NCBI GenBank assembly: GCA_001781415.1
Contig: MFLT01000006.1
Span: forward strand, 9,387 to 63,538
DNA from: Candidatus Kaiserbacteria bacterium RIFCSPLOWO2_01_FULL_45_25
GTDB lineage: Bacteria > Patescibacteriota > Minisyncoccia > Phycocordibacterales > UBA918
Direction: 5' to 3'
Length of the DNA: 54,152 nucleotides
Part shown: positions 1 through 54,152 of the stretch, piece after piece
Numbering within the stretch: position 1 is the stretch's first letter
Layout of the letters: each line of letters starts with the position of its first letter
Notes under the pieces: generated by a model
What the model was told of the DNA's origin: nothing
Database searches by the model: none
Seen by the model: only the letters and a program-made list of their open reading frames with translations
Translations under genes and position numbers: made by a program

Positions 1-388
1 TAGCTTTCGCCAAGCAACTCTCGCACCGACAGCCGTCTTTTTTTATGAGGTCATTGAAGTACATCTTGCCATAGTTGTAGGTTAGTTCTTCGCCTGGAGC
101 GATAGCGCGCTTGGCGTAGATAAAGATGTGTTCTTCTTTCTCGTCGAGTTCAGGGTAACAGTTTGGCTTGCAGGCATGATTAAGGTAGCGAGCTGTATTT
201 TCACGACCCTTGCCATCAATAGTCCAGTTATCATTCAATTCAAACAAATACTTACCACCGCGACGGTTGGCTTCTTCTTCAGTAATTTTTTCACCCGTGT
301 ATTCGATGACTAGCTCACCTTTTTTAAATGCTTCCGTTGCAAACAGTCCGAGACCGGCCGAAGATTTTTTGACTGCTATTTTTTTCAT
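1..388 (-). CDS. SET-domain lysine methyltransferase with post-SET cysteines (3' end runs off the window)
   Basis: Not in the ORF track. Manual translation from ATG 388: MKKIAVKKSSAGLGLFA...IEYTGE...ARYLNHACKPN...IAPGEELTYNYG...CRCESC, containing the SET motifs GxGLFA, RxxNHxCxPN and ELxxxY. Confidence 0.93.
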   Translation of the reverse strand, partial: MKKIAVKKSSAGLGLFATEAFKKGELVIEYTGEKITEEEANRRGGKYLFELNDNWTIDGKGRENTARYLNHACKPNCYPELDEKEEHIFIYAKRAIAPGEELTYNYGKMYFNDLIKKDGCRCESCLAKA

Positions 389-470
389 TGCCCTAGTATA
401 ACGAAAAAAGTTTTGTTTTGAACAGTCAACTGAGGGAAAGTCCCTCTAATTTTGCTATCATTACTAATAT

Positions 471-2822
471 ATGAATCAAGTTCTTGAAAAGTTCATTCGA
501 GCGGCAGATTATTTGTCTGCAGTCCAAATTTATTTGCGGGGTAATTATTTATTAAACGAGCCGTTAAAGCGTGAGCATATCAAGCCGCGGCTACTTGGTC
601 ACTGGGGCACTTGTCCGGGTGTTAACTTCACCTACGCTCACCTCAACCGCGCCATCATCGAACATGATCTCGATATGATGTTTGTGCTTGGGCCAGGTCA
701 TGGTTTCCCAGCCGTTCAGTCAAATTTATTTTTGGAAGGAACACTCTCGAAATACTACAAGAACATTTCTCGTGATAAAGACGGCATTGCCGACATGGCT
801 AGATTATTTAGTTGGCCGTATGGCTTTCCTAGTCACAGTAACCCAGAAGCACCGGGGGTTATTCTCGAAGGTGGGGAACTAGGGTACGCACTCGCTACCT
901 CTTATGGCGCTATCTTGGACAATCCAAGTTTAATTGTGTCTTGTCTAATTGGAGACGGTGAAGCGGAGACTGGCCCAACTGCTACTGCTTGGCATCTCAG
1001 TAAACTCATCGACCCTGGTCGCAATGGTGCTGTATTGCCGATTCTTCACCTCAATGGCTACAAGATTTCCGGTCCAACCCTCTATGGACGAATGCGTGAC
1101 GATGAACTCAAGTCACTATTCTGGGGCTATGGGTACGACCCAATTTTTGTTAATGCCTACGAAGGTGAAGACGTGCATGACCAAATGCGAGCGGCACTCG
1201 ATAAAGCTGTTAATGATATCCGCTTCACTCAGCACTGTGCTCGGGAGATGACTCTCAAGGACAACCCACGTTGGCCAATGATTATTTTGCGTTCACCAAA
1301 AGGCTGGCACAGTATCAAACAAATCCGCGAAAAGAGAATTGAAGACAACCACTATTCACACCAGGTGATTGCTGAAGGAGCGGCTCACAACGACGAAGAG
1401 TTCCAACTTCTTGAAGAATGGTTACGTTCATATCGTTTTGAAGAATTATTTGATGGTGAGAAATTTGACGCTGATATTGAGTCCCTAGTTCCGCGACCTG
1501 ATAGACGAATGGGTGATAATCCACGAGCACATGGCGGTTCTACTTACCGGGCTCTCAATCTCCCAGATTTAAATAACTACAGCACTTCTACTACCTGCAA
1601 CTTAGACGACCCTATCTGTGGTGAAGTCAGTAGTATGGAGAAGATTGGTGAATACCTCCGCGACATTATGCGCATGAACGAAGGGGAGCGAAACATCCGT
1701 CTCTTCTCACCAGATGAAACTTACTCAAACAAACTGCAGGCGGTGTTTGAATACACCAAGCGTACATTTGTATGGCCACACAAAGAGTGGGACAAAGACT
1801 TGGCTTGGGATGGGCGAGTGATGGAAATGCTTTCTGAACACAGCCTTCAAGGTATGATCCAAGGCTATGTACTCACTGGCCGCCATGGTGTATTCGTTTC
1901 ATATGAAGCCTTCGTGCAGATTGTGGCTAGTATGGCCGACCAATACGCTAAGTTCTTGAAAGTGGCTCGCTCTGTGCCGTGGCGCGGAGTAATCCCGTCT
2001 TTGAACTATATCTTGACCTCAACTGGTTGGCGCCAAGAACACAACGGTTTTTCTCACCAAAACCCTGGCTTTATTGATGGTGTGCTGCAGCGCCAAGGTT
2101 GTTTCACTAACGTTTACTTCCCAGCCGACGCCAACATTGCGCTAGCTACTTTCCACAAGATGATGAGCTCAACTCGTGAAATCAACGTGATGGTGTGTGA
2201 GAAGCGCCCGCTCCCAATCTGGCGCAGCCTTGAGGAAGCCAAGATAGACGTTCGTGATGGACTATCAATTTGGAACTTTGCTAGTGATGAAGATCCTCAT
2301 GTCGTTATTGCTTCGGCCGGTGACTATCCAACCCAAGAAGCTTTGGCAGCCGTCAGCATCATCAGACAAGAGCTTCCAGAGTTGCGAGTGCGGTTTGTAA
2401 ACATCACTTCATTGTCAGCTCTCGGAATGGGTAATTCTGGGTGCCGCGTCTTGGCTCATAATTTTTCTGAGTACTTTACTGAAGATAAACCAATTATCGT
2501 CAACTTCCACGGCTACCCACAAACCATGAAGCAGGTCTTGTTTGATTATGGTTGCGATTCAGACCGAGTCAGTATTCATGGCTATGAGGAAGTTGGTTCA
2601 ACTACAACTGCCTTTGACATGATGGTTCGAAATCATGTCGACCGTTACCACCTCGCCATGCAAGCCTTTGCCTTTGCCGAAAAAACTGGCGTGATAGATG
2701 AGGATACTCTTTTGCGCCTCACTTCACTGCTTCAAGAGGAGTTGGATAAACACCGTGAATACATCATGAAGAATGGTGATGATCCAATCGAAATTACTAA
2801 CTGGGTATGGCATTCACGTTAA
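471..2822 (+). CDS. xfp: Xylulose-5-P/fructose-6-P phosphoketolase
   Basis: 783 aa; motifs GHWGTCPG, GPGHG, EGGELGY, GDGEAETGP, HLNGYKI, HNGFSHQNPG. Confidence 0.97.
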   Translation: MNQVLEKFIRAADYLSAVQIYLRGNYLLNEPLKREHIKPRLLGHWGTCPGVNFTYAHLNRAIIEHDLDMMFVLGPGHGFPAVQSNLFLEGTLSKYYKNISRDKDGIADMARLFSWPYGFPSHSNPEAPGVILEGGELGYALATSYGAILDNPSLIVSCLIGDGEAETGPTATAWHLSKLIDPGRNGAVLPILHLNGYKISGPTLYGRMRDDELKSLFWGYGYDPIFVNAYEGEDVHDQMRAALDKAVNDIRFTQHCAREMTLKDNPRWPMIILRSPKGWHSIKQIREKRIEDNHYSHQVIAEGAAHNDEEFQLLEEWLRSYRFEELFDGEKFDADIESLVPRPDRRMGDNPRAHGGSTYRALNLPDLNNYSTSTTCNLDDPICGEVSSMEKIGEYLRDIMRMNEGERNIRLFSPDETYSNKLQAVFEYTKRTFVWPHKEWDKDLAWDGRVMEMLSEHSLQGMIQGYVLTGRHGVFVSYEAFVQIVASMADQYAKFLKVARSVPWRGVIPSLNYILTSTGWRQEHNGFSHQNPGFIDGVLQRQGCFTNVYFPADANIALATFHKMMSSTREINVMVCEKRPLPIWRSLEEAKIDVRDGLSIWNFASDEDPHVVIASAGDYPTQEALAAVSIIRQELPELRVRFVNITSLSALGMGNSGCRVLAHNFSEYFTEDKPIIVNFHGYPQTMKQVLFDYGCDSDRVSIHGYEEVGSTTTAFDMMVRNHVDRYHLAMQAFAFAEKTGVIDEDTLLRLTSLLQEELDKHREYIMKNGDDPIEITNWVWHSR

Positions 2823-3979
2823 TTATTAACCCAGGTAGTTCATCAAAAAAGTTCGCTCTTTATTCAGGGCGGACTTTGTTGTTGGAGGCATATGTTGAAA
2901 GATCTGCTGGTGGCTATGAGATGTGTACTGCCATTAGTGGGGAACAACAGAAATGCGATTTACTAAATCGTGATGAGTATAACGGCAGCCTCGGGCAATT
3001 TCTTGACGGTGCGATTAAGCGGGAGTTATTGGCTGATTATGATGATGTCACCAGAGTGGCGCTACGAGTAGTTGCCCCGGGGACGTATTTTCAGGAGCAC
3101 CGATTAATTGATGAAGAGTATTTAAGAAAGCTTGAGGCGTTGAGTAACGTTGCGCCGCTACATATTCCGCACTTGCTCCAGGAGATTAAAGCCACTAGGC
3201 AGATTTTGCCACAGACTAAGCTTGTAGGTGTGTCTGATAGCGCCTTTCACGCTAATATGCCAGATATAACTAGGCGCTATTCAATTCCAGAATCTGATGC
3301 TAAGCAGTTTGATATTTATCACTTTGGATACCATGGGTTATCTGTAGCTTCGGTGTTAGCAAGGGCCGATACAGTAGCCAGGGAACCACTACGCAAAGTC
3401 ATTGTTTGTCATATTGGTAGTGGTGTCAGTATTACCGCTGTGAAGAATGGTCGGAGTGTTGATACTACTATGGGCTATGCACCTGGCAGTGGGTTACCAA
3501 TGGGTACTCGGGCCGGAGACTTGCCAACTGGCGCTCTGTTGTCTTTGATGCAGCAAAAGAACCTCAAGCCTGCTGATGCTCTTGTATACCTCCAAACCAA
3601 CAGTGGGCTCATGAGCTTGGCTGGTGAGTCCGATCTGCGAATTTTGTTGGAACAGCGCTCTAAGGGTTACACCAAAGCTACCGCTGCTATCGATACATTT
3701 ATTTACCATCTTCAAAAAGCCATTGGTGGTTATATGGCCACCCTTGGTGGGGTAGAAGCTATTGTCCTTACTGCTACAGCTAGTCAGCGTAGTCCTATGC
3801 TGCGGCAATTGCTAATTGAGCCTTTGGCCCCACTAGGAATTATTTTGGATAAAGAAAAAAACGACGCGGCAATTAATCAAGAAGCTGTCATCAGTACCGA
3901 TGGGTCACCAATAAAAGTTTTGGTAATTAAAACCAGAGAGGCTGAAGAAATTCTTAAAAACAGTGAGTTATTTCGCTAA
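2807..3979 (+). CDS. ackA: Acetate kinase
   Basis: INPGSSSKK, APLHIP, DSAFH, GYHGLS, CHIGSGVS, MGTRAGD; overlaps the xfp stop. Confidence 0.93.
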   Translation: MAFTLIINPGSSSKKFALYSGRTLLLEAYVERSAGGYEMCTAISGEQQKCDLLNRDEYNGSLGQFLDGAIKRELLADYDDVTRVALRVVAPGTYFQEHRLIDEEYLRKLEALSNVAPLHIPHLLQEIKATRQILPQTKLVGVSDSAFHANMPDITRRYSIPESDAKQFDIYHFGYHGLSVASVLARADTVAREPLRKVIVCHIGSGVSITAVKNGRSVDTTMGYAPGSGLPMGTRAGDLPTGALLSLMQQKNLKPADALVYLQTNSGLMSLAGESDLRILLEQRSKGYTKATAAIDTFIYHLQKAIGGYMATLGGVEAIVLTATASQRSPMLRQLLIEPLAPLGIILDKEKNDAAINQEAVISTDGSPIKVLVIKTREAEEILKNSELFR

Positions 3980-4033
3980 TTTTTTGCCACTGCATCTGGT
4001 ATAGTTGTGGTAATACGTTCCTGCTTGTTATTT

Positions 4034-5326
4034 ATGTCTTGGTTTGAAGAAAATAAACAAATCCTCATCGCGCTCCTGCACGGAGTAATGGTTTTTATTT
4101 TGCTTTTTGTTGGTTTGGTTATCTTTACCATCCAGTACGACTTTACTGACGTAAATATGGCGGTTCTGGCCTTTATTTTGGCGACCACTTGTATTGTATT
4201 TTTTGCCAAAAGTGTCTACGAGATTCACGCTAGTACAACGCGTGAAAAGAAATTAGCTGAAGAAATGGCTGAGAAGTACATCAAATCTTCCGAGCAGCTT
4301 TTTTTGGAGGTATACAACAATAGCCCGGTCGCTTATTTAATCGTTGGTAAGTTGGGGGATATTATCTCGGCTAACACCGCCGCCGCTCGGTTGTTTGGAG
4401 TTTCAGCTGATAAGCTCGTTAAGCGAGACCTCTTTGCTCTTATGAATGCTGGCGGGGAGGAGCACCAGTCTATTCTTAAGCAGAAGTTTCAAACTGGCAT
4501 CGTGGTTTCAGATGAAGAAGTAAAAGTCATTCGCAGTAACTCTTTCTCTTGGACCAAACTCTCAATCTTTCAATTCTCCAATGCTGATGGCAAGCGTCTC
4601 AGTCTAGTTACTTTGGTGGATGTGACTAAGCAAAAGGAGATTGAGATTGCTAAATCTGAGTTCGTGTCTTTGGCCTCACATCAACTCCGCACTCCTATTT
4701 CTGGTATGCGCTGGAGTGCGGAGCTCCTACTTATGGATGGTGTTGAGTCTCTGAGTAAGCAGCAAAAGCGTTACGTTGATCGATTGCTTTCTAGTATTCA
4801 GCGCATGAGTTCACTCGTGGATGACTTTTTGCAGGTGTCACGCTTTGAGCTTGGAACTCGTATTCTTAAGGAAGAGACAGTGGTGTTGAAAGAATTATTT
4901 GACGACATTATCGCTGAGCAAGATGCCAAGGTAACCCTCAATCGCCTCAAAATTTATAAAGAGTATGATCCAAGTGTAGTTAAGATTCAAAGTGATATGG
5001 CGCTTTTGCGCATGGTAGTTACAAATCTCTACACTAACGCCGTAAAGTATTCTCGTATTGGGGGAGAGATTTCGGTTGGCTACATGCGACAAGGTGGCGA
5101 CTTGGTGATTACCGTCAAAGACAGTGGTATGGGTATTCCGGTGGCTGAACAACAACGGGTATTTTCAAAAATCTTCCGCGCCAGTAACGCTATCAAAGAA
5201 GTACCAGACGGTACTGGTCTTGGTTTATACATTGTACAAAAAGCCGTTCAAACCCTGGAAGGCCGGGTCAGCTTTGTTTCTACTGAAAACATCGGCACTA
5301 CCTTCACGGTAGTAATTCCAATCTAA
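4034..5326 (+). CDS. Membrane PAS-domain sensor histidine kinase
   Basis: Two TM helices, PAS, H-box SHQLRTP, N-box NAVKYS, G1 DSGMGI, G2 GTGLGL. Start moved to ATG 4034. Confidence 0.93.
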   Translation: MSWFEENKQILIALLHGVMVFILLFVGLVIFTIQYDFTDVNMAVLAFILATTCIVFFAKSVYEIHASTTREKKLAEEMAEKYIKSSEQLFLEVYNNSPVAYLIVGKLGDIISANTAAARLFGVSADKLVKRDLFALMNAGGEEHQSILKQKFQTGIVVSDEEVKVIRSNSFSWTKLSIFQFSNADGKRLSLVTLVDVTKQKEIEIAKSEFVSLASHQLRTPISGMRWSAELLLMDGVESLSKQQKRYVDRLLSSIQRMSSLVDDFLQVSRFELGTRILKEETVVLKELFDDIIAEQDAKVTLNRLKIYKEYDPSVVKIQSDMALLRMVVTNLYTNAVKYSRIGGEISVGYMRQGGDLVITVKDSGMGIPVAEQQRVFSKIFRASNAIKEVPDGTGLGLYIVQKAVQTLEGRVSFVSTENIGTTFTVVIPI

Positions 5327-5358
5327 AGTTAAGGATTGATTATTCTTAATCAAGTCAA

Positions 5359-5398
5359 TCATATTAAAACTGGGTGCTAGCACCCAGTTTTAATATGA
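5359..5398. terminator. Bidirectional terminator (perfect 40-bp palindrome)
   Basis: TCATATTAAAACTGGGTGCTAGCACCCAGTTTTAATATGA lies between the convergent kinase and receiver genes. Confidence 0.8.
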
Positions 5399-5412
5399 CT
5401 CCTTTCTGTGAC

Positions 5413-5802
5413 TTATTTAAGTTTGTCTTTTGTGAGTAGTTCACCCTCAATTCGGGCGGCCAGGTTTTCAATACCCCAGTGTGATTTATGAAGGATGTCT
5501 TCAGTTGGTAGGTCTAGGTCAGTTGGAACGACGTCTGTGGTATCTGAAGCGGTGAGTACAAGTACGCGGGCAGTGCGACCCCAGTCATCCATTCGAAGTT
5601 TGCGTAGTACTTCATAGCCATCAATGTCTGGCAGCTTCAGGTCTAGCAGAATTAAGTCAGGCTTTTCTTGAGGAGCGATTTTTAGACCAGCAATACCAGT
5701 TGAGGCCTTGATAGCGTGATAGCCTTTAAATATAAGCATGTCTTCAAGTGAGTCAGCCAAGTCGGCTGAGTCCTCAATTATCAGAATCTTTTTTTGTGAC
5801 AT
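5413..5802 (-). CDS. Single-domain response regulator (receiver only)
   Basis: KILIIEDS, PDLILLDLKLPDIDG, VLVLTA; start MSQKK at 5802. Confidence 0.9.
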   Translation of the reverse strand: MSQKKILIIEDSADLADSLEDMLIFKGYHAIKASTGIAGLKIAPQEKPDLILLDLKLPDIDGYEVLRKLRMDDWGRTARVLVLTASDTTDVVPTDLDLPTEDILHKSHWGIENLAARIEGELLTKDKLK

Positions 5803-5905
5803 ATGTGAGTATTGTAGCTTATTTAGAACTGAGAGAGTAGTGGCTATCCAGTAATTGAAAACCCCGTCACATTGACGGGGTTTCTGGTGGATTGCTTCCG
5901 GTGAC

Positions 5906-6223
5906 TTATGCACCGATTTTCTCTCTGATTATTCTAGATAAACCAATTGAACTCGATGGTGTGGGTGCACCCCTTTCCACTCTAGCCCTTTTGGCGGCCA
6001 GGGCGGCGTCTTCTTCATCGATTTCAGCGATGCTGATGTAGTAAGCCAGTTTTGTTTTGGCCTGCGTCAGTTCTGGTTGAAGGTCGAAGGGTACCCTTGG
6101 CCACATCCCGTAAAGCTTGGTCAGAAGGTCGGCAAGTGGCAAATTTGGTTTTGTGCCTCTACCTAACTCCCAGAGGGCAAGAGCTACCAACCTAAGGGTT
6201 TCTTTATCTTCAGGTGTCAACAT
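5906..6223 (-). CDS. Hypothetical protein (orphan unit)
   Basis: AAGGAG SD upstream of ATG 6223, an upstream promoter-like region, and a terminator-like hairpin at ~5860-5885. Confidence 0.6.
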   Translation of the reverse strand: MLTPEDKETLRLVALALWELGRGTKPNLPLADLLTKLYGMWPRVPFDLQPELTQAKTKLAYYISIAEIDEEDAALAAKRARVERGAPTPSSSIGLSRIIREKIGA

Positions 6224-6323
6224 AGCCATCTCCTTGAGTTGAGTGAAAAATGGATGCTTGGAGGGAACAACAGCAACCTTTAGTATGCAGAGCTTCCAAA
6301 CTTTTTGCAAGTTGAGGGCGGTT

Positions 6324-7088
6324 CTAATTGGTACGAGCTTGGAGGAGGATGCTGAGGTCAACGGTGTTTATTTTGCCATCATCATTGAAGTCACCCTCTA
6401 GACTCTGAGTTGAAAGAAGAATTAAAAATAGACTAATGTCGGTGAGGTTTACCTTGCTGTCATCGTTAAGGTCTGGAGTAGGCAGCTTTCGTAAAACTAG
6501 TACATTAGCTTCTGATTTAGTTTCGTGTTGAATACTAATGGTTGGGGTGGTGGTTGGAGTTTCGTGTGCAGCGACAATAAAAAGAGTCTCAACATAATCT
6601 TCGAGAGGGGCTTCAGTGCCGAAACCGTCATGCATAAGAACCTGAGTATCTCCCAAGATTAGATTACTGTCACCAACCGTATGTGCTTTAAAAGTAATGG
6701 TGAGCAAGGTCTCACTACCAGTGAATCCGCCTGGTCTGGTGGTGCCGCCAGCAAAGCTAATTGTCCCAGCTCCATTTTCATACCACGGAGTTTCGGCCCA
6801 AAGATCAGCTAGAGAAGTATTGTAGTCAATATTTTCTACCGCTAGCACCCCTTCGTTAAATCGTACGGTTCCTTTGAAGGCGTTTACCGGTATTTCCGAA
6901 GTGGCGAGAATTTGTACTGTGAATGTATCACCTGGCTTACTGACGAAGGTACTTGGGGCCAACATGATGGTGGTACTGGCGTGCTCGCTTGGGAGGAGGT
7001 AGATGCCAGTTACTGCTATAAGTCCTAAGATAACGCTAGCGACCAGAGCTGGCGGGACAATCATTCCTTTTCGTAGTGATAGTTTCAT
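6324..7088 (-). CDS. Membrane-anchored cohesin-like + dockerin-like domain protein
   Basis: N-terminal TM, beta-rich cohesin-like domain, duplicated Ca-binding dockerin repeats DLNDDSKVNLTD / DFNDDGKINTVD. Confidence 0.8.
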   Translation of the reverse strand: MKLSLRKGMIVPPALVASVILGLIAVTGIYLLPSEHASTTIMLAPSTFVSKPGDTFTVQILATSEIPVNAFKGTVRFNEGVLAVENIDYNTSLADLWAETPWYENGAGTISFAGGTTRPGGFTGSETLLTITFKAHTVGDSNLILGDTQVLMHDGFGTEAPLEDYVETLFIVAAHETPTTTPTISIQHETKSEANVLVLRKLPTPDLNDDSKVNLTDISLFLILLSTQSLEGDFNDDGKINTVDLSILLQARTN

Positions 7089-7151
7089 ATGTATATAGTA
7101 TTACATATTATTTTTTTATAAAAATCACCCTTTGGTAAGGGTGGTGGGTGA

Positions 7152-7679
7152 TTAGGCCTGTTCGGCCACACCAGGGAAGCTCTCAGGAGCCTTGTTCGAG
7201 TCCGGCTTCACAAAGAAACCTTCCTTCTGCGAGTACTTCACGCCCGAGACCGCCGGACGGTCGCGCAGCAGGGCTTCGCGGTCAACTTCGGTGATGTAGC
7301 GCAGGTACTGCGTGAGCTTCATGGCTTCCAGGTTTTTGATGACCTGCTCAGCCCCGCCCTTGGCGTAGGTGACTTTGGTCGGCGGCAGCCGCCAGCCGAA
7401 TTCACCGCCAGTCAGCACGAGGCTCTTCTTGTCGCCAACGAGCAGTGTCTTGCGATTCTGCGAAGCGTAGGTCAGCAGGGCTTTTACGTACTGCTTGTGT
7501 TCCTCTTGCAGCGGGGCGGCGGCTTCTTCAGCATTGCTGCGGGCTTCGGCCACATCAGCTTCGAGGTTGGTCTTGATGGTGGCGAGGTCACGCTCACATT
7601 CACCAATCTTGAACAGAAGTGCGTTCACTTCAGACAGATTGGCAGGGACAGGGAAGAGGGATTTTTTGCGGGTGGCCAT
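7152..7679 (-). CDS. Mu Gam-like DNA end-binding / host-nuclease inhibitor
   Basis: Coiled N-terminal half, then KKSLVLTGGEFGWRLPP...YLRYITEVDREALL...FFVKP, typical of Mu Gam; AGGAG SD before ATG 7679. Confidence 0.85.
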   Translation of the reverse strand: MATRKKSLFPVPANLSEVNALLFKIGECERDLATIKTNLEADVAEARSNAEEAAAPLQEEHKQYVKALLTYASQNRKTLLVGDKKSLVLTGGEFGWRLPPTKVTYAKGGAEQVIKNLEAMKLTQYLRYITEVDREALLRDRPAVSGVKYSQKEGFFVKPDSNKAPESFPGVAEQA

Positions 7680-7788
7680 GGTGGACTCCTGGTGGGTGGA
7701 AAGAACAAAACTATCTAAGAGAGAGTTTGTCACAGGTCTTGATATTTGTTATAGTGTCGTCGAATCTCGACAAATAATTAAAAACACC

Positions 7789-8550
7789 ATGGATACTATT
7801 TTAAATATGCTGGCCGCACTAGGTCTTACTCCACGTACGCAGGCAGTGTATGTTGACCTACTGTCACACGGCCCTTCAGCGGCACGAACTATCGCGCTCC
7901 GCCTTGGTATCCCGCGCTCATCTCTTTACGACCACATCAAGCCACTTCTCGATTTGGCCCTTGTATCTGAACTAGAGACTGGTACTAAAGCCGTCTTTGC
8001 CGTCCATGACATAAGCGACCTTGATCGACTGGTTGCCAAACAAGAACAATCACTAACATTGTTGCGTTCGCAGTTCACTAAAGCCAAAGCCACACTAGCC
8101 GAAGCGCATACCTCTCACGCAGAGCCCAGGATTAAATTTGTCGAAGGCAAGGCTGGGGTGGCAGCACTCTTACTGGAAATGCTTTGGGATACTAAGAGTG
8201 AAATTAAAACCGTTTGGCCGTACGAAGCCATGCTTAAAGTTCTTACCCCTGAAGATCTCGAACTTTTTAATCGTAAGCGTATCCGCCAAAACATTTCACT
8301 TAAGACTATTTGGACTGGGCCTAAGCCGGGCAAGCAACATCTGTGGCGCGGAGGGGATTTCAAGGTAGAGCGGCGTCAGGCCCCAGCTAAGTACAGTGCT
8401 TCAATGGCGTATAACATCTACGGCGACAAAGTCTCTTTCTTTAGTTCAGTTGGTGAGCAGTACGGGTTTGTGGTCCATAGTCGGGATTTTGCCGAGCTTA
8501 TGACGGCACAATTTAATGCTCTAGCTGAAGTCTCCAAAGCTGAGAAATAG
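7789..8550 (+). CDS. TrmB-family transcriptional regulator
   Basis: LGLT..QAVY.DLL..GP..A..IA..LGIPRSSLYD HTH plus a C-terminal PLD-like effector domain (IYGDKV); start ATG 7789. Confidence 0.85.
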   Translation: MDTILNMLAALGLTPRTQAVYVDLLSHGPSAARTIALRLGIPRSSLYDHIKPLLDLALVSELETGTKAVFAVHDISDLDRLVAKQEQSLTLLRSQFTKAKATLAEAHTSHAEPRIKFVEGKAGVAALLLEMLWDTKSEIKTVWPYEAMLKVLTPEDLELFNRKRIRQNISLKTIWTGPKPGKQHLWRGGDFKVERRQAPAKYSASMAYNIYGDKVSFFSSVGEQYGFVVHSRDFAELMTAQFNALAEVSKAEK

Positions 8551-8659
8551 TTTTGACACTGTCCATAAAGTGTGACATAGTACTATTCGGTATTTTCTTT
8601 CGGCGGCACCTGCTCTAAGCAAGTGTCTTTCAGTAAAACGTTCATTTGAGGAGTTAACC

Positions 8660-8875
8660 ATGAGTTTCGTTCAAGTCCTAGCCACGGCCACCATCTCTGG
8701 CCTGGTCTCTGGTGTGACGGTGGTCTTTGTTTTGGCGCGCTTGTCTTGTGCAGACCCGGTGCCCCAAAAAGGGGCTGATGAAATCACGATGGTGCGCCAG
8801 TTGCCGCCGGAGCGTGGTATCCACAACCGGTGTCTCTCGCCGTCTTTTGGCGGAAAAGTTCGCTTTGTGCTGTGA
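8660..8875 (+). CDS. Small hypothetical membrane-anchored protein
   Basis: TTGACA at ~8553, GAGGAG SD, N-terminal hydrophobic helix, terminator at ~8900-8928. Confidence 0.6.
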   Translation: MSFVQVLATATISGLVSGVTVVFVLARLSCADPVPQKGADEITMVRQLPPERGIHNRCLSPSFGGKVRFVL

Positions 8876-8997
8876 GTCAGAACCTCTGGCCGCCAAACAA
8901 AAAGCCCGCATTCGTGCGCGGCTTTTTTATTTATCTAATTTAGATATTTAAAAGGCCGAAGCGTAAGCTTCGGCCTTTGATCTGTGGCCCTCTTGGT

Positions 8998-9603
8998 CTA
9001 TCTCACTGCCAACAAACTCATGGTTTCGTGTTGCTGGTCTTTCCAAAAACCAGTCACTTGAAAGCCAGCATGAAGGAACAGTCCACGTATTTCCTCTGGG
9101 TAGTAGGCGGTGTGCCAGGCAGATGTTCTGTCGTACTCAATCATGCCGTCATGGCTGAAACCGTGGTTGGGTATCACGGTCATCATGACTCCTTTTGGCA
9201 TGAGCAAGGTACGAATTTTCTCCAGACTTTCTTTGAAGATTGCCTTGGGAGTGTTCGTAATTGAATGGCAGGCCCAAACACCAGCCAGACCCTTTTCAAC
9301 ATCAAGTCGGTTGAGAGACATGATTTGGAATCTAGCCTTGGGATTCTGCTTTCTGGCCGCCGAAATCATTTCTGGTGAATAGTCGATACCGAGGTACTTG
9401 CAGCCGTTTTTGATGAACAGAGGGGTATATTGCCCATGACCACAGCCTAGGTCGAGCACTTTCTTCCCGGGTAGGTGTTCAAGAAAAGTTTGCAAGCACT
9501 TTGTGGCAACTGGCGTGGGATTCTTTTCCCAGAACCTGCTTTTGGCCAGATCATCATTGAAGCGGACACCCAAGGCTTCTGCTTGGACGAGTGCGATAGA
9601 CAT
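8998..9603 (-). CDS. Class I SAM-dependent methyltransferase
   Basis: VLDLGCGHG, GIDYSPEMI, LMPKGV; AAGGAG SD. Confidence 0.9.
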   Translation of the reverse strand: MSIALVQAEALGVRFNDDLAKSRFWEKNPTPVATKCLQTFLEHLPGKKVLDLGCGHGQYTPLFIKNGCKYLGIDYSPEMISAARKQNPKARFQIMSLNRLDVEKGLAGVWACHSITNTPKAIFKESLEKIRTLLMPKGVMMTVIPNHGFSHDGMIEYDRTSAWHTAYYPEEIRGLFLHAGFQVTGFWKDQQHETMSLLAVR

Positions 9604-9680
9604 GTTTCTCCTTCAGTCTGTGGGGTTGAGTGGAACTAGCGGACTATTTTATATACCTTTAGTTTGATTTTGTAAACAAA

Positions 9681-9992
9681 TTAATCAAACGAGTGGTGGA
9701 CATCTTCAAAGTTAGTGATGCGACCTTTTTCGTTAACTAAGATTCCTTCTCGCTTATAGAGTGCTCGACGCTTCTTCTCGTGTTCGGGAGTGAGCCAGAC
9801 ACGGCCACCAGCATAGACGATGCGGTGCCAAGGGATGGCGCGTTGGTTCGGCGCTTTACCAAGGATACTTGAGATACTCCGAGACGCCATAGCTCCGCCA
9901 CCAGCAGCGCGCGCTAAGTCGCCGTATGTCACAACTGTGCCCTCAGGTATAGAGAGTGCCAACTCGTAGACAATAAGTGAGAAAGGGGACAT
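9681..9992 (-). CDS. Alkyltransferase-like (ATL/YbaZ-type) MGMT-family protein
   Basis: IPEGTVVTYGDLA...IPWHRIV; Trp replaces the catalytic Cys of PCHR. Confidence 0.88.
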   Translation of the reverse strand: MSPFSLIVYELALSIPEGTVVTYGDLARAAGGGAMASRSISSILGKAPNQRAIPWHRIVYAGGRVWLTPEHEKKRRALYKREGILVNEKGRITNFEDVHHSFD

Positions 9993-10101
9993 GGAAGAAG
10001 TATATCAAAACCAGCAAATAAAGAACTAAATCGTCGTCCAAAGTTTTATTTTAAGAAAAAATCCAGTTTTATTTTATCTCGGACGTGTATCATACTCTTG
10101 T

Positions 10102-12774
10102 ATGAAAACACATATAACCCGCTACTTTCTCGTAGCCACTGTCATTACCTTTAGTTGTTTTAGCTTTATTACCACCGTATTAGCACAAACCACGCCGTGT
10201 GGTGAGATTATTTATTTCGATCATAGTGAACCAATTACCGATTGTGAGGACCCGTTTGCTGTCCTTACACCTGGTCAAGAAAAGGTGGTGATTATGAACG
10301 AAGAGGTAACTGAAGGAGAAACCGTATACACAACATCTGCGGGAGTTGAATATTATTATCCAGTCATCAGCCGCAATGATTTTTATAGAGATGTATATTT
10401 CCGTCACGAGAATGGAAATCTGGTGGAAGTAGATTCAGAGTATCGAGAAATTACTCTGGAAGATTACCGAAGAGTAGGGCTAGAGTATTTTGGTGACGCC
10501 ACCACCGCCGAACCATACGCCCAATTTCAAATGGGTGAAGACATTGATACCGATAGCCCAACCTGGGATTGGGATGCTTATGATGCGTACAATGATTTAT
10601 GCCAAGCACGCTTTGAGGGTTGGCGAACACCTCTCACCCCTGGTACGTATACAGCGGTATTCCAACTAGTTGCAGTTTCCGTATATAACAATCCTGCCAA
10701 CTCTGAGTCTTGGTCACAAAAGATGTGGTCATACATCATCCCTACCGCTCACGCACAGTTCGCCAACAGTAGTTACGGCACTGTTACCTTCACTATAGCT
10801 GAAGAGGTGGTGGAACCAACTGGCGCTTCTAGTGTGTTGTTCCTGCCGGGCATCCAGGCGAGTCGGTTGTATACAGACGGAATACCTGGAACTGAGAATC
10901 AGGCATGGGAGCCGAATGCCAACAGTGATGTAAACGACCTACGCATGAGTGCGTCTGGTGGAAGTATTCATGACATATACACCAAGGATGTGGTTGATGA
11001 GGTGGCGTTTCCAATATTTGGCGGAAATATCTATAAAGGATTCCTCGGCATGCTCGAAGACTTGGTTGATGATGAAGTAATTAAAGACTACGAAGCTTTT
11101 GCCTATGACTGGCGATACGACGTGGAAGATGTTGTATTGAACGGTACGAAGTATGAAAATGAAGTACGTAGTGTAGTGGCAAAGGTGGAAGAACTGGCCG
11201 AAGATTCATATTCGGGAAAAGTTACTGTGATAGGACACTCTAATGGCGGGCTGGTGGCCAAAGTTCTTATTAATGAACTCGAACGACTTGGCAAAGCTGA
11301 TTTGGTAGACAAGGTGGTGTTTATTGGTACTCCACATCTAGGCACTCCAAAAGCTATCGCAACTGTCCTTCATGGTTATGACCAGCAAAAGCTTGGAGGG
11401 TCAGTAATTGAAGATAATACCGCTCGGGCAATAATCCAAAACATGCCCGGTGTGTACGGTCTCCTTCCAAGTCAGCGATATTTGGAGCTGGCAAATGAGC
11501 CGGTCATTACTGTATTAGATGGTCCAGCTACTTCACCAATGTATGAAGCTTTTGGTGGCGAAGTGGAAGGTATTGATGAATATAGAAATATATTAAATGG
11601 ACTAGAAGGGCGAACAGATGACTTTGCAAATATCAGTAATCCTTATCGAACCAATCCACTCATGCTTCAAGAAGCTTTGGATCTTCATGCCGAGTTGGAT
11701 TATTGGGAGGCACCAGAGGGTATAGAGGTATTTAACTTAGTGGGTGTTGGTCTGCCAACCGTTCGGACTGTGGAATATAGAAATGTAACTGAACGGATAA
11801 ACTGTATACCTACTATATTTGGCGGGTCTATATGTGACACTGTAAATATCCTCCGACCATACGCGCATTTTACGCAGTATGGAGATAACACAGTTACATC
11901 TTTGTCTAGTAAGGTAATAGTAGGTGAGGTGCAGTATTTAGATCTGGCTGCGTTTAACGATAGCTTCTTTAATCCACTCTTAGTTTTTGAACACGCAAAC
12001 ATTACTGAGGTAGACGGCGTTCAGTCATTCGTAAAAAACATACTAAATTCAACCACCACCCAAGTAGAGTACATAACCGAAACACAGCCAGAATTCAACA
12101 GAGAGTATGAAGTAACCTCTATTGATTCACCTGTCCGAATAGTTAAAGAAGATTCGGATGGTAACAAGACTGGTGTGGTAATGCAGGATGGTGTAGCTGA
12201 AATAGTTACTGATATACCAGGCAGTGAGTATGTTGAATTTGGAGGTACAAAATATGTGATTGTTCCAAAAGATGAAGATGTTACCACGTACTTATACGGA
12301 GAAGACTACGGAAGCTACACTCTCACTACAGCGACATTGTCTGGAGATGAGCAAGTAATAGACACACAGATAATTGACGCCACCACGACACCAACTATGG
12401 TGGCTCAGTATGAATACATTGATGGCTCATACAGCACCATTCTCACCGACTACGACGGAGACGGTACTACTGATTTGGAAATGACAGTTAGTGGGGAGGT
12501 GATACCAGAGCCAGAGCTTACTTTTGATGTTCTGCGTGCCCAAATATTGGACTTAGGTCTATCCAAATCCAGAGTGAACCCACTACTGTTGTTGGTGAAT
12601 TTGGCCGAAAAAGCAGAGAAGCTAAAAGCTCCGCCAAAAATCTCAAAGCGGATAAGTGAACGGTTGTTGATGCAATTGAAAGATATAATTAAGTTGTATG
12701 CAAAGAAAGGATGGATTACTCAAGAACAGAGAGATGTTTTGGTTGAATCAATTAATAGATTGTTAAGTAAATAA
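10102..12774 (+). CDS. Secreted alpha/beta-hydrolase (LCAT/phospholipase-like) multidomain protein
   Basis: Signal peptide, LPGIQAS, YDWR, GHSNGG nucleophile elbow, GTPHLG, GDNTV, EH; DYDGDG Ca-binding loop near the C-terminus. Confidence 0.82.
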   Translation: MKTHITRYFLVATVITFSCFSFITTVLAQTTPCGEIIYFDHSEPITDCEDPFAVLTPGQEKVVIMNEEVTEGETVYTTSAGVEYYYPVISRNDFYRDVYFRHENGNLVEVDSEYREITLEDYRRVGLEYFGDATTAEPYAQFQMGEDIDTDSPTWDWDAYDAYNDLCQARFEGWRTPLTPGTYTAVFQLVAVSVYNNPANSESWSQKMWSYIIPTAHAQFANSSYGTVTFTIAEEVVEPTGASSVLFLPGIQASRLYTDGIPGTENQAWEPNANSDVNDLRMSASGGSIHDIYTKDVVDEVAFPIFGGNIYKGFLGMLEDLVDDEVIKDYEAFAYDWRYDVEDVVLNGTKYENEVRSVVAKVEELAEDSYSGKVTVIGHSNGGLVAKVLINELERLGKADLVDKVVFIGTPHLGTPKAIATVLHGYDQQKLGGSVIEDNTARAIIQNMPGVYGLLPSQRYLELANEPVITVLDGPATSPMYEAFGGEVEGIDEYRNILNGLEGRTDDFANISNPYRTNPLMLQEALDLHAELDYWEAPEGIEVFNLVGVGLPTVRTVEYRNVTERINCIPTIFGGSICDTVNILRPYAHFTQYGDNTVTSLSSKVIVGEVQYLDLAAFNDSFFNPLLVFEHANITEVDGVQSFVKNILNSTTTQVEYITETQPEFNREYEVTSIDSPVRIVKEDSDGNKTGVVMQDGVAEIVTDIPGSEYVEFGGTKYVIVPKDEDVTTYLYGEDYGSYTLTTATLSGDEQVIDTQIIDATTTPTMVAQYEYIDGSYSTILTDYDGDGTTDLEMTVSGEVIPEPELTFDVLRAQILDLGLSKSRVNPLLLLVNLAEKAEKLKAPPKISKRISERLLMQLKDIIKLYAKKGWITQEQRDVLVESINRLLSK

Positions 12775-12775
12775 A

Positions 12776-13174
12776 ATGAAAAACTATTTAAACTCAAAAA
12801 AGATTATTATAACAACAATACTGTTTTCAGCTTTGATTGCAATTTGTTATTTAGTAATCATGATGCAATCAAGCCGGATGTTCAGTCTGGAGGTTATGGT
12901 AGGGATAATTAAGCCTATGGTGGTGTTTGCTGTCTCGGTTTTTGTAATATCGTCCTTCTTTATCTTCTTTTCACAAATCATCTTCATAAGCTTCCTAAAG
13001 CGCGTTGTGTCTTGGTATTTACCTATTTTGTTCTACCTGACTGCAACAACCCCCATATTCTCAAGTCACATCATGTCTGTAGGTAGAAGTGTAGTGGTCT
13101 TGTATGGAATGGTGTTATTGGGAATAATTGCGGTGGCATACGCTTTTGCGATGCGGAAGAAGGTACCAGTTTAA
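12776..13174 (+). CDS. Hypothetical 4-TM membrane protein
   Basis: Starts 1 nt after the lipase stop; four hydrophobic segments. Confidence 0.75.
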   Translation: MKNYLNSKKIIITTILFSALIAICYLVIMMQSSRMFSLEVMVGIIKPMVVFAVSVFVISSFFIFFSQIIFISFLKRVVSWYLPILFYLTATTPIFSSHIMSVGRSVVVLYGMVLLGIIAVAYAFAMRKKVPV

Positions 13175-13190
13175 GAGGATAAAACTCCAA

Positions 13191-13231
13191 CAAAAGGCCG
13201 CCTTGTGCAACTTGCATAGGGCGGCCTTTTG
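13191..13231 (+). terminator. Intrinsic terminator
   Basis: CAAAAGGCCGCC...GGCGGCCTTTTG stem. Confidence 0.75.
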
Positions 13232-13349
13232 CTGTTGTTGCAATATTTATCAACTGGTGCGGCTGTATCTATGGGTACCCGGCCAGTTTTTTTGGTGTCT
13301 CAGGACATTAATATCTCAAAACAGCCAGCCTTTAACTAATATAAATTAT

Positions 13350-13772
13350 ATGAACAATAACGTACTTGTTGCCGTAATCGTAGTAATTCTTATTGTAATC
13401 GGGTTCTTCATTTATGGTGCCATGAATGACGAAACTGATACTGTGCCAACAACTGCCACTTCATCGAACTCATCAACTGGTTCTACCAGTGCTGAGATTG
13501 AGGCCGAATTTGCACGAAACGCTACTATTCGGGCTGAAGAAGCTAAAGCCAAGGAAGTAGCTTTTACAATTGATGTAACCAAGCTTCCCGAAGCCCAACA
13601 AGCATCATTAAAGGTGATGGGAATGAACGATACTTCAATTGATATCACCAACGCCATGCTTACCTGTGCCCGGGTAGATATGAGTGAGACTAGAGTGAAA
13701 GAGATTGAAGACGGCGCCAGTGTCACCGCCAGCGAAGGTATTAAGTTGGTTAGTTGTTATAACGCCAACTAA
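13350..13772 (+). CDS. Hypothetical single-pass membrane protein
   Basis: MNNNVLVAVIVVILIV anchor, S/T-rich linker, two Cys. Confidence 0.75.
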   Translation: MNNNVLVAVIVVILIVIGFFIYGAMNDETDTVPTTATSSNSSTGSTSAEIEAEFARNATIRAEEAKAKEVAFTIDVTKLPEAQQASLKVMGMNDTSIDITNAMLTCARVDMSETRVKEIEDGASVTASEGIKLVSCYNAN

Positions 13773-13891
13773 ATACACGCAGCGGTTAGAAGAGCTCCGA
13801 ACCTAGTTCTGGGCTTTTAAAAAAAGAAAAGCCCCACGAGTTGTGAAGTCTCGGGGGACTTTCTCGTGAGGCTCAGGGCGGTATTGATTGG

Positions 13892-14308
13892 TCATTGGTT
13901 TTCGCTGTTGGTTTGCGTGCGCGTCGCTGTCTCTTGCGAGCTTTGATTGCTGGCGTGCTTTTTGTCGTTGTCGAACTTGTCGATGTCCTGCCACGACGCG
14001 GTGTCAGGAAGGCCACGGTTTTTCGCATTCTGCTGGCGAAGCATTTCGTCGGAGATGCGACTAATGTCTTTCCAGCTTGCTGTCTCGGGCAAGCCGCTGA
14101 TGCGAGCTGCCCTCATCCTGGCTTGCTCGTTATCAAGACGGTTGATGTCCCGCCACGTCGCTGTGTCGGGCAGGCCTCGGATTTGGGCGTGACATTTGAG
14201 GCGCTCGGCCATGTTGCTGATGGTGGCGCAGTACTTGTCGTTGGCTGCAGATGCCAGCGATACAAAGGTCACGCCGATGAAGGGAAAGATCAGATGAACG
14301 ATACGCAT
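13892..14308 (-). CDS. Secreted hypothetical protein with three internal repeats
   Basis: Signal peptide; RGLPDTATWRDI / SGLPETASWKDI / RGLPDTASWQDI; AGGAG SD. Confidence 0.75.
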   Translation of the reverse strand: MRIVHLIFPFIGVTFVSLASAANDKYCATISNMAERLKCHAQIRGLPDTATWRDINRLDNEQARMRAARISGLPETASWKDISRISDEMLRQQNAKNRGLPDTASWQDIDKFDNDKKHASNQSSQETATRTQTNSENQ

Positions 14309-14415
14309 GGCAGTTCTCCTGGTAGTGCGGGTGAAGCTGTCCTATTAAATACTCAAATACACTAAAAATCAATAAATTCGCTAAATTTAGGGTAGGGAAC
14401 CACCGATACCACCAA

Positions 14416-14438
14416 GGTACCTTGCAATGCATAGTACC
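14416..14438. promoter_or_regulatory. Probable PadR operator
   Basis: Imperfect palindrome GGTACCTTGCAATGCATAGTACC just upstream of the padR-family gene. Confidence 0.5.
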
Positions 14439-14456
14439 GTGTGCTAAGGTATAAGC

Positions 14457-14819
14457 ATGAGTGAAGAAAAACAAGAATACAACGTCGAGAATGCCAAGTC
14501 GCAAATGCGAAAAGGTTTTCTTGAATTCCCAGTCCTATTAATAATTGGAGCTAAGCCTACCTACGCGCCGGACATCCTCAAGCAACTCAAGAACGCCAAC
14601 CTGCTAGTAGTGGAAGGTACTCTCTACCCACTCCTCTCCAGGCTGAAGCGTTCGGGTCTGGTCGGGTACGAGTGGCTAGAAAGCCCCAGTGGCCCACCAC
14701 GCAAGATGTACACCATCACGCTCGAAGGGAAAGAAGTTTTACAACAACTAGAAACATCATGGAGGTCACTCGACACTTCAGTAAACACACTAATCAATCA
14801 TTATGAAAAAAGTAATTAA
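14457..14819 (+). CDS. PadR-family transcriptional regulator
   Basis: QMRKGFLE, EGTLYPLLSRL, GPPRKMYTIT. Confidence 0.93.
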   Translation: MSEEKQEYNVENAKSQMRKGFLEFPVLLIIGAKPTYAPDILKQLKNANLLVVEGTLYPLLSRLKRSGLVGYEWLESPSGPPRKMYTITLEGKEVLQQLETSWRSLDTSVNTLINHYEKSN

Positions 14820-15981
14820 CATCACGCTGGGCAGCATCGTCTTTGCCACCGACGAAGACGCTTATGGCGTTCTGGCTTCTTATCTAGAACAGATTAAAAG
14901 TAATCTAAAGAATGGCGACGATACTAAGGAAATAATTGACGACGTTGAGATTGCGATTGCTGAGAAATTCATTGCGCGCAAGCGAAGTGAAAAAATGGCA
15001 GTGACTTCTATTGATGTTGAGGCAGTAATTAGCGAGATGGGTAGTCCAGTGGAGTTTGGTGCGAGCGAAGAAGGGGAGAGTGCTCCACAACAAACCGCTG
15101 CACCAAAGGAATCAGCAGCAGAACCAAAGAAGCGCCTCTACCGCGACCCCGATAATGCTATCGTTGCTGGTATTGCTTCTGGTATCGCTAATTACTTCGA
15201 TATTGATCCGGTGATTGTGCGACTTATCTTTGTTATCTCTATCTTCTTTAATGGGCTTGGTCTCTTGGCCTACATCATCCTCTGGCTGGTGGTACCGGTA
15301 GCCGAGACTACTGCCGATAAGTACGCCATGCGTGGCGAGCGTGTGACTCTGCGGGATATATCAGAACGTGTAAAAAAAAACTTAGATGACATCGAGCAGT
15401 TTGATTACTCAAAAACCAAAGGAGTGTGGTACACACTCCGTGGCTTCTTGGATAAGTTGTTTCAAATCCTCGGTTCGGTTTTAACCTTTATTATTTCAGT
15501 ACTTAGGTACGTGGTAGGGATTGGTGTAATTCTAGCTGGTGCTTTTGGTACGGCTGGACTAGTAGCGGCGTACAGCGTGATTCTCTTATCAGAGAAAGTC
15601 ATGTTCGGAGCGGAGGTACAGCAAGTGTTTGAGACCTTACAGGGCACTACTCTAGGTATTACGGCTTTAGTGTCTCTATTTATCACCATCGCCATTCCGC
15701 TTATTGTGGCGATTGTAGTGGGGGTTAGTCTCTTGGCTAAGCGGAACTACTTCACGGTCCAAAAGACCGTTACGCTAGGCGTGCTCTGGATTGTGGCCGG
15801 TGTATTAGCAGCGACCACCATTGCACTTCAGGTAGAGCAGGTGGTGCAACAAGTAGGTCCAATTGAGGGACGCTTCGATGATTCTAGTTTTGAAATGGAG
15901 TGGGAGAACGGCGCGCTATATATCGAAGACGGCCAAGGTAACTTCATCTATGAAGATAGACAAGAAGTAAGTCCACAATAA
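14803..15981 (+). CDS. PspC-domain membrane protein
   Basis: KRLYRDPDNAIVAGIASGIANYFDIDPVIVRL; operonic with the PadR gene. Confidence 0.92.
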   Translation: MKKVINITLGSIVFATDEDAYGVLASYLEQIKSNLKNGDDTKEIIDDVEIAIAEKFIARKRSEKMAVTSIDVEAVISEMGSPVEFGASEEGESAPQQTAAPKESAAEPKKRLYRDPDNAIVAGIASGIANYFDIDPVIVRLIFVISIFFNGLGLLAYIILWLVVPVAETTADKYAMRGERVTLRDISERVKKNLDDIEQFDYSKTKGVWYTLRGFLDKLFQILGSVLTFIISVLRYVVGIGVILAGAFGTAGLVAAYSVILLSEKVMFGAEVQQVFETLQGTTLGITALVSLFITIAIPLIVAIVVGVSLLAKRNYFTVQKTVTLGVLWIVAGVLAATTIALQVEQVVQQVGPIEGRFDDSSFEMEWENGALYIEDGQGNFIYEDRQEVSPQ

Positions 15982-15985
15982 ATAG

Positions 15986-16014
15986 TAAAACCCCGGGCTT
16001 TACCCGGGGTTTTA
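15986..16014. terminator. Bidirectional terminator
   Basis: TAAAACCCCGGG-CTTTA-CCCGGGGTTTTA. Confidence 0.75.
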
Positions 16015-16126
16015 GTAGAGGAGCGCAATATAGGGAATATAAGAGAAAATGACATATTCCTCCCGATATATCACAAAAATCAAGAAAAACTGATATATCA
16101 AGTACTCTTCCTATGTGCTTGCCGGA

Positions 16127-16543
16127 CTAAATTGAGTTTAGAAACGATTCAATGTCTGGATATCGTTCCTCAAACATGAGATAAAGAGTTTCCGGATTTT
16201 CGACCTCGCCGATTATGACCATCTTCTTGCCAAGTCCATGCGCGACGCCTGCCTCCATGTGCGCAGCTTTTCCAGCGGGGAGGAGCATTACAATCGTGTC
16301 CGCGTTTTTTAAGCCATTCATATCAGTGACAAAGTGGTGGTGATGGATCGGGTCATTCCAGAAATCAGGATGTGACTCCAGTATCGCCATTTGCTCTTCC
16401 CACGGCAGGTCGGCTGCGTTTGGAGACGCTGGCTTGCTGAGGAAGTTATAGCAAGTGAAGCCTTTACTTTCTATACCGTGCACTAGTCGTAAAATGTTTT
16501 CTGAGTTTCGTACCCGCCCTATGATCATGTAGTCTGTTTTCAT
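16127..16543 (-). CDS. Nucleoside 2-deoxyribosyltransferase-like protein
   Basis: D...L..AD.IV.L.P.G..AHMEAGVA.GLGK pattern. Confidence 0.75.
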   Translation of the reverse strand: MKTDYMIIGRVRNSENILRLVHGIESKGFTCYNFLSKPASPNAADLPWEEQMAILESHPDFWNDPIHHHHFVTDMNGLKNADTIVMLLPAGKAAHMEAGVAHGLGKKMVIIGEVENPETLYLMFEERYPDIESFLNSI

Positions 16544-16649
16544 ATGGGTTTTAGTATACCAAAACCACGGGGTGAGGAAATAACAAATGAAAAAGCCACC
16601 CTCCCGTCGAAACGAAAGGATGTCTTTCTGCTTCGTTGGTTGAGTGGCA

Positions 16650-17075
16650 TCAGTTGATGGTCAAAACATCTTTTCTTGGCTTCAGTTCGTAGATGGTGCA
16701 TCCTTCGTCTGAAAGAACAATGACCTTCATCATTCCTGCCGGAGGTACTTCTAGGGCGGTATCGGCGATGTTGGGGAGTTTTTCGGCCACAATCTGGCAT
16801 ATGTCCCAACTAGCGGTCCCTAGCGCAATCGGGTCTTCTCCACGGTCACGGATGGGTTGCCAGTCCTGGTCAGGCATAAGCATGTCAACAACATCGCGCC
16901 ATACTGAGTCCACTTGGATGCAGACCGCAACCATTTCGTCGTTTCGCTGTCCGTGCACATTGAGTGCCCTCCAAGCCAGGTGCTGCAGACGAGGCATGGA
17001 TTGGGAGTACATCACGTTGCGGTACTCAGCCGCTTCCGAAAACTGGGCTTGGGGTGGAATAACTGCTGTGCCCAT
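16650..17075 (-). CDS. Hypothetical protein, paralogue family member 1
   Basis: GAGAGG SD and TTGACA promoter; similar to 31432..31782 and 31802..32197. Confidence 0.75.
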   Translation of the reverse strand: MGTAVIPPQAQFSEAAEYRNVMYSQSMPRLQHLAWRALNVHGQRNDEMVAVCIQVDSVWRDVVDMLMPDQDWQPIRDRGEDPIALGTASWDICQIVAEKLPNIADTALEVPPAGMMKVIVLSDEGCTIYELKPRKDVLTIN

Positions 17076-17201
17076 GGGATACCTCTCGATTGTTAGGGTT
17101 GAACAGGAAAACCAAAAAACATAATGCCTTAAATAATTTAGATGTCAATACAAGTAGCAAATACTTAATAAATGAGACTTCAGGTGTGTTACCGTATTAC
17201 C

Positions 17202-17498
17202 ATGACTTTAGACCAGCTACTCATCGGCAGCTTTGCTGCTATCAACATCTTGGCTTTTGGTGTGATGGCCTACGACAAGCGTATCTCAAGACGGGGGAGC
17301 GGCAACGGTACCGAGCGAGACCGTATTCCCGAAGGGCTCATTTTCTTCATGGCCACCGCCTTAGGCAGTGTCGGTGTGTATCTCGGCATGCTCACGCTCC
17401 GCCACAAGACCCGCAAATGGTACTTCCAAATAGGTATTCCACTCCTGATTCTCCAGAACTTGGCTGCGGTGTATTTGGTTTGGGAGTGGGTGGTTTAG
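17202..17498 (+). CDS. DUF1294-family membrane protein
   Basis: YDK...RIPE..L...A..LGS.G...GM...RHKTRKWYF. Confidence 0.88.
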   Translation: MTLDQLLIGSFAAINILAFGVMAYDKRISRRGSGNGTERDRIPEGLIFFMATALGSVGVYLGMLTLRHKTRKWYFQIGIPLLILQNLAAVYLVWEWVV

Positions 17499-17561
17499 AT
17501 TGTGAAGCTATTAATATGATCAATTGTGAAAATGATCCTAAGGTGATAACCTTTGATCAAT

Positions 17562-20129
17562 ATGTCAGACAAGGAGGCAAAGGCCAGAATTAAAATTAAC
17601 AAGCTACTAGAGGATGCCGGCTGGCGCTTCATCGATACCTCTGAAGGTAAAGCGAATGTGCAACTAGAGGCTGGTGTAAGATTTGAAACACTAGGTAGTG
17701 ATTTTGAATTTGCAGAGACTCATGACAAGCGAAGTGGGGCAATTGATTTTCTTTTACTTGATACAGATGGACGACCTTTAGTGGTTGTGGAAGCAAAACG
17801 TGAAGCTATTGACCCACTCTCTGCCAAAGAACAGGCACGGAATTACGCCAGAACAGTTGATGCTCGTTTTGTTATTCTTTCAAACGGTAATATTCATTAC
17901 TTTTGGGATACAAAATATGGGGTCCCAGAAACTACTACCCGATTCCCGTCACAGTCATCACTGACACAATTTAAGTCGTACATTCCAAATCCTCAAGAGC
18001 TGGCTTCTACAGAGGTAGATGAAAATTATGTCGTAGCTACGCAAATGCCAGGGTATTCTAGCGATCCTGAATTTCAAGATGATTCTACACGTAGCGCTTT
18101 TCTCCGTCGTCATAATCTAAAGCAGCTACGACCTTATCAAGTCCAGGCTATAAAAGCACTTCAAGAGGCTTCTAAGGGTGGTAATAAGCGCTTCCTCTTT
18201 GAAATGGCTACTGGTACTGGAAAAACCCTTACTTCAGCAGCGGTTATTAAACTATTCCTCAAATCTGGTAACGCCAAGCGGGTATTGTTTATCGTTGACC
18301 GTCTTGAACTCGAGGACCAAACCAAAAAAGCGTTTATTCAATACTTAGGTAAAGACTACCGTTGTGTTGTATATAAAGAGAATAGGGAATCATGGCAGAA
18401 CGCGAGTGTAGTGGTCTCCACCATCCAATCGTTTATGGCTGGTGATCGTTACAAAAAAGAATTCTCACCAACTGATTTTGAATTTGTAATCTCAGACGAA
18501 GCTCATAGATCAATTGGTGGTAATAGTCGTGCTGTTTTTGAATACTTTGTTGGCTACAAACTTGGACTTACTGCTACCCCAAAAAACTATTTGAAGGGAC
18601 TAGATGCTTCCGACACGGAATCACAACGGGAATATGAACGCCGTCTATTGGCTGATACCTATAAGACCTTCGGGTGTGAACCAGGTAAACCAACGTTTTC
18701 ATATGATCTTCTTAAGGGTTCTAACGAAGGTTATTTGATTCAGCCAACCCTAGTGGATACTCGTACTGATATCACCACCGAACTTCTCTCGAAGGAAGGG
18801 TATGCTGTCCACACAACAACAGACGAAGGCGAAACAGTTGACGAGGTATATAAGGCACGTCATTTTGAACGTAAGTTTTTCAATGATGAAACCAATATTG
18901 CTATGGCTAAAGCTCTCCTCGATAATGGTCTCTATGATCCCATTGCTACCAAATTAGGAGTGCCGCTCTTTGGTAAAACTATCGTTTTCTGTGTATCTCA
19001 AAAACACGCTTCACGTATCACTAATATCCTTAACAGACTTGCGTTCGAAAAGTGGCCACAAATGTATGCTGAAGCCGATTTTGCAATGCAGGTGACGTCT
19101 CATGTATCCGATGCTCAGCAAATGACTATCAACTTTGCAAATAACCGTCTCGGGGGTATTTCTAAGCATCCCGAAGCCTATGAGACTAGCAAGACACGTG
19201 TCACCGTCACAGTTGGAATGATGACTACTGGCTATGACTGTCAGGACCTGCTCAACATCGCTCTCATGCGCCCAGTGTTTAGTCCGGCAGACTTTGTGCA
19301 GATTAAGGGTCGTGGCACTCGCAAACACCGTTTTGAATACCTCGACTACAACACGAATGAGACCACCGTTATAGATAAAGAGCGCTTCAAGTTTTTCGAC
19401 TTCTTTGCTACGTGTGAATACTTTGAAAACGAATTTCCTTATGATGAAAAAATAAAGCTCCCCAAGATTAAGCAAGTTACTGATACCGACCCTACATCCA
19501 CTAGTGACCAAGGTGAATTCGTTGATGAGGACGGTAAGAAAATATTCCGTGGTCCCCTTGATTTAGCATCACCAGATGAGATAGCTACCATCGCTGAAAC
19601 ACAAATTGGTGCAGAAGGGATGCGTATTGATCGTGAAGGATTTAAACAAGCCGTCCAAGAAGATATTCTCAATAATGTAGCCCTCACTACATTGTGGAAG
19701 AATGGCGACATTACTGGTGCAGAAGACTACGCCAAAACCAACATCTTTGATAAACCAAAACATTTCCTTAGTCTTTCTGGTATCCGCAAAATATTTGGTA
19801 TTGACCGTCGCATCTCAGTTCGTGAGTTCCTAGAGGTGGCGTTTGGTGATAAGGAAGGCTTTGAAATGAAAGATGATCTCCTCGAAGCAGAGTGGGAGAA
19901 ATTTACTGAAGTGCATCCGGTTGACCAAGAGCATTACTGGCCAGCCAAAAATTTCTTCAAAGCTTACATTACCGATGAAGACGTGCGTGATATCATAAAA
20001 CGTAATCAGCCAGGAGACTTCCACTTCTCACCATCCTTCGACTTCAGCGATTACCAAAAGCTCAATGTCTACCGTGAATTGGTGCCTCAATACATACACG
20101 ATTATGCTTATCACCTCACCAACCTTTAA
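17562..20129 (+). CDS. hsdR: Type I restriction subunit R (EcoAI/EcoEI-like)
   Basis: D-x-L...VEAK nuclease, QARNYA, MATGTGKT, DEAH, GLTATP, MMTTGYD, QIKGRGTR. Confidence 0.93.
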   Translation: MSDKEAKARIKINKLLEDAGWRFIDTSEGKANVQLEAGVRFETLGSDFEFAETHDKRSGAIDFLLLDTDGRPLVVVEAKREAIDPLSAKEQARNYARTVDARFVILSNGNIHYFWDTKYGVPETTTRFPSQSSLTQFKSYIPNPQELASTEVDENYVVATQMPGYSSDPEFQDDSTRSAFLRRHNLKQLRPYQVQAIKALQEASKGGNKRFLFEMATGTGKTLTSAAVIKLFLKSGNAKRVLFIVDRLELEDQTKKAFIQYLGKDYRCVVYKENRESWQNASVVVSTIQSFMAGDRYKKEFSPTDFEFVISDEAHRSIGGNSRAVFEYFVGYKLGLTATPKNYLKGLDASDTESQREYERRLLADTYKTFGCEPGKPTFSYDLLKGSNEGYLIQPTLVDTRTDITTELLSKEGYAVHTTTDEGETVDEVYKARHFERKFFNDETNIAMAKALLDNGLYDPIATKLGVPLFGKTIVFCVSQKHASRITNILNRLAFEKWPQMYAEADFAMQVTSHVSDAQQMTINFANNRLGGISKHPEAYETSKTRVTVTVGMMTTGYDCQDLLNIALMRPVFSPADFVQIKGRGTRKHRFEYLDYNTNETTVIDKERFKFFDFFATCEYFENEFPYDEKIKLPKIKQVTDTDPTSTSDQGEFVDEDGKKIFRGPLDLASPDEIATIAETQIGAEGMRIDREGFKQAVQEDILNNVALTTLWKNGDITGAEDYAKTNIFDKPKHFLSLSGIRKIFGIDRRISVREFLEVAFGDKEGFEMKDDLLEAEWEKFTEVHPVDQEHYWPAKNFFKAYITDEDVRDIIKRNQPGDFHFSPSFDFSDYQKLNVYRELVPQYIHDYAYHLTNL

Positions 20130-20135
20130 TATTCT

Positions 20136-22601
20136 ATGATTAACGCCGACACCAAACGACATATAGATTCTGCTCGCCAGGTACTAGTTGGCGTGGTCCC
20201 AAACCCAACTTCCCAAATCGACCAAATCACGAACGCTCTTATATACAAATTCATGGACGATATGGACCAGTCAGCCATTAAGGCCGGTGGTGACCCATCG
20301 TTTTTTATTGGTGACCTTGAGCCATACGCCTGGACCAAAATCATGAATGAAAGGCTTGGTCACCAAGAACGAATGAACCTGTATGCCGAAGCCCTTGTTA
20401 AGTTCTCACAAGCCAAGCAACTCCCGCCACTGTTTCGTGATATCTTCAAATCTGCTTACCTCCCATACCGCAGTCCTGAAACCCTAGGTTTGTTCCTAAA
20501 GGAAATCAGCTACTTTGATTATGCTCACCCTGAAGACCTGGGTGATGCCTATGAATACCTTCTGTCTATCATGTCGAGCCAAGGCGATGCTGGTCAATTC
20601 CGCACCCCGCGCAACATCATCGACTTCATGGTGGATGTGGTAAACCCTACCAAAGACGACAAAGTCCTTGATCCTGCTTGTGGTACAGGGGGCTTCCTCG
20701 TGAGTTCATACAAGCACATTATCGAGCAACACGATGGCAAGGATGATCCCGACCATAAGGAAAAACCACTTACTCCTGAACAACGTAAAAAACTATTCAC
20801 CAACTTTGAGGGTTACGATATTGACCCGAGTATGGTTCGTATTGCGCAGGTAAACATGTACCTCCATCAGTTCAAAAATCCTCAGGTCAGCCAGTACGAT
20901 ACGTTAACGCAGGAAGAACACTGGGGTGAAAAGTATGACGTTATCCTAGCGAATCCACCATTCATGTCCCCTCAGGGTGGTATCCGTCCACACAATAAAT
21001 TCAGCCTGCCCTCTAATCGGTCTGAAGTTCTATTTGTTGACTATATTATGAACCACCTCAAGCCAAAGGGCCGAGCAGGTATCATTGTGCCGGAGGGAAT
21101 TATTTTCAAATCAGATACTGCTACTAAGGCACTCCGCAAAGCACTGGTAGAGGATGGACTATATGCAGTAGTGAGCTTGCCAGCAGGTGTTTTCAATCCG
21201 TATGCCGGGGTGAAGACAAGTATCCTTTTGTTTGATAATGAGCATGCCAAGCAAAGCGACGAACTGCTGTTTGTGAAGGTGGAAAACGACGGCTTTGATC
21301 TTGGTGCACAACGCCGGCCAATTAGTAAGAATGACCTACCTGAAGCACTTAAGATATTAAATGCTTGGCGAGAGGGTGAAAAAGTTGAGTCCCCAATTGC
21401 TCAGTGGGTCCTGAGGAAGACAATTGCCGAGACCATTGATTACAATCTTTCAGCAGCAAAATATTTTGAAGCTGTAGATTACTCAAATACTAAGTGGCCA
21501 ACTATAGATTTGGATGAAGTCTCAGTATTAATTCAACGTGGTAAATCGCCGAAATATGGAGAAGGAGGACCGCAAATCATAAAGTCAGGACAAGCACGAG
21601 GTTACTTTAGTTTTGACTCCACTCAAAAGTTTTATGTGGCGAATGATTTTGAAATTGATCATAGAAAATTACAAAAAGGGGACCTGCTAATTAACTCAAC
21701 AGGTGTAGGAACAGCTGGTAGGGTTACACTTTTTGAGTTAGAAGGGGACTATTTAGTTGATAGTCATATAACTATTGTGCGTTTAGATAATACAAAAGTT
21801 TTACCTAAGTTCGTGCTGTATAACTTGGCAAATTTCTATGGCTTTAAAGCTATTGAAGCAATGGCAAAAGGTAATGGTGGTCAAATTGAATTATCTTTAG
21901 CAACAATTAAAGCATTAAAAATTCCACTCCCTCCACTTGAAGTGCAACAGCAAATCGTTTTAGAACTCGACGGCTACCAAAAAATCATCGACGGTGCCCG
22001 TCAAATCGTCGACAACTGGAAGCCAAAGGTGGAAATAGACCATGCTTGGGAGTTAAAGAAACTAGAGAGTCTGCTCGTACGTATCAGTGATCAGATTGAT
22101 CCCCAGAAACACAAGGGTGATGTGTTTTATGTGGGACTTGAAAACATTGATTCAGGAACTGGCTTAATTACCGGAAACTTGATGACACCTTGCGATGTTA
22201 TCAAGAGTCTGAAGAATGCCTTCAAAGCTGGAGATATTCTATATGGAAAACTACGTCCAAACTTAAACAAAGTTTGGTTGGCAGATAGGGACGGTATCTG
22301 TTCAACCGACATACTCGTTTTCAGAGGTACTGATAGTACGATTGCTAGGTTCTTTTGGTACCTAATGCTCTCCGAAAGATTTCTTCAGCAGGCTATGTCT
22401 GGAATAAAAGGTGCAAATTTGCCACGGGTTGGTTATGAACATATTAAGGAGATATTAATGCCTGCCCCACCAATTAAAGAGCAGCAACTAATCATCGACA
22501 GGGTTGAAGCCGAACGTGCACACGTCGAGTCCGCACGTACTCTAATAGACCTCTACACCCAAAAAACCCAGTCTAGCATCGCCAAACTGTGGTCGGAATA
22601 A
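20136..22601 (+). CDS. Fused type I methyltransferase-specificity protein (HsdM-HsdS, m6A)
   Basis: GQFRTP, DPACGTGGF, NPPF, then two TRDs with conserved IPLPPLEVQQQIV and MPAPPIKEQQLI segments. Confidence 0.92.
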   Translation: MINADTKRHIDSARQVLVGVVPNPTSQIDQITNALIYKFMDDMDQSAIKAGGDPSFFIGDLEPYAWTKIMNERLGHQERMNLYAEALVKFSQAKQLPPLFRDIFKSAYLPYRSPETLGLFLKEISYFDYAHPEDLGDAYEYLLSIMSSQGDAGQFRTPRNIIDFMVDVVNPTKDDKVLDPACGTGGFLVSSYKHIIEQHDGKDDPDHKEKPLTPEQRKKLFTNFEGYDIDPSMVRIAQVNMYLHQFKNPQVSQYDTLTQEEHWGEKYDVILANPPFMSPQGGIRPHNKFSLPSNRSEVLFVDYIMNHLKPKGRAGIIVPEGIIFKSDTATKALRKALVEDGLYAVVSLPAGVFNPYAGVKTSILLFDNEHAKQSDELLFVKVENDGFDLGAQRRPISKNDLPEALKILNAWREGEKVESPIAQWVLRKTIAETIDYNLSAAKYFEAVDYSNTKWPTIDLDEVSVLIQRGKSPKYGEGGPQIIKSGQARGYFSFDSTQKFYVANDFEIDHRKLQKGDLLINSTGVGTAGRVTLFELEGDYLVDSHITIVRLDNTKVLPKFVLYNLANFYGFKAIEAMAKGNGGQIELSLATIKALKIPLPPLEVQQQIVLELDGYQKIIDGARQIVDNWKPKVEIDHAWELKKLESLLVRISDQIDPQKHKGDVFYVGLENIDSGTGLITGNLMTPCDVIKSLKNAFKAGDILYGKLRPNLNKVWLADRDGICSTDILVFRGTDSTIARFFWYLMLSERFLQQAMSGIKGANLPRVGYEHIKEILMPAPPIKEQQLIIDRVEAERAHVESARTLIDLYTQKTQSSIAKLWSE

Positions 22602-22607
22602 AATTCT

Positions 22608-23321
22608 ATGTACGATACTGACTATAATCGTTATATAGAAAAACTACTCAATGATCATTTTGATGCATCCCTGCTTTTAAATCATGAGCTCACTAAAGGA
22701 CAGGTTCGTGAGAGATTTATACGTGATCAAATTAATAGCCAGTTTGGCGGTACAACATTATGCACATCTGGTGTAATGTCAGTTAGAGAGGTTAGGGGTC
22801 AGGTAGAATATAAGCAGGCAGATTTAGTTATATTTCCTCATTCAATCCGAAGACGAGAAATTGGGGCTGAGTATCTTATAGACCCGAAAGATGTACTCCT
22901 TATCGCTGACGTAAAAAGTAGTGTCGAGAAGCGCGATATAGTGGAATGGAATAAAATCGCTGAAAAAATACATAAACGGGAGAAGAAAGAGAACTGGAAT
23001 AAAGATACACAGGTAGGTGTAATTAGCTATCGCTACAGTAAGGTTGATTTCCGCAGTCTACTCAAACAATTCGGCTTTGTTTATTCAAAGGACTATGGTG
23101 TATACATATATAAGAGAGGCTCTGAAGAGATTTCGAACTTAGATTTTTTATTTATTTTACATAACGTGGACGGAGAAGATCGGCGCCTGCTTTTGCGTAG
23201 AAACAAAAAGGCTCCTAGACAGAAAGATTTTATCCCTTATACATTGTTAATTGACCAGGCAGCTAGTGACGGATTTTGGGAGATGCTTTATTCATTAACT
23301 GGGGTATATTCTCAAACTTAA
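22608..23321 (+). CDS. DUF6602-like putative PD-(D/E)XK nuclease
   Basis: H...KG..RE.FI...SG...QADLVIF...P..V...DVKS pattern; operonic with the RM genes. Confidence 0.6.
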   Translation: MYDTDYNRYIEKLLNDHFDASLLLNHELTKGQVRERFIRDQINSQFGGTTLCTSGVMSVREVRGQVEYKQADLVIFPHSIRRREIGAEYLIDPKDVLLIADVKSSVEKRDIVEWNKIAEKIHKREKKENWNKDTQVGVISYRYSKVDFRSLLKQFGFVYSKDYGVYIYKRGSEEISNLDFLFILHNVDGEDRRLLLRRNKKAPRQKDFIPYTLLIDQAASDGFWEMLYSLTGVYSQT

Positions 23322-23429
23322 TAATCTGCGGGAAAAGAATTAAAGCAATCAACATTAAATTTGCAATTTGTTCCAACTTATCAAATTTAAGCAATCGATT
23401 AATCTTAAATTTTAGATTACAATAGAGGT

Positions 23430-24482
23430 ATGCAAAGTGAACATAAAGTCATTGATTTGTTCTGTGGTATTGGCGGCCTCTCTCATGGTTTTGTAAGAAG
23501 TGGTTTTAATGTAGTTGCTGGTGTAGATAATGACAGTGCTTGTAAGTATGGTTTTGAGCAGAACAACAAAGCGCAATTTGTAGATGGCGATATCTTAGAC
23601 ATTACTTCAGATCAATTAAATGATTTGTACGGTGATGTTAAGGGAATGAAGATATTGGTTGGCTGCGCGCCTTGCCAGCCGTTTTCTAAACTTAATACCA
23701 GAGGTATAACCGATAAGCAGTTACAGCCTCTCGAAAAGTTTGCACAGCTAATATCTGATATTCAGCCGGATATAGTTTCAATGGAAAACGTGAAAGGGTT
23801 GCTAAAAAATCCCATATTTGAAAAGTTCCTAGAAAATCTTGATGAAAATGGTTATCACTACTCGTACCAAATAGTTAATTTTTCTGATTATGGTGTGCCA
23901 CAAAATCGGTTCCGTTTGGTTCTCCTTGCATCTAAACATGGTGAAATTAATTTGATACCTCCTACTCACTTAAATAAAAAGAAAACAGTTAGAGATACTA
24001 TTGCGCAGTTAGAGGCGATTACTGACGGTCAGGTTTCTGAGAAAGATCCGCTTCACAGAGCAAGATCACTTAGTCCACTAAATAAGAAGCGTATAAAAGC
24101 TACGCCAAAGGACGGAGGCAACTCTCGTAGTTGGAGTGACGATCTTGTTTTAGAGTGCCACAAAAAGAATACCGGCAACTCTTATAGAGGAACTGTGTAC
24201 GGGAGAATGAGCTGGGACGAACCGTCACCTACAATGACCACGCAATGTACTGGACTTGGTAATGGCCGCTATGGTCATCCGGAGCAAGATCGCGCAATTA
24301 CTCTCCGGGAAGCTGCTTTATTCCAGACTTTCCCTAAGAGTTACAAGTTTATTGCACCCACTGATCAGATTACAACCTCTAAACTAGCTAGATTTATTGG
24401 AAATGCTGTTCCTGTACGGGCTGGGGAGGTAATTGCAAAAAGTATAGAAAAGCATATTCTTGAACTCAATGCAAGAAAATAA
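23430..24482 (+). CDS. dcm: C5 DNA cytosine methyltransferase
   Basis: DLFCGIGG, APCQPFS, ENVKG, GVPQNRFR, GHPEQDRAITLREAA, IGNAVP. Confidence 0.95.
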   Translation: MQSEHKVIDLFCGIGGLSHGFVRSGFNVVAGVDNDSACKYGFEQNNKAQFVDGDILDITSDQLNDLYGDVKGMKILVGCAPCQPFSKLNTRGITDKQLQPLEKFAQLISDIQPDIVSMENVKGLLKNPIFEKFLENLDENGYHYSYQIVNFSDYGVPQNRFRLVLLASKHGEINLIPPTHLNKKKTVRDTIAQLEAITDGQVSEKDPLHRARSLSPLNKKRIKATPKDGGNSRSWSDDLVLECHKKNTGNSYRGTVYGRMSWDEPSPTMTTQCTGLGNGRYGHPEQDRAITLREAALFQTFPKSYKFIAPTDQITTSKLARFIGNAVPVRAGEVIAKSIEKHILELNARK

Positions 24483-26103
24483 CAACCCATTTGTATTTGA
24501 AATATCGCTGAGTATCTTAGACCATCTCGGGCGAAACCTTTATCGTAATTTCGTTACGATTTTAGGTGAAGCTATTTCAAACTCTTGGGACGCCGACGCT
24601 TCAAATGTGTGGATATATGTAGACGGAGACAATTTCGTAATTAAGGATGACGGTATTGGGATGGATTTTGGTGATTTTCAGGGAAAGTTTTTGAGAGTAG
24701 GCTATTCAAAGAGGAAGAATGATAATACGCTATCTGCAAAGGGCAGACCTTTTATTGGTAGAAAAGGTATTGGTAAATTGGCTTTACTCTCATGTGCTGA
24801 AAAAGTAAGTATAATTTCAAAAAAAGAAAATGGTGAGTATATTGGAGGTACGATCAATAATTCAATACTAGACCAAGTTATTAAGGATGATTTAAAGCCA
24901 GATCAGTATCCACTAGAACCACTAGATTTAAAAATATTTGCAAAGTATATAGAAGGTCACAATCAAGGTACCGTAATTCATTTTGAAAATGTTAGAGACG
25001 GTATTAAAAACAGCGTAGACTTTTTGAAGAAAATCACGGCGCTATATTTCCGATTTTCGCTAATTGATACATCTTTTAATATATATATTAATGATGACTT
25101 AATAACCCTGGAAGATGTTAAAGATTTGTCAGATAAGACCCAGTATTTATGGTCATTAAACAATTTTAGTGATCCTTTTATTGATGAAAATCTTTCGCAT
25201 ATTGAACAGGCACACAGAAAGAATTTTGAGTTACCGGAAGGTATATCTGGTTTCGTGGCTTCAGTTTTGACACCAAAAAATCTGAGCATTTTAGGAACAG
25301 GGGAACGAGTCAGTCTTGACTTATTTGTAAACGGAAGATTACGTGAAAGAGACATTTTGAAGAATACACCTACTGCTCGAATTGCAGAGAGCTATCTATA
25401 TGGACAAGTTCACTATAATGCATTAGATAAAGGGGAAGATAAGTTCACAAGTAGCCGTGAAGGAGTCGTGGCAGATGATCCTGAATATCAAGAGTTTCTT
25501 TCTGTAATAAAAGGTGTTGTCGCAGACATAGTGAATGATTGGGATAAGTTGCGTGTTAAAAATAGAGAAGAGGGTGATCCTGAGAATGAGAGAATTACAC
25601 CAAAAGAAAGAAAATCTCGCGAACTAGTTGGAGTTGTGACAAAAGAATATGCTACAAAGACTAAAGCAGACAACGTTAACACTTGGATGGATGAACTTGC
25701 TGACGATGCACAGTTTAATGTGCAGTCTTATACAGAATGCTTCGTTTCTGAAAATCTGGTGCGAAAATATATTACAGCAAAAAATATTCCAATGACTACA
25801 GTAGCGCAAGCTCAGATAACAGAGTGGAAAGATAGAGAGGTTGAAAATAAGAGACATGCAAACATAAATATTGACATCATGAGAACGGGTGAGGATATTA
25901 GTTATCTTGGAATGGATACACTTACATTTCTCGCTGACAATACAGGTACCGCTAACTCAATGAGGACCGACGCAAAAGAATATAAACCCCTTAGGAATGC
26001 TGTGATGCATACATCATTACTTACCGATGCAGCAAAGCTTAGATTGACTACAGTTTACGAAAACATCAAAGCTAGAATTAAGTCACTAATAAACCAACCA
26101 TAA
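24469..26103 (+). CDS. GHKL (MORC/MutL-like) ATPase with C-terminal RxxxxH (HEPN-like) motif
   Basis: EAISNSWDA, DDGIGM, GRKGIGKLA, GT box; C-terminal LRNAVMH; overlaps the dcm stop. Confidence 0.82.
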   Translation: MQENNNPFVFEISLSILDHLGRNLYRNFVTILGEAISNSWDADASNVWIYVDGDNFVIKDDGIGMDFGDFQGKFLRVGYSKRKNDNTLSAKGRPFIGRKGIGKLALLSCAEKVSIISKKENGEYIGGTINNSILDQVIKDDLKPDQYPLEPLDLKIFAKYIEGHNQGTVIHFENVRDGIKNSVDFLKKITALYFRFSLIDTSFNIYINDDLITLEDVKDLSDKTQYLWSLNNFSDPFIDENLSHIEQAHRKNFELPEGISGFVASVLTPKNLSILGTGERVSLDLFVNGRLRERDILKNTPTARIAESYLYGQVHYNALDKGEDKFTSSREGVVADDPEYQEFLSVIKGVVADIVNDWDKLRVKNREEGDPENERITPKERKSRELVGVVTKEYATKTKADNVNTWMDELADDAQFNVQSYTECFVSENLVRKYITAKNIPMTTVAQAQITEWKDREVENKRHANINIDIMRTGEDISYLGMDTLTFLADNTGTANSMRTDAKEYKPLRNAVMHTSLLTDAAKLRLTTVYENIKARIKSLINQP

Positions 26104-26160
26104 ATAGGAAAAGGGGGCAGGGACAATAAAGCTAAAAATCCCGTATTGTAATTTTAAGCC

Positions 26161-26191
26161 AAACTAAAACCGCCTTGGGCGGTTTTAGTTT
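26161..26191. terminator. Bidirectional terminator
   Basis: AAACTAAAACCGCC-TTG-GGCGGTTTTAGTTT. Confidence 0.75.
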
Positions 26192-26211
26192 GCTTCATTT
26201 TCGTTTAATTA

Positions 26212-26694
26212 CTATGAGCTTTTTACAACAATAAATTCATTTAACATCGCTAGGTATTGATCTACGATTTTTGGTTGGATTTTGCCGTGATGGAATGGTT
26301 TGACGGCACCTTTGTTTGCGATGATAGTATCCACTTGATCATAGAAGAAACCGTCTGGTGTAGCGATAAAGAGGGCAGCGTGCCGCCAGGATTTTTCTAT
26401 CTCCTTGGCAATGGCGTTTACTTTGCCATTAGTTCGTTTGGCCATGTATTTGATTTCAACCAAGGTCACATTGTGCGTGTCTTCGTTTACTATCGCATAG
26501 TCTGGTGCTTTGCGAACAATTTCTATCATTGCTCTAGCATCTTCGCTCTTAGGAGCTTTGGCTAGTTGGTGGACTACCTTTTCGTAGCCAAATTCTAGTA
26601 CGGTGTAGCCTTTAGTGTTGTGTATCATTTGTTCAAAGATAATTTCGGCAATCTTTCCCTTGATCAGTTCGTGGGTGAATTTGATGTTATTCAT
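26212..26694 (-). CDS. Putative PD-(D/E)XK nuclease-fold protein
   Basis: KGKIAE...PDYAIV...VEIKY. Confidence 0.65.
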   Translation of the reverse strand: MNNIKFTHELIKGKIAEIIFEQMIHNTKGYTVLEFGYEKVVHQLAKAPKSEDARAMIEIVRKAPDYAIVNEDTHNVTLVEIKYMAKRTNGKVNAIAKEIEKSWRHAALFIATPDGFFYDQVDTIIANKGAVKPFHHGKIQPKIVDQYLAMLNEFIVVKSS

Positions 26695-26755
26695 ATGCTG
26701 AAATTATACCTTTTGTGTAGTCATTCTATATAGATAGCTTGAACAAACAGGGGAG

Positions 26756-26776
26756 TAGGTGTAGAATTCACACTAA
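26756..26776. promoter_or_regulatory. NrtR-type operator (autoregulatory)
   Basis: TAGGTGT-AGAATTC-ACACTAA ends 1 nt before the nrtR ATG and overlaps a TAGAAT -10-like box. Confidence 0.7.
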
Positions 26777-26777
26777 T

Positions 26778-27452
26778 ATGTCACAAAAAGCCCCAGATAA
26801 ATTAAGGTTTGCCGCTATGGCGGTGGATGTGGTTTTGTTTGCTGTTGTCGATGGGAAGTTGTCGGTCCTCCTTGGTGAAGTAAATCGTCCCCCGTACTAC
26901 ACCAATATTGAAGCCTTTATCGGTGGGTTGATTTTTGCCAACGAGACGGCGGAGATGGCGCTCGAACGTCATATCAGAAGTAAGGCTGAACTAAAGAAGG
27001 CGTACACTGAGCAGTTGTATACCTTTAGTGAGATTGAACGCGATCCGCGTAATCGGGTGATCTCAATTAGTTATCTTGGACTGGTGCGACCGGATGCTTT
27101 GAAGCAAGAACTGTGTGAGGGACTCCGCTGGTGTGAAGTTAAGAAGCTGCCAAAGCTGGCGTATGATCATGATGAGATGTTTAAGGTAGCGATTAGTAGG
27201 CTTAAGGGGAAGATCTCTTATACCAACATCGCGCAGTACTTGCTGCCAAAAGAATTTACACTCAGTGAACTCCAGGCGGTCTACGAACTAATCTTGGGCA
27301 AGGAAGTAGATAAGCGAAACTTTAGAAAGAAGATTATTGCGCTTGATATGGTGGTGGAGACAGGTGAGATGCAGCAGGGAGTGAAGAATCGTCCAGCGGC
27401 TTTATATCGATTTACTTCTGAGAAGCTCACTGAACTACCACTACTGATTTAA
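26778..27452 (+). CDS. nrtR: NrtR-family regulator (degenerate Nudix + winged HTH)
   Basis: AVDVVLF, EQLYTF...RDPRNRVISISY, LAYDH, FTLSELQAVYE, DKRNFRKKI, RPAALY; the Nudix box lacks the catalytic glutamates. Confidence 0.92.
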   Translation: MSQKAPDKLRFAAMAVDVVLFAVVDGKLSVLLGEVNRPPYYTNIEAFIGGLIFANETAEMALERHIRSKAELKKAYTEQLYTFSEIERDPRNRVISISYLGLVRPDALKQELCEGLRWCEVKKLPKLAYDHDEMFKVAISRLKGKISYTNIAQYLLPKEFTLSELQAVYELILGKEVDKRNFRKKIIALDMVVETGEMQQGVKNRPAALYRFTSEKLTELPLLI

Positions 27453-27462
27453 GGAGAAGGGG

Positions 27463-27487
27463 AGAGCGGCCGCAAGGCCGCTCTTTT
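27463..27487 (+). terminator. Intrinsic terminator after nrtR
   Basis: AGAGCGGCC-GCAA-GGCCGCTCT followed by a T run. Confidence 0.8.
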
Positions 27488-27498
27488 GCTGTCTGTAA

Positions 27499-27559
27499 AT
27501 AGTGTAGTTTTGACAATAAGGTAATCTTGTATCATAACTTAGTGTAGTGTTGACACTAA
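27499..27559 (+). promoter_or_regulatory. Promoter with two NrtR-type operators
   Basis: ATAGTGT-N7-ACAATAA (27499-27519, overlapping TTGACA at 27510) and TTAGTGT-N7-ACACTAA (27539-27559, perfect arms), 40 bp apart. Confidence 0.8.
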
Positions 27560-27654
27560 TACAGGAGAGGAGTATCTTTGTGTCAGATATACACAAAGTA
27601 CTTCAGCCAAGTAAATGGTCGAAGTATCCGTTCTTTGACAGAAAGGAAATAATT

Positions 27655-28782
27655 ATGACGAACGCACTTGAGGTCGTCCGCGACCAGTTTGCCAAAGCCA
27701 GTCGGTTTGCCGATGTCTTTGGGTCACTGTCCGGAGCTGATCTTGATGAGAAGAAGCGGTTGCTGAAAAAGCAATACTCCATCCTCGCCAAGATGACTCA
27801 CCCGGACCGGGTGAGTGCTCCTGAAGTGGCTCTCGCGACAGCGGTGTTTGCCGAACTGTCTACTCTCTACCGTCGGGCGCAGGATGCGCTTGTGGCCGGG
27901 GTGTACGACAACAGCTTCATCCCTTCACGGGGTGGGGCGGCTAGTACCAAGGTGACCGTCTCAGCTGGTACGGCAACGTACCAGCTTGATGTGGAAGCAT
28001 ATCGGGAGGGAGACTTCTCGAACATCCACTTGGGTGAAGCGGCGGATGGGTCAAAAATCTTTGCGAAGATTGCGGCTGATCCCACGCTGAATCCCTACCT
28101 GGTCGGTGAAGCCAACCTGCTGGCGCAAGCCAGTAAGTTGGCGGCTCTGAAGGGTATTCTCCCGTTTTTGCCCAAGCTCCTTGATTCGGTCATTTTGACC
28201 GAAGCTGGGAACGAGCAGTACCGGGTGAACCTCTATGAGTACAAGCCAGGGTTTGTCTCGCTCACTGAAATCAAAAACGCTTTTCCGGGAGGACTTCCTC
28301 CTGAAGATGCGGCTTGGATTTTTAGGCGAGTACTGGGGCAGACGCTCGCAGCGAATATGCTGGGGGTTGTCCATGGGGCGATTGTGCCAGATCACGTCCT
28401 CGTGAATCCGCTGACACACGAACCTCTCCACATCGGCTGGGCACACGCTATAGAGCGGCCAGCTGAACGAAATGCCAAGCTCACCACGGTCATCGACCGC
28501 TTCAGTGACTGGTATCCACCGGAAGTCTTGGCCCGAGAAGTGCCGTCTCATCAAACCGACCTTTACATGGCCGGCAAGACGATGGTCTACCTCCTCGGGG
28601 GAGATGTGGCTCGTGACAGATTCCCGAGCCATGTGCCAGAGCCCTTGGTGCAATTGGTGCGGCGATGCCTTGAGACGAAAGTCGAGAAGCGTCCCCGCGA
28701 TGCCTTTGCACTCATGCAAGAGTTCACGAAAGTGATCGACAAGCTCTGGGGCAGGAAATATCGGCCGCTTCGGCTGCTGTAA
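27655..28782 (+). CDS. J-domain + Ser/Thr-kinase-fold fusion (probable pseudokinase)
   Basis: KKQYSILAKMTHPDR J-domain; IFAKIA, VVHGAIVPDHV, YPPE, DLYMAG, RCL..RP; AAAGGA SD before ATG 27655. Confidence 0.82.
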   Translation: MTNALEVVRDQFAKASRFADVFGSLSGADLDEKKRLLKKQYSILAKMTHPDRVSAPEVALATAVFAELSTLYRRAQDALVAGVYDNSFIPSRGGAASTKVTVSAGTATYQLDVEAYREGDFSNIHLGEAADGSKIFAKIAADPTLNPYLVGEANLLAQASKLAALKGILPFLPKLLDSVILTEAGNEQYRVNLYEYKPGFVSLTEIKNAFPGGLPPEDAAWIFRRVLGQTLAANMLGVVHGAIVPDHVLVNPLTHEPLHIGWAHAIERPAERNAKLTTVIDRFSDWYPPEVLAREVPSHQTDLYMAGKTMVYLLGGDVARDRFPSHVPEPLVQLVRRCLETKVEKRPRDAFALMQEFTKVIDKLWGRKYRPLRLL

Positions 28783-28816
28783 CTGTGAATCTAAACTGTA
28801 ACGCAAGGAGAGTATC

Positions 28817-29836
28817 ATGGGTGGTGGAACTTGGGACAGCGGCGCCTATTCAGCCGCAACTTCTGCTCGTCGCGCCTCTGGCATTGACGATTTCGATTAC
28901 ACCAACAAGGTGCGGTCGGGTACGGTATCGGGTATCCACCCGACGCTTGACCCACTCGGGATGAAGAACCCGGACTCGAGCAAGTATCGGTTCCCGCTTC
29001 GCGAGAGTCGAGACAGCGCTGAGCACCCGGATTCGATTCCGATTGCGATCATCTTTGATGTCACCGGTTCGATGCATTCGATCCCGACGGTGCTGCAGCA
29101 AAAGCTGACGCGCCTGATGGACGTGGTCATCGACAAGGCCGGCATTCCTGATCCGCAAGTGCTGGTGGGCGCCGTCGGCGACTCCATCAGTGACCGGTAT
29201 CCGCTTCAGGTGGGGCAGTTCGAGTCGAGCAACCTGTTTGACGAACAACTGCGCAACATCATCCTCGAAGGTGGTGGTGGCGGCCAAAGCATGGAATCCT
29301 ATGCGCTGGCCTACCGCTTTGCTGCAGACCACACGGCCACCGACGCGTTTGAAAAGCGCGGCAAGAAGGGCTACCTCTTCACCATGGGTGACGAGAAGCC
29401 CTGGCCAACGGTGACGGCGGCAGATGTCTCGCGCCTCTTTGGGGTCGAGGCGTCAGAAGACGAGACGGTGGAAAGTCTCATTGCTCGGGCCTCCGAGCGC
29501 TGGGAAATCTTCCACCTCTTCTCGCTTGATGGCAGCTACCGCAACGACAAGCAAGTGCACGACACCTGGCGCAAGCTCCTCGGTGAACGGCTTGTGATGG
29601 TCGAGGATTCGTCCTTGGTGTGCGAAATCATTGCTGGTATCGTGCACATGATGGAGACGGCCTACGACGTCGATCGGGTGGTGGGTGACATCGGCCTGTC
29701 CGGTGCGGCGGCTTCGGCCGTGAAGAATGCACTCGTGCCGGTCGGAACCAGTTCTTTGGTCGCCAAGCGGCAAGCCAGCGCGAGCGGCGCCCTCAAGAAG
29801 GGTGGAGCTGCCAGGGGTGGCGTGTCGCGGATCTGA
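28817..29836 (+). CDS. vWA-domain protein
   Basis: MIDAS DVTGSM, GGGG..ESY, MGDE; MGGGTW N-terminus; AAGGAG SD. Confidence 0.85.
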   Translation: MGGGTWDSGAYSAATSARRASGIDDFDYTNKVRSGTVSGIHPTLDPLGMKNPDSSKYRFPLRESRDSAEHPDSIPIAIIFDVTGSMHSIPTVLQQKLTRLMDVVIDKAGIPDPQVLVGAVGDSISDRYPLQVGQFESSNLFDEQLRNIILEGGGGGQSMESYALAYRFAADHTATDAFEKRGKKGYLFTMGDEKPWPTVTAADVSRLFGVEASEDETVESLIARASERWEIFHLFSLDGSYRNDKQVHDTWRKLLGERLVMVEDSSLVCEIIAGIVHMMETAYDVDRVVGDIGLSGAAASAVKNALVPVGTSSLVAKRQASASGALKKGGAARGGVSRI

Positions 29837-29859
29837 TCTTTCAGTTCCTTTACGTAACT

Positions 29860-29891
29860 GCGGCGACACCAATGGTGTCGCCGCTTTCTTT
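29860..29891 (+). terminator. Intra-operon hairpin (terminator-like)
   Basis: GCGGCGACACC-AAT-GGTGTCGCCGC followed by TTTCTTT. Confidence 0.65.
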
Positions 29892-29915
29892 ATCTCAAAC
29901 TATGGAGCATATATC

Positions 29916-31319
29916 ATGCATGCATCAATTGTGACTGACCTTGGCTTTGGTGATGCTGGTAAAGGCACCATGGTCGACTACTTGGCTCGCCAGACATCTC
30001 AGGCGGTCATCGTTCGCTTCAACGGCGGTGCTCAGGCCGCACACAACGTCCACACCGCCTGCGGGAAACATCACACGTTTTCGCAGTTCGGCAGCGGCAT
30101 GCTCGTCCCGGGTACGCGGACGTTTCTTTCGCACTACGTGTTGTTTGATCCGTTTGCGCTTAGGAACGAAGCGGACGCGCTCTCGAAGCTCGTCCCCGGC
30201 GACCCACTCTCTCGAGTGATTGTCGATGGTGGTGCGCTCACGGTTACGCCGTTTCAAAAGGCAGCCAACCGGGTGCGGGAATCGCTTCGTGGAGCCGGAC
30301 GTCACGGCAGTGTGGGTATGGGTATCGGTGAAACGATGGCCGACATGCTCACGTTTCCGGAATTGGCGGTCTACGCGCACGACCTGCGTGACCTGCCGCT
30401 TTTGTTCCAAAAACTGAAGCGGCAACAGGAGCTCAAGCAAGCGGAGTTTGGTGAAAGGTTGGCGGTTGTGTCCGAATCTGGTGTTTTGCCAGAGGAGGTG
30501 CGACTCCTGTCTGATCCGAACGCTCCGCGGTACATCGCCGAGACGATGGTCGAGCTCTCGCGGCGGTTTACGCTCGGCTCGATGAGTATCCTCAAACGCC
30601 TCTCGTACGAGCATCCACTCATCTTCGAAGGTGCACAGGGAATTCTGATCGACGAGTGGCACGGCTTCCATCCGTACACCACCTGGAGTACAAGCACCAA
30701 CAAGAACGCCAACGCGCTCTTGCGTGACTTGGGCTACCTGGGGCCGGTTAATCGCTACGGCGTGGTGCGGGCATATAGCACCCGTCATGGGCCAGGACCG
30801 TTTCCAAGCGAAGACCAAGGACTCACCATGGCCTTGCCAGACACGCACAACGTGTTTGGTCGGTGGCAGGGTGGTTTCAGGGTGGGGTGGCTTGATCTGC
30901 CACTCACGCGCTACGCGCTTGCGGTATCGGAAGGTACCGACACCATTCTGCTCACGCACCTTGATCGGTGGGCTCAGTTGGGAGAGAAGAAGGTGGTGAC
31001 TGCCTACGCAGTTGAGGCATCGGCATTGTCCACGCGTGAGCGAGCGGCGATTGTCGAGATGAAGGTGGCACGCCCGGTGGCAGGGAAGGTGTATATTGGT
31101 TCCTTCAGACCGAAGGAGACGCTTGAAGACCTGACCTACCAGGAGATGCTTGGAGACATACTCGGAAAGTCCGAGCCAGTCTTTGAGTACACTGAGCTTT
31201 CAGGCGAGGCGTACGCTGACTTTGTCGGTACGCGCCTTGGTCTCCCTGTCGGGGTGACTTCGTACGGGCGCACTGCTGCTGAGAAGCGCGAGCGGCTGTC
31301 ACTCCTCCAGGCTGCATGA
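29916..31319 (+). CDS. Divergent adenylosuccinate synthetase (PurA)-like ligase
   Basis: DLGFGDAGKG, RFNGGAQAAH, HGSVGMGIG, FEGAQG, PYTTWS, RAYSTRHGPGPFPSE, RVGWLD, THLD; GGAG SD before ATG 29916. Confidence 0.88.
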   Translation: MHASIVTDLGFGDAGKGTMVDYLARQTSQAVIVRFNGGAQAAHNVHTACGKHHTFSQFGSGMLVPGTRTFLSHYVLFDPFALRNEADALSKLVPGDPLSRVIVDGGALTVTPFQKAANRVRESLRGAGRHGSVGMGIGETMADMLTFPELAVYAHDLRDLPLLFQKLKRQQELKQAEFGERLAVVSESGVLPEEVRLLSDPNAPRYIAETMVELSRRFTLGSMSILKRLSYEHPLIFEGAQGILIDEWHGFHPYTTWSTSTNKNANALLRDLGYLGPVNRYGVVRAYSTRHGPGPFPSEDQGLTMALPDTHNVFGRWQGGFRVGWLDLPLTRYALAVSEGTDTILLTHLDRWAQLGEKKVVTAYAVEASALSTRERAAIVEMKVARPVAGKVYIGSFRPKETLEDLTYQEMLGDILGKSEPVFEYTELSGEAYADFVGTRLGLPVGVTSYGRTAAEKRERLSLLQAA

Positions 31320-31342
31320 ACAGTTCTTTGAACCACAACTAC

Positions 31343-31369
31343 AAACCGGACGCTTGCGTCCGGTTTTTT
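31343..31369 (+). terminator. Intrinsic terminator ending the operon
   Basis: AAACCGGACGC-TT-GCGTCCGGTTT plus T run. Confidence 0.8.
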
Positions 31370-31431
31370 ATGTGTAGGAATTTTGAATAAAAGAAAACCC
31401 CGCCTAGGCGAGGTTTGGTTGGTGGTCTGGT

Positions 31432-31782
31432 TTAGTTGAGGAGCTGCCTGGGCGGCAACGATTCGAGGTGACAGACATATACCGCGTCCTTGCCCAGGGC
31501 CACCAGACGAGCGTTGTTGGCGGGTAGTTCCCGCGCGAGGGACGGTTGTAATTCGGGAAGTACTTCCAGAATCGGTGCCAACACCGTTGCGTCTGCCACA
31601 CAGCAGGCGATTCTGCCTGGGGTGATGGGTTCGGTGGTCAGCCAAGGAATCAGGTCGGCATATTCCGAATCTGGTTCAATGCAAAGAACCACAATCTCCT
31701 CCAGGCTAAGCCCGCGTAGCGCTGCTGCTTCGTAAACAAGACTAGACAGCATTGCTTTCTGGAGACTAACAAATTTTTTCAT
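31432..31782 (-). CDS. Hypothetical protein, paralogue family member 2
   Basis: GGGAG SD before MKKFVS; similar to 16650..17075. Confidence 0.7.
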   Translation of the reverse strand: MKKFVSLQKAMLSSLVYEAAALRGLSLEEIVVLCIEPDSEYADLIPWLTTEPITPGRIACCVADATVLAPILEVLPELQPSLARELPANNARLVALGKDAVYVCHLESLPPRQLLN

Positions 31783-31801
31783 CAGATACTCCCAGGTGTG
31801 A

Positions 31802-32197
31802 TTAAGATAGGCGGCTATACTCCATAAGGATATCGCCAGCGGTAACTGCCTCTTCGTCCAAGTCCCCGAAGAAGCAGAGTATTCTGGCTCGGCCAGGCCG
31901 GCAGGGAGCCAAAATCTCTTCTTCCATCTCCGGCATGTTCTGGACTGCGTATTCACACAATAGCCAAGAGCAGTAACCAGTAGTAAAGCGCTGGTGCGGA
32001 TTTGGGAGAAAGGCTTCTTTGGGGTAATTGGTTGCTTCCGACAAAGCGTCAGCGTGAGCCGACCAAGTTGATTTGGTGTCAAAAACAAAGATGACTGGCG
32101 GTTTGAACTTTTGGCTCGCAATTGAAGCCAGGCGCTGAAGTTCATCGATGCGGGCTGCCATCTCGTTGGCGATCGGGGGCACTTTTGGTCTAAACAT
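31802..32197 (-). CDS. Hypothetical protein, paralogue family member 3
   Basis: GGAGG SD before MFRPK; G..SW..C...P motif shared with 16650..17075. Confidence 0.7.
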   Translation of the reverse strand: MFRPKVPPIANEMAARIDELQRLASIASQKFKPPVIFVFDTKSTWSAHADALSEATNYPKEAFLPNPHQRFTTGYCSWLLCEYAVQNMPEMEEEILAPCRPGRARILCFFGDLDEEAVTAGDILMEYSRLS

Positions 32198-32352
32198 GTT
32201 TTCCTCCAGACGGTTGAAAGAGCAGGATTTAAGCAAGAGTAGTCGGAAAAGAGTTTATTGTAAAGCCGCCTGCTAATTAAGGGAAAGGGGCAGGACGATG
32301 AAACTAAAGACCTTCCTTGAAAAACCGTAAATTTGTGATATAATCACAAATA

Positions 32353-32958
32353 ATGAATAACTTTAAACCAGGAGGACAAAGAAATCGTAAAGAATTTCTT
32401 GGTGGTCGCCCTAAGTCAGATGCAAACTATGGACCGAAGAAACGATTTGAAAGTAACGACCGGGGACCACGCCGTGATGATCGTGGTGGGGAACGAAAAA
32501 TAGAACTATTTACTACCGCTTGTACTACCTGTGGTAAGTCGTGTGAGGTACCTTTCAAACCAGATGGCACTAAGCCGGTATTGTGTCGGGACTGTTTTGC
32601 TGCCAAAAACGCTGGCGGGGACAATGCTCGTAGTGGCAATCGTTCTACTAGTAATGACTTTGCACCGCGCAAGCCAGAGCGTTCATTTGATGCTCCGCGC
32701 GTAGAGCGAGCACCTGGTGTGTCTAGGGAAGACTTCGCTGCACTGTCTCGCCATGTCACAGCTCTAGATGCTAAGATCAATGAGATTCTCGCAATAGTGA
32801 AGACTGCCCATGCAACGGTTGAAAAGCCACCGGCGGCAGCTGAAGCTGCAACTGGAGAAGAGGTAACTATTAAGAAAGACCGCAAGCCTAAGAAGGCTGC
32901 AAAAGTGGTGAAGAAGACAGTTAAGAAAGCAGCGAAGAAGGTGACCAAAAAGAAGTAG
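32353..32958 (+). CDS. CxxC-x17-CxxC zinc-ribbon protein with Lys-rich tail
   Basis: CTTCGKSCEVPFKPDGTKPVLCRDCF; C-terminal KKAAKVVKKTVKKAAKKVTKKK. Confidence 0.88.
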   Translation: MNNFKPGGQRNRKEFLGGRPKSDANYGPKKRFESNDRGPRRDDRGGERKIELFTTACTTCGKSCEVPFKPDGTKPVLCRDCFAAKNAGGDNARSGNRSTSNDFAPRKPERSFDAPRVERAPGVSREDFAALSRHVTALDAKINEILAIVKTAHATVEKPPAAAEAATGEEVTIKKDRKPKKAAKVVKKTVKKAAKKVTKKK

Positions 32959-33021
32959 TTGAAACATCTAACTAAAAACGCTCGGCTTCGGCCGAGCGTT
33001 TTTTTGTAACTGTGGAGCAGT

Positions 33022-33297
33022 TTATCGCATCGATACCTTGAGAGACAAATCAAGAGCTTTTGCAATGCGTCCGAGTGTCTGCAGGGAAGGGTTGCCGTCT
33101 CCGCGCTCAAGGCGAGAGATCACTGGCTGGCGACTGCCAATGGCTTCAGCAAGCTCAGTTTGAGACCATCCACGCTTAATACGTTCTTTAATAATAGTTT
33201 TGACCACTTCATATTCTGGTCCAAGCATCTCGTACTCAGTTTTAGTAACTGGGTTCTTGAGTGCCTTGGCCTTAAATTGTTTGAATGTAGTACTCAT
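33022..33297 (-). CDS. XRE/HigA-like HTH antitoxin
   Basis: WSQTELAEAIGSRQPVISRLERG..PSLQTL; lies downstream of a RelE-type gene. Confidence 0.88.
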   Translation of the reverse strand: MSTTFKQFKAKALKNPVTKTEYEMLGPEYEVVKTIIKERIKRGWSQTELAEAIGSRQPVISRLERGDGNPSLQTLGRIAKALDLSLKVSMR

Positions 33298-33303
33298 AAA
33301 GTA

Positions 33304-33325
33304 AATATAACTTATAAGTTATATT
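33304..33325. promoter_or_regulatory. Perfect 22-bp palindrome, probable antitoxin operator
   Basis: AATATAACTTATAAGTTATATT between the toxin and antitoxin genes. Confidence 0.65.
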
Positions 33326-33629
33326 ATTGCAAATGATCTTTTGCGTCTCGCGCTCGGTTTAATTCTTTGTCGAGTGTCTTTTGAGTCTTCTTTACACAAG
33401 CATGCAGCAAAACAGCCTGCTTGTTATGGAAACAATAAAATATTCTAATTTCTCTAGTTCCTCGTATGCGTAGTTCAAGCAGTCCGCCAGACATATGCTT
33501 GCTATGAGGCATTCCTAAGTCACTGCCAAATTCTTCTAGTAATTCAATTGTGCGAATTACCTTCGCAATTTCCTTTTCATTTAGTGATTCAAGAAATGTT
33601 TCCACTGAATCTAGTAGAATGATTTGCAT
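33324..33629 (-). CDS. RelE/HigB-like (Gp49-type) toxin
   Basis: LGMPHSKHM..GLLELR...RIFYCF...LLH...KKTQKT; start MQIIL at 33629. Confidence 0.88.
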   Translation of the reverse strand: MQIILLDSVETFLESLNEKEIAKVIRTIELLEEFGSDLGMPHSKHMSGGLLELRIRGTREIRIFYCFHNKQAVLLHACVKKTQKTLDKELNRARDAKDHLQ

Positions 33630-33718
33630 AAAGTAATTATAACAAAAAACATCACTGCATAGAGTGATGTCTTTGTGCCTGCACCGCGAAGCTTGAGGAG
33701 CTTGCGACGAAAGCGAAG

Positions 33719-34239
33719 TGGTGGAGATGTGGAGAATCGAACTCCAGTCCGAATCAGGTACCACATTGTGAGTCTACAGTGCGTAGTCTCTCCTTTGTAA
33801 GACTTCTGTACTGAGGGAATTTCTTTGTCGTTACGATTTTTTATACAGTCATCGTAGATTTACTACGCCTTCTGTTTAAAAAAATCTAAACTCCGCGAAC
33901 TCCATCTCAGTACAGAAGTCTTTTTAAAATTAGTATCTATAGAAGCGACAAAACAATACTAATTCGAGTTGTTACAATCTTGAACCTAGAAGACAACGGC
34001 AACTAGATCCACAGCCTCGTGGCTATTCTACAACTGAAACGTATGAGGCGTTTATCTCAGTCGCATCACTCCGGATCTAGACGAATGGTTACGCTAGAGC
34101 GGGAGCGAATCCAAACGCGTTAGCGTATGGACTTGGTATTGCTTTGTTTGCAAATACGGATGGAACCTTTTAGCGAATTGGTTACCATTTTCGACACTGC
34201 ACACAATGGGTAGGCTAACCGTCGATGCCTAGCATCCCC
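33719..34239 (-). ncRNA. ssrA: tmRNA (521 nt, with internal insert)
   Basis: 5' GGGGATG pairs with 3' CATCTCC-ACCA (G3.U70); T-arm GGAG-TTCGATT-CTCC; tag ORF 34151-34089 ANKAIPSPYANAFGFAPALA*; directly downstream of smpB. Confidence 0.95.
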
Positions 34240-34374
34240 AGAAAACACCGAAGTGTTTTCTAGATTGAGTAGTTCACTCAATCTGATGGAGAAAGGGAAG
34301 TAACAAATGTACTTCTATGCTTTCTGGGAATATCGTGTGCTGTTGAAGACGAGTGAGTAGGAGATTTCTTTCAA

Positions 34375-34821
34375 CTATTGGCTCTTCATGATTCTATCAA
34401 TTTCTCGTTTGTTGTCGCGAGCTTTGAGTGTTTCGCGCTTGTCGGCCTTCTTTTTACCGCGGGCGAGGGCGATACCGAGCTTTACTTTACGTTTATTATT
34501 ATACCATCTGGTTGCCACTATTGTCAAGCCATTACGCTCACTACCTTGCTCGAGTTCTTCGATTTGTTTCTTCGAGAGAAGGAGCTTGCGGGCTCGTTCT
34601 GGGTCGTAGCCTTTTGGGGTATTGGCGACCTGGTAGGGGCTAATTGAGGCGTTAACTAGATACGCTTCTTTACCACGAATAATCACGTAGGCGCCGTTTA
34701 GGCTCGCTTTATTGGCCCGAATAGACTTCACTTCGTGGCCCGTAAGAACTACCCCCGCCTCATATTGTTCGAGGAATTCGTAGTCAAAATAGGCTTTTTT
34801 GTTTTGGACAAAATCAGACAT
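34375..34821 (-). CDS. smpB: SsrA-binding protein
   Basis: NKKAYFDY, EAGVVLTGHEVKSIR, RKLLL, GKKKADKRE. Confidence 0.97.
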   Translation of the reverse strand: MSDFVQNKKAYFDYEFLEQYEAGVVLTGHEVKSIRANKASLNGAYVIIRGKEAYLVNASISPYQVANTPKGYDPERARKLLLSKKQIEELEQGSERNGLTIVATRWYNNKRKVKLGIALARGKKKADKRETLKARDNKREIDRIMKSQ

Positions 34822-34946
34822 ATCGCTTATGACGTTTAACTATAGATGGTATTACGCCCTCGTGCAATTGTGATGTTCCACGCGTATGGGTAAGGGAAGG
34901 CTATTGGCTCGTAAACTTTGGTAATTTCTGTATAATGCACCGTACT

Positions 34947-37031
34947 ATGTCAAATTTAGAAAACGAAACAAAACCGGATAATACAACGGAAAAAGAGACG
35001 CCGAAGGCGCCAGAACAGCCTGAGGAGAAGAAGGCTCCCGAGCCAAAAAAGACAAATGGTCACAATCCACTTCCACGCCTCCGCGAGGTGGGGCAGCGTG
35101 TGCCAATTGGACCAGGTAATTTCTGGAACAACATGCTCTCTACTGTGCTTTTGCTCGTGCTTGTCACGATGCTTTTTAGTTACCTCACTGATACCCGTGT
35201 CGAACCAGAACAGCTCTCTGTCTCTGAAGTTGTAAATCAAGTAAAGGCTGGTGAAGTCAAAGAAATTATCGTCCGTGGGTCAGTACTGGAAATCAGCTAC
35301 CAAGACGAAACTCGTAACAAGGGTGAGGCGAAGCGTGAGACAGATGCGTCTGTGTCTGAGTCGCTCACCAATTTCGGTGTGAGTGCTGAGCAGCTCGCTA
35401 CTATCAAAATTGATGTCCAACGCGAGACGGGCTTTAGTTACTGGTTTGGGCAATTTGCACCGTTCCTGTTTCCATTACTCTTCCTCCTGCTTGTCATCTG
35501 GTTCTTTACCCGTTCAGTAAAGGGCGCTGGTATGCAGGCTTTGAATTTCGGTTCAAGTAAAGCCCGAGTAATTGATCCAAATGATACCAACCAGAAGGTT
35601 ACCTTTAAGGATGTAGCTGGTGCCAAAGAAGCGAAGCAAGAACTCGAAGAAATTGTCGACTTCCTCAAGAGTCCAAAGAAGTTTATTGATATTGGGGCTG
35701 AGATTCCAAAGGGAGTGATGATGATGGGTGCGCCAGGAACTGGAAAGACGCTGCTCGCTCGCGCTGTCGCGGGAGAGGCGGGCGTACCATTCTTCTCAAT
35801 CTCTGGATCAGAATTTGTGGAGATGTTTGTGGGAGTTGGTGCGTCTCGAGTCCGGGATCTCTTCTCAATGGCCAAGAAGGCTGCGCCAGCTATCATCTTT
35901 GTTGATGAAATTGACGCGGTGGGACGAGTGCGTGGTACCGGAGTAGGTGGTGGAAACGATGAACGTGAACAAACCCTCAACCAAATCCTCGTGGAGATGG
36001 ACGGCTTTGAGCCAAACGCCAAGGTGATTGTGATGGCGGCTACTAACCGTCCAGATGTACTAGACCCAGCGCTCCTTCGACCAGGTCGCTTTGACCGTCG
36101 CGTGACTATCGACTTGCCAGATCGCAAAGACCGAGAAGAAATTCTCAAGGTACATGCTCGCAAGAAGCCACTGCAGGATGACGTAAACCTAGAGCTCATC
36201 GCGATGCGTACTCCAGGCTTCTCTGGTGCAGACCTTTACTCGCTGATGAACGAAGCAGCTATCTTGGCAGCTCGTGAACTACGTAAGAAGGTTGGACAAT
36301 TTGATATTATTCGCTCAATTGAAAAGGTGATGCTCGGTCCTGAGCGCAAGAGTCATGTGATGAGTAAGCGGGAGCGATTGGTGACTGCCTACCATGAAGT
36401 AGGGCACGCTCTCGTAGCGTCTGTACTCCCATACGCAGACCCAGTGCAGAAGATCTCAGTTATCTCACGTGGACGCGCAGCCGGATATACCCTCAAGCTC
36501 CCAGACGAAGATCGACGTATGCATTCAAAGAAGGAATTCTTGGACGATATCGCCATGACGCTCGGTGGATACGTAACTGAAGAAATGGTGTTTGGTGACC
36601 TCACCACTGGTCCAAGTAACGACCTCCAGGTAGTAGCGAACCTCGCTCGCGATATGGTGACTAAGTACGGCATGAGTGCGCTCGGCCCAGTTGCCCTTGA
36701 AGGTACTGGTGGACGGATGATTGGTGGCGGGATGAGTGAAGATCGTGGTTACTCTCCACAAATCGCCAAGGCGATTGATGACGAAGTAGCTCGAATTATT
36801 GAGGAAGGGAAAATCAAGGCCAAAGATATTTTGACCAAGTATCGCCCAGCTCTCGATGCCATCTCAAAGCGCCTCGCTGAAGTGGAGACTCTCGAGCGAG
36901 AAGAATACGAAGCATTGCTCAAGCGTGAAGGGGTAGAAATCCAAGACGCCTACAAGAAGCAGCGTGAAGAAGATGAGGCCAACGCTGACCCAAGTAAGAT
37001 TCTTGAAGATATCGCGAAGGAAAGTAAATAA
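34947..37031 (+). CDS. ftsH: ATP-dependent zinc metalloprotease FtsH
   Basis: Two [32 protein letters not shown]. Start could alternatively be 34935. Confidence 0.97.
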
Positions 37032-37033
37032 TA

Positions 37034-37076
37034 AAACACAAAAGCCCCGCGCCATTGGCGCGGGGCTTTTGTGTTT
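37034..37076. terminator. Bidirectional terminator
   Basis: AAACACAAAAGCCCCGCGCCA-T-TGGCGCGGGGCTTTTGTGTTT. Confidence 0.85.
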
Positions 37077-37775
37077 CTAGCTGTGTACAGGACGGAGGTT
37101 TTCTTCTTGTACTATTACGCCGTCTTCCATGTAGAGGATGCGGTTGGCACCAAGGGCGTACTCACGTTCGTGGGTGACCATTACTATGGTCTGTCCGGTG
37201 GTGTGATTGAGGTCACTTAAAAGATCAATCACTTGCTTACTTGAGATGGAGTCTAGATTGGCGGTTGGTTCATCCGCAAAGATAATCTTTGGTGCACTGG
37301 CAATCGCGCGGGCTATCGCGACGCGCTGCTGTTCACCACCAGATAGTTCAGCCGGGAGGTTCTGGTATTTGCCTTCAAGACCGACGCTATCGATAGCAGC
37401 GTCGGCTTTCTCTGTCGCTGTCTGCCAATAGTCGCCACGCATTAGAAGGGGCATCATGACGTTTTCGCGCGCTGAGAGGTCGGGTACGAGTGCGTAGTCT
37501 TGGAATACATAGCCAAGGGTATTAAGACGAAACGTAGTGCGTTCTCTTTCAGATAGTGACATAACGTCCGTGCCATCTACTATGAGATGTCCACTTGATG
37601 GGGTATCAAGGACCGAGAGTTGGTACATAAAGGTAGATTTACCAGCGCCAGACTTACCCATGATGGCAACAAACTCACCAGGCTCCACGGTAATGTCGAC
37701 ACCACGAAGGACATGGGTAAGAAGCGGCTCTTTGCCGAAGGTGCGATGAATGTTTTGAGCAATGATGATGGGCAT
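37077..37775 (-). CDS. ABC transporter ATP-binding protein (LolD/MacB type)
   Basis: [24 protein letters not shown]. Confidence 0.95.
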
Positions 37776-37776
37776 A

Positions 37777-39024
37777 CTACTTTCTTCCTAGGATAGCATT
37801 AAGCGTGTTCTGCTTCGCAATCATCCAGGCTGGGACAAAGCCAGCGATGAGCGTGATTACAAAGAGAATCACAAACTTATAAAACGTTCCTTCGGGATCG
37901 GCTGAGAGGATGCCGTCACTAAACGGAAACTGGATAGGGTTCTGATCAAAGTATGGGACAAGGAAACCGTAGGTAAGTAGAGCACCGAGGAAGGAACCAG
38001 TAAGGGCATAAAACGCGGCTTGGGCCACGTAGGCAATCTCAATCACTTGGCGCTCAATCCCAATCCCTTTAAGGATACCAATGTGACGACGTCGTGAGAG
38101 GGCGTTGATAAAAATAATAATAAAGATAGTGATAGACGCCACCACAATACCAATAGAACCAATGAAGGTACCAAGGACGTTGAAGGTGTTTTTGATATCA
38201 ATGAGGAACTTCGGGAGGTTTTCTTCGAAGGTTAGGATCTTGGCAAATTGAGTTAGACCACTGGCTTCCATTGAAGCCGCAATCTTGGCGTTGTCCTCTG
38301 GGTTTACAGTCCTAATGACTATTTGGTCGGCGTTGCGGTCTAGACGATTGAAGAGACGGCGGAATTCTCGCTCTGGAATGAAGGTAGAGAGATTCACTTC
38401 GTCCACCTTAGATTGTACTAAGCCTTTGACCACAAACTCTTTGGAGACGTCACCGAGAGTGAGGCGTACAGTATCACCTGGCTTCACTCCAGCCACACTT
38501 TCAAATACGTCACCAAATTGCTGTGCGTATTCTTCAATATAATAAATTCCAATGAGGATGAAACCCTCTTCGTCTGGATTGAGGTATTCACCTTCAATCA
38601 CCAGGTCACTGAGGCCCGTCATGGTGTCTTCTTGGTGTGGGTCGATACCGGAGACACGAACCGCAGCAATGTCTCGTTCGTTTTGTAGGTTGCGACGTTC
38701 TTTGTAGTTGGCTTCGAGGGTGGCACTGCCACTGAAGCGAACAGAGTAGGTATCAATTTCTGGGTAAGCCTCAATCTCACGAATGAAGGACTCGGTCTCG
38801 AGGATATGGTCTTCGCCATCTAGTTCGGTGATGACAATGTCCCCAAGGGCGCTCTCACGAACGGCTTTCTCCGCCCCCTCAATAAGACCAACCAGAATCC
38901 CGGATACGGCGATGAGGTTGAGGAACGTGAGCATCATCACAAAGATGATGAGGGAAGTAGTCCAGATACTAGCGCGCTGTATCTGGCGTAGTCCGAGCAA
39001 AAGTCCGATACGAAGACTGCGCAT
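37777..39024 (-). CDS. FtsX/MacB-type ABC permease
   Basis: N-terminal TM, large extracytoplasmic loop, RRRHIGILKGIG, three C-terminal TMs. Confidence 0.9.
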   Translation of the reverse strand: MRSLRIGLLLGLRQIQRASIWTTSLIIFVMMLTFLNLIAVSGILVGLIEGAEKAVRESALGDIVITELDGEDHILETESFIREIEAYPEIDTYSVRFSGSATLEANYKERRNLQNERDIAAVRVSGIDPHQEDTMTGLSDLVIEGEYLNPDEEGFILIGIYYIEEYAQQFGDVFESVAGVKPGDTVRLTLGDVSKEFVVKGLVQSKVDEVNLSTFIPEREFRRLFNRLDRNADQIVIRTVNPEDNAKIAASMEASGLTQFAKILTFEENLPKFLIDIKNTFNVLGTFIGSIGIVVASITIFIIIFINALSRRRHIGILKGIGIERQVIEIAYVAQAAFYALTGSFLGALLTYGFLVPYFDQNPIQFPFSDGILSADPEGTFYKFVILFVITLIAGFVPAWMIAKQNTLNAILGRK

Positions 39025-39027
39025 AGC

Positions 39028-40536
39028 TTACGGAGCGATTACAGTAGTGCCAGCATCTACACCTTTAATTTCGTAGTAGCTGTCGTTACCAGTAAATAAC
39101 ACTTCAATAGTGGTAGTAGCGACACGGTGGCCAGCTGGGACTAGGACGGACTTGGTGCCATCAGCTGCGGTGGTCACAAAGCGCTTTGGGATACGTACCA
39201 CGTCTTGCCGCTCTTCAATGATGATATCAATGTCAGCGTTGAGTCCGGCGCGTAGCCAGCTCGGGAGTGTATCTAGTTCAATCGTGATTTCAAAATAAGC
39301 TACACCGTCAATTTGCTTGGCGATAGGGGAGATGTAGGTGACTTCACCTGTCAGTGTCTCACTGCTGCGGGCATCAAAGACTGCGTTCATTTTTTGTCCA
39401 AGGGCTAGCTTAGTGATATCGATTTCAGGAATGCGCGCCTTAAGTGTAAAAGCGTCGCTAGCAAGTACTGTGACAACTGGGGTGGTTGGAGCAGTCTCGC
39501 CAGTAGCAATATCTACTTCAGTCACCACGCCATCAAATGGCGCGACAATTGAACGGTCAGCCAAGCGGGCGTCGATAGCGGCAATACGGGCTCGGGCTTG
39601 AGACACAGCAGCCTCAGCCTGTGTGCGGGCTTCACCACGGGCTGGTGCAGTAGTTAGGGTATTTTGGTCCTTGGCTACGGCGAGATTATTCTCCGCCGCC
39701 TCTATGGCGTTGTCTGCTTGTGTCTTGGTTAGGTTATAAGTATTTAAAAGGGTAGTGTATGAGCTACTTCGAGTATTGGGAATGGATATTACCCAAGTTG
39801 AATTGCTGTAGGTGTCCCCGGCAGTGAACTCTAAGTAAAGACCACAGGTACCAAGGGCAGCTGGTTGGTCGGTACTCACGATACCAGTGCCACTCTCAAG
39901 GCCGGTATAGGTAAATGAGTAGCCGGATTCTGTGCTTGAACGGTAGACTTCAACTTCATATGTGCCTTCTTCAGGGCAGATGTAGGTGCCAGAGACAGTT
40001 GGGGCAGTGCTATTTTCTTCTGGGTCGGTAGCTACGGCGGTTAGACTGGTAGACAAGAGAGCGGCGCGTGCATTGTTGACCTTACGAGTCTCTTCGATGT
40101 TGACGCGAGCGAGGTTGGCTTCGGCTGATTGAAGGGTTGTGTTGGCTAGGGTGACAGCTTCGTCTCGTGGACCAGCTACTACTTCACTGTAGGCAGCTTC
40201 AGCTGCTACGAGCGCCGCTTCAGCTTCGTTGCGCTCAGCAACGAGTGTGCTGGCAGCCAAGGTGGCCAGAACTTCACCTTGTGTTACCACCGCACCTTCT
40301 TCAACGAGAACGGCAGTTACGATACCGGTAGCCGGGAAAGACATCTCGGCTAATTGTTTGGCTTCAACAAACCCAGACACTGATACGAGCTCACTCACGG
40401 TGCCGCGGTCGACAGTAGCGGTAATCCAGACGGGAGCAGCAGGGAAGAGAATTTTATAGAGGAGATAAAAAGCCGCCCCGATACAAAGTAGAGCGAGGAG
40501 GATGATATACCAAGAACTAGAACGCAAAAATCGCAT
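39028..40536 (-). CDS. Efflux membrane-fusion (MacA/HlyD-like) adaptor
   Basis: Lipoyl halves GIVTAVLVEEG / IVAPFDGVV, coiled coil, IPEIDI. Confidence 0.9.
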   Translation of the reverse strand: MRFLRSSSWYIILLALLCIGAAFYLLYKILFPAAPVWITATVDRGTVSELVSVSGFVEAKQLAEMSFPATGIVTAVLVEEGAVVTQGEVLATLAASTLVAERNEAEAALVAAEAAYSEVVAGPRDEAVTLANTTLQSAEANLARVNIEETRKVNNARAALLSTSLTAVATDPEENSTAPTVSGTYICPEEGTYEVEVYRSSTESGYSFTYTGLESGTGIVSTDQPAALGTCGLYLEFTAGDTYSNSTWVISIPNTRSSSYTTLLNTYNLTKTQADNAIEAAENNLAVAKDQNTLTTAPARGEARTQAEAAVSQARARIAAIDARLADRSIVAPFDGVVTEVDIATGETAPTTPVVTVLASDAFTLKARIPEIDITKLALGQKMNAVFDARSSETLTGEVTYISPIAKQIDGVAYFEITIELDTLPSWLRAGLNADIDIIIEERQDVVRIPKRFVTTAADGTKSVLVPAGHRVATTTIEVLFTGNDSYYEIKGVDAGTTVIAP

Positions 40537-40630
40537 TGCTTTAAGTATAGCATTGCGATTTTGGCTGACCTTTGCGTTTTACAGAGGTGGTTTATGCGGG
40601 GACCATGCGTTATATGAATTCAATATTTTG

Positions 40631-40703
40631 TCCATCCACCTGGACTCGAACCAGGGACCATGCGTGTATAAGACGCAGGCTCTACCAACTGAGCTATGGA
40701 TGG
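40631..40703 (-). tRNA. tRNA-Ile (anticodon UAU)
   Basis: CCATCCA acceptor; GCTC/GAGC D-stem; TGCGT-CT-TAT-AC-ACGCA anticodon arm; CCTGG-TTCGAGT-CCAGG T-arm; discriminator A; CCA not encoded. Confidence 0.88.
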
Positions 40704-40804
40704 ACAAAAAACTTAATTCATACAAGTTTCGTTCATTCGGTCATAAAAGCATATCACTGTGTTCTAAGCTTTTGCGACTCTCATTCACTTACTTGTAACC
40801 CCTC

Positions 40805-40830
40805 GGCTCCACCAACTGAGCTATGGATGG
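40805..40830 (-). repeat. Duplicate of the tRNA 5' 26 nt
   Basis: 25 of 26 nt identical to 40678-40703. Confidence 0.9.
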
Positions 40831-40914
40831 TTGGGTGGTGAAACTATAGCGTATTTGCAGAATAGAGACAAACAAGCCCCTTCGCGAGAAGGGGCTTCGT
40901 CAGTCCATTTTGGA

Positions 40915-41055
40915 TCATTGTTTTTGATTCCTCTGGTTTTGCTTGTGACGGCGGCTTGAGCGTCGATTGATGGCCGCAAGACCGTCTTCGCCAGTGTCCT
41001 GAATAGAGCTTTGGTAAAGCTTCACCCAAATAAGAAAGAGAAGCCAGGGGTTCAT
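40915..41055 (-). CDS. Small hypothetical protein (46 aa)
   Basis: Not in the track. AAAGGAG SD, MNPWLLFLIWVKLYQ...NQKQ*, followed by a hairpin at ~40875-40898. Confidence 0.5.
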   Translation of the reverse strand: MNPWLLFLIWVKLYQSSIQDTGEDGLAAINRRSSRRHKQNQRNQKQ

Positions 41056-41157
41056 TTCTATCTCCTTTGCGTTTGAGGCGACTACGATTCCAAGTAAAAG
41101 TATACGGTATATATAACCAAAAGGCCACCAGCTTTGCTGGTGGCCTTTTGGTTTAGA

Positions 41158-41787
41158 TTAGATTCGAACCACTATATCATCTAGGTTCTTTCGCACTTTT
41201 GCATAGTTTTGGGTTTCGTCTTCGGTTGAACGGTAACCAATTGCAAGAATCACAGTGGCGTGTAGGTTGTGTGCACTGAGTCCTAGTATTTCATTGAAAC
41301 CAGCTGGGTTAAAGCCTTCCATTGGGGCGTTGTCGATTCCTTTTTCGGCAGCAGCGATCATCATGGTACCAAGAGCAATGTACGCTTGCTTCTGTGCCCA
41401 GACTAGGCGATCAGCTTCAGTGCGGTTAGTTAGGTCTCCGACCATCATGTCTTTGTATCCATCAACTGCGCCAGCTGGGAGGCTACGGGTGCGTTCAATG
41501 CGAGCTGTGTACTCAGCGATGTAAGTGGCGTCCACATCAGTACGAGCCGCCAAGACCAACAGCGCACTGTTCTCACCAACCTGTCCTTGGTTGTATGCGT
41601 GTCCCACCAAGGCTTGCTTCTTTTCCTTATCAGTCACTACCACAATCTTGAATGGTTGGAGGCCATAAGATGTAGCGGCTAGATTCCCGGCTTCGAGGAT
41701 GTATTCCAGGTCATCGGCCGACACTTCCTTGGTCGCGTCAAACTTCTTGGTGGCGTAACGCCACTTTAACCAATTTTTTGTATGCAT
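41158..41787 (-). CDS. Nitroreductase (NfsB-like)
   Basis: WRYATKKFD, SYGLQP, PMEGF, LAIGYR; start at 41787. Confidence 0.93.
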   Translation of the reverse strand: MHTKNWLKWRYATKKFDATKEVSADDLEYILEAGNLAATSYGLQPFKIVVVTDKEKKQALVGHAYNQGQVGENSALLVLAARTDVDATYIAEYTARIERTRSLPAGAVDGYKDMMVGDLTNRTEADRLVWAQKQAYIALGTMMIAAAEKGIDNAPMEGFNPAGFNEILGLSAHNLHATVILAIGYRSTEDETQNYAKVRKNLDDIVVRI

Positions 41788-41851
41788 AGGCAGTGAGTAT
41801 ACGTGGGTAGGGGTGAACATGGTAGACGGTATAACCTGTGTATGGGCGTAG

Positions 41852-41873
41852 TGACATTGTAATGACAATGTCA
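41852..41873. promoter_or_regulatory. Probable RelB operator
   Basis: TGACATTGT-AATG-ACAATGTCA immediately upstream of a TATACT -10. Confidence 0.65.
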
Positions 41874-41885
41874 TATACTGTACCC

Positions 41886-42134
41886 ATGGCTAGAAACAAA
41901 CAAACTACACTGCAGATACGAATTGATGAAGAAACGAAAGACCAGGCCAAACACATTTTGGGTGAACTTGGTCTCGATATGTCTAGTGCAATTAAACTTT
42001 TTTTGCGAAATATTATTATTACCGAATCAGTACCATTAGAACTCCGAAGTGAAAAGGGGATGCTGGCTGAGCGGAAGTGTGAGCTCTTGCGGGATGTGGC
42101 GCTGGAGTCGGCGCGGGAGCGGCGGACAAAGTAA
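41886..42134 (+). CDS. RelB/DinJ-family antitoxin (no adjacent toxin)
   Basis: LQIRIDEETKDQA..IL..LGLDMSSAIKLFL...VP.EL. Confidence 0.88.
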   Translation: MARNKQTTLQIRIDEETKDQAKHILGELGLDMSSAIKLFLRNIIITESVPLELRSEKGMLAERKCELLRDVALESARERRTK

Positions 42135-42327
42135 AAGCCGCGAGTCCTGGGTAGGATTCGCGGCTGAGGCAGCTGACTCGCTTGGAAAAGTGTTGCTGCC
42201 TGCCAAGTTGTTGTGGGGGATGGCGACCCCGTTTAGGTACAGAGACTCATTTCATCTCCTCGGTATGGTTGAGGCGATTGTCCGGCGTGCGCACGCGGCA
42301 GGCCAGACTCTTGGCCGCGGGCGCGCG

Positions 42328-42462
42328 TCAGGTGTAATTGCTGCCCAGGCCGCCGGTGAGGAAGGTGATGCCGCCGGCCACCGCGCTGTTGGTGGTGTGG
42401 CGAACGCCCAGATCGAACTTGGTGTAGTACGAGCTCTGCGGGAACTGCGAGGGATCTTTCAT
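42328..42462 (-). CDS. Small hypothetical peptide (44 aa)
   Basis: TTGACA/TATTGT promoter, AAGGAG SD, MKDPSQF...AGGITFLTGGLGSNYT*. Confidence 0.5.
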   Translation of the reverse strand: MKDPSQFPQSSYYTKFDLGVRHTTNSAVAGGITFLTGGLGSNYT

Positions 42463-42612
42463 GAAGGTTCTCCTTGGTGGAAAGGTCACGCCTCTCGGTT
42501 CACTGGGACTCCAGCGAATGAGGCAATGACACAATAGCACACTATGCTCTCAGTGTCAACACCAAAGGAAACCGCCGCAAGCAAGGCCTGCGGCGGGTAT
42601 CGTTGGGAACTT

Positions 42613-43002
42613 TTAGAACTGTGCCCAGGTCACTTGAAGTGGCCAAGGTCGTCCGCCCTCACCGAATTGGTGTTTCAGATTGAGACTGAGTCGTCCGATT
42701 TGGTTGGTGCAGAATCGGTAACCGTTGTCGGTGGCTCTCTGACTCCAGCCCGGCGTCTGTGAGCTGGTCGACCAGTTGATGCCAGTTCGGTTGATCAGCT
42801 GCACACAAGTGTCTCTCTGGTTGGTGTGGAGCTGAATTTGTTGCTCGCTTACCAGTTCCGTTGTGGCGGGGTGTATGTCAGCCATCACTTCGACGAAGCG
42901 CGGAATGACAACCACAAAGTTTAGACTGGCTGAACTTTGGCTTTCGGCCCACAGCGGCGAGTAGCCGAGGCAGAGGGCAAGAATCAAAAGAACTTTTTTC
43001 AC
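42613..43002 (-). CDS. Secreted hypothetical protein
   Basis: AAGGAG SD, GTG start, signal peptide, beta-rich body. Confidence 0.7.
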   Translation of the reverse strand: MKKVLLILALCLGYSPLWAESQSSASLNFVVVIPRFVEVMADIHPATTELVSEQQIQLHTNQRDTCVQLINRTGINWSTSSQTPGWSQRATDNGYRFCTNQIGRLSLNLKHQFGEGGRPWPLQVTWAQF

Positions 43003-43021
43003 ACATTTCTCCTTGTTGTTA

Positions 43022-43330
43022 TTAAGTACACAAAGTGTGTTCGTCTGAAGTCGCCTTAAGCGATTGAAGCAGCGAGCATCGATTTTTCAAATCAAACTCC
43101 ACCGTACCTTGATTGTGTGTGTACAGTCTGCAGTATTGAGGTGCTTCGAAGGTTGGCATATCGAAGTCGACGTACATAAACGGACTGAGGAACAGACCGT
43201 CTTCTGGTGCATACAATGCCCAGAGCATACGATTACGTACCAGCCAAATGTTTTCATCAATTGGGGTGTAGGCGCAGTACGGGCCAAGTATTTTGTCTCT
43301 AGGTACTTCAGGAAAGGGTTTGTTGGACAT
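43022..43330 (-). CDS. Hypothetical protein
   Basis: ORF from MSNKPF, co-oriented with neighbours; no family recognised. Confidence 0.55.
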   Translation of the reverse strand: MSNKPFPEVPRDKILGPYCAYTPIDENIWLVRNRMLWALYAPEDGLFLSPFMYVDFDMPTFEAPQYCRLYTHNQGTVEFDLKNRCSLLQSLKATSDEHTLCT

Positions 43331-43431
43331 GAGTGGTCTCTGGTTGTGGAAAGAAGAATCTGAAAGCAGAATGCCATTTTTATACAAAAAAGCAACCCCG
43401 ACGCCTAATAGGCGTCGGGGTTGCTTGTCTG

Positions 43432-45618
43432 TTATTCCATATGAAGATTTTTACTCAGAAGATCAATTTTCTTGGCGATGACAGGATAGTTCTTGAGGGT
43501 TGAATCGCTGGCGATAAGGGCCTGGGCTTCTTTGCGGGCCGCCTCGACCATCTTGATGTTCTTTATTGCTTCCATGCCAAGGTCAGTGAGGCCCCACTGC
43601 TTCATGCCATAGAGTTCGCCTGAGCCACGCAGTGTGAGGTCGTACTCAGCCAGTTCAAAACCATTCTTGGCTTCAGTGAGGGCTTTGAGTCGCTCGAGAG
43701 TCTTGCCACTTTTGCCGGTTGAGTCTTTGGTGGTGACGGCAAAACAGTACGCTTGGTGTGTTCCGCGTACCACTCGACCGCGTAGTTGGTGAAGTTGAGC
43801 GAGTCCAAATCGTTCAGCGCCTTCAATAATGATATTGGTAGCGTTTGGTACGTTTACTCCTACTTCCACCACTGAAGTCGCAACCAAGATATCAATTTCG
43901 TGACTGAGGAATTTTAGCATCACTGTGTCTTTTTCTTTTGGAGTCATCTTGCTGTGCAAGATATCGATGCGGGCGTCTTTGAAGACTAGCTTTTTGAGTC
44001 GTTCCGCTTCTTGCTTCACGGACTTGAGTTGCAGTGCATTTTCTTTGCTTGGGTCTGGTTCTTCAATGCGTGGACAGATCACATACGCTTGGCGGCCGGA
44101 GGCCAGTTCGCCACGCACATGGTCATATACTTCATTCATCAAGCTCGGGGTAAATATTTTGGTGATGATTGGCTTCCGGCCTTTTGGCATTTCATCAAGC
44201 AGTGAAATATCAAGATCTCCGTACACGGTAAGGGCTAGGGTGCGGGGTATAGGGGTGGCGGTCATTGAGAGGAGGTGTGGCATCCGCTCGTCCTTCTTGG
44301 CTAGAGCGCGGCGCTGATTGGTCCCGAAGCGGTGTTGCTCATCAATGATGACGTGGGCAAGGTGCTTGAACTCCACTGACTTATAGATAAGGGCATGGGT
44401 ACCAATTAGAATTGGTATCTCACCGTTCTTTACCCATTTCAGTAACTGGGCTTTTGAGATTGGTGTTGGTTTTTCTGGATTACTTTTAGATGGAAACTTA
44501 AAACAGCCACTACCGGTAATAAGCCCAATTTGGATTGGTAGATGTTTGAAGTAACCAATGAAACTTTCGAAGTGTTGTTTTGCGAGAATTTCCGTCGGCG
44601 CCATGTACGCGACTTGGAGATTGCCGTATTGGAGCTTGGCGGCGGCACCTTCAGGTGGACGAGAAGTAGCGACCGCGTACGCAGTAGTAGCAGCCACTGC
44701 CGTCTTGCCACTTCCCACATCTCCTTCAAGAAGCCTGGACATTGGGTGCTTGCCACTGAAGTCGGTGAGGATGTCGTCGATAGATTTCTTCTGGGCATTA
44801 GTGAGTGGGAAGGGGAAGCGAGAGGTAAAGGCCTCAATATGTTTCTTGTCTGTGACTACTACATAACTAGACGTCACACTAATCTGTGCGCGTTCTCGCG
44901 CTTTGGCCGTTTGAATATAAAATACTTCCTCAAAAGCAAAACGCTTGCGAGCACTCTGTGCGTGCTCGGCTTTCTTGGGGGTGTGAATCCACTGCAGAGC
45001 CGTTTGGAGTACTGGTAGGTTGTAGCGTTTGAGAATTTCTTCAGGGATAGGGTCTTCTAGTTTATCCAAGATGCCAGCTCCGAAGCATTTCTGTACAGTA
45101 TGAAAAAACCACTTCGAGGTCACACCTTTTGTTTCGCGATAAACAGGGTAGATGGTCTCGTCTAAATTAGCGGTGTTATTGAAAATTGAATCGTGTCTAT
45201 CGATAGGGAGGCTATCGAGCTTTTCGATTTCGGGATTGGTGAGGTAGAGTTTGCCTTCGTCACCAGCGACTTTGCCGACTAGCTTCACATACATACCATC
45301 GGTGAGCATCTTGGCGATGTATGGTTGGTTGAACCACATGATTTTCATGCGAGCGGTGCCGTCTTCAACCCAACCTTCAGAAATTGGCACCTTGCTCTTC
45401 CAAGATTTGCGGGTGTTGAGACCACCAATTTGCCCAAAGATAATTGCGTCCTGGCCTTTGACTAGTGAACCAACCGCCTGGATATCAGATACGTCTTCGT
45501 ACCGTTGGGGAAGGTGAAGGAGGAGTTGCTCGACTGTGGCGATACCCAAGCGCTTGAGGGCTTTTTTGTGGGGCTCATCAAGACGGAAGTGGGTGGTGAG
45601 TAAATCAGAGGGAAGCAT
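43432..45618 (-). CDS. recG: ATP-dependent DNA helicase RecG
   Basis: OB wedge, EGDVGSGKT, DEQHRFG, MTATPIPRT, QLHQLRGRV. Start at 45618 (or 45630). Confidence 0.96.
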   Translation of the reverse strand: MLPSDLLTTHFRLDEPHKKALKRLGIATVEQLLLHLPQRYEDVSDIQAVGSLVKGQDAIIFGQIGGLNTRKSWKSKVPISEGWVEDGTARMKIMWFNQPYIAKMLTDGMYVKLVGKVAGDEGKLYLTNPEIEKLDSLPIDRHDSIFNNTANLDETIYPVYRETKGVTSKWFFHTVQKCFGAGILDKLEDPIPEEILKRYNLPVLQTALQWIHTPKKAEHAQSARKRFAFEEVFYIQTAKARERAQISVTSSYVVVTDKKHIEAFTSRFPFPLTNAQKKSIDDILTDFSGKHPMSRLLEGDVGSGKTAVAATTAYAVATSRPPEGAAAKLQYGNLQVAYMAPTEILAKQHFESFIGYFKHLPIQIGLITGSGCFKFPSKSNPEKPTPISKAQLLKWVKNGEIPILIGTHALIYKSVEFKHLAHVIIDEQHRFGTNQRRALAKKDERMPHLLSMTATPIPRTLALTVYGDLDISLLDEMPKGRKPIITKIFTPSLMNEVYDHVRGELASGRQAYVICPRIEEPDPSKENALQLKSVKQEAERLKKLVFKDARIDILHSKMTPKEKDTVMLKFLSHEIDILVATSVVEVGVNVPNATNIIIEGAERFGLAQLHQLRGRVVRGTHQAYCFAVTTKDSTGKSGKTLERLKALTEAKNGFELAEYDLTLRGSGELYGMKQWGLTDLGMEAIKNIKMVEAARKEAQALIASDSTLKNYPVIAKKIDLLSKNLHME

Positions 45619-45758
45619 ATCGTCAATCATATCAGACTAATAGTACAGGGAGGAGAAAGTCTGGTTATAATTGACTTATGCACAAAAATGTGCTATTATA
45701 TAAACAACTATGAGACGGGCGTCTTGTGGTAAGAACAGCTCTTTTGGAGTTCAAGAAC

Positions 45759-46088
45759 ATGTGCAAAGTTTTCATTGTTGGTGCAACTGGTGTTCGTAAG
45801 ATTGATTCGGCTGATCTTGAAGCTGGTGTGCGCCTCGCGCAGACGTTCGAGAAGTTGGCGGCCCGGGACAAACCGAAGCCGGTTGCCAAGATGCAGTCGA
45901 AGCCGGTTGCCAGGGTCTGCGGTACGTATGCACCGGCACCGCTCCAGCAAGGCGGTCACCTGGTCAAACCTTTCGTCGAAGACAAGGATGACTACGGCGA
46001 CCATTACCGCATGCGCTGCAACGCATCCCATGAGCGCCGTAAAACACGATTCCTGACGGAACGCCGTCGCGAAGTGGTGCGGTACTAA
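45759..46088 (+). CDS. Hypothetical protein (orphan unit)
   Basis: TTGACT/TATTAT promoter, GGAG SD, downstream hairpin at ~46112-46157. Confidence 0.6.
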   Translation: MCKVFIVGATGVRKIDSADLEAGVRLAQTFEKLAARDKPKPVAKMQSKPVARVCGTYAPAPLQQGGHLVKPFVEDKDDYGDHYRMRCNASHERRKTRFLTERRREVVRY

Positions 46089-46251
46089 AGTAAGTCCGCA
46101 CCCTCGACCAGAGCCCCAGAGAAATTAGATTCTGTCTAATTCCTCTGGGGCTTTTTTAATTGACATAATGCAATTAAATGGCGTAGAATAGTCAGTGACT
46201 TAGGTGGGCTAAGTCGCGATCTTTCATTTCAAAAATTTTTGGAGTATAAGC

Positions 46252-46554
46252 ATGCCCGGACTGACATTGTGTGGTGATTTGGGAGAGTGGGTGGGTGACG
46301 AGGATCTCTTGAATTGTTGTCCCGAAGACACCAATGAGCCACCTAACGACGATTTTGACACGCGTTTGCGTGTCATGGCCGAAGGGGCGTGGGTGAATCC
46401 GCAAGTCGGCTTCTGTACTGAAGAGGACAGGATCAACTTTTTGCCAGGTGTCAACGCCGACGCTGGCACTGAAGAAGGTGAAGTTGTGGTCCAGGTGTCG
46501 ACGCGCCACACGTTGTCTTTGCCGGTTGACGCTCGGCCTGACTACACCCGTTGA
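46252..46554 (+). CDS. Hypothetical acidic protein (orphan unit)
   Basis: TTGACA/TAGAAT promoter, GGAG SD. Confidence 0.55.
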   Translation: MPGLTLCGDLGEWVGDEDLLNCCPEDTNEPPNDDFDTRLRVMAEGAWVNPQVGFCTEEDRINFLPGVNADAGTEEGEVVVQVSTRHTLSLPVDARPDYTR

Positions 46555-46761
46555 ATGGAAGTGGATTTCGCCACTGACTTGCAGCTGCGGGTTGGTTCAC
46601 GTGAACGTGTGCCGATCGGTCGCTACCGTCGGTACGTCCGCAAGTAAGCAGCGATGCTGTCGAGAGAGCCCGGTAGAAAGAAGATTCGTCTTCTTTCTAC
46701 CGGGCTTTTTATAATTTGATATACTACTCGTTCGTTTATTACATTTTATTTTGCACACAGC

Positions 46762-47949
46762 ATGAGTACCAAAAAACCTGTTACCAAGAAGACGGCCGCT
46801 AAGAAAATGGTAAAGAAAGATTACGGCAAGATGGCGATGGCACTCCATAAAAAACTCAAAGGGAAGTTAGAGATTGTTTCTAAAGGCAAGCTAATCACGC
46901 GTGACGACTGGAGCACTATGTATTCACCAGGTGTGGGGGCGGTGTCTAGTCATTTGGCGAAGTTTCCGAAGGATGCCCGTGAGTACACCATGAAGCGCAA
47001 CTCAGTAGCGGTCATTAGTGACGGTACTGCAGTTTTAGGTCTCGGTAACATCGGTCCAATTGCGGCCTTGCCAGTGATGGAAGGTAAGTGCGCTATCCTC
47101 AAAGAAATGGCCAACATTGACGGGTTTCCAATTGTGCTTGATGTACACGATGTAGAGGGAATTGTGCAGGCAGTTAAAGCCATTGCACCAACCTTTGGTG
47201 CGATCAATCTTGAAGACATCGCCGCTCCGCAGTGTTTTCAAATTGAGGAGCGACTCAAGGCTGAGCTAGATATTCCAGTTATGCATGATGATCAACATGG
47301 TACGGCTATGGTAGTACTGGCCGGGCTTATTAATGCGTCTAAGGTTGTGAAGAAAGACATGACCTCGCTTAAGGTGGTGGTGATTGGTGCTGGTGCAGCC
47401 GGCCGAGCTGTGACACTGCTCTTGCTTAAGGCCGGCATCACCAACGTCATTGTGACCGATAGTAAGGGAATTATTTATAAGGGACGCAAAGATCTGGCTG
47501 GATACAAACGAGACTTGGCTGAGATTACTAACCCTGAAAAAATTCAAGGTGATGTGATGAATGCTATTACTGGTGCTGATGCAGTAGTTGGTGTGTCTGG
47601 TCCTGGTACTATTGCGCAAGCACATGTGACAGCGATGGCGGAGCGAGCGATTGTGTTTGGGTTGGCTAATCCAGTGCCAGAGATTATGCCTGAAGATGCC
47701 AAGTTTGCTGGAGCGATGGTAGTGGCGACAGGTCGTTCTGATTATCCTAATCAAATTAATAACTCACTTGCGTTCCCTGGAGTATTCCGCGGAGCCCTTG
47801 ATAGAGGCATTAATCACATTACTGATGATATGAAGCTGGCGGTAGCCAAGAAGCTAGCTGGTCTCATCAAGAAGCCAACAGCGGATATGGTGATTCCACC
47901 AGTGATGACTCCTGGTTTGGTGAAGGCAGTGGCGAGTGTGATTAAGTAG
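46762..47949 (+). CDS. NAD(P)-dependent malic enzyme
   Basis: YSPGV, DGTAVLGLG, VMEGK, NLEDI, HDDQHGT, GAGAAG, NQINNSLAFPG. Confidence 0.95.
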   Translation: MSTKKPVTKKTAAKKMVKKDYGKMAMALHKKLKGKLEIVSKGKLITRDDWSTMYSPGVGAVSSHLAKFPKDAREYTMKRNSVAVISDGTAVLGLGNIGPIAALPVMEGKCAILKEMANIDGFPIVLDVHDVEGIVQAVKAIAPTFGAINLEDIAAPQCFQIEERLKAELDIPVMHDDQHGTAMVVLAGLINASKVVKKDMTSLKVVVIGAGAAGRAVTLLLLKAGITNVIVTDSKGIIYKGRKDLAGYKRDLAEITNPEKIQGDVMNAITGADAVVGVSGPGTIAQAHVTAMAERAIVFGLANPVPEIMPEDAKFAGAMVVATGRSDYPNQINNSLAFPGVFRGALDRGINHITDDMKLAVAKKLAGLIKKPTADMVIPPVMTPGLVKAVASVIK

Positions 47950-48081
47950 GGGAGAGGTGTAAAAGAAAAAGGGAGGAAAAGCTTTGCTTTTCCTCCCTTT
48001 TTCTGTTCCACACAAAGTGGACAAACAGAGCAAAGTATGGTATATTAGTAGCAGTTTAGCAACTACCTTGAAAGGAATTTC

Positions 48082-48420
48082 ATGGTCACCAATGTTCCTA
48101 AAAAAGAAAGGCCAGTACCTCAGTCAGTTCTCCGTGCTCAACTGCGTGGAGACCGTGCGGAGTTGAGCCGGCTGGGACTGCTTGGAAACGCAATCAAGCG
48201 CGACCGTCGTGAATGGCTCGAGCGACAAGGTGTGCTTCCGTTAAAAGTGAGTCGTGAATGTACGACTCGTCAAAAGAGAGGCCCTGTGACGCCTGAGCAG
48301 CGCGCTGCTGCAGCCGAGACACGTTACCTCAACCAGGTACGTAAAGCAGAGTGGGAGGCAATCCTACTTTCTGATGCTGAGGATCATGCCGATGCGACGC
48401 GGCCTGGCTGGGAAGATTGA
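48082..48420 (+). CDS. Hypothetical protein (orphan unit)
   Basis: Promoter-like TGGACA/TATATT, AAAGGA SD. Confidence 0.6.
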   Translation: MVTNVPKKERPVPQSVLRAQLRGDRAELSRLGLLGNAIKRDRREWLERQGVLPLKVSRECTTRQKRGPVTPEQRAAAAETRYLNQVRKAEWEAILLSDAEDHADATRPGWED

Positions 48421-48538
48421 TTCCCGTCCAGAAGATATGAGCCCGATATTGTGCACATGCACCGTATCGGGTTTTCTTTTCCTCCAGTTTGGAGTAGAGT
48501 TAAAGATAGTATTTTGTGCAACGTACTTTAAGGAGAAA

Positions 48539-48754
48539 ATGGTGGGAACATCGAATACACGAACATTCGCTGACGAAGAAGCTGCGCGTCAGAGGCGTCA
48601 ACCGCACAAGCGTCAGCGGCAGGCAGATGGACAGATCATCCGACATGCATTTGCTGAACTGGCGGTCGATGAAGGCCCTGAGATTGTCACTGGTGAGGAA
48701 AACGACTTCCCGGAACCTTCCGACGGCCCTGACCACATGAGCCAAATCATGTAA
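48539..48754 (+). CDS. Small hypothetical protein
   Basis: AAGGAG SD before ATG 48539; hairpin downstream. Confidence 0.55.
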   Translation: MVGTSNTRTFADEEAARQRRQPHKRQRQADGQIIRHAFAELAVDEGPEIVTGEENDFPEPSDGPDHMSQIM

Positions 48755-48889
48755 GATCCGTCACTCAACGTTTAAATAGCCTGGAAACCGCAAGGTTTCC
48801 GGGCTTTAACATGTTTGCGTTTTGGTTGACATTATGTCATTTTGTCGTATTGTTTGGTTTGTAGTCTTTCAAATTTAGAGGAGTTCATT

Positions 48890-48994
48890 GTGGCCAAACG
48901 CAAAATTGACTTTGAGTCCCATAGTCGGATCAATGACGAAAAGAGTCCAGGGTTTGTGATGTGGCCAAATACTAAAGGCAAACTGTGGTCTTGA
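48890..48994 (+). CDS. Small hypothetical peptide (34 aa)
   Basis: Not in the track. TTGACA at 48826, GAGGAG SD, MAKRKIDFESHS...GKLWS*, terminator immediately after. Confidence 0.45.
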   Translation: MAKRKIDFESHSRINDEKSPGFVMWPNTKGKLWS

Positions 48995-49047
48995 AAAGCC
49001 CCACCAATTTGGTGGGGGCTTTTTTTAATTCTCTTGGTTGGTTTCGT

Positions 49048-49899
49048 TTAACCAAGTTTTAGTTGGCGACGGTTTTTGTGATTAGTAGCAATAGTCTGGT
49101 AGGTGAAGACAGTCAAGAATATACAACCTTGCACGAAGACGATGGTGCCACCAGTAGCGATGTTGAAGTAGTAACTTGAGTAGGCACCAATGAGTGAACT
49201 CAAGATACTAATTCCAATGGCGATTTGCAGCATACTTGAAAAGCGTTTGGTTAACAGAAAGGCAGTTGAACCAGGTGTAATAAGCATAGCAATTACCAAG
49301 ATGATACCCACTGTCTGAATTGAACCAGTGATGGTAACAGCTAGTAGGGCAAGGAAAGCGTAATGAATAAAACGCACGGGCAGGCCAAGTGATTGGGCGT
49401 GGGTTGGGTCAAAACAGAAGAGTAGGAAGGTACGTCTAAACATCAGCACCACAACTGAGACTAAGGCCAGGATGATGAAGGTGTACCAAGCGTCGTTATC
49501 AGAGATGCCGAGCACTTCACCAAACAAAACGTGAGTGAGGTCAACTGAACTAATGATTTTTGAAATTAGCATCAACCCAAGAGCAAAGAGGGTAGTGAAG
49601 ACAATTCCCATCACTGCGTCTTCTTTAATCTTGGTGTTGTTCTTGATGTAGCCAATCAATATGACAGCGAGCATGGCAAATACAAAGGCACCAAGTCCAA
49701 ACGGAATGCCAAGCATGTAAGCTAGTACTACTCCTGGTAGCACCGCGTGTGAAATGGCGTCGCCTAGGAGTGACCAGCCTTTGAGCACTAGAAAGCAAGA
49801 CAGAATAGCGCAGGCTACTCCAACCACGGTCGATACCACTACGGCCTTAAACATAAAGGCGTATTGTAGTGGCTCTAAAATAAAATTAAGAATATCCAT
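49048..49899 (-). CDS. Mn/Zn/Fe ABC permease
   Basis: GDAISHAVLPG, FDP..A, VGIILVIAMLITP. Confidence 0.95.
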   Translation of the reverse strand: MDILNFILEPLQYAFMFKAVVVSTVVGVACAILSCFLVLKGWSLLGDAISHAVLPGVVLAYMLGIPFGLGAFVFAMLAVILIGYIKNNTKIKEDAVMGIVFTTLFALGLMLISKIISSVDLTHVLFGEVLGISDNDAWYTFIILALVSVVVLMFRRTFLLFCFDPTHAQSLGLPVRFIHYAFLALLAVTITGSIQTVGIILVIAMLITPGSTAFLLTKRFSSMLQIAIGISILSSLIGAYSSYYFNIATGGTIVFVQGCIFLTVFTYQTIATNHKNRRQLKLG

Positions 49900-49906
49900 A
49901 TAAGTA

Positions 49907-50653
49907 TTAATTAAATTTTACGTGATTAAGAACACCGTCAAAAGTTTTTTCTACCAGTTCACGGGTGAATACTTCTTTGGTTGGTCCGTAGGCAATAATA
50001 GTTGATTTGACCAAGGCCACATGGTCGCAAGTGTCTGGGAGTGAGAGCAGATCGTGAGTAGCCAAGATAATAGTCTTACCAGCTTCTTTTAGGGAAATTA
50101 GTAAGGCAATTAATGACTTCTCGGTAGTAGCATCAAGACCAGCAAAAGGTTCATCAAGCAGCAAGATGTCTGCACCCTGAGCGAGGGCGCGGGCTACGAA
50201 GACGCGTTTCTTTTGTCCGCCAGACAATTCACCAATCTGACGATTTTTAAATTGAGTCATGTTTACTCGCTCCAAAGCCGTTGCTACTGTCTCATGATCA
50301 ACAGCACTGGCTGTCTTAAAAATGTTTTGCGTACCCACTCTTCCCATCATTACTACTTCATAAACAGACACTGGGAAATCCCAGTCCACTAGTTCACTTT
50401 GTGGTACATAGGCTACATGTCCGTGTTTTTGGGCGGTATGAGTATCATCACCGCAGATAGTTACTGTTCCTGTCTGGGGAGTGACCAAACCCATGATGGC
50501 TTTGAAGAGGGTCGACTTTCCAGCACCGTTCATACCAATCACTCCAGTGAAAGTATGGTAGGCAATATCAATTGAAGCGTCTTTAAGAGCGATATTGTTG
50601 TTGTATCGAACATTTACATTCTTCAATGAAATGGCGATGTCTTTGGTTTGCAT
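49907..50653 (-). CDS. Mn/Zn/Fe ABC ATPase
   Basis: GMNGAGKST, YVPQ, LSGGQKKR, DEPF. Confidence 0.95.
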   Translation of the reverse strand: MQTKDIAISLKNVNVRYNNNIALKDASIDIAYHTFTGVIGMNGAGKSTLFKAIMGLVTPQTGTVTICGDDTHTAQKHGHVAYVPQSELVDWDFPVSVYEVVMMGRVGTQNIFKTASAVDHETVATALERVNMTQFKNRQIGELSGGQKKRVFVARALAQGADILLLDEPFAGLDATTEKSLIALLISLKEAGKTIILATHDLLSLPDTCDHVALVKSTIIAYGPTKEVFTRELVEKTFDGVLNHVKFN

Positions 50654-50658
50654 AGTAA

Positions 50659-51582
50659 TTAGTTGGTAGTTAGTCCACTGATGATGGTGTCGGCAGTGTG
50701 TTCAAGTAAATTAAGATAAGTTGAAGCTGGTCCGTCTGCTGGAGACAGTGAATCCACAAAGAGGACTCCACCCAAACGAGCGCCAGTAGCGGCTACTACT
50801 TCTTGTTGGATACGTGGCTCAACGGTACTTTCACAAAAGACCGCTGGGATATTTTTGGCTTTTACCACTTCAATAATCTTGGCGACTTGTTGTGGGGAGC
50901 CTTGAGATTCTGAGTTGATAGCCCAGAGGTATTCTTCTTCTAGATTATAGTCTGAAGTAAGGTACGAGAAAGCTCCTTCACAAGTCACTAAGACACGGTT
51001 GTTCTCTGGTAACTGGCCAAGGGCTGCAGCTAGCTTGGTATCAACGGCTCGAATTTTGTCTGAATACGCGGCAGCTCTGGCAGCGAAATATTGTTCGTGC
51101 TCTGGTGCGGCAGCGGTGAGCCCTTTACGGATGTTTTCTACATAAATAAGTCCTTGCTCTGGAGACATCCAAGCGTGTGGGTTTGGCTTGCCAGCGTAAG
51201 CATCTTCAGCGATGTATTGTACTTCAACGCCAGTACTGACCCGTACCACTGGGACATCAGGAATACTAGCTCGGAGTTTTTCGGTCCAGACTTCTAGGTT
51301 CATGCCGTTTTCAAACATGATGTCTGCTTTTGAGGCTTGGACTAGGTCGTCTGGGGTTGGTTGGTAACCGTGAATTTCTGCACCTGGTTTGGTGAGTGAG
51401 ATTGAGTTAATTTTGTCGCCACCAACTTCAGCGACCATGTCAGCGATGATGGTAAAGGTACTGAGAGCGGTGATTTTATCACTAGCCTCAGTATCTTCAG
51501 GTGATTGATAATTTGTAAAAGCAACATAGCCTGAGATGGCGATGATAAGTACAAAAACGGCAATCAATAAGTTCTTATTCAT
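50659..51582 (-). CDS. Metal ABC substrate-binding protein (TroA/SitA type)
   Basis: EIHGYQP, NPHAWMSP, CEGAFSY, VDSLS. Confidence 0.95.
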   Translation of the reverse strand: MNKNLLIAVFVLIIAISGYVAFTNYQSPEDTEASDKITALSTFTIIADMVAEVGGDKINSISLTKPGAEIHGYQPTPDDLVQASKADIMFENGMNLEVWTEKLRASIPDVPVVRVSTGVEVQYIAEDAYAGKPNPHAWMSPEQGLIYVENIRKGLTAAAPEHEQYFAARAAAYSDKIRAVDTKLAAALGQLPENNRVLVTCEGAFSYLTSDYNLEEEYLWAINSESQGSPQQVAKIIEVVKAKNIPAVFCESTVEPRIQQEVVAATGARLGGVLFVDSLSPADGPASTYLNLLEHTADTIISGLTTN

Positions 51583-51606
51583 ATAATTTATTATTAGGTT
51601 AATTTT

Positions 51607-52032
51607 TTAATGGGTAATCGGTGAACCGTGTGGGTCATGACTAGGGTGCTTGAGAAAAGTATCTAAACGTTTAATGGCTTCATCACTGAAGGCGTGCTCT
51701 AGGCGTTCGGCCTCGGCGTGCACTTGGTCTTTAGGCATCTTGAGGGTTTGATGCAAAAACACTTCAATTAAGCGATGTTTGTAGGTTAGTTGTTTGCCGA
51801 TACTGACACCTTTAGGAGTCAACTCTACTTGGGCATAGGGTGCAGCAATAGCTAGTCCGTCACGAACAAGTTCTTTTACTCTTTCAGAGACTGTTGATTT
51901 GCTTAGCTTTAGTCGCTCGGCAATATTGGTCACGCCGGTGTCACGGGCTGATTTATTGAGAATGTAAATCGCTCGAATGTAGTCTTCTTTAGTGGAAGTG
52001 ATACTTGGGTGGTCAGGCAACTTTGTTCGCAT
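51607..52032 (-). CDS. DtxR/MntR metal-dependent regulator
   Basis: EDYIRAIY, KHRLIE.FL, EAERLEH, DPHGSPI. Confidence 0.93.
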   Translation of the reverse strand: MRTKLPDHPSITSTKEDYIRAIYILNKSARDTGVTNIAERLKLSKSTVSERVKELVRDGLAIAAPYAQVELTPKGVSIGKQLTYKHRLIEVFLHQTLKMPKDQVHAEAERLEHAFSDEAIKRLDTFLKHPSHDPHGSPITH

Positions 52033-52041
52033 ATACGAACA
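52024..52041. promoter_or_regulatory. Probable DtxR/MntR operator overlapping the start codon
   Basis: TGTTCG-CATATA-CGAACA. Confidence 0.55.
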
Positions 52042-52198
52042 TTACATTATTACCGGTTTTTTGGCAAGAGAGGGAGGTGGAGATTGCAAAGGTATGAAAT
52101 GCACCATAGCTCGGCTTCATGTTACGTTTTTGCGTTCTTGTCGTTAGTCACTATGTAACAACAGCGTTGTTTATTATCTTAATTGTTACTATGTTTAT

Positions 52199-52948
52199 AT
52201 GAATAAAACAATTATTTTTGCGTCAATTGGAGCTGTTGCTCTGTTAGGAGTGCTCTTTGTTTTGCAAAATACACCAACTGATTCAGAAACGCCAAAATCA
52301 GCCATTGAAAACGCGCAGGTGGCTAGTGAGGCGGTGCTCTTTATCTCACCACACACCAACGAAACGGTCTCGGTTGTGTTTGGTGATGGGTCGGCCAAGT
52401 TTAGTAACGACACGTATAAGGATGTGCTAGTTCCGCAAGCGGAAGCCGCTTCGGGTTCACGCTATGTGAATGAAGAGTTAGGGCTCATGCTCTGGAATAA
52501 AGGAGCGGAGTTGGTTGTGTACGAAGACGACATTGTAATCTTTGAAGGACAGACCGAAGATTCTATGGGTAATCCAAACCCTGGCGCTATTGATGTTCTT
52601 GCTTCTGCGCTTCAGGCCAACTCTTGGGTCTGGAAGGAGACGCGCATGACTGATGGTACGGTCATTAAGCCTAAAGAAGTGGAATCATTCACTCTAACCT
52701 TCGACGGCAAAGGGAATGTCATTGGGCAGACAGACTGTAATGGCTTCGGTGGTAACTACACCGTCACTGACGATGTGCTCGCGATGGGGCCATTTATGAT
52801 GACAATGATGTATTGCGACGGTTCTCAAGAAATGGAATTCCAAGCTATGCTCGATGAGCCAGTAACCTTTATGTTTACAGATGCTGGTGAGCTAGTGCTT
52901 ACGCTGCCGCAGAGTAGTGGGTCAGTTATCTTTACTCCAGTGCTCTAA
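52199..52948 (+). CDS. MliC-like + META-domain exported protein
   Basis: AASGSRY...LWNKG (MliC-like); GQTDCNGFGGNY...TMMYC (META). Confidence 0.8.
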   Translation: MNKTIIFASIGAVALLGVLFVLQNTPTDSETPKSAIENAQVASEAVLFISPHTNETVSVVFGDGSAKFSNDTYKDVLVPQAEAASGSRYVNEELGLMLWNKGAELVVYEDDIVIFEGQTEDSMGNPNPGAIDVLASALQANSWVWKETRMTDGTVIKPKEVESFTLTFDGKGNVIGQTDCNGFGGNYTVTDDVLAMGPFMMTMMYCDGSQEMEFQAMLDEPVTFMFTDAGELVLTLPQSSGSVIFTPVL

Positions 52949-52954
52949 ATTGAG

Positions 52955-52992
52955 AAATAAAAAAGCACCCCGTACGGGGTGCTTTTTTATTT
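52955..52992. terminator. Bidirectional terminator (perfect 38-bp palindrome)
   Basis: AAATAAAAAAGCACCCCGTACGGGGTGCTTTTTTATTT. Confidence 0.85.
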
Positions 52993-52995
52993 GGG

Positions 52996-53535
52996 CTACT
53001 TTCGTCTGAGATTTAGGTAGAGGATGATTAAAAAGGCAAAGGTTATAGCTGAGAGTAAGGGGAATGTCACAAAGCCAAACAGATCAATCACCTTGAGTCC
53101 GCAGTCGGCACTGCCGTCGGCTAGACACGGCATAACGCCACCCCCGGCAGCTTCCTTGGGAACCATCTGGTATAGGTAATGGTAAATAGCCACCAAGAAA
53201 CCAAATATTGATAACGCCAAACTATATAGCGGAAAGTAGACACTCTCTTTGGTTTTGAATGCCATGACCGCAAAGAGGGCCTGTGGGTAGAGGGCAATTC
53301 GTTGTAGCCAGCAGAGTGAGCAGGGAACAAATCCAAAGTACTCAGAATATACAAGTGAAATTACCACACTACCAACGGTGATGGTGGGAATGATTATCCA
53401 AACAAATTTTTGGATAAAGCGATTGAAGTATTTACTTTGGCAGTAAAAGTAGTCTACGTATAGGCCAATAGTGAGAGCAAGCAATGCCAAACCTGAAGCA
53501 GCTAATAGGTAATTCAAAATGAAGAGTAAGGGCAT
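52996..53535 (-). CDS. Disulfide bond formation protein (DsbB/BdbC family)
   Basis: SL.YSE...PCSLCWLQR..LYP, second Cys pair, multiple TM helices. Confidence 0.92.
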   Translation of the reverse strand: MPLLFILNYLLAASGLALLALTIGLYVDYFYCQSKYFNRFIQKFVWIIIPTITVGSVVISLVYSEYFGFVPCSLCWLQRIALYPQALFAVMAFKTKESVYFPLYSLALSIFGFLVAIYHYLYQMVPKEAAGGGVMPCLADGSADCGLKVIDLFGFVTFPLLSAITFAFLIILYLNLRRK

Positions 53536-53555
53536 AGAACAATATTTTACTTACA

Positions 53556-54068
53556 CTAATCAATTTTTTCAGTTATTTCTCTCAACCTGTCATTTTCTTT
53601 TTTTAGTTCCGCCATTCTTAATTCACGGTCCACCATAAATTTATTCATTTTCTCCAAACTGTTCTTTTCTTTTAGGAGTAACTTCTCAAATTCTTTCTGC
53701 TTTGAAATATCTGTTTCCATTCCAATGAAGAATTTCACATTTCCATTACGGTCTACAACCGGAGATATATTGGCGAAGACGTGGTAAAGCTGGCCGTCCT
53801 TTCTCTTATTGATGAGTTCTCCTTGAAAAGATTTTTTCTCTACTTTGATTGTGTGCCATAGGTTATCAAAAACTTCTCTTGGCATTTGTCTTCCCCATAG
53901 AGCAGGAGTATTTCCCATTACTTCTTCTGGAGGGTAGCCGGTAGTCTTTTCCACCGCCGCATTGGCGTAAACAATAACACCGTCTGGATCAGTAATAATT
54001 ATGTGTTGAGTTGTATTTTCAACCGCTTCCTCAAATCTGTCTGCTAATTCAATTTCTTCTGTTTCCAT
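53556..54068 (-). CDS. PAS/PAC-domain protein with C-terminal coiled coil
   Basis: ITDPDG.I.YAN.A...TGY..EEV.G, NKRKDG, DISKQK, RELRMAELKKE. Confidence 0.88.
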   Translation of the reverse strand: METEEIELADRFEEAVENTTQHIIITDPDGVIVYANAAVEKTTGYPPEEVMGNTPALWGRQMPREVFDNLWHTIKVEKKSFQGELINKRKDGQLYHVFANISPVVDRNGNVKFFIGMETDISKQKEFEKLLLKEKNSLEKMNKFMVDRELRMAELKKENDRLREITEKID

Positions 54069-54152
54069 ATTTGGTTATTGTGGTGATAGACCAGTATTAG
54101 TTTGATAATGAATTAAAATTACGTTTAGGTAATTTTAGCACTGAATTTCATT

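Follow-up and report, generated by a model that had tools for sequence, protein, structure and literature searches.

A gene trio encoding a J-domain pseudokinase, a vWA protein and a divergent PurA-family ligase in large phages and cellular genomes

A trio of genes for a J-domain pseudokinase, a vWA protein and a PurA-family ligase is borne mainly by large phages and has entered cellular genomes several times, where it usually lies beside a regulator of the NrtR family. We examined one cellular copy within a stretch of 54,152 nucleotides (hereafter the window) from a small groundwater Patescibacterium, whose genome measures 0.96 Mb and is 98% complete. The trio of the window is compositionally foreign DNA, a cellular copy located between restriction-modification (R-M) genes and a toxin-antitoxin pair. 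The original prediction had put the module forward as a candidate undescribed system, and no prior description of the trio was found in PADLOC or in the searchable literature; in PADLOC the vWA protein and the ligase were unmatched and the kinase-like protein gave weak domain-level matches only. We put at about an even chance the reading that the trio is a phage-derived, nucleotide-centred module of phage-host conflict, which reshapes or tags the purine-nucleotide pool.

Genes and regulatory DNA of the locus

The four genes, the jump in GC content, the promoters and the terminators that had been described from the sequence were all present, with four ORFs on the + strand. The features of the locus are as follows (no strand is assigned to the operators).

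17553-22601, type I R-M genes, upstream of the module
23430-24482, C5 methylase gene, upstream of the module
24460-26103, GHKL-type type II restriction endonuclease gene, upstream of the module
26739..26767, + strand, promoter-like site of the nrtR-like gene (TTGAAC, 17 nt, TAGAAT), -10 box overlapping operator O1
26757..26775, candidate operator O1, 19-bp palindrome with 2 mismatches
26778..27452, + strand, nrtR-like gene (NrtR-family Nudix-wHTH); ORF 26739-27452 opens at TTG 26739, likely start ATG 26778
27463..27487, + strand, terminator-like hairpin after the nrtR-like gene (9-bp stem, 4-nt loop, T-run), found by eye and unlisted in the automated scan
27500..27518, candidate operator O2, one mismatched position
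27540..27558, candidate operator O3, palindrome arms perfect, shares bases with the -35 box
27550..27578, + strand, promoter-like site of the three-gene unit (TTGACA, 17 nt, TATCTT), 10/12 matches
27655..28782, + strand, gene for a J-domain and Hanks-type pseudokinase (ORF 27547-28782; 375 aa from the likely ATG 27655)
28817..29836, + strand, vWA/MIDAS protein gene (phrog_2971, vWA fold)
29860..29894, + strand, strong hairpin with U-run between the vWA and PurA-like genes (11 pairs, 9 GC), also delimited as 29860-29884
29916..31319, + strand, PurA-family ligase gene (PF00709; ORF 29727-31319, likely ATG 29916; 467 aa)
31343..31374, + strand, terminator-like hairpin with T-run ending the unit (10 pairs, 6 GC), also delimited as 31343-31366
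33022-33764, Gp49/HTH pair (toxin-antitoxin), downstream of the module

The GC contents of the kinase-like, vWA and PurA-like genes are 0.565, 0.604 and 0.587, compared with 0.459 for the nrtR-like gene and 0.456 for the remaining window. The R-M and restriction endonuclease genes upstream and the Gp49/HTH pair downstream agree with the defence-island setting proposed earlier. It had also been stated that no NAD gene lies nearby, which is correct for the locus, and NAPRTase and Nampt were likewise not found in the genome.

The product of the nrtR-like gene, for which ATG 26778 is the probable start in view of the operator and -10 box at 26757-26775, matches NrtR_WHD (93.8 bits) and NUDIX (24.7 bits) in Pfam, and scores 128 bits against NF050029, whose equivalog cut-off is 400. 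It contains the single occurrence of NrtR_WHD in the host genome. Among solved structures it is most similar to AraR (5bs6, 2e-35, 125 bits), followed by NrtR (3gz5, 4e-23, 85 bits). ADP-ribose had been proposed as the effector, which is conjectural; the closest solved relative is the arabinose-responsive AraR. The Nudix box is degenerate in the alignment, and thus this protein may act as a sensor and not as a hydrolase; in Micromonospora-type loci the box is intact, and therefore the regulator there may also be an enzyme.

The candidate operators are 19-bp palindromes of the form TAGTGTAG-N5-ACACTA. Four matches to the pattern were found in the window versus 0.22 expected, a number reached in 0/100 shuffles. 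Throughout the genome, sites that deviate from the pattern at no more than one position are confined to the module locus; those with 2 mismatches (9 and 6) are no commoner than matches to the control (7 and 5). The palindrome is present at both window promoters and was found again in two other Patescibacteria, one of which (locus L015) has three similar candidate operators in the spacer between nrtR and the operon, and the other (L013) has one before the operon with nrtR 3.4 kb off. This conservation backs the predicted control of the unit by the NrtR-like protein.

The hairpin between the vWA and PurA-like genes (-30.2 kcal/mol, z -5.47, 0/200 shuffles), which was absent from the earlier description of the locus, has an equivalent in the same gap of L015. 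As no promoter would fit ahead of 29916, it probably terminates transcription partially or acts as an attenuator.

The three proteins

The ligase is a member of a distinct subfamily of PurA, as judged from sequence comparison. It matches Adenylsucc_synt (PF00709) in Pfam with 189 bits, but its scores against the NCBIfam purA models (150 and 129 bits) are well below the cut-offs of 402 and 396, and it reaches 34.7 bits against the PurZ model NF038379 (cut-off 300). In PHROGs it belongs to phrog_1211, where it is grouped with PurZ-type annotations, and in the tree a branch of 2.16 separates the subfamily from canonical PurA. We tabulated key residues in 158 members (E. coli numbering). The phosphotransfer residues are retained in 156-158 of them (D13, K16 and H41 in 158, Q224 and D333 in 157, T239 in 156), and the guanine-specificity aspartate is also intact; since these residues and the P-loop are kept, GTP-driven activation of a 6-oxopurine is likely. 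Nearly every member has a rewritten aspartate loop, and the IMP-phosphate motif is changed as well, with the replacements N38 to Q (157), V273 to H (158), T300 to W, Y or F (146) and T301 to Q (153) and the deletion of R303 in all 158. The roles of the changed loop residues are presumably those given in the E. coli PurA literature. These changes suggest that the subfamily has lost the pocket for aspartate, the usual amino-acid substrate of PurA.

The ligase is the sole PurA homologue encoded in the host genome, and purB was not found in this 98%-complete genome by a search whose control was positive in 14/14 genomes. Four larger genomes hold a canonical purA (514-557 bits) besides the PurA-like copy of the module. 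The sub-cut-off scores, the rewritten loop, the absence of purB and this additional copy beside canonical purA all bear out the earlier view that the protein is not a plain PurA.

The kinase-like protein matches phrog_3043 at 1e-28, and its DnaJ match in Pfam (17.1 bits) is below the cut-off of 27.8. Its predicted structure (pLDDT 88.3) resembles PknB and AAK1 with E values of about 1e-10. Compared with Chk1, HRD is replaced by HGA and DFG by IGW. The J-domain pseudokinase that had been recognized in the window represents a family-wide trait: the HPD motif of the J-domain is present in 118 of 128 members, and the HRD aspartate is found in 1 and missing in 127. DnaK is encoded in the host genome.

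The vWA protein has no Pfam match but belongs to phrog_2971 (4e-74), and its AF2 model (pLDDT 89.3) is matched by Foldseek to vWA and integrin beta-I domains with E values of about 3e-6, consistent with a vWA fold. Residues D81, T83, G84 and S85 as well as G191, D192 and E193 are invariant in the alignment, and an N-terminal M-G-x-x-x-[W/F/Y] motif is near-invariant (84/84 and 64/65). Its relatives form 1,035 clusters at E<=1e-30.

Distribution in phages and cells

The vWA gene was detected in 220 of 50,697 phage records (201 from Mycobacterium, 10 from Rhizobium, 6 from Vibrio and 3 others). All 201 matched Mycobacterium phage records (Bixzunavirus) carry the trio, which is also present in Rhizobium and Vibrio phages; in Gizmo, gp267-270 are arranged in the order kinase, vWA, small ORF and PurA-like. 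The accessible text of a genome announcement places the kinase and PurA-like genes among the phams common to all C1 phages (PMC9476963). In Rhizobium phage RHph_Y65 a PRTase-like gene and an NMN adenylyltransferase/Nudix gene lie at a distance of 3-4 kb from the pair, and in a Vibrio phage the module adjoins anaerobic RNR genes. IMG/VR yielded 269 loci; their contigs reach 512 kb and range in GC content from 0.26 to 0.71.

Neighborhoods were compared in the best 80 cellular and the best 80 viral matches, which are not random samples. Among the best 80 of the 269 IMG/VR loci, the PurA-like gene was found in 78, the kinase-like gene in 65 and NrtR in 4, and nothing was conserved besides the trio (for example, no dATPase or pyrophosphatase). 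Of the best 80 cellular loci, 74 have the PurA-like gene after the vWA gene, 59 have the kinase-like gene before it and 67 have an NrtR-like gene at its flank, with no further conserved neighbor. In both sets the ligase is always paired with the vWA gene and usually with the pseudokinase, and no phosphatase is conserved near the module. Some Nocardia loci have no kinase-like gene, and two Chloroflexota loci (L068 and L070) have no ligase gene within 8 kb. The linkage across phyla that had been predicted for a cellular stress or anti-phage module is thus real, but the module is primarily one of phages, where it mostly occurs without NrtR (4/80).

Within the host phylum, the vWA gene is present in 4 of 401 genomes. 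Viral sequences make up the basal branches of the tree, whose root lies on a long branch. The window clade is sister to two loci, L105 and L106 (support 0.92), the former on a contig with terminase, helicase and topoisomerase genes, and the remaining three Patescibacteria copies each cluster with different viral contigs. In two actinomycete genera the module is single-copy and present in 71/101 species each, unlike a patchy defence island gene, and in the Micromonospora group it is single-copy with neighbors recurring in approximately 15 loci. Such prevalence and genus-level conservation of neighbors are as compatible with a role in physiology as with one in conflict. No recognizable defence genes were found in the flanks of L015, a relative that lies in no obvious defence island.

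Functional interpretation and relation to known systems

Under the favoured reading, the NrtR-like protein would repress its own promoter and that of the operon through the three 19-bp palindromes until a small sugar-nucleotide ligand, for which ADP-ribose is the leading guess, relieves repression. Transcription would then cross the kinase-like and vWA genes and partially read through the hairpin into the ligase gene. The ligase might, like PurA, spend GTP on phosphorylating a purine nucleotide at its 6-oxo group and hand the activated base to an amine other than free L-aspartate. The adaptor and regulator of this ligase, or of its target, would be the vWA protein, acting by way of its metal site, and the pseudokinase, acting by way of its J-domain and host DnaK. 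Phages would express the trio on their own schedule, and cells would hold it off until the signal.

It is possible, if doubtful, that the trio served phages first, in takeover or counter-defence, and was captured by cells afterwards; it might, for example, replenish adenine nucleotides or NAD-related metabolites after their deamination or depletion by host immunity, with ties to NAD-reconstitution pathways and RADAR-type deamination. This would suit its presence in the 201 Mycobacterium phage records, in phages of Rhizobium and Vibrio and in the 269 loci from IMG/VR, the genes near the RHph_Y65 and Vibrio phage copies, and the phams conserved across C1 phages (PMC9476963); however, the cellular copies seem to be inherited stably and kept under a repressor, which is needless for a pure phage weapon. 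The module envisaged originally, in which ADP-ribose from NAD breakdown derepresses the operon and the ligase alters nucleotides so that phage or cell is stopped, appears rather unlikely. The absence of PADLOC matches other than weak, domain-level ones, the viral nature of the deepest branches and most diversity, the single copies with conserved neighbors in 71/101 species of two genera, the L015 flanks and the closer similarity of the regulator to arabinose-responsive AraR than to ADP-ribose-responsive NrtR (125 versus 85 bits) argue against it, even though the repressor adjoins 67 of the best 80 cellular versus 4 of the best 80 viral loci, R-M genes and a toxin-antitoxin pair flank the window module, the regulator has no NAD salvage gene to control, and Nudix-HTH-repressed vWA operons have been predicted to function in conflict (Iyer et al. 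2022, PMC9503650, accessible text).

We regard as improbable a salvage role in which the ligase, be it a true PurA or a variant that uses ammonia and can dispense with PurB, converts IMP to AMP for a cell with a reduced genome. Its status as the only PurA homologue and its intact phosphotransfer residues and guanine-specificity aspartate would be in line with such salvage, and replacement of aspartate by ammonia would account for the absence of purB; nevertheless, its scores are far below the purA cut-offs, almost every member has a rewritten aspartate loop and R303 is deleted in 158/158, it is kept as an extra copy beside canonical purA, it always accompanies the vWA gene and usually the pseudokinase, and the marker vWA gene occurs in just 4/401 genomes of the phylum. 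A PurZ-like pathway that makes a non-standard purine for phage DNA is very improbable: a phage-borne PurA homologue sharing phrog_1211 with PurZ-type annotations and the nucleotide-metabolism genes close by in two phages would fit, but not the 34.7 bits against a PurZ cut-off of 300, the lack of a conserved dATPase or pyrophosphatase neighbor in the best 80 of 269 viral loci, or the chromosomal, repressor-controlled copies common in actinomycetes.

Compared with known systems, the ligase shares its Pfam family, P-loop and phosphotransfer residues with PurA (EC 6.3.4.4), but it falls below every NCBIfam purA cut-off, has an altered aspartate loop, is paired with a vWA protein, and is found in a host without PurB or as an additional paralogue in genomes that have a true purA. 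PurZ, the succino-amino-deoxyadenylate synthase of Z-genome phages, is likewise carried by phages and is a PurA homologue whose substrate use differs, but the module ligase is partnered by a vWA protein and a J-domain pseudokinase, is bacterial-chromosomal too and scores poorly against NF038379. TerY-P-type systems are triads of a vWA protein, a Ser/Thr kinase and a PP2C phosphatase. The module resembles such triads (Kaur et al. 2020, in the part accessible) in that a stand-alone vWA gene adjoins a Hanks-type kinase-fold gene, but its kinase has a J-domain and no catalytic aspartate, and the earlier comparison with TerY-P is weakened by the lack of a conserved phosphatase.

The regulator resembles Shewanella NrtR and Bacteroides AraR in its Nudix and NrtR_WHD domains, full-length similarity and palindromic sites at its own and target promoters, but it governs no NAD, pentose or ADPr-glycohydrolase gene. 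NrtR regulons with palindromic operators were described by Rodionov et al. 2008 (PMC2330246), whose main text, as accessible, gives no identity for the functionally uncharacterized targets nrtX and nrtY. In the accessible text of Iyer et al. 2022 (PMC9503650), where PurA and adenylosuccinate are unmentioned, Nudix-HTH repressors are predicted to silence ADPr-related conflict operons containing vWA chaperones. These predicted ARG-centred, Nudix-HTH- or WYL-regulated operons share the repressor type and a vWA protein with the window module, which differs from them in having a PurA-like ligase instead of an ADP-ribosylglycohydrolase or phosphatase.

Layout and control of the locus

The four co-oriented genes of the original prediction, which encode an NrtR-family regulator, a J-domain kinase-like protein, a vWA protein and a PurA-like ligase (the last three forming the trio), were confirmed by the ORF listing and family scans. 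The trio had also been described as a GC-richer unit with its own promoter and terminator, and this was borne out: GC content is 0.565 in the kinase-like, 0.604 in the vWA and 0.587 in the PurA-like gene, versus 0.459 in nrtR and 0.456 in the remaining window, and a promoter-like site and a terminator-like hairpin were found.

Features of the module and its surroundings (gene starts are likely ATG starts from the ORF listing and sequence)
17553-20129: type I R subunit, upstream of the module
20136-22601: fused type I M-S protein, upstream of the module
22608-23321: DUF6602 protein, upstream of the module
23430-24482: C5 cytosine methylase, overlapping the GHKL-type restriction gene
24460-26103: GHKL-ATPase-type type II restriction enzyme, upstream of the module
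26739-26767: promoter-like site (signal scan)
26778, + strand: start of the nrtR-like gene
27463-27487: hairpin with a T-run (by eye)
27550-27578: promoter-like site (signal scan)
27655, + strand: start of the kinase-like gene
28817, + strand: start of the vWA gene
29860-29884: strong hairpin with a U-run between the vWA and PurA-like genes (signal scan)
29916, + strand: start of the PurA-like gene
31343-31366: terminator-like hairpin (signal scan)
33022-33764, - strand: Gp49-like (HigB-type) and HTH_3 genes, likely a toxin-antitoxin pair, just beyond the module

Compared with shuffles, the vWA-ligase intergenic hairpin folds strongly (z -5.47), and the related locus L015 has a hairpin of other sequence and equal shape at the matching position; an Rfam scan over 26100-32400 gave no match up to a gathering score. 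The two restriction-modification sets lie next to each other at 17553-26103, where GC falls to the window minimum of 0.36-0.40. Two minus-strand ORFs (26212-26694 and 31432-32145) flank the cassette; they lack a family match, have homologues in the close relative L014 only, and lie outside the conserved module. Also common to the window and L014 only is a 201-aa protein (32353-32958) with a treble-clef zinc finger (zf_Tbcl_2, 51 bits) and a lysine-rich tail. The host genome (0.96 Mb, 13 contigs) is 98.29% complete, and the nearest named record is a Saccharibacteria MAG at 99% identity. The 20 DNA sequencing runs listed are groundwater, soil or sediment metagenomes, and no RNA run was listed.

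The regulator, the only NrtR_WHD protein in the host genome, combines an N-terminal NUDIX domain (24.7 bits, cut-off 21.1) with a C-terminal NrtR_WHD domain (93.8 bits, cut-off 27). Among solved structures, the arabinose-responsive AraR of Bacteroides (5bs6, 2e-35) is nearest to it, followed by Shewanella NrtR (3gz5, 4e-23), both matched over the full length. The original prediction saw no NAD gene here, which agrees with our finding neither NAPRTase nor Nampt in the host genome. The Nudix box is degenerate in the window and Nocardia-type regulators and intact in the Micromonospora type (NUDIX 75.6 bits, NrtR_WHD 45 bits). We consider ADP-ribose a possible trigger for the module. In another relative, L013, a stand-alone Nudix hydrolase gene (5667-6242, 59 bits) lies directly upstream of the kinase-like gene.

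A candidate operator palindrome, TAGTGTAG-N5-ACACTA, is found at 26757, 27500 and 27540, and its sites overlap the nrtR promoter at the -10 box and the operon promoter at the -35 box. Over both strands of the window it has 4 matches versus 0.22 expected, a number reached in 0 of 100 shuffles. Genome-wide, sites with 0 or 1 mismatch occur at the module locus only, whereas sites with 2 mismatches are just as frequent as in the control. L015, whose vWA protein is 65% identical and whose nrtR is divergent, has three palindrome sites, all inside a 183-bp spacer; in L013 a site lies just upstream of the kinase-like gene, with nrtR 3.4 kb downstream. The palindrome in the window is 19 bp long, whereas most of those reported by Rodionov et al. 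2008 (PMC2330246) are 21 bp.

The PurA-like ligase and its partner proteins

The ligase had been predicted to be divergent rather than a plain PurA, and several lines of evidence agree with this. It matches Adenylsucc_synt (PF00709) with 189 bits and scores far below the purA equivalog cut-offs (NF002223, 150.4 vs 402 bits; TIGR00184, 128.8 vs 395.55 bits). Residues were tallied over 158 subfamily members with E. coli PurA from the K-12 record as reference. The activation core is retained: the P-loop is present together with D13 (158), K16 (158), H41 (158), Q224 (157), T239 (156), R306 (155) and D333 (157), among which we take Asp13 and His41 to be catalytic in E. coli PurA and Asp333 to determine guanine specificity. 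Altered positions include N38 (Q in 157), V273 (H in 158), K331 (H or C across the subfamily) and T129 (C or V in 155), the last of which binds the IMP phosphate in E. coli PurA together with T128 and R143. In the loop of residues 300-305, which we take to bind L-aspartate in the E. coli enzyme, T300 is replaced by W, Y or F (146), T301 by Q (153) and R305 by F, W or L, and R303 is deleted in all 158; thus, aromatic and Gln residues replace the free-aspartate pocket in nearly all members. A canonical PurA from one of the module's Chloroflexota loci keeps the E. coli residues.

The window ligase is the sole PurA homologue in the host genome, in which no purB match was found (a control was found in 14/14 genomes), and four larger module-bearing genomes carry a canonical purA (514-557 bits) as well. 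Because of these residue changes, the lack of purB in the host and the additional canonical purA elsewhere, the module ligase, as judged from sequence, is not a housekeeping PurA. In the Micromonospora genome G401 (contig C1, 2438221-2450830), the canonical purA is only ~10 kb from the module ligase gene. Most likely, the ligase would activate a 6-oxopurine nucleotide with GTP and transfer it to an amine other than aspartate. Since the activation chemistry of PurA appears to be kept while the acceptor pocket is different and conserved, a new nucleotide reaction seems likely.

The claim of a J-domain pseudokinase stood up among 128 kinase-like homologues (65 viral and 63 cellular), of which 118 have the HPD motif and only one the HRD aspartate (HGA in the window protein). 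The DFG aspartate is present in 56/128, and the VAIK-like Lys and helix-C Glu in 63/63 cellular and 40/65 viral copies, which makes nucleotide binding with no classical phosphotransfer plausible. Pfam DnaJ matches the window protein weakly (17.1 bits, cut-off 27.8); in its predicted model (pLDDT 88.3), helices 30-48 and 55-81 flank the HPD triplet (residues 49-51), which is the arrangement that a J-domain should show. The model resembles AAK1 and PknB (E ~1e-10, TM by target 0.66-0.78), a PDB profile search with the alignment returned ordinary kinases only, and the protein matches phrog_3043 'kinase' (1e-28). DnaK is encoded in the host genome (905 bits). In L011, from another Patescibacterium, a second dyad (10188-12184) adjoins the vWA-ligase pair. 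Its first gene encodes a fusion of a J-domain (33.6 bits) with a protein kinase of normal appearance (101.6 bits), and its other gene a second vWA protein, without the Met-Gly N-terminus. J-kinase/vWA dyads may form a wider family.

The vWA protein has no Pfam match and matches phrog_2971 (4e-74). Its model (pLDDT 89.3) has a vWA fold, with the SpaC vWA and integrin beta-I domains as best matches (E 3e-6 to 1e-5, probability 1.00), and a PDB profile search with the alignment matched no solved structure by sequence. D81, T83, G84, S85 and G191, D192, E193 are invariant in a 24-sequence alignment and suggest a DxTGS variant of the DxSxS...T...D metal-site motif, as judged from columns D81-S85 and G191-E193. 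When 1.84 billion representative proteins were searched with a profile, 2,404 relatives were found at E<=1e-3, of which 1,035 reach E<=1e-30. Most of the 150 representatives listed are matched from residue 1 onwards, and 148 of 149 aligned starts show the N-terminal motif M-G-x-x-x-aromatic.

A search for fused forms gave six longer proteins, four with PF00709, all rejected as Rosetta-stone evidence because of read-through, a missing P-loop or an insert-bearing vWA. P0122, P0124, P0125 and P0126 contain stretches rich in Arg, Gly and Pro, as is typical when translation reads through out of frame, in P0121 a vWA part is followed by a ligase part with no P-loop, and P0123 is an insert-bearing phage vWA protein. 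In many Bixzunavirus phages (matches H4-H30), the vWA gene is in two pieces ~1.7 kb apart with an insert of ~250 aa, as in P0123, exactly at the conserved GYxF/GDE metal-site motif. The insert is labelled HNH endonuclease in two records and is intein-like in having Cys as first residue and Asn-Cys at its end; Pfam gave no match to it, and an intein was not confirmed.

As the vWA N-terminus is near-invariant, the natural nucleophile of PurA is an amino-acid alpha-amine and the aspartate pocket has been replaced, one could imagine that the ligase attaches the activated purine nucleotide to the N-terminal Gly of the vWA protein through its alpha-amine, and that the J-domain pseudokinase and DnaK handle the tagged protein. 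Methionine removal would expose this Gly to the ligase, and the product of such N-terminal 'purinylation' would be a tagged protein and not a free metabolite. We regard this scheme as a long shot; transfer to an amine other than aspartate, whichever it is, is the reading we prefer.

Distribution in cells and phages

The predicted linkage of nrtR, J-kinase, vWA and PurA-like genes across phyla was recovered from a vWA pattern scan of 185,579 species genomes, which gave at least 581 confirmed relatives. The best 80 of these loci are mostly from Actinomycetota, with 7 from Chloroflexota, 2 from Saccharibacteria and 1 from Planctomycetota. Among them, 74 have a PurA-like gene after the vWA gene (three of the other six are on contigs <3.3 kb), 59 have a kinase-like gene before it, and 67 have an adjacent NrtR-like gene (24 upstream, 43 on the downstream side of the ligase gene); no further neighbour is common to these 80 loci beyond single genera. 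In some Nocardia loci, an ABC-F ATPase or a desaturase takes the place of the kinase-like gene. Two Chloroflexota loci (L068 and L070) have the kinase-like and vWA genes and no PurA-like gene within 8-kb flanks, and may be a two-gene variant. The module is present, always in single copy, in 71/101 species each of Micromonospora and Nocardia (~70% of the species sampled), and in 3/151 species of a third genus, Streptomyces (L084). The vWA gene was found in 4/401 genomes of the host phylum.

Among phages, the vWA protein matches 220 of 50,697 records (Mycobacterium 201, Rhizobium 10, Vibrio 6, other 3), and the ligase matches the Mycobacterium, Rhizobium and Vibrio phage groups too. Gizmo, a Bixzunavirus mycobacteriophage, has the order kinase (gp267), vWA (gp268), small ORF (gp269) and PurA-like (gp270); in the Vibrio and Rhizobium phages, the vWA and ligase genes occur as a pair. 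In Rhizobium phage RHph_Y65 (L003), a small HIRAN-domain gene directly precedes the vWA gene, and PRTase-like and NMN adenylyltransferase/Nudix genes (1426-3101) lie 3-4 kb upstream of the pair. IMG/VR contains 269 confirmed loci, on contigs of up to 512 kb with GC 0.26-0.71; the best 80 include the ligase gene in 78, the kinase-like gene in 65 and a true NrtR in 4, with no conserved neighbour beyond the trio. The module's centre of gravity is in large phages.

A FastTree (LG+gamma) analysis included 158 ligase sequences and 2 canonical PurA (6/86 cellular or isolate loci and 2/80 viral loci were dropped for having no match of >=300 aligned residues). A branch of length 2.16 sets the subfamily apart from canonical PurA, and both of its basal groups consist of viral sequences. 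Viral contigs L105 and L106 form the sister group of the clade with the window, L014 and L015 (support 0.92), and L105 has terminase, helicase and topoisomerase matches. The three other Patescibacteria copies group with different viral contigs, and the actinomycete clade is nested, with Bixzunavirus and other viral contigs branching off below it. Given a root placed on a long branch and biased sampling, we read transfer from phage to cell as the likely direction, not as a proven one.

The trio is thus conserved in every cluster C mycobacteriophage record matched and in hundreds of large uncultured phages, and forms a widespread module to which no name or function is attached. The repressor lies mostly beside cellular copies and rarely beside viral ones, which offers a testable contrast as to who uses the module and when. 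The ultra-small bacteria provide a clear case of a phage-type module settled in a genome without a normal purine pathway. Phage relatives of PurA led earlier to the discovery of Z-DNA.

Relation to known systems

Consistent with the suggestion that the system may be undescribed, PADLOC 2.0.0 gave no match for the vWA or PurA-like protein and only weak partial matches of the kinase-like protein to MkoA, mad6 and PD-T4-6. No paper linking a PurA-like gene with a vWA, J-domain kinase or NrtR gene was found in the openly searchable literature. Iyer et al. 2022 (PMC9503650) predict Nudix-HTH- or WYL-repressed operons centred on ADP-ribosylglycohydrolase, with vWA chaperones; the words PurA and adenylosuccinate are absent from that paper, Kaur et al. 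2020 and a 2021 jumbo-phage survey. A genome announcement (PMC9476963) states only that all C1 phages have the kinase and the PurA-like gene as conserved genes. Among the NrtR targets with no known function in Rodionov et al. 2008 are nrtX and nrtY, not identified in the main text, and we think that they are probably other genes because the module is so rare in Streptomyces. Our analyses support the idea that the module is conserved, is absent from catalogues and encodes a non-standard PurA-like enzyme, and we rate it as an undescribed system; a defence role is possible. Of the module loci, the window and L015 were inspected for a defence-island setting, and L015 showed no obvious one.

The module differs from the TerY-P type triad, which carries a PP2C phosphatase gene, whereas no PP2C phosphatase is among the conserved neighbours in our cellular and viral tallies. 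Its ligase is far below the PurZ cut-off (NF038379, 34.7 vs 300 bits). With PurA it has the P-loop core in common, but the aspartate loop and equivalog score differ and the PurB partner is missing in the host. Although the regulator does not reach the NrtR equivalog score (NF050029, 128.1 bits, cut-off 400), it shares with the NrtR family both the domain layout and candidate operators upstream of its own and target genes.

Follow-up and report, generated by a model that had tools for sequence, protein, structure and literature searches.

The window, i.e. the whole stretch of 54,152 nucleotides that was analysed, contains four 21-bp palindromes that are very probably the operators of the NrtR repressor encoded beside them, through which both nrtR itself and a downstream cassette of three genes (encoding a J-pseudokinase, a vWA-like protein and a PurA-like protein) would be controlled. 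Several lines of evidence support the predicted autorepression and control of the downstream operon by NrtR: the domains of the protein, its presumed DNA-reading residues, boxes at nrtR starts and before orthologous operons, the occurrence of the motif at NAD genes, and the linkage of nrtR to the cassette. The operators are of a known kind; the cassette that they appear to govern is without description in the literature searched. CPR regulators have hardly been studied, and here the sequence discloses the operator, the residues that are predicted to read it and the regulon in full.

Four palindromes at two promoters

The nrtR gene (26778–27452, forward strand) is preceded by box A, a candidate autoregulatory operator (26756–26776, TAGGTGT-AGAATTC-ACACTAA), with only 1 nt between the end of the box and the ATG, such that the nrtR mRNA is probably leaderless or nearly so. 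A promoter scan returned a promoter-like site at the same place (TTGAAC-17-TAGAAT, 26739–26767, forward strand, 9/12 matches): its −10 element lies inside box A, which overlaps the −10/+1 region of nrtR. Behind the gene, folding revealed a terminator-like hairpin (27460–27492, forward strand; GC-rich stem, GCAA loop, then UUUUGCUG) that is absent from the list of the promoter/terminator scan and that has a folding energy of −25.5 kcal/mol, a value equalled by 1 of 200 shuffles (z −3.84). This hairpin is the predicted boundary that separates nrtR from the next transcription unit. An Rfam search of 26000–32500 with E-values up to 0.1 returned nothing in the control region and two sub-threshold sRNA matches elsewhere.

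Beyond the hairpin lie three further boxes, spaced 38–40 bp centre to centre: O1, a candidate upstream auxiliary operator (27499–27519, ATAGTGT-AGTTTTG-ACAATAA), O2, a candidate operator with the perfect consensus (27539–27559, TTAGTGT-AGTGTTG-ACACTAA) at a distance of 40 bp from O1, and O3, a newly found candidate (27577–27597, TTTGTGT-CAGATAT-ACACAAA). The sequence-only reading of this DNA had named box A, O1 and O2, all of which read exactly as it gave them; its total of three was too low, given the fourth box. All four are 21-bp inverted repeats with the GT-N7-AC core by which NrtR operators are defined, a rule that the same reading had quoted and that is indeed stated by Rodionov et al. 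2008 (PMC2330246). They also lie where such operators are expected, at the promoter of nrtR and at that of a co-localised target, and this placement is kept across related genomes. Imperfections are confined to the left arm of box A and to O3, which has 2 mismatches to the consensus TTAGTGT-N7-ACACTAA.

The sequence-only reading had also taken the TTGACA inside O1 as the −35 element of the operon. This hexamer is present (27510–27515), but the −35 element that is supported by the scan and by conservation is the TTGACA within O2 (27550–27555): the sole site that the scan listed downstream of nrtR is TTGACA-17-TATCTT (27550–27578, forward strand, 10/12 matches, −10 at 27573–27578), and the last two bases of this −10 are the first bases of O3, which spans the +1 region. 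Were transcription instead to start from the −35 element in O1, with CATAAC (27533–27538) as the −10 element, O2 would be the +1 operator and O3 either incidental or a roadblock. We regard this arrangement as improbable, if not to be dismissed: the spacer between the TTGACA and CATAAC measures 17 nt, O1 is the second best box by matrix score and is conserved in the two relatives that carry the same cassette (G020 and G001, see below), and the failure of the scan to list the site is explained by CATAAC being without the final T. Against it stand the choice made by the scan and the comparison with G001, where the upstream −10 has become TGGAAC while the downstream promoter is retained in the same place as TTGACA-17-TAACTT. 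Furthermore, two boxes at a distance of 38 bp, the first of which supplies a TTGACA from its right arm, recur in the genus (at G019 and, upstream of a Nudix gene, at L012); as this combination of box pair and TTGACA recurs, we take the module in the window to be the standard NrtR promoter-operator unit of the genus. Both operon promoters may fire, and the two models are compatible.

In order to judge the boxes against chance, the pattern was counted at two scales. Within the window alone, a 19-mer version with up to 2 mismatches gave 5 matches where 1.82 were expected, and 5 of 100 shuffles reached 5, which makes the count in the window weak evidence. The host genome (962,770 bases in 13 contigs, ~45% G+C) contains 6 sites matching TTAGTGT-N7-ACACTAA with up to 2 mismatches, and 4 of these 6 fall within the 842 bases described here. 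In five simulated genomes the numbers were 4, 4, 9, 2 and 6, with the sites scattered in each, and by hand arithmetic the chance of such clustering for randomly placed sites is of the order of 1e-8. A position weight matrix was then applied to the genome; it was built from 30 sites at 9 loci of other genomes, with the host genome and a 95%-identical relative excluded. The four boxes occupy ranks 1–4 of all positions (O2, 25.5 bits; O1, 23.3 bits; O3, 18.3 bits; box A, 17.4 bits). The next scores, 14.7 and 13.8 bits, belong to sites within ORFs (C8:256441 and C8:130074) that we took as chance matches. Since the training sites had been picked by their likeness to the consensus of the window, this test is partly circular: the sequence of the training sites is not independent, and the independent part is their position beside nrtR, NAD and cassette genes. 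The sequence of the boxes and their clustering are nonetheless real and beyond chance.

The regulator, its reading residues and its effector

The 224-residue product of nrtR combines a degenerate Nudix domain with a winged helix-turn-helix. It matches NrtR_WHD (PF21906, 6.5e-27; 93.9 bits against a cut-off of 27, residues 154–212), AraR_C (PF19368, 9.6e-13) and NUDIX (PF00293, 2.3e-5), the last of these above its cut-off and in agreement with a Nudix-like N-terminal domain. REUXEE is the signature of the catalytic Nudix box; in the window protein this box reads G-x5-E-x7-R-H-I-R-S-K, is without the corresponding glutamates and is thus degenerate. Against the NCBIfam model NF050029 (‘ADPR responsive transcriptional repressor’) the protein reaches 128.2 bits at a cut-off of 400, which makes it a member of the NrtR family and not the equivalog described by that model. 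Among proteins of known structure it matches BtAraR (PDB ID: 5bs6, 2.1e-35) and SoNrtR (PDB ID: 3gz5, 4.3e-23), both in full-length alignments.

The recognition helix of the window NrtR reads D178-K-R-N-F-R-K184, which is the DKRNFRK helix of the Bacteroides thetaiotaomicron regulator BtAraR. In the BtAraR-DNA crystal the operator is GTGT-N7-ACAC, the GTGT of which is ‘defined’ by residues K179, R180, N181, K184, K204 and R205 (PMC4666351); in the window protein, where the alignment is free of gaps, these positions are K179, R180, N181, K184, N204 and R205, i.e. five of the six are identical and the wing residue K204 is replaced by asparagine. BtAraR and the window system share the geometry of the operator and the presence of tandem sites per promoter, the difference being that the Bacteroides sites of this type are separated by 3 bp or 42 nt according to that paper. 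Every Saccharibacteria- and Chloroflexota-type NrtR examined has a DKRNFR(K/R) helix, and this helix goes with the operator TTAGTGT-N7-ACACTAA. In Actinomycetota both helix and operator differ. Nocardia-type regulators with a DPxNLNR helix go with AT-rich palindromes of the form TTTTAGTC-N5-GACTAAAA (13 Nocardia-type loci and one more), and regulators with a HAGNFHR helix, of the Micromonospora and Streptomyces types, with arrays of GTTCTCA..GAGAAC upstream of nrtR. Of all the arguments for NrtR itself as the reader of the boxes, this co-variation of helix and operator across the groups is the strongest. One further candidate operator at Micromonospora-type loci, the palindrome CGTCGGTCGCCGTGACCGTCG, was rejected: it lies within the nrtR coding region, where a conserved AVTVD strand is encoded.

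These results bear on the alternative that the palindromes are sites for a different DNA-binding protein, are duplicated pieces of a promoter or have arisen by chance, with NrtR a mere neighbour. O1 and O2 do share 18 of 21 bases including the TTGACA, as duplicated promoters would, and the count in the window is only marginally above the shuffles; the sequences on either side of O1 and O2 are unrelated, however, and box A and O3 are without TTGACA. In the orthologous boxes it is the arms that are conserved and the central 7 bases that vary; across phyla, the motif changes with the NrtR helix and matches the operator of a crystallised member of the family, and it is here that most of the genomic sites cluster. 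We therefore consider this alternative very unlikely. The link between regulator and cargo genes that the sequence-only reading had drawn is supported by the conserved boxes, the matching reader residues and the recurrence of nrtR close to the cassette (see below).

In the mechanism that we propose, one NrtR dimer would bind each box via its winged helix, and in every half-site the GTGT would be read by K179, R180, N181 and K184, in the manner seen in the BtAraR-DNA crystal. Occupancy of box A would cover the −10 element and the start point of nrtR and lead to autorepression. Beyond the hairpin, the operon of the J-pseudokinase, vWA and PurA-like genes would be driven by TTGACA-17-TATCTT, the −35 element of which would be covered by O2 and the −10/+1 region by O3, whilst O1, 40 bp upstream, would probably contribute either through cooperative occupancy or by blocking a weaker upstream promoter. 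The DNA would be released once the Nudix pocket has bound a small ligand, such that both units would be derepressed.

As to this ligand, ADP-ribose or a near relative (a phosphorylated NAD metabolite) is our leading candidate, with chances that we judge to be roughly even or a little above. NrtR proteins of S. oneidensis and Synechocystis are repressors validated by EMSA that are released by ADP-ribose (PMC2330246), and MsNrtR of Mycobacterium smegmatis is an auto-repressor with a palindrome at its own promoter whose binding ADP-ribose disrupts (PMC6800001). MsNrtR shares autoregulation with the system predicted here and differs in its operator (GTTTTCGA-N7-TCGAAAAC, 23 bp), in its targets, the de novo NAD genes nadABC, and in being additionally regulated by acetylation (Gao et al. 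2019, PMC6800001). In the pocket of the window protein, three residues are consistent with a ribose-phosphate ligand: R88 and H131 align with R86 and H131 of BtAraR, which bind ribose/arabinose, and K69 aligns with K76 of SoNrtR, which contacts the alpha-phosphate and is a leucine (L67) in BtAraR, and R37 stands where Phe36 of BtAraR fills the phosphate space (contacts as given in PMC4666351); with both of these residues exchanged, that space is not filled here.

A sugar, NAD, or a substrate or product of the cassette could serve as effector in place of ADP-ribose, a possibility that we hold to be real but the weaker one. In overall likeness the window NrtR is nearer to the arabinose-sensing BtAraR, its best PDB match, than to the ADP-ribose-sensing SoNrtR; R41 of SoNrtR aligns with V35, and the NF050029 score is far below the cut-off. 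The effectors of the family, moreover, range from NAD metabolites to pentoses, with NdnR of C. glutamicum responding to NAD (PMC4666351). BtAraR, studied through a DNA complex and by EMSA, responds to L-arabinose and regulates genes for arabinose (PMC4666351), whereas no arabinose or xylose genes are found among the annotated neighbours in our case. In addition to the phosphate-binding lysine and the replacement of Phe36, a further point against such an effector is that, for same-genus orthologues with 58–66% identity, the neighbouring genes are those of NAD salvage and are accompanied by the same boxes.

Boxes, nrtR and cassette in relatives, other phyla and phages

Of 61 related genomes that were searched, 8 encode an NrtR protein, and for the 36 other members of the genus the number is 7; these genomes are kin and not independent samples. 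At all six same-genus loci with a strong match (NrtR 47–95% identical), a box abuts the start of nrtR. Two of these relatives carry the same cassette, G020 (NrtR 95%) downstream of nrtR and G001 (NrtR 47%), and each has three boxes with spacings of 40 and 38 bp; the G020 counterpart of O3 has 1 mismatch. Elsewhere in the genus the boxes accompany NAD genes: two precede a nadM-Nudix gene in G012, others lie before a GNAT-NAD kinase fusion and a Nudix/NAPRTase pair in G019, flank a divergent Nudix-nadV unit in G022, and lie between nrtR and pnuC-nadR in G036. Thus, in sister Saccharibacteria the boxes are found at nrtR starts and upstream of nadM-Nudix, nadV, pncB-like and pnuC-nadR genes, and the nadM, nadV, pncB-like and pnuC-nadR targets of the sister species are as in Table 1 of Rodionov et al. 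2008 (PMC2330246). The regulons described there share with the present one the Nudix and winged helix-turn-helix architecture and the 21-bp GT-N7-AC palindromes at nrtR and adjacent targets; Saccharibacteria are not among the taxa listed in the available part of that paper.

The difference lies in the target, which in the window is an uncharacterised three-gene cassette, and in the host genome, where no NAD gene of the classical kind was detected. A tblastn search with the NAD-salvage proteins of sister species gave no match in this genome, as did searches with PF04095 and PF01513; PF01467 has one match elsewhere in the genome, and a marginal match to PF02540 contains a stop codon. With the genome 98% complete by markers, such gene absences mean that none were detected. 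The classical feature of NrtR targets, genes of NAD synthesis, salvage or uptake, is thus found in sister and Chloroflexota genomes and not in this one. Since there is no further high-scoring intergenic box and no NAD-salvage genes were detected, the predicted regulon here is of two units only, nrtR and the cassette.

In order to follow the cassette beyond the genus, genomes were scanned with an alignment of the vWA protein, using one genome per species. The scan returned at least 550 relatives, the nearest of them in records labelled Candidatus Saccharibacteria, and the best 80 of 550 loci were examined. Among these 80, a PurA-like gene follows the vWA gene in 76, a homologue of the J-pseudokinase precedes it in 59, and 55 have an NrtR homologue at no more than 7 kb from the cassette. 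At locus L033 the order is nrtR, box, prs-like, NAMPT-like, two boxes and cassette. At nine loci, eight of them labelled as Chloroflexota lineages and one unclassified, pairs of TTAGTGT-N7-ACACTAA lie directly upstream of the cassette with no nrtR nearby; all five genomes tested from this group encode one NrtR_WHD protein elsewhere, and in 2 of these five its gene is abutted by a box. Had orthologous operons been without boxes upstream, this would have spoken against the sequence-only reading; such boxes were found in G020, in G001 and at these nine Chloroflexota-type loci. In one annotated Chloroflexota genome the motif precedes nadC-nadA and adjoins a pncA-like gene, which matches the Chloroflexi regulon in Table 1 of Rodionov et al. 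2008 (PMC2330246). Raw counts with up to 2 mismatches in two large Chloroflexota genomes (5 versus 4 and 13 versus 35 for a control with the reversed pattern) are not above the control, so that in these genomes weight can be given to the best sites and to where they lie, but not to the totals.

Frankia- and Streptomyces-labelled loci have nrtR co-directional with the cassette. This is unlike the divergent or separate layout listed by Rodionov et al. 2008 (PMC2330246) for nrtX-nrtY, which that paper gives as unknown NrtR targets; a literature search for nrtX-nrtY returned only that paper and unrelated uses of the names.

The vWA protein has at least 247 relatives on viral contigs, many of which are 100–500 kb in length. 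At the best 80 of these 247 viral loci, a PurA-like gene is adjacent in 77, a J-pseudokinase is present in 40, nadV in 6 and NrtR in 3, and none of the 80 contains a box when up to 2 mismatches are allowed. As these loci are mostly without NrtR and have no boxes, the cassette appears to travel in phages without its switch; the absence of boxes where the cassette is present and nrtR mostly is not also counts against assigning the palindromes to a protein other than NrtR.

The cassette and its possible role

The first gene of the cassette (27655–28782, forward strand) is preceded by AGGAA at 8 nt before the ATG and encodes the J-pseudokinase, a protein with a J-domain-like head that contains an HPD motif and a kinase-like C-terminal half with the degenerate catalytic motif HGAIVPDH. 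Its match to DnaJ (0.0062) is under the cut-off and its kinase-type matches in PADLOC and NCBIfam are weak; relatives of this protein match Pkinase at 4.5e-6 and 9e-7. The second gene (28817–29836, forward strand) encodes the vWA-like protein, which gave no match in Pfam, PADLOC or NCBIfam and in which a MIDAS-like motif, DVTGSM, was read by eye. It is separated from the third gene by a terminator-like hairpin (29860–29884, forward strand; 11 pairs, 9 of them GC, with a T-rich tail). The third gene (29916–31319, forward strand) encodes the PurA-like protein, an adenylosuccinate-synthetase-like protein of 467 aa (PF00709, 1.5e-55) that is the sole PF00709 match in the genome.

The TTTGRPRR loop of adenylosuccinate synthetase binds aspartate. 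In the PurA-like protein the GDAGKG and AAHN motifs are kept, and RWQGG-FR is found where solved synthetases have this loop; the protein also scores under all NCBIfam PurA cut-offs (NF002223, 150.4 of 402 bits; TIGR00184, 128.8 of 395.55 bits). By both score and loop, the third cargo protein is therefore set apart from PurA proper. The cassette was also considered as a known defence system and this was rejected: PADLOC has no match for the vWA and PurA-like proteins, and that of the first gene is of a weak kinase type.

Because the cassette is wired across phyla to the sensor that governs NAD synthesis and salvage, it probably functions in the metabolism of NAD or ADP-ribose. More specifically, and tentatively, the trio may form a hitherto undescribed set of enzymes with ADP-ribose or products of NAD breakdown as substrates, possibly a further route by which NAD+ is rebuilt or guarded, and may be switched on upon destruction of NAD. 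If so, a GTP-dependent PurA-like ligase would have been re-tooled for a substrate that is neither aspartate nor IMP, and the host, with no other detectable NAD-salvage genes, would have kept the cassette as its only NrtR target. That ~250 phage contigs carry the cassette free of NrtR suggests a use against host immunity that depletes NAD, and the cassette is sometimes found beside nadV in phages. NAD-linked gene sets of bacteria and large phages are known from the phage NAD+ reconstitution pathways NARP1, NARP2 and NARP3, none of whose enzymes is PurA-like, vWA or J-pseudokinase; the available part of the paper mentions none of these, and the link to the cassette is one of context (PMC13464706). 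A search of the literature found no paper on NrtR together with adenylosuccinate/PurA-like proteins, on PurA-like together with vWA proteins, or on NrtR in Saccharibacteria. The operators offer a way into the function of this widespread cassette of three genes, with its at least 550 bacterial and at least 247 viral vWA relatives, and turn the question of what it does into an experimental one: first the inducer, then the substrates.

With regard to the surroundings, the region from 28 to 32 kb has 57% G+C compared to 38–45% just upstream, and restriction-modification genes occupy 17.5–26.1 kb.

Genes upstream of nrtR and base composition of the cassette

Divergently from nrtR, on the reverse strand, lies an ORF of 160 aa (26212–26694) without family match, in which a PD..(E)xK-like motif (PDY..VEIK) was read by eye and whose counterpart was found, among seven loci compared, only in the same-genus genome G020 (96%). 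Since Box A, the putative operator at the nrtR start (26756–26776), is located 62–82 bases upstream of the start of this ORF, the ORF could share NrtR control. Further upstream, a restriction-modification island (17553–26103) comprises a type I R subunit, a fused M+S gene (821 aa), a DUF6602 protein, a C5 cytosine methylase and a BbrUII/HgiDII-like GHKL restriction enzyme. The G+C content of these restriction-modification genes is 38% and that of the genome 45%, whereas positions 28000–32000, spanning the cassette plus its immediate downstream flank, reach 57%. The closest relatives of the cassette are other Saccharibacteria-type loci (54–73% for vWA); Actinomycetota, at ~45% for vWA, are not its nearest kin.

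A hairpin within the cassette and variation in same-genus loci

The gap separating the vWA and PurA-like genes is 80 bases long both in the window and in G020, and in the window it holds a strong terminator-like stem (29860–29884; 11 pairs, 9 of them GC, with a T-rich tail), which may attenuate expression of the PurA-like enzyme. In G001, which carries the same cassette, this gap is only 14 bases, and the PurA-like gene is divided between ORFs of 188 and 347 aa that overlap (L014, 5042–6536), the cause being a frameshift or, alternatively, a misassembly. In G022, where nrtR accompanies a divergent Nudix-nadV unit, nrtR and nadV converge, and a box with one mismatch (L013, 7428–7448) is located between their 3′ ends, directly ahead of a hairpin; at that position the box has no evident promoter role.

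Operator-like repeats in Actinomycetota

In Actinomycetota loci where nrtR is the first gene (L045, L047, L059, L061, L085, L088, L094 and others), arrays of 2–4 overlapping GTTCTCA-N4/5-GAGAAC-like repeats are found ~60–20 bases upstream of nrtR, following GCTA(A/G/C)GTT: each is a likely lineage-specific operator array. Loci labelled Nocardia, Gordonia and Mycobacteriaceae (L038–L044, L048, L052, L070, L084, L096, L097, L109) exhibit AT-rich palindromes, TTTTAGTC-N5-GACTAAAA, immediately upstream of the cassette, conspicuous against DNA of 68–72% G+C. In some of these loci vWA follows just 46 bases after the palindrome, and no J-pseudokinase ORF was found in loci with this arrangement.

NAD(P) genes and phage contigs

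The whole genome containing the window, 98% complete by markers, gave no match for NAPRTase/NAMPT or NAD kinase and no clear match for NAD synthase. Two large phage contigs, L130 (513 kb) and L147 (145 kb), carry nrtR-like and nadV genes directly upstream of the vWA/PurA-like pair, with a J-pseudokinase homologue downstream of this pair.

Follow-up and report, generated by a model that had tools for sequence, protein, structure and literature searches.

A PurA-like enzyme with rebuilt substrate pockets in a gene cassette with an NrtR-like repressor

Genes and control elements of the cassette

The window, i.e. the whole stretch of 54,152 nucleotides that was analysed, stems from a Candidatus Kaiserbacteria genome of 0.96 Mb, which is 98.3% complete. 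It contains a cassette with the gene order NrtR-like repressor, J-domain pseudokinase, vWA protein and, as the last gene, PurA-like enzyme. Its features are as follows.

26756..26776, no strand assigned: NrtR-type operator 1, TAGGTGT-N7-ACACTAA, 2 mismatches; overlaps the -10 of a promoter-like sequence before the regulator gene; kept in locus L002
26778..27452, plus strand: NrtR-like repressor (Nudix-like sensor and NrtR winged helix); likely start ATG 26778, listed reading frame from TTG 26739
27499..27519, no strand assigned: NrtR-type operator 2, 2 mismatches; conserved in L002
27539..27559, no strand assigned: NrtR-type operator 3, perfect TTAGTGT-N7-ACACTAA, 0 mismatches; overlaps the -35 hexamer of the operon promoter
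27577..27597, no strand assigned: NrtR-type operator 4, 2 mismatches (1 mismatch in L002); overlaps the -10/start region of the operon promoter
27655..28782, plus strand: J-domain (HPD) and a pseudokinase domain of kinase fold that lacks the catalytic Asp, 375 residues; likely start ATG 27655, listed reading frame from GTG 27547
28817..29836, plus strand: vWA (MIDAS) partner with DVTGSM and GDE motifs; N-terminal Met-Gly invariant, C-terminus often an Arg-Leu/Ile tail
29860..29884, plus strand: GC-rich hairpin and T-run in the spacer after the vWA stop codon, ahead of the PurA-like gene; stem of 11 pairs including 9 GC pairs, z -5.9
29916..31319, plus strand: PurA-like enzyme with rebuilt substrate pockets (predicted GTP-dependent ligase), 467 residues, no internal stops
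31343..31366, plus strand: intrinsic-terminator-like hairpin closing the operon; stem of 10 pairs including 6 GC pairs, T-run

A longer reading frame of the PurA-like gene, from ATG 29727, runs into the upstream gene. The start at the Met of position 29916 is favoured; homologues begin there and GGAG lies 8 nt upstream.

The repressor matches PF21906 (NrtR_WHD) with 93.8 bits at a cut-off of 27, and NUDIX with 24.7 bits. Its score for the NrtR equivalog NF050029 is 128.1 bits and lies under the cut-off of 400; in the Nudix box, RHIRSK stands in place of the expected REUXEE. The NrtR family senses ADP-ribose, a breakdown product of NAD, and its operator consensus is a 21-bp GT-N7-AC palindrome. 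NrtR-type regulators may also sense other ligands. Because of this latitude and of the score below the equivalog cut-off, we infer, and do not take as given, the link of the cassette to ADP-ribose.

Promoter-like sequences precede the regulator gene (TTGAAC-17-TAGAAT, 26739-26767) and the remaining operon (TTGACA-17-TATCTT, 27550-27578). In the whole genome, six sites have at most 2 mismatches to TTAGTGT-N7-ACACTAA, and four of these six are located in the two promoter regions of the cassette. Two to three perfect or near-perfect copies of the palindrome were also found at the equivalent intergenic place in loci L002, L003, L004 and L006.

The composition of the cassette was determined for 80 loci from several phyla. 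The vWA gene is present in 75 of these, and the remaining five have no upstream DNA. The J-domain pseudokinase is encoded in 64/80 loci; in 39 a gene for the NrtR-like regulator precedes that of the enzyme, and 41 have none beside the cassette, a weakness of the regulator link. Genes gp247-gp250 of phage Bxz1 have the same order as the cassette. When the flanking reading frames from 78 loci were clustered, no additional partner recurred in over 11 of them, a result blurred by spurious reading frames in high-GC DNA. The restriction-modification genes, orf160, orf237, a zinc-finger gene and a Gp49 gene were rejected as members, as they recur only in the near-identical L002.

The vWA fold of the partner named in the first-pass annotation is supported by its model (pLDDT 87; 80 for the first ten residues) and by Foldseek, which ranked integrin I-domains and the vWA domain of SpaC first (E about 4e-7, prob 1.00); Pfam gave no match at E<=0.01. 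The MIDAS residues D81-x-T83-G-S85 and G191-D192-E193 are invariant in the alignment. At E<=1e-30, relatives of the protein form 1095 representative clusters (50% identity), and the counts given above make it a nearly obligatory partner of the enzyme. The pseudokinase reads HGAIVPDH where HRDLKPEN is expected. Its J domain scores 17.1 bits for Pfam DnaJ at a cut-off of 27.8, and HPD is found in the protein and in most orthologues, some of which bear a Cys4 ribbon in place of the J domain. Weak PADLOC matches concern the kinase domains of MkoA, mad6 and PD-T4-6. For the PurA-like enzyme and the vWA protein, PADLOC-DB 2.0 contained no defence family matching at E<=0.01.

Judged by its sequence, the hairpin at 29860-29884 looks like a terminator or attenuator. 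Strong hairpins of differing sequence occupy the spacer between the vWA and PurA-like genes in 4/4 CPR loci, and a U-tract follows in three of them. An Rfam scan of 26000-32400 gave nothing near any gathering score; the spacer hairpin corresponds to no known RNA family.

Fold and active site of the PurA-like enzyme

The enzyme matches Pfam PF00709 with 189.7 bits (cut-off 27; E 1e-55) over profile positions 2-357 of 416. Its AlphaFold (AF2) model has a pLDDT of 94.1. Foldseek aligned the whole chain with E. coli AdSS 1cg3 (E 5e-32; TM 0.76/0.82), and the top structural matches are long AdSS structures with TM 0.72-0.83. The structural comparison, proposed as a check by the first-pass annotation, matched the PurA fold over its full length, and PurZ structures with a TMq of only 0.52-0.56. 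The scores for the NCBIfam purA equivalogs are low, namely 150.9 bits for NF002223 (cut-off 402) and 129.4 bits for TIGR00184 (cut-off 395.55).

The motifs listed in that annotation were all recovered in the translation: GFGDAGKG (residues 10-17), GGAQAAH (37-43), EGAQG (238-242), THLD (347-350) and the replaced loop before GWLD; residues 311-327 read HNVFGRWQGGFRVGWLD. The SxGP motif for guanine binding persists as S449-Y-G451-R. The long C-terminal insertion was correctly noticed as well. Compared to E. coli PurA, it comprises 34 residues (371-404), of which about 23 are subclade-specific. A second insertion of 15 residues lies at 190-204, and the 16 residues corresponding to positions 376-391 of E. 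coli PurA are missing.

Residue conservation was counted over an alignment of 40 PurA-like family members; PurA residues are given in E. coli numbering. G12, D13, G15, K16, G17, H43 (=H41), Q241 (=Q224), T256 (=T239) and D350 (=D333) are invariant in 40/40 sequences. The guanine elements D350, S449 and G451 are kept in 40, 37 and 39 of the 40 members, yet K331 is replaced by His or Cys and P417 is an Arg in the enzyme. The Asp loop G-x-T300-T301-G-R303-x-R305 has been remade in a common fashion in 39-40 of the 40 members: Thr300 became Trp (W317; 39/40), Thr301 became Gln (Q318; 40/40), Arg303 is deleted (40/40) and Arg305 became Phe (37/40). The first-pass annotation was therefore right in stating that the aspartate-binding loop is missing. 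As the Asp-binding residues are replaced alike across phyla, selection and not drift is the plausible cause. Free L-aspartate is, judging from these replacements, the low equivalog scores and the lack of PurB and Lyase_1 in the genome, very unlikely to be a substrate.

The pocket for the IMP phosphate is altered too. In AdSS from H. pylori, Asn37, Thr121, Thr230 and Arg135* are listed as IMP phosphate ligands (PMC11571797, Table 3); the same article assigns to Arg294 a contact with the ribose 2'-OH and to Arg294 plus Arg296 the holding of an anion. Among the ligands Asn38, Thr129, Thr239 and Arg143, the last of which comes from the other subunit, only Thr239 is retained in the PurA-like family. 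Asn38 is a Gln in 40/40 and Thr129 a Cys or Val in 39/40 members, Arg131 is replaced by Met or Leu, and Arg143 by Glu or Asp in 27/40, the alignment near Arg143 being less certain than elsewhere. The statement that the GTP and IMP motifs are kept consequently holds for the equivalents of D13, H41, Q224 and T239 and fails for N38, T129, R131 and R143. An ordinary acceptor resembling IMP would likewise be compatible with the kept residues T239, Q224 and D13. New invariant residues of the family are Trp257, Trp317, Phe251, Phe321, Glu139 and Glu247.

The PurA-like clade is represented by 595 or more genomic loci from different phyla, and the enzyme is present in 201 Mycobacterium phage records. 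Fused longer forms (819-2335 residues) did not appear at E<=1e-30, which is weak evidence against their existence. In the host genome, the gene is the sole match to PF00709, and searches with TIGR00928 (PurB) and PF00206 (Lyase_1) gave no match. Among 151 genomes sampled from the class, Lyase_1 occurs in 8 of the 11 with a high-scoring PurA and in none of the six that have a PurA-like gene beside a vWA gene. A canonical PurA (577-616 bits) was additionally found in all four large genomes tested, those of Embleya, Spirillospora, Myxococcus and Oscillochloris. The term paralogue used in the first-pass annotation is appropriate for these four and wrong for the host genome.

Alternatively, the protein might be a normal adenylosuccinate synthetase that has evolved rapidly and takes part in purine salvage in organisms with reduced genomes. 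This would be in line with the PF00709 score far above the cut-off, with the status of the gene as the only family member in the host, and with the name adenylosuccinate synthase that the source annotations give to its relatives. We consider this explanation highly improbable: it has to cope with the parallel replacement of the Asp-binding residues across phyla, equivalog scores far under the cut-offs, the absence of PurB from the host genome and of Lyase_1 from the six cassette genomes of the class, and the canonical PurA alongside in 4/4 large genomes.

A PurB-independent AMP synthase would still make 6-phosphoryl-IMP, and ammonia or a small neutral amine would replace aspartate, which yields AMP or N6-substituted AMP. 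The residues for 6-O phosphorylation are retained, the Asp pocket is shut by hydrophobic residues, and the cassette genomes of the class possess neither PurB nor a canonical PurA; a genome of 0.96 Mb that has no purine synthesis would benefit. However, the ligands T129, R131 and R143 of the IMP 5'-phosphate are replaced, large genomes with both PurA and PurB retain the enzyme too, and the obligatory vWA partner finds no explanation. Moreover, the cassette is sporadic (6/151 class genomes) and is therefore not a housekeeping route. For these reasons, an AMP synthase appears quite unlikely.

Candidate substrates and the NAD/ADP-ribose context

The first-pass annotation had proposed that a different amine, or a protein, may be coupled in place of aspartate. 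The first part agrees with the remade loop, the equivalog scores far under their cut-offs and the lack of PurB and Lyase_1 in the genome. For the second part, the sequences offer a possible candidate, namely the N-terminal Gly of the vWA partner; a role in signalling, which had also been suggested, is indicated by none of our results. An acceptor that is still a 6-oxopurine 5'-monophosphate, as supposed in that annotation, is made less certain by the exchange of three side chains which hold the phosphate and ribose of IMP. The annotation did not notice the NrtR control, the J-domain pseudokinase or the occurrence of the gene in phages. In a protein-directed ligase, the alpha-amino group of Gly2, set free by removal of Met, would attack the GTP-activated purine C6 of a hypoxanthine nucleotide, and an N6-linked AMP would be formed on the N-terminus of the vWA protein. 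In a weaker form of this proposal, the N-terminus would be a pseudo-substrate that blocks the active site, and DnaK, recruited by the J-domain pseudokinase, would have to extract it.

All 31 aligned orthologues of the vWA protein start with Met-Gly. Among 137 full-length representatives that share less than 50% identity with one another, 131 do so as well, and 127 fit MG-x(2,3)-x-[WYF]. The protein gp248 of phage Bxz1 also contains MGSGAW, 12 codons inside the annotated start. L005 is the one pair whose vWA protein has no Gly2 (it begins with M-K-T-S), and its enzyme is the only one with a Pro in place of Trp317; this is a single case. Since the N-terminus of a peptide lacks a free carboxylate, the disappearance of Arg303 and Arg305 and the new pocket of Trp, Gln and Phe would agree with this role. 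No lyase would be required, in agreement with the missing PurB, and the terminator-like hairpin between the genes would raise the amount of vWA protein over that of enzyme. On the other hand, the first ten residues of the vWA protein are fairly ordered and may pack on their own domain, and the proposal does not account for the altered IMP phosphate site. We regard the protein-directed ligase as a rather unlikely, tentative alternative. A structure prediction of the complex of enzyme and vWA protein gave a score of 0.00, which, obtained without controls, speaks neither for nor against binding. Docking of the C-terminal Ala-Ala of the enzyme into the MIDAS was discarded as an idea, since outside the CPR subclade this tail is not conserved. 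We know of no precedent for an N-terminal N6-linked AMP on a protein. If it existed, it would be a protein modification of a kind not described so far, whose timing would be set by the J-domain pseudokinase with DnaK and by the NrtR-type repressor, and a modification switch common to bacteria of many phyla and large mycobacteriophages.

Genes of NAD metabolism accompany some of the cassettes. In L003, the cassette is divergent from the genes nrtR, ADP-ribosylglycohydrolase (ARH), NadM-like Nudix and NAMPT (nadV), and in L004 it adjoins ARH and NadM-like genes. NAD-salvage genes beside the cassette are thus restricted to two of the 80 loci; ARH occurs in a third locus. In the class sample, the neighbour of NrtR is either a gene of the NAPRTase family or the cassette, and none of the six cassette genomes has a strong NAPRTase-family match. 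In the host genome, NadV/PncB, NadE, NadM-like, ARH and SIR2 genes were not recognisable. This result and the rarity of adjacent NAD-salvage genes weaken the tie of the cassette to NAD. The enzyme was rejected as a substitute for the missing NadE: the sole match to NAD synthase is MnmA, and large genomes with a full NAD pathway keep the cassette.

This context would suit a one-enzyme rebuilding of NAD+. With GTP, the enzyme would phosphorylate the anomeric 1''-OH of ADP-ribose (or ribose 5-phosphate), and nicotinamide would displace the phosphate, leading to NAD+ (or NMN). The phage pathway NARP1 rebuilds NAD+ with two enzymes, and the reaction would be its GTP-driven analogue. The rebuilding of NAD+ from ADP-ribose and nicotinamide by phages is described in 10.1101/2024.02.11.579819, PMC12774641 and PMC13464706. 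Consistent with such a role are the NrtR-type operators before the cassette, the NAMPT, NadM-like and ARH genes in L003 and L004, the distribution of NrtR and of NAPRTase-family genes in the class, and the many phage records containing the enzyme. Furthermore, Trp257, Trp317, Phe251, Phe321, Glu139 and Glu247 could presumably accommodate an uncharged aromatic nucleophile together with a ribosyl cation. The proposal is, however, drawn from context alone, and a displacement at an sp3 anomeric carbon is foreign to PurA chemistry. The kept residues Asp13, Gln224 and Thr239 suggest a purine-nucleotide-like acceptor, the roles of vWA protein and pseudokinase are not explained, the adjacency to NAD-salvage genes is rare, and genomes with full NAD pathways have the cassette too. 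Rebuilding of NAD+ by this enzyme is accordingly improbable.

We favour, with moderate confidence, a GTP-dependent ligase of the PurA fold for which aspartate is not a substrate. It would belong to an NrtR-controlled cassette tied to NAD/ADP-ribose turnover, and its two substrates would both be unlike IMP and Asp. Its P-loop GDxGKG, together with the residues matching Asp13, His41 and Gln224, would move the GTP gamma-phosphate to an oxygen of the substrate; most of the guanine-binding elements appear to be retained. The L-aspartate pocket seems to have been converted to a neutral aromatic one by the Trp-Gln pair, the loss of Arg303 and the Phe for Arg305, and the cationic clamp for the IMP 5'-phosphate to have been dismantled. 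An oxygen of a nucleotide-type substrate would thus be activated as a phosphate ester, and an uncharged nitrogen nucleophile would then displace the phosphate. The enzyme would form the enzymatic end of a cassette that also supplies the vWA/MIDAS protein and usually the J-domain pseudokinase, whose J domain presumably brings in DnaK. The cassette would be switched by the NrtR-like repressor, presumably in response to ADP-ribose. Large phages have borrowed the enzyme. The protein is presumably an active catalyst; it could also be inactive.

Taken together, the kept GTP core, the lost pockets for Asp and the IMP phosphate, the vWA partner and the NAD-type repressor point to a nucleotide reaction that is probably undescribed; we regard a reaction of this kind as the most likely one for the PurA-like enzyme. 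Given the NrtR-like control, it most likely serves NAD/ADP-ribose-linked nucleotide turnover. In the literature searched, no published function for the clade or the cassette was found, nor any paper that names adenylosuccinate together with NrtR or with NARP1; the relevant entries were phage genome announcements, which do no more than name a PurA-like gene.

To our knowledge, PurZ is so far the only repurposed PurA. The clade described here would be a second and much larger repurposed branch, unusual in that both substrate pockets have been rebuilt and the set of partners is fixed. Knowledge of its reaction would add a new chemistry of nucleotide ligases, would explain a widespread set of NrtR-controlled genes, and would probably show how bacteria and phages handle NAD/ADP-ribose stress. 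In ultrasmall Saccharibacteria without recognisable purine and NAD pathways, the protein may be among the few enzymes that handle nucleotides.

Comparison with known systems

As references for PurA/AdSS we take EC 6.3.4.4, PF00709, TIGR00184 and NF002223 and the structures 1CG0/1CG3 (E. coli) and 6ZXQ/8QWA (H. pylori). The PurA-like enzyme shares with them the full-length fold, the P-loop, Asp13/His41/Gln224/Thr239, the Asp of (T/N)KxD and the C-terminal SxG. It differs in the rebuilt Asp loop and phosphate clamp, in the exchange of K331 for His or Cys, in scores of about one third of the equivalog cut-offs, in the lack of PurB in the genome, and in the vWA protein that is always co-encoded.

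PurZ/DgsS and PurZ0, the phage succino-2-amino-deoxyadenylate synthases (NF038379; 7ODX, 6FKO, 7VF6), are likewise phage-carried enzymes of the PurA fold that were repurposed for another substrate. PurZ, however, retains the use of aspartate and is an archaeal-type protein of about 340 residues, in contrast to the 467 residues of the PurA-like enzyme. The latter scores 35.5 bits on NF038379 (cut-off 300), and its structural similarity to 7odx corresponds to a TMq of 0.55.

The NrtR regulons of NAD salvage (nadV-nadM-prs type) resemble the cassette by their Nudix/winged-helix repressor and their palindromes. Further similarities to these regulons and to NARP1-3 are the NAMPT, NadM-like and ARH neighbours in L003 and L004 and the carriage by phages. 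None of the NARP enzymes, however, has the PurA fold. As far as they are described in 10.1101/2024.02.11.579819, PMC12774641 and PMC13464706, these are the Prs-like Adps and the NAMPT-like Namat, NadV and NMNAT, and PnuC and NadR; the last pair constitutes NARP3 (PMC13464706) and is unrelated to the cassette.

A possible similarity of a different kind is that to CbbQ-CbbO and its analogues. In the pairs CbbQ-CbbO, NorQ-NorD, CoxD-CoxE and BchI-BchD, a vWA/MIDAS adaptor and an ATP-driven remodeller activate enzymes. The cassette also places a MIDAS vWA protein beside a presumed client enzyme and adds a protein that would recruit a chaperone-type ATPase. In contrast to these pairs, the putative remodeller would be DnaK, brought in by the J-domain pseudokinase, and not a MoxR AAA+ ATPase.

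Gene, fold and active site of the PurA-like enzyme

The PurA-like enzyme is encoded by an uninterrupted ORF of 467 codons (window:29916-31319(+)). The start is taken as the Met at 29916, where alignments with homologues begin and which has GGAG upstream. A longer ORF from ATG 29727 was considered and rejected; it overlaps the upstream gene, and homologues do not use that start. Every motif listed in the first-pass annotation was found in the translation.

Motifs in the translation of the PurA-like enzyme (enzyme residues)
10-17: GFGDAGKG
37-43: GGAQAAH
238-242: EGAQG
311-327: HNVFGRWQGGFRVGWLD
347-350: THLD

The protein matches Pfam PF00709 with an E-value of 1e-55, and the match ends at profile position 357 of 416. 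The two NCBI equivalog models for purA yielded 150.9 and 129.4 bits, below their cut-offs of 402 and 395.55; the PurZ model yielded 35.5 bits, below its cut-off of 300. The enzyme is thus a member of the PF00709 superfamily that these models assign neither to PurA proper nor to PurZ. An AlphaFold model built with 40 relatives (pLDDT 94.1, pTM 0.93) aligns along its full length with long AdSS structures from bacteria and eukaryotes (for E. coli 1cg3, E 5e-32 and TM 0.76/0.82), whereas the match to PurZ/DgsS and the short archaeal enzymes is weaker (TMq 0.52-0.61). Compared to E. coli PurA, the enzyme has a 34-residue insertion at 371-404, about 23 residues of which are subclade-specific, a 15-residue insertion at 190-204, and a 16-residue deletion.

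For a comparison of residues, E. coli PurA, four canonical PurAs from other genomes and 40 clade members were aligned. Invariant in all 40 are G12, D13, G15, K16 and G17, as well as H43 (E. coli H41), Q241 (Q224), T256 (T239), R322 (R306) and D350 (D333); S449 (S414) is kept in 37 and G451 (G416) in 39. Six changes relative to E. coli PurA occur in every clade member: Q34 to N, N38 to Q, I126 to H, Y235 to H, S240 to W and V273 to H. T129 is replaced by C (35/40) or V (4/40), R131 by M or L, P135 by E (39/40) and K331 by H or C. R143 is replaced by E in 20 and by D in seven members, at a position where the alignment is less secure. The earlier observation that the aspartate-binding loop is missing holds across the whole alignment: T300 is changed to W (39/40), T301 to Q (40/40) and R305 to F (37/40), and R303 is deleted in all 40. 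In E. coli numbering, we take T300, T301, R303 and R305 to be the Asp ligands, following the Honzatko/Fromm literature.

PDB titles among the structural matches name R143L, R303L and K16Q mutants. According to the available part of a description of H. pylori AdSS (PMC11571797), the IMP phosphate is held by Asn37, Thr121, Thr230 and Arg135 of the other subunit, the ribose is held by Val264 and Arg294, N1 is contacted by Asp12, and Arg294 and Arg296 hold the anion at the hadacidin/aspartate site. By alignment order, Asn37, Thr121, Thr230 and Arg135 correspond to E. coli N38, T129, T239 and R143, and Val264, Arg294, Asp12 and Arg296 to V273, R303, D13 and R305. Judged by the residue alignment and these roles, the phosphotransfer core is conserved, as is most of the GTP site, and the anion-binding side chains for aspartate and IMP phosphate are replaced by neutral, aromatic or acidic ones, with T239 kept. 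The initial statement that the GTP/IMP motifs are retained is therefore valid for the core and the greater part of the GTP site and not for the IMP-phosphate ligands N38, T129 and R143.

Because the catalytic core is conserved, the enzyme would be expected to work as PurA does: GTP would be used to phosphorylate an oxygen of the substrate, and a nitrogen nucleophile would then displace the phosphate. The uniform remodelling of the pocket speaks against canonical binding of either free aspartate or a plain nucleoside 5'-monophosphate, and a plain AdSS reaction appears highly improbable. Ammonia could act as nucleophile in the same scheme and yield AMP; we consider this improbable.

The cassette and its vWA partner

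At least 595 loci encoding a relative of the enzyme were found when one genome per species was scanned. The best 80 of these were analysed; they belong to Saccharibacteria and other CPR, Chloroflexota, Actinomycetota, Myxococcota, Proteobacteria and others. Conservation of neighbours was assessed by tblastn of the window's neighbouring proteins against these 80 loci. The 339-residue partner is encoded in 75 of them, upstream of the enzyme in 73 and downstream in two; in the other five, no more than 306 bases separate the enzyme from the start of the locus. A 411-codon ORF was found in 64 loci and the regulator in 39. The start of this ORF is most likely ATG 27655, giving 375 residues. Its product is a putative J-domain pseudokinase, with a J-domain-like N-terminus containing HPD and a kinase fold in which HRD is changed to HGA and DFG to DWC/GW; some orthologues carry a Cys4 ribbon in place of the J domain.

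The 339-residue partner belongs to the vWA/MIDAS proteins. The structures closest to its model (pLDDT 87) are integrin I-domains and the vWA domain of SpaC, the residues D81-x-T83-G-S85 and G191-D192-E193 are invariant in the alignment, and its profile retrieved 1095 representative clusters at E<=1e-30. A Met-Gly start is present in 31/31 aligned partners and in 131 of 137 full-length representatives. Among about 70 pairs, only L005 (L005:3000-4439 and L005:4526-5872) has a partner lacking Gly2, which starts with M-K-T-S from a GTG with a good RBS, and only there is Trp317 of the enzyme replaced, by Pro. Both observations bear on the idea that the amine is the N-terminal glycine of the vWA partner. 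Of the three chemistries within the general reading given below, this one has the most specific sequence support, although the covariation is a single case; we still regard it as unlikely. In the Chloroflexota-type locus L043, the vWA orthologue (L043:5988-6974) contains an in-frame stop codon and may be a pseudogene or reflect an assembly error.

The three cassette genes (window 27655-31319) have 56-60% G+C and a GC3 of 63-73%, compared to 46% G+C for the window and 36-40% for the adjoining restriction-modification genes. This departure in composition suggests that the region is a mosaic of DNA acquired by horizontal transfer. Several neighbouring features were noted.

Other features of the window
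23430-26103: type II restriction-modification pair immediately before the cassette, in which the gene for a C-5 cytosine methyltransferase (PF00145, 216.8 bits) overlaps that for a restriction enzyme of the BbrUII/HgiDII family (NF050001, 273.9 bits, below cut-off)
26212-26694 (-) and 31432-32145 (-): ORFs of 160 and 237 codons on either side of the cassette, without a Pfam, NCBIfam or PADLOC match
33022-33764 (-): Gp49/HigB-like toxin gene (PF05973, 78.6 bits) followed immediately by a 91-codon ORF in the same orientation, possibly a toxin-antitoxin pair
40630-40703 (-): tRNA-Ile predicted by ARAGORN with anticodon TAT, in contrast to the usual lysidine-requiring CAT-type tRNA-Ile2

The restriction-modification pair is not conserved across the 80 loci: together with the two flanking ORFs, a zinc-finger gene and the Gp49 gene, it recurs in the near-identical L002 and in no other locus.

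Regulation, genome context and the possible link to NAD

The regulator combines an NrtR winged helix (93.8 bits) with a Nudix-like domain, in which the catalytic glutamates of the Nudix box are replaced. The 21-bp palindrome TTAGTGT-N7-ACACTAA occurs with at most two mismatches at six sites in the 963 kb genome, where about three are expected by chance (arithmetic estimate). Four of the six lie in the two promoter regions of the cassette, so that the putative regulon in this genome comprises one operon; of the others, one is inside an ORF and one is intergenic on contig C12. Two or three copies of the palindrome are also present between the equivalent genes in the loci L002, L003, L004 and L006, which are 44-97% identical at the protein level.

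Putative regulatory elements of the cassette (window positions)
26756, 27499, 27539 (perfect), 27577: putative NrtR-type operators (palindrome, at most two mismatches)
26739-26767: promoter-like site before the regulator gene, overlapping an operator
27550-27578: promoter-like site before the operon, overlapping the operators at 27539 and 27577
29860-29884: strong hairpin with T-run between the vWA stop and the enzyme start
31343-31366: terminator-like hairpin at the operon end

When the vWA/enzyme spacers of four CPR loci were folded (window 29837-29915; L003:6911-6985; L004:6902-6988; L006:6894-6979), each gave a stable GC-rich hairpin; the sequences differ, z ranges from -4.0 to -5.9, and three of the hairpins are followed by a U-tract. 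Such a hairpin could terminate or attenuate transcription within the operon and thereby set how much enzyme is made relative to the vWA protein.

The genome (962,770 bases, 13 contigs, 98.3% complete), which the names of homologues and related loci assign to Patescibacteria/Saccharibacteria, contains no other PF00709 match, so that here the enzyme is not the paralogue that had been proposed at first. A match to purB (TIGR00928) or any Lyase_1 was likewise not found in this genome. Among 151 sampled genomes of the same class, 11 encode a high-scoring PurA (318-540 bits), eight of these together with Lyase_1; another 11 have only a low-scoring PF00709 gene, one of these with Lyase_1. In six (G000, which contains the window, G087, G071, G143, G070 and G120) the low-scoring gene has a vWA-partner profile match next to it, and all six lack Lyase_1 and canonical PurA. 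In a seventh genome, G014, the contig that carries the enzyme gene is short. In Embleya, Spirillospora, Myxococcus and Oscillochloris, a clade member (196-216 bits) co-occurs with a canonical PurA (577-616 bits).

In the Saccharibacteria locus L003 (enzyme 49% identical), the cassette is divergent from nrtR, behind which follow genes for an ADP-ribosylglycohydrolase (ARH), a 364-residue Nudix protein and a NAMPT-type phosphoribosyltransferase; in L004, ARH and Nudix protein genes adjoin the cassette. NrtR is present in 21 of the 151 class genomes and in four of the six cassette genomes, adjoining the cassette in G000, G087 and G120. In several other class genomes it lies about 2-8 kb from a NAPRTase-family gene, and none of the six cassette genomes has a strong NAPRTase-family match; since numbers are small and the genomes related, we treat this distribution as a pattern and draw no statistical conclusion from it. 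Most recognisable NAD genes are missing from the window genome: no NAPRTase-family gene, no SIR2 and no homologues of the L003 NadV, NadM-like and ARH genes were found there, alongside 13 Nudix ORFs in 0.96 Mb. Its sole "NAD synthase" match is MnmA, and its sole cytidylyltransferase-like gene looks like RfaE-II plus cupin, with no clear NMNAT.

Phage copies and known systems

Relatives of the enzyme occur in 239 phage records, 201 of which are Mycobacterium phages (40-46% identity). In phage Bxz1 the gene order is gp247 ("kinase"), gp248, small gp249 and gp250. Gp247 carries HPD and HGA motifs. Gp248 (L082 5665-6720) has an internal MGSGAW start as in cellular orthologues and a C-terminal DRL; its annotated start is probably too early, because the MGSGAW start conserved in all cellular orthologues lies 12 codons downstream. 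The RefSeq name of gp250, "2-aminooxy adenylosuccinate synthetase", is not supported by the sequence.

NrtR control, occasional NAD-salvage neighbours, phage carriage, sporadic distribution and the obligatory vWA partner lead us to favour, by a modest degree, a conditional function tied to NAD/ADP-ribose turnover over housekeeping AMP synthesis. A direct conversion of ADP-ribose and nicotinamide to NAD+ would suit such a role, yet we give it little credence. In the literature searched, no paper mentions adenylosuccinate together with NrtR or with NARP1; searches for adenylosuccinate synthetase with vWA and J domain, and for NrtR with von Willebrand, retrieved unrelated papers only, and "PurA-like" retrieved phage genome announcements and unrelated work only. 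As far as the available parts of their descriptions go, the known phage pathways that rebuild NAD+ employ folds that differ from that of the PurA-like enzyme (10.1101/2024.02.11.579819, PMC12774641, PMC13464706).
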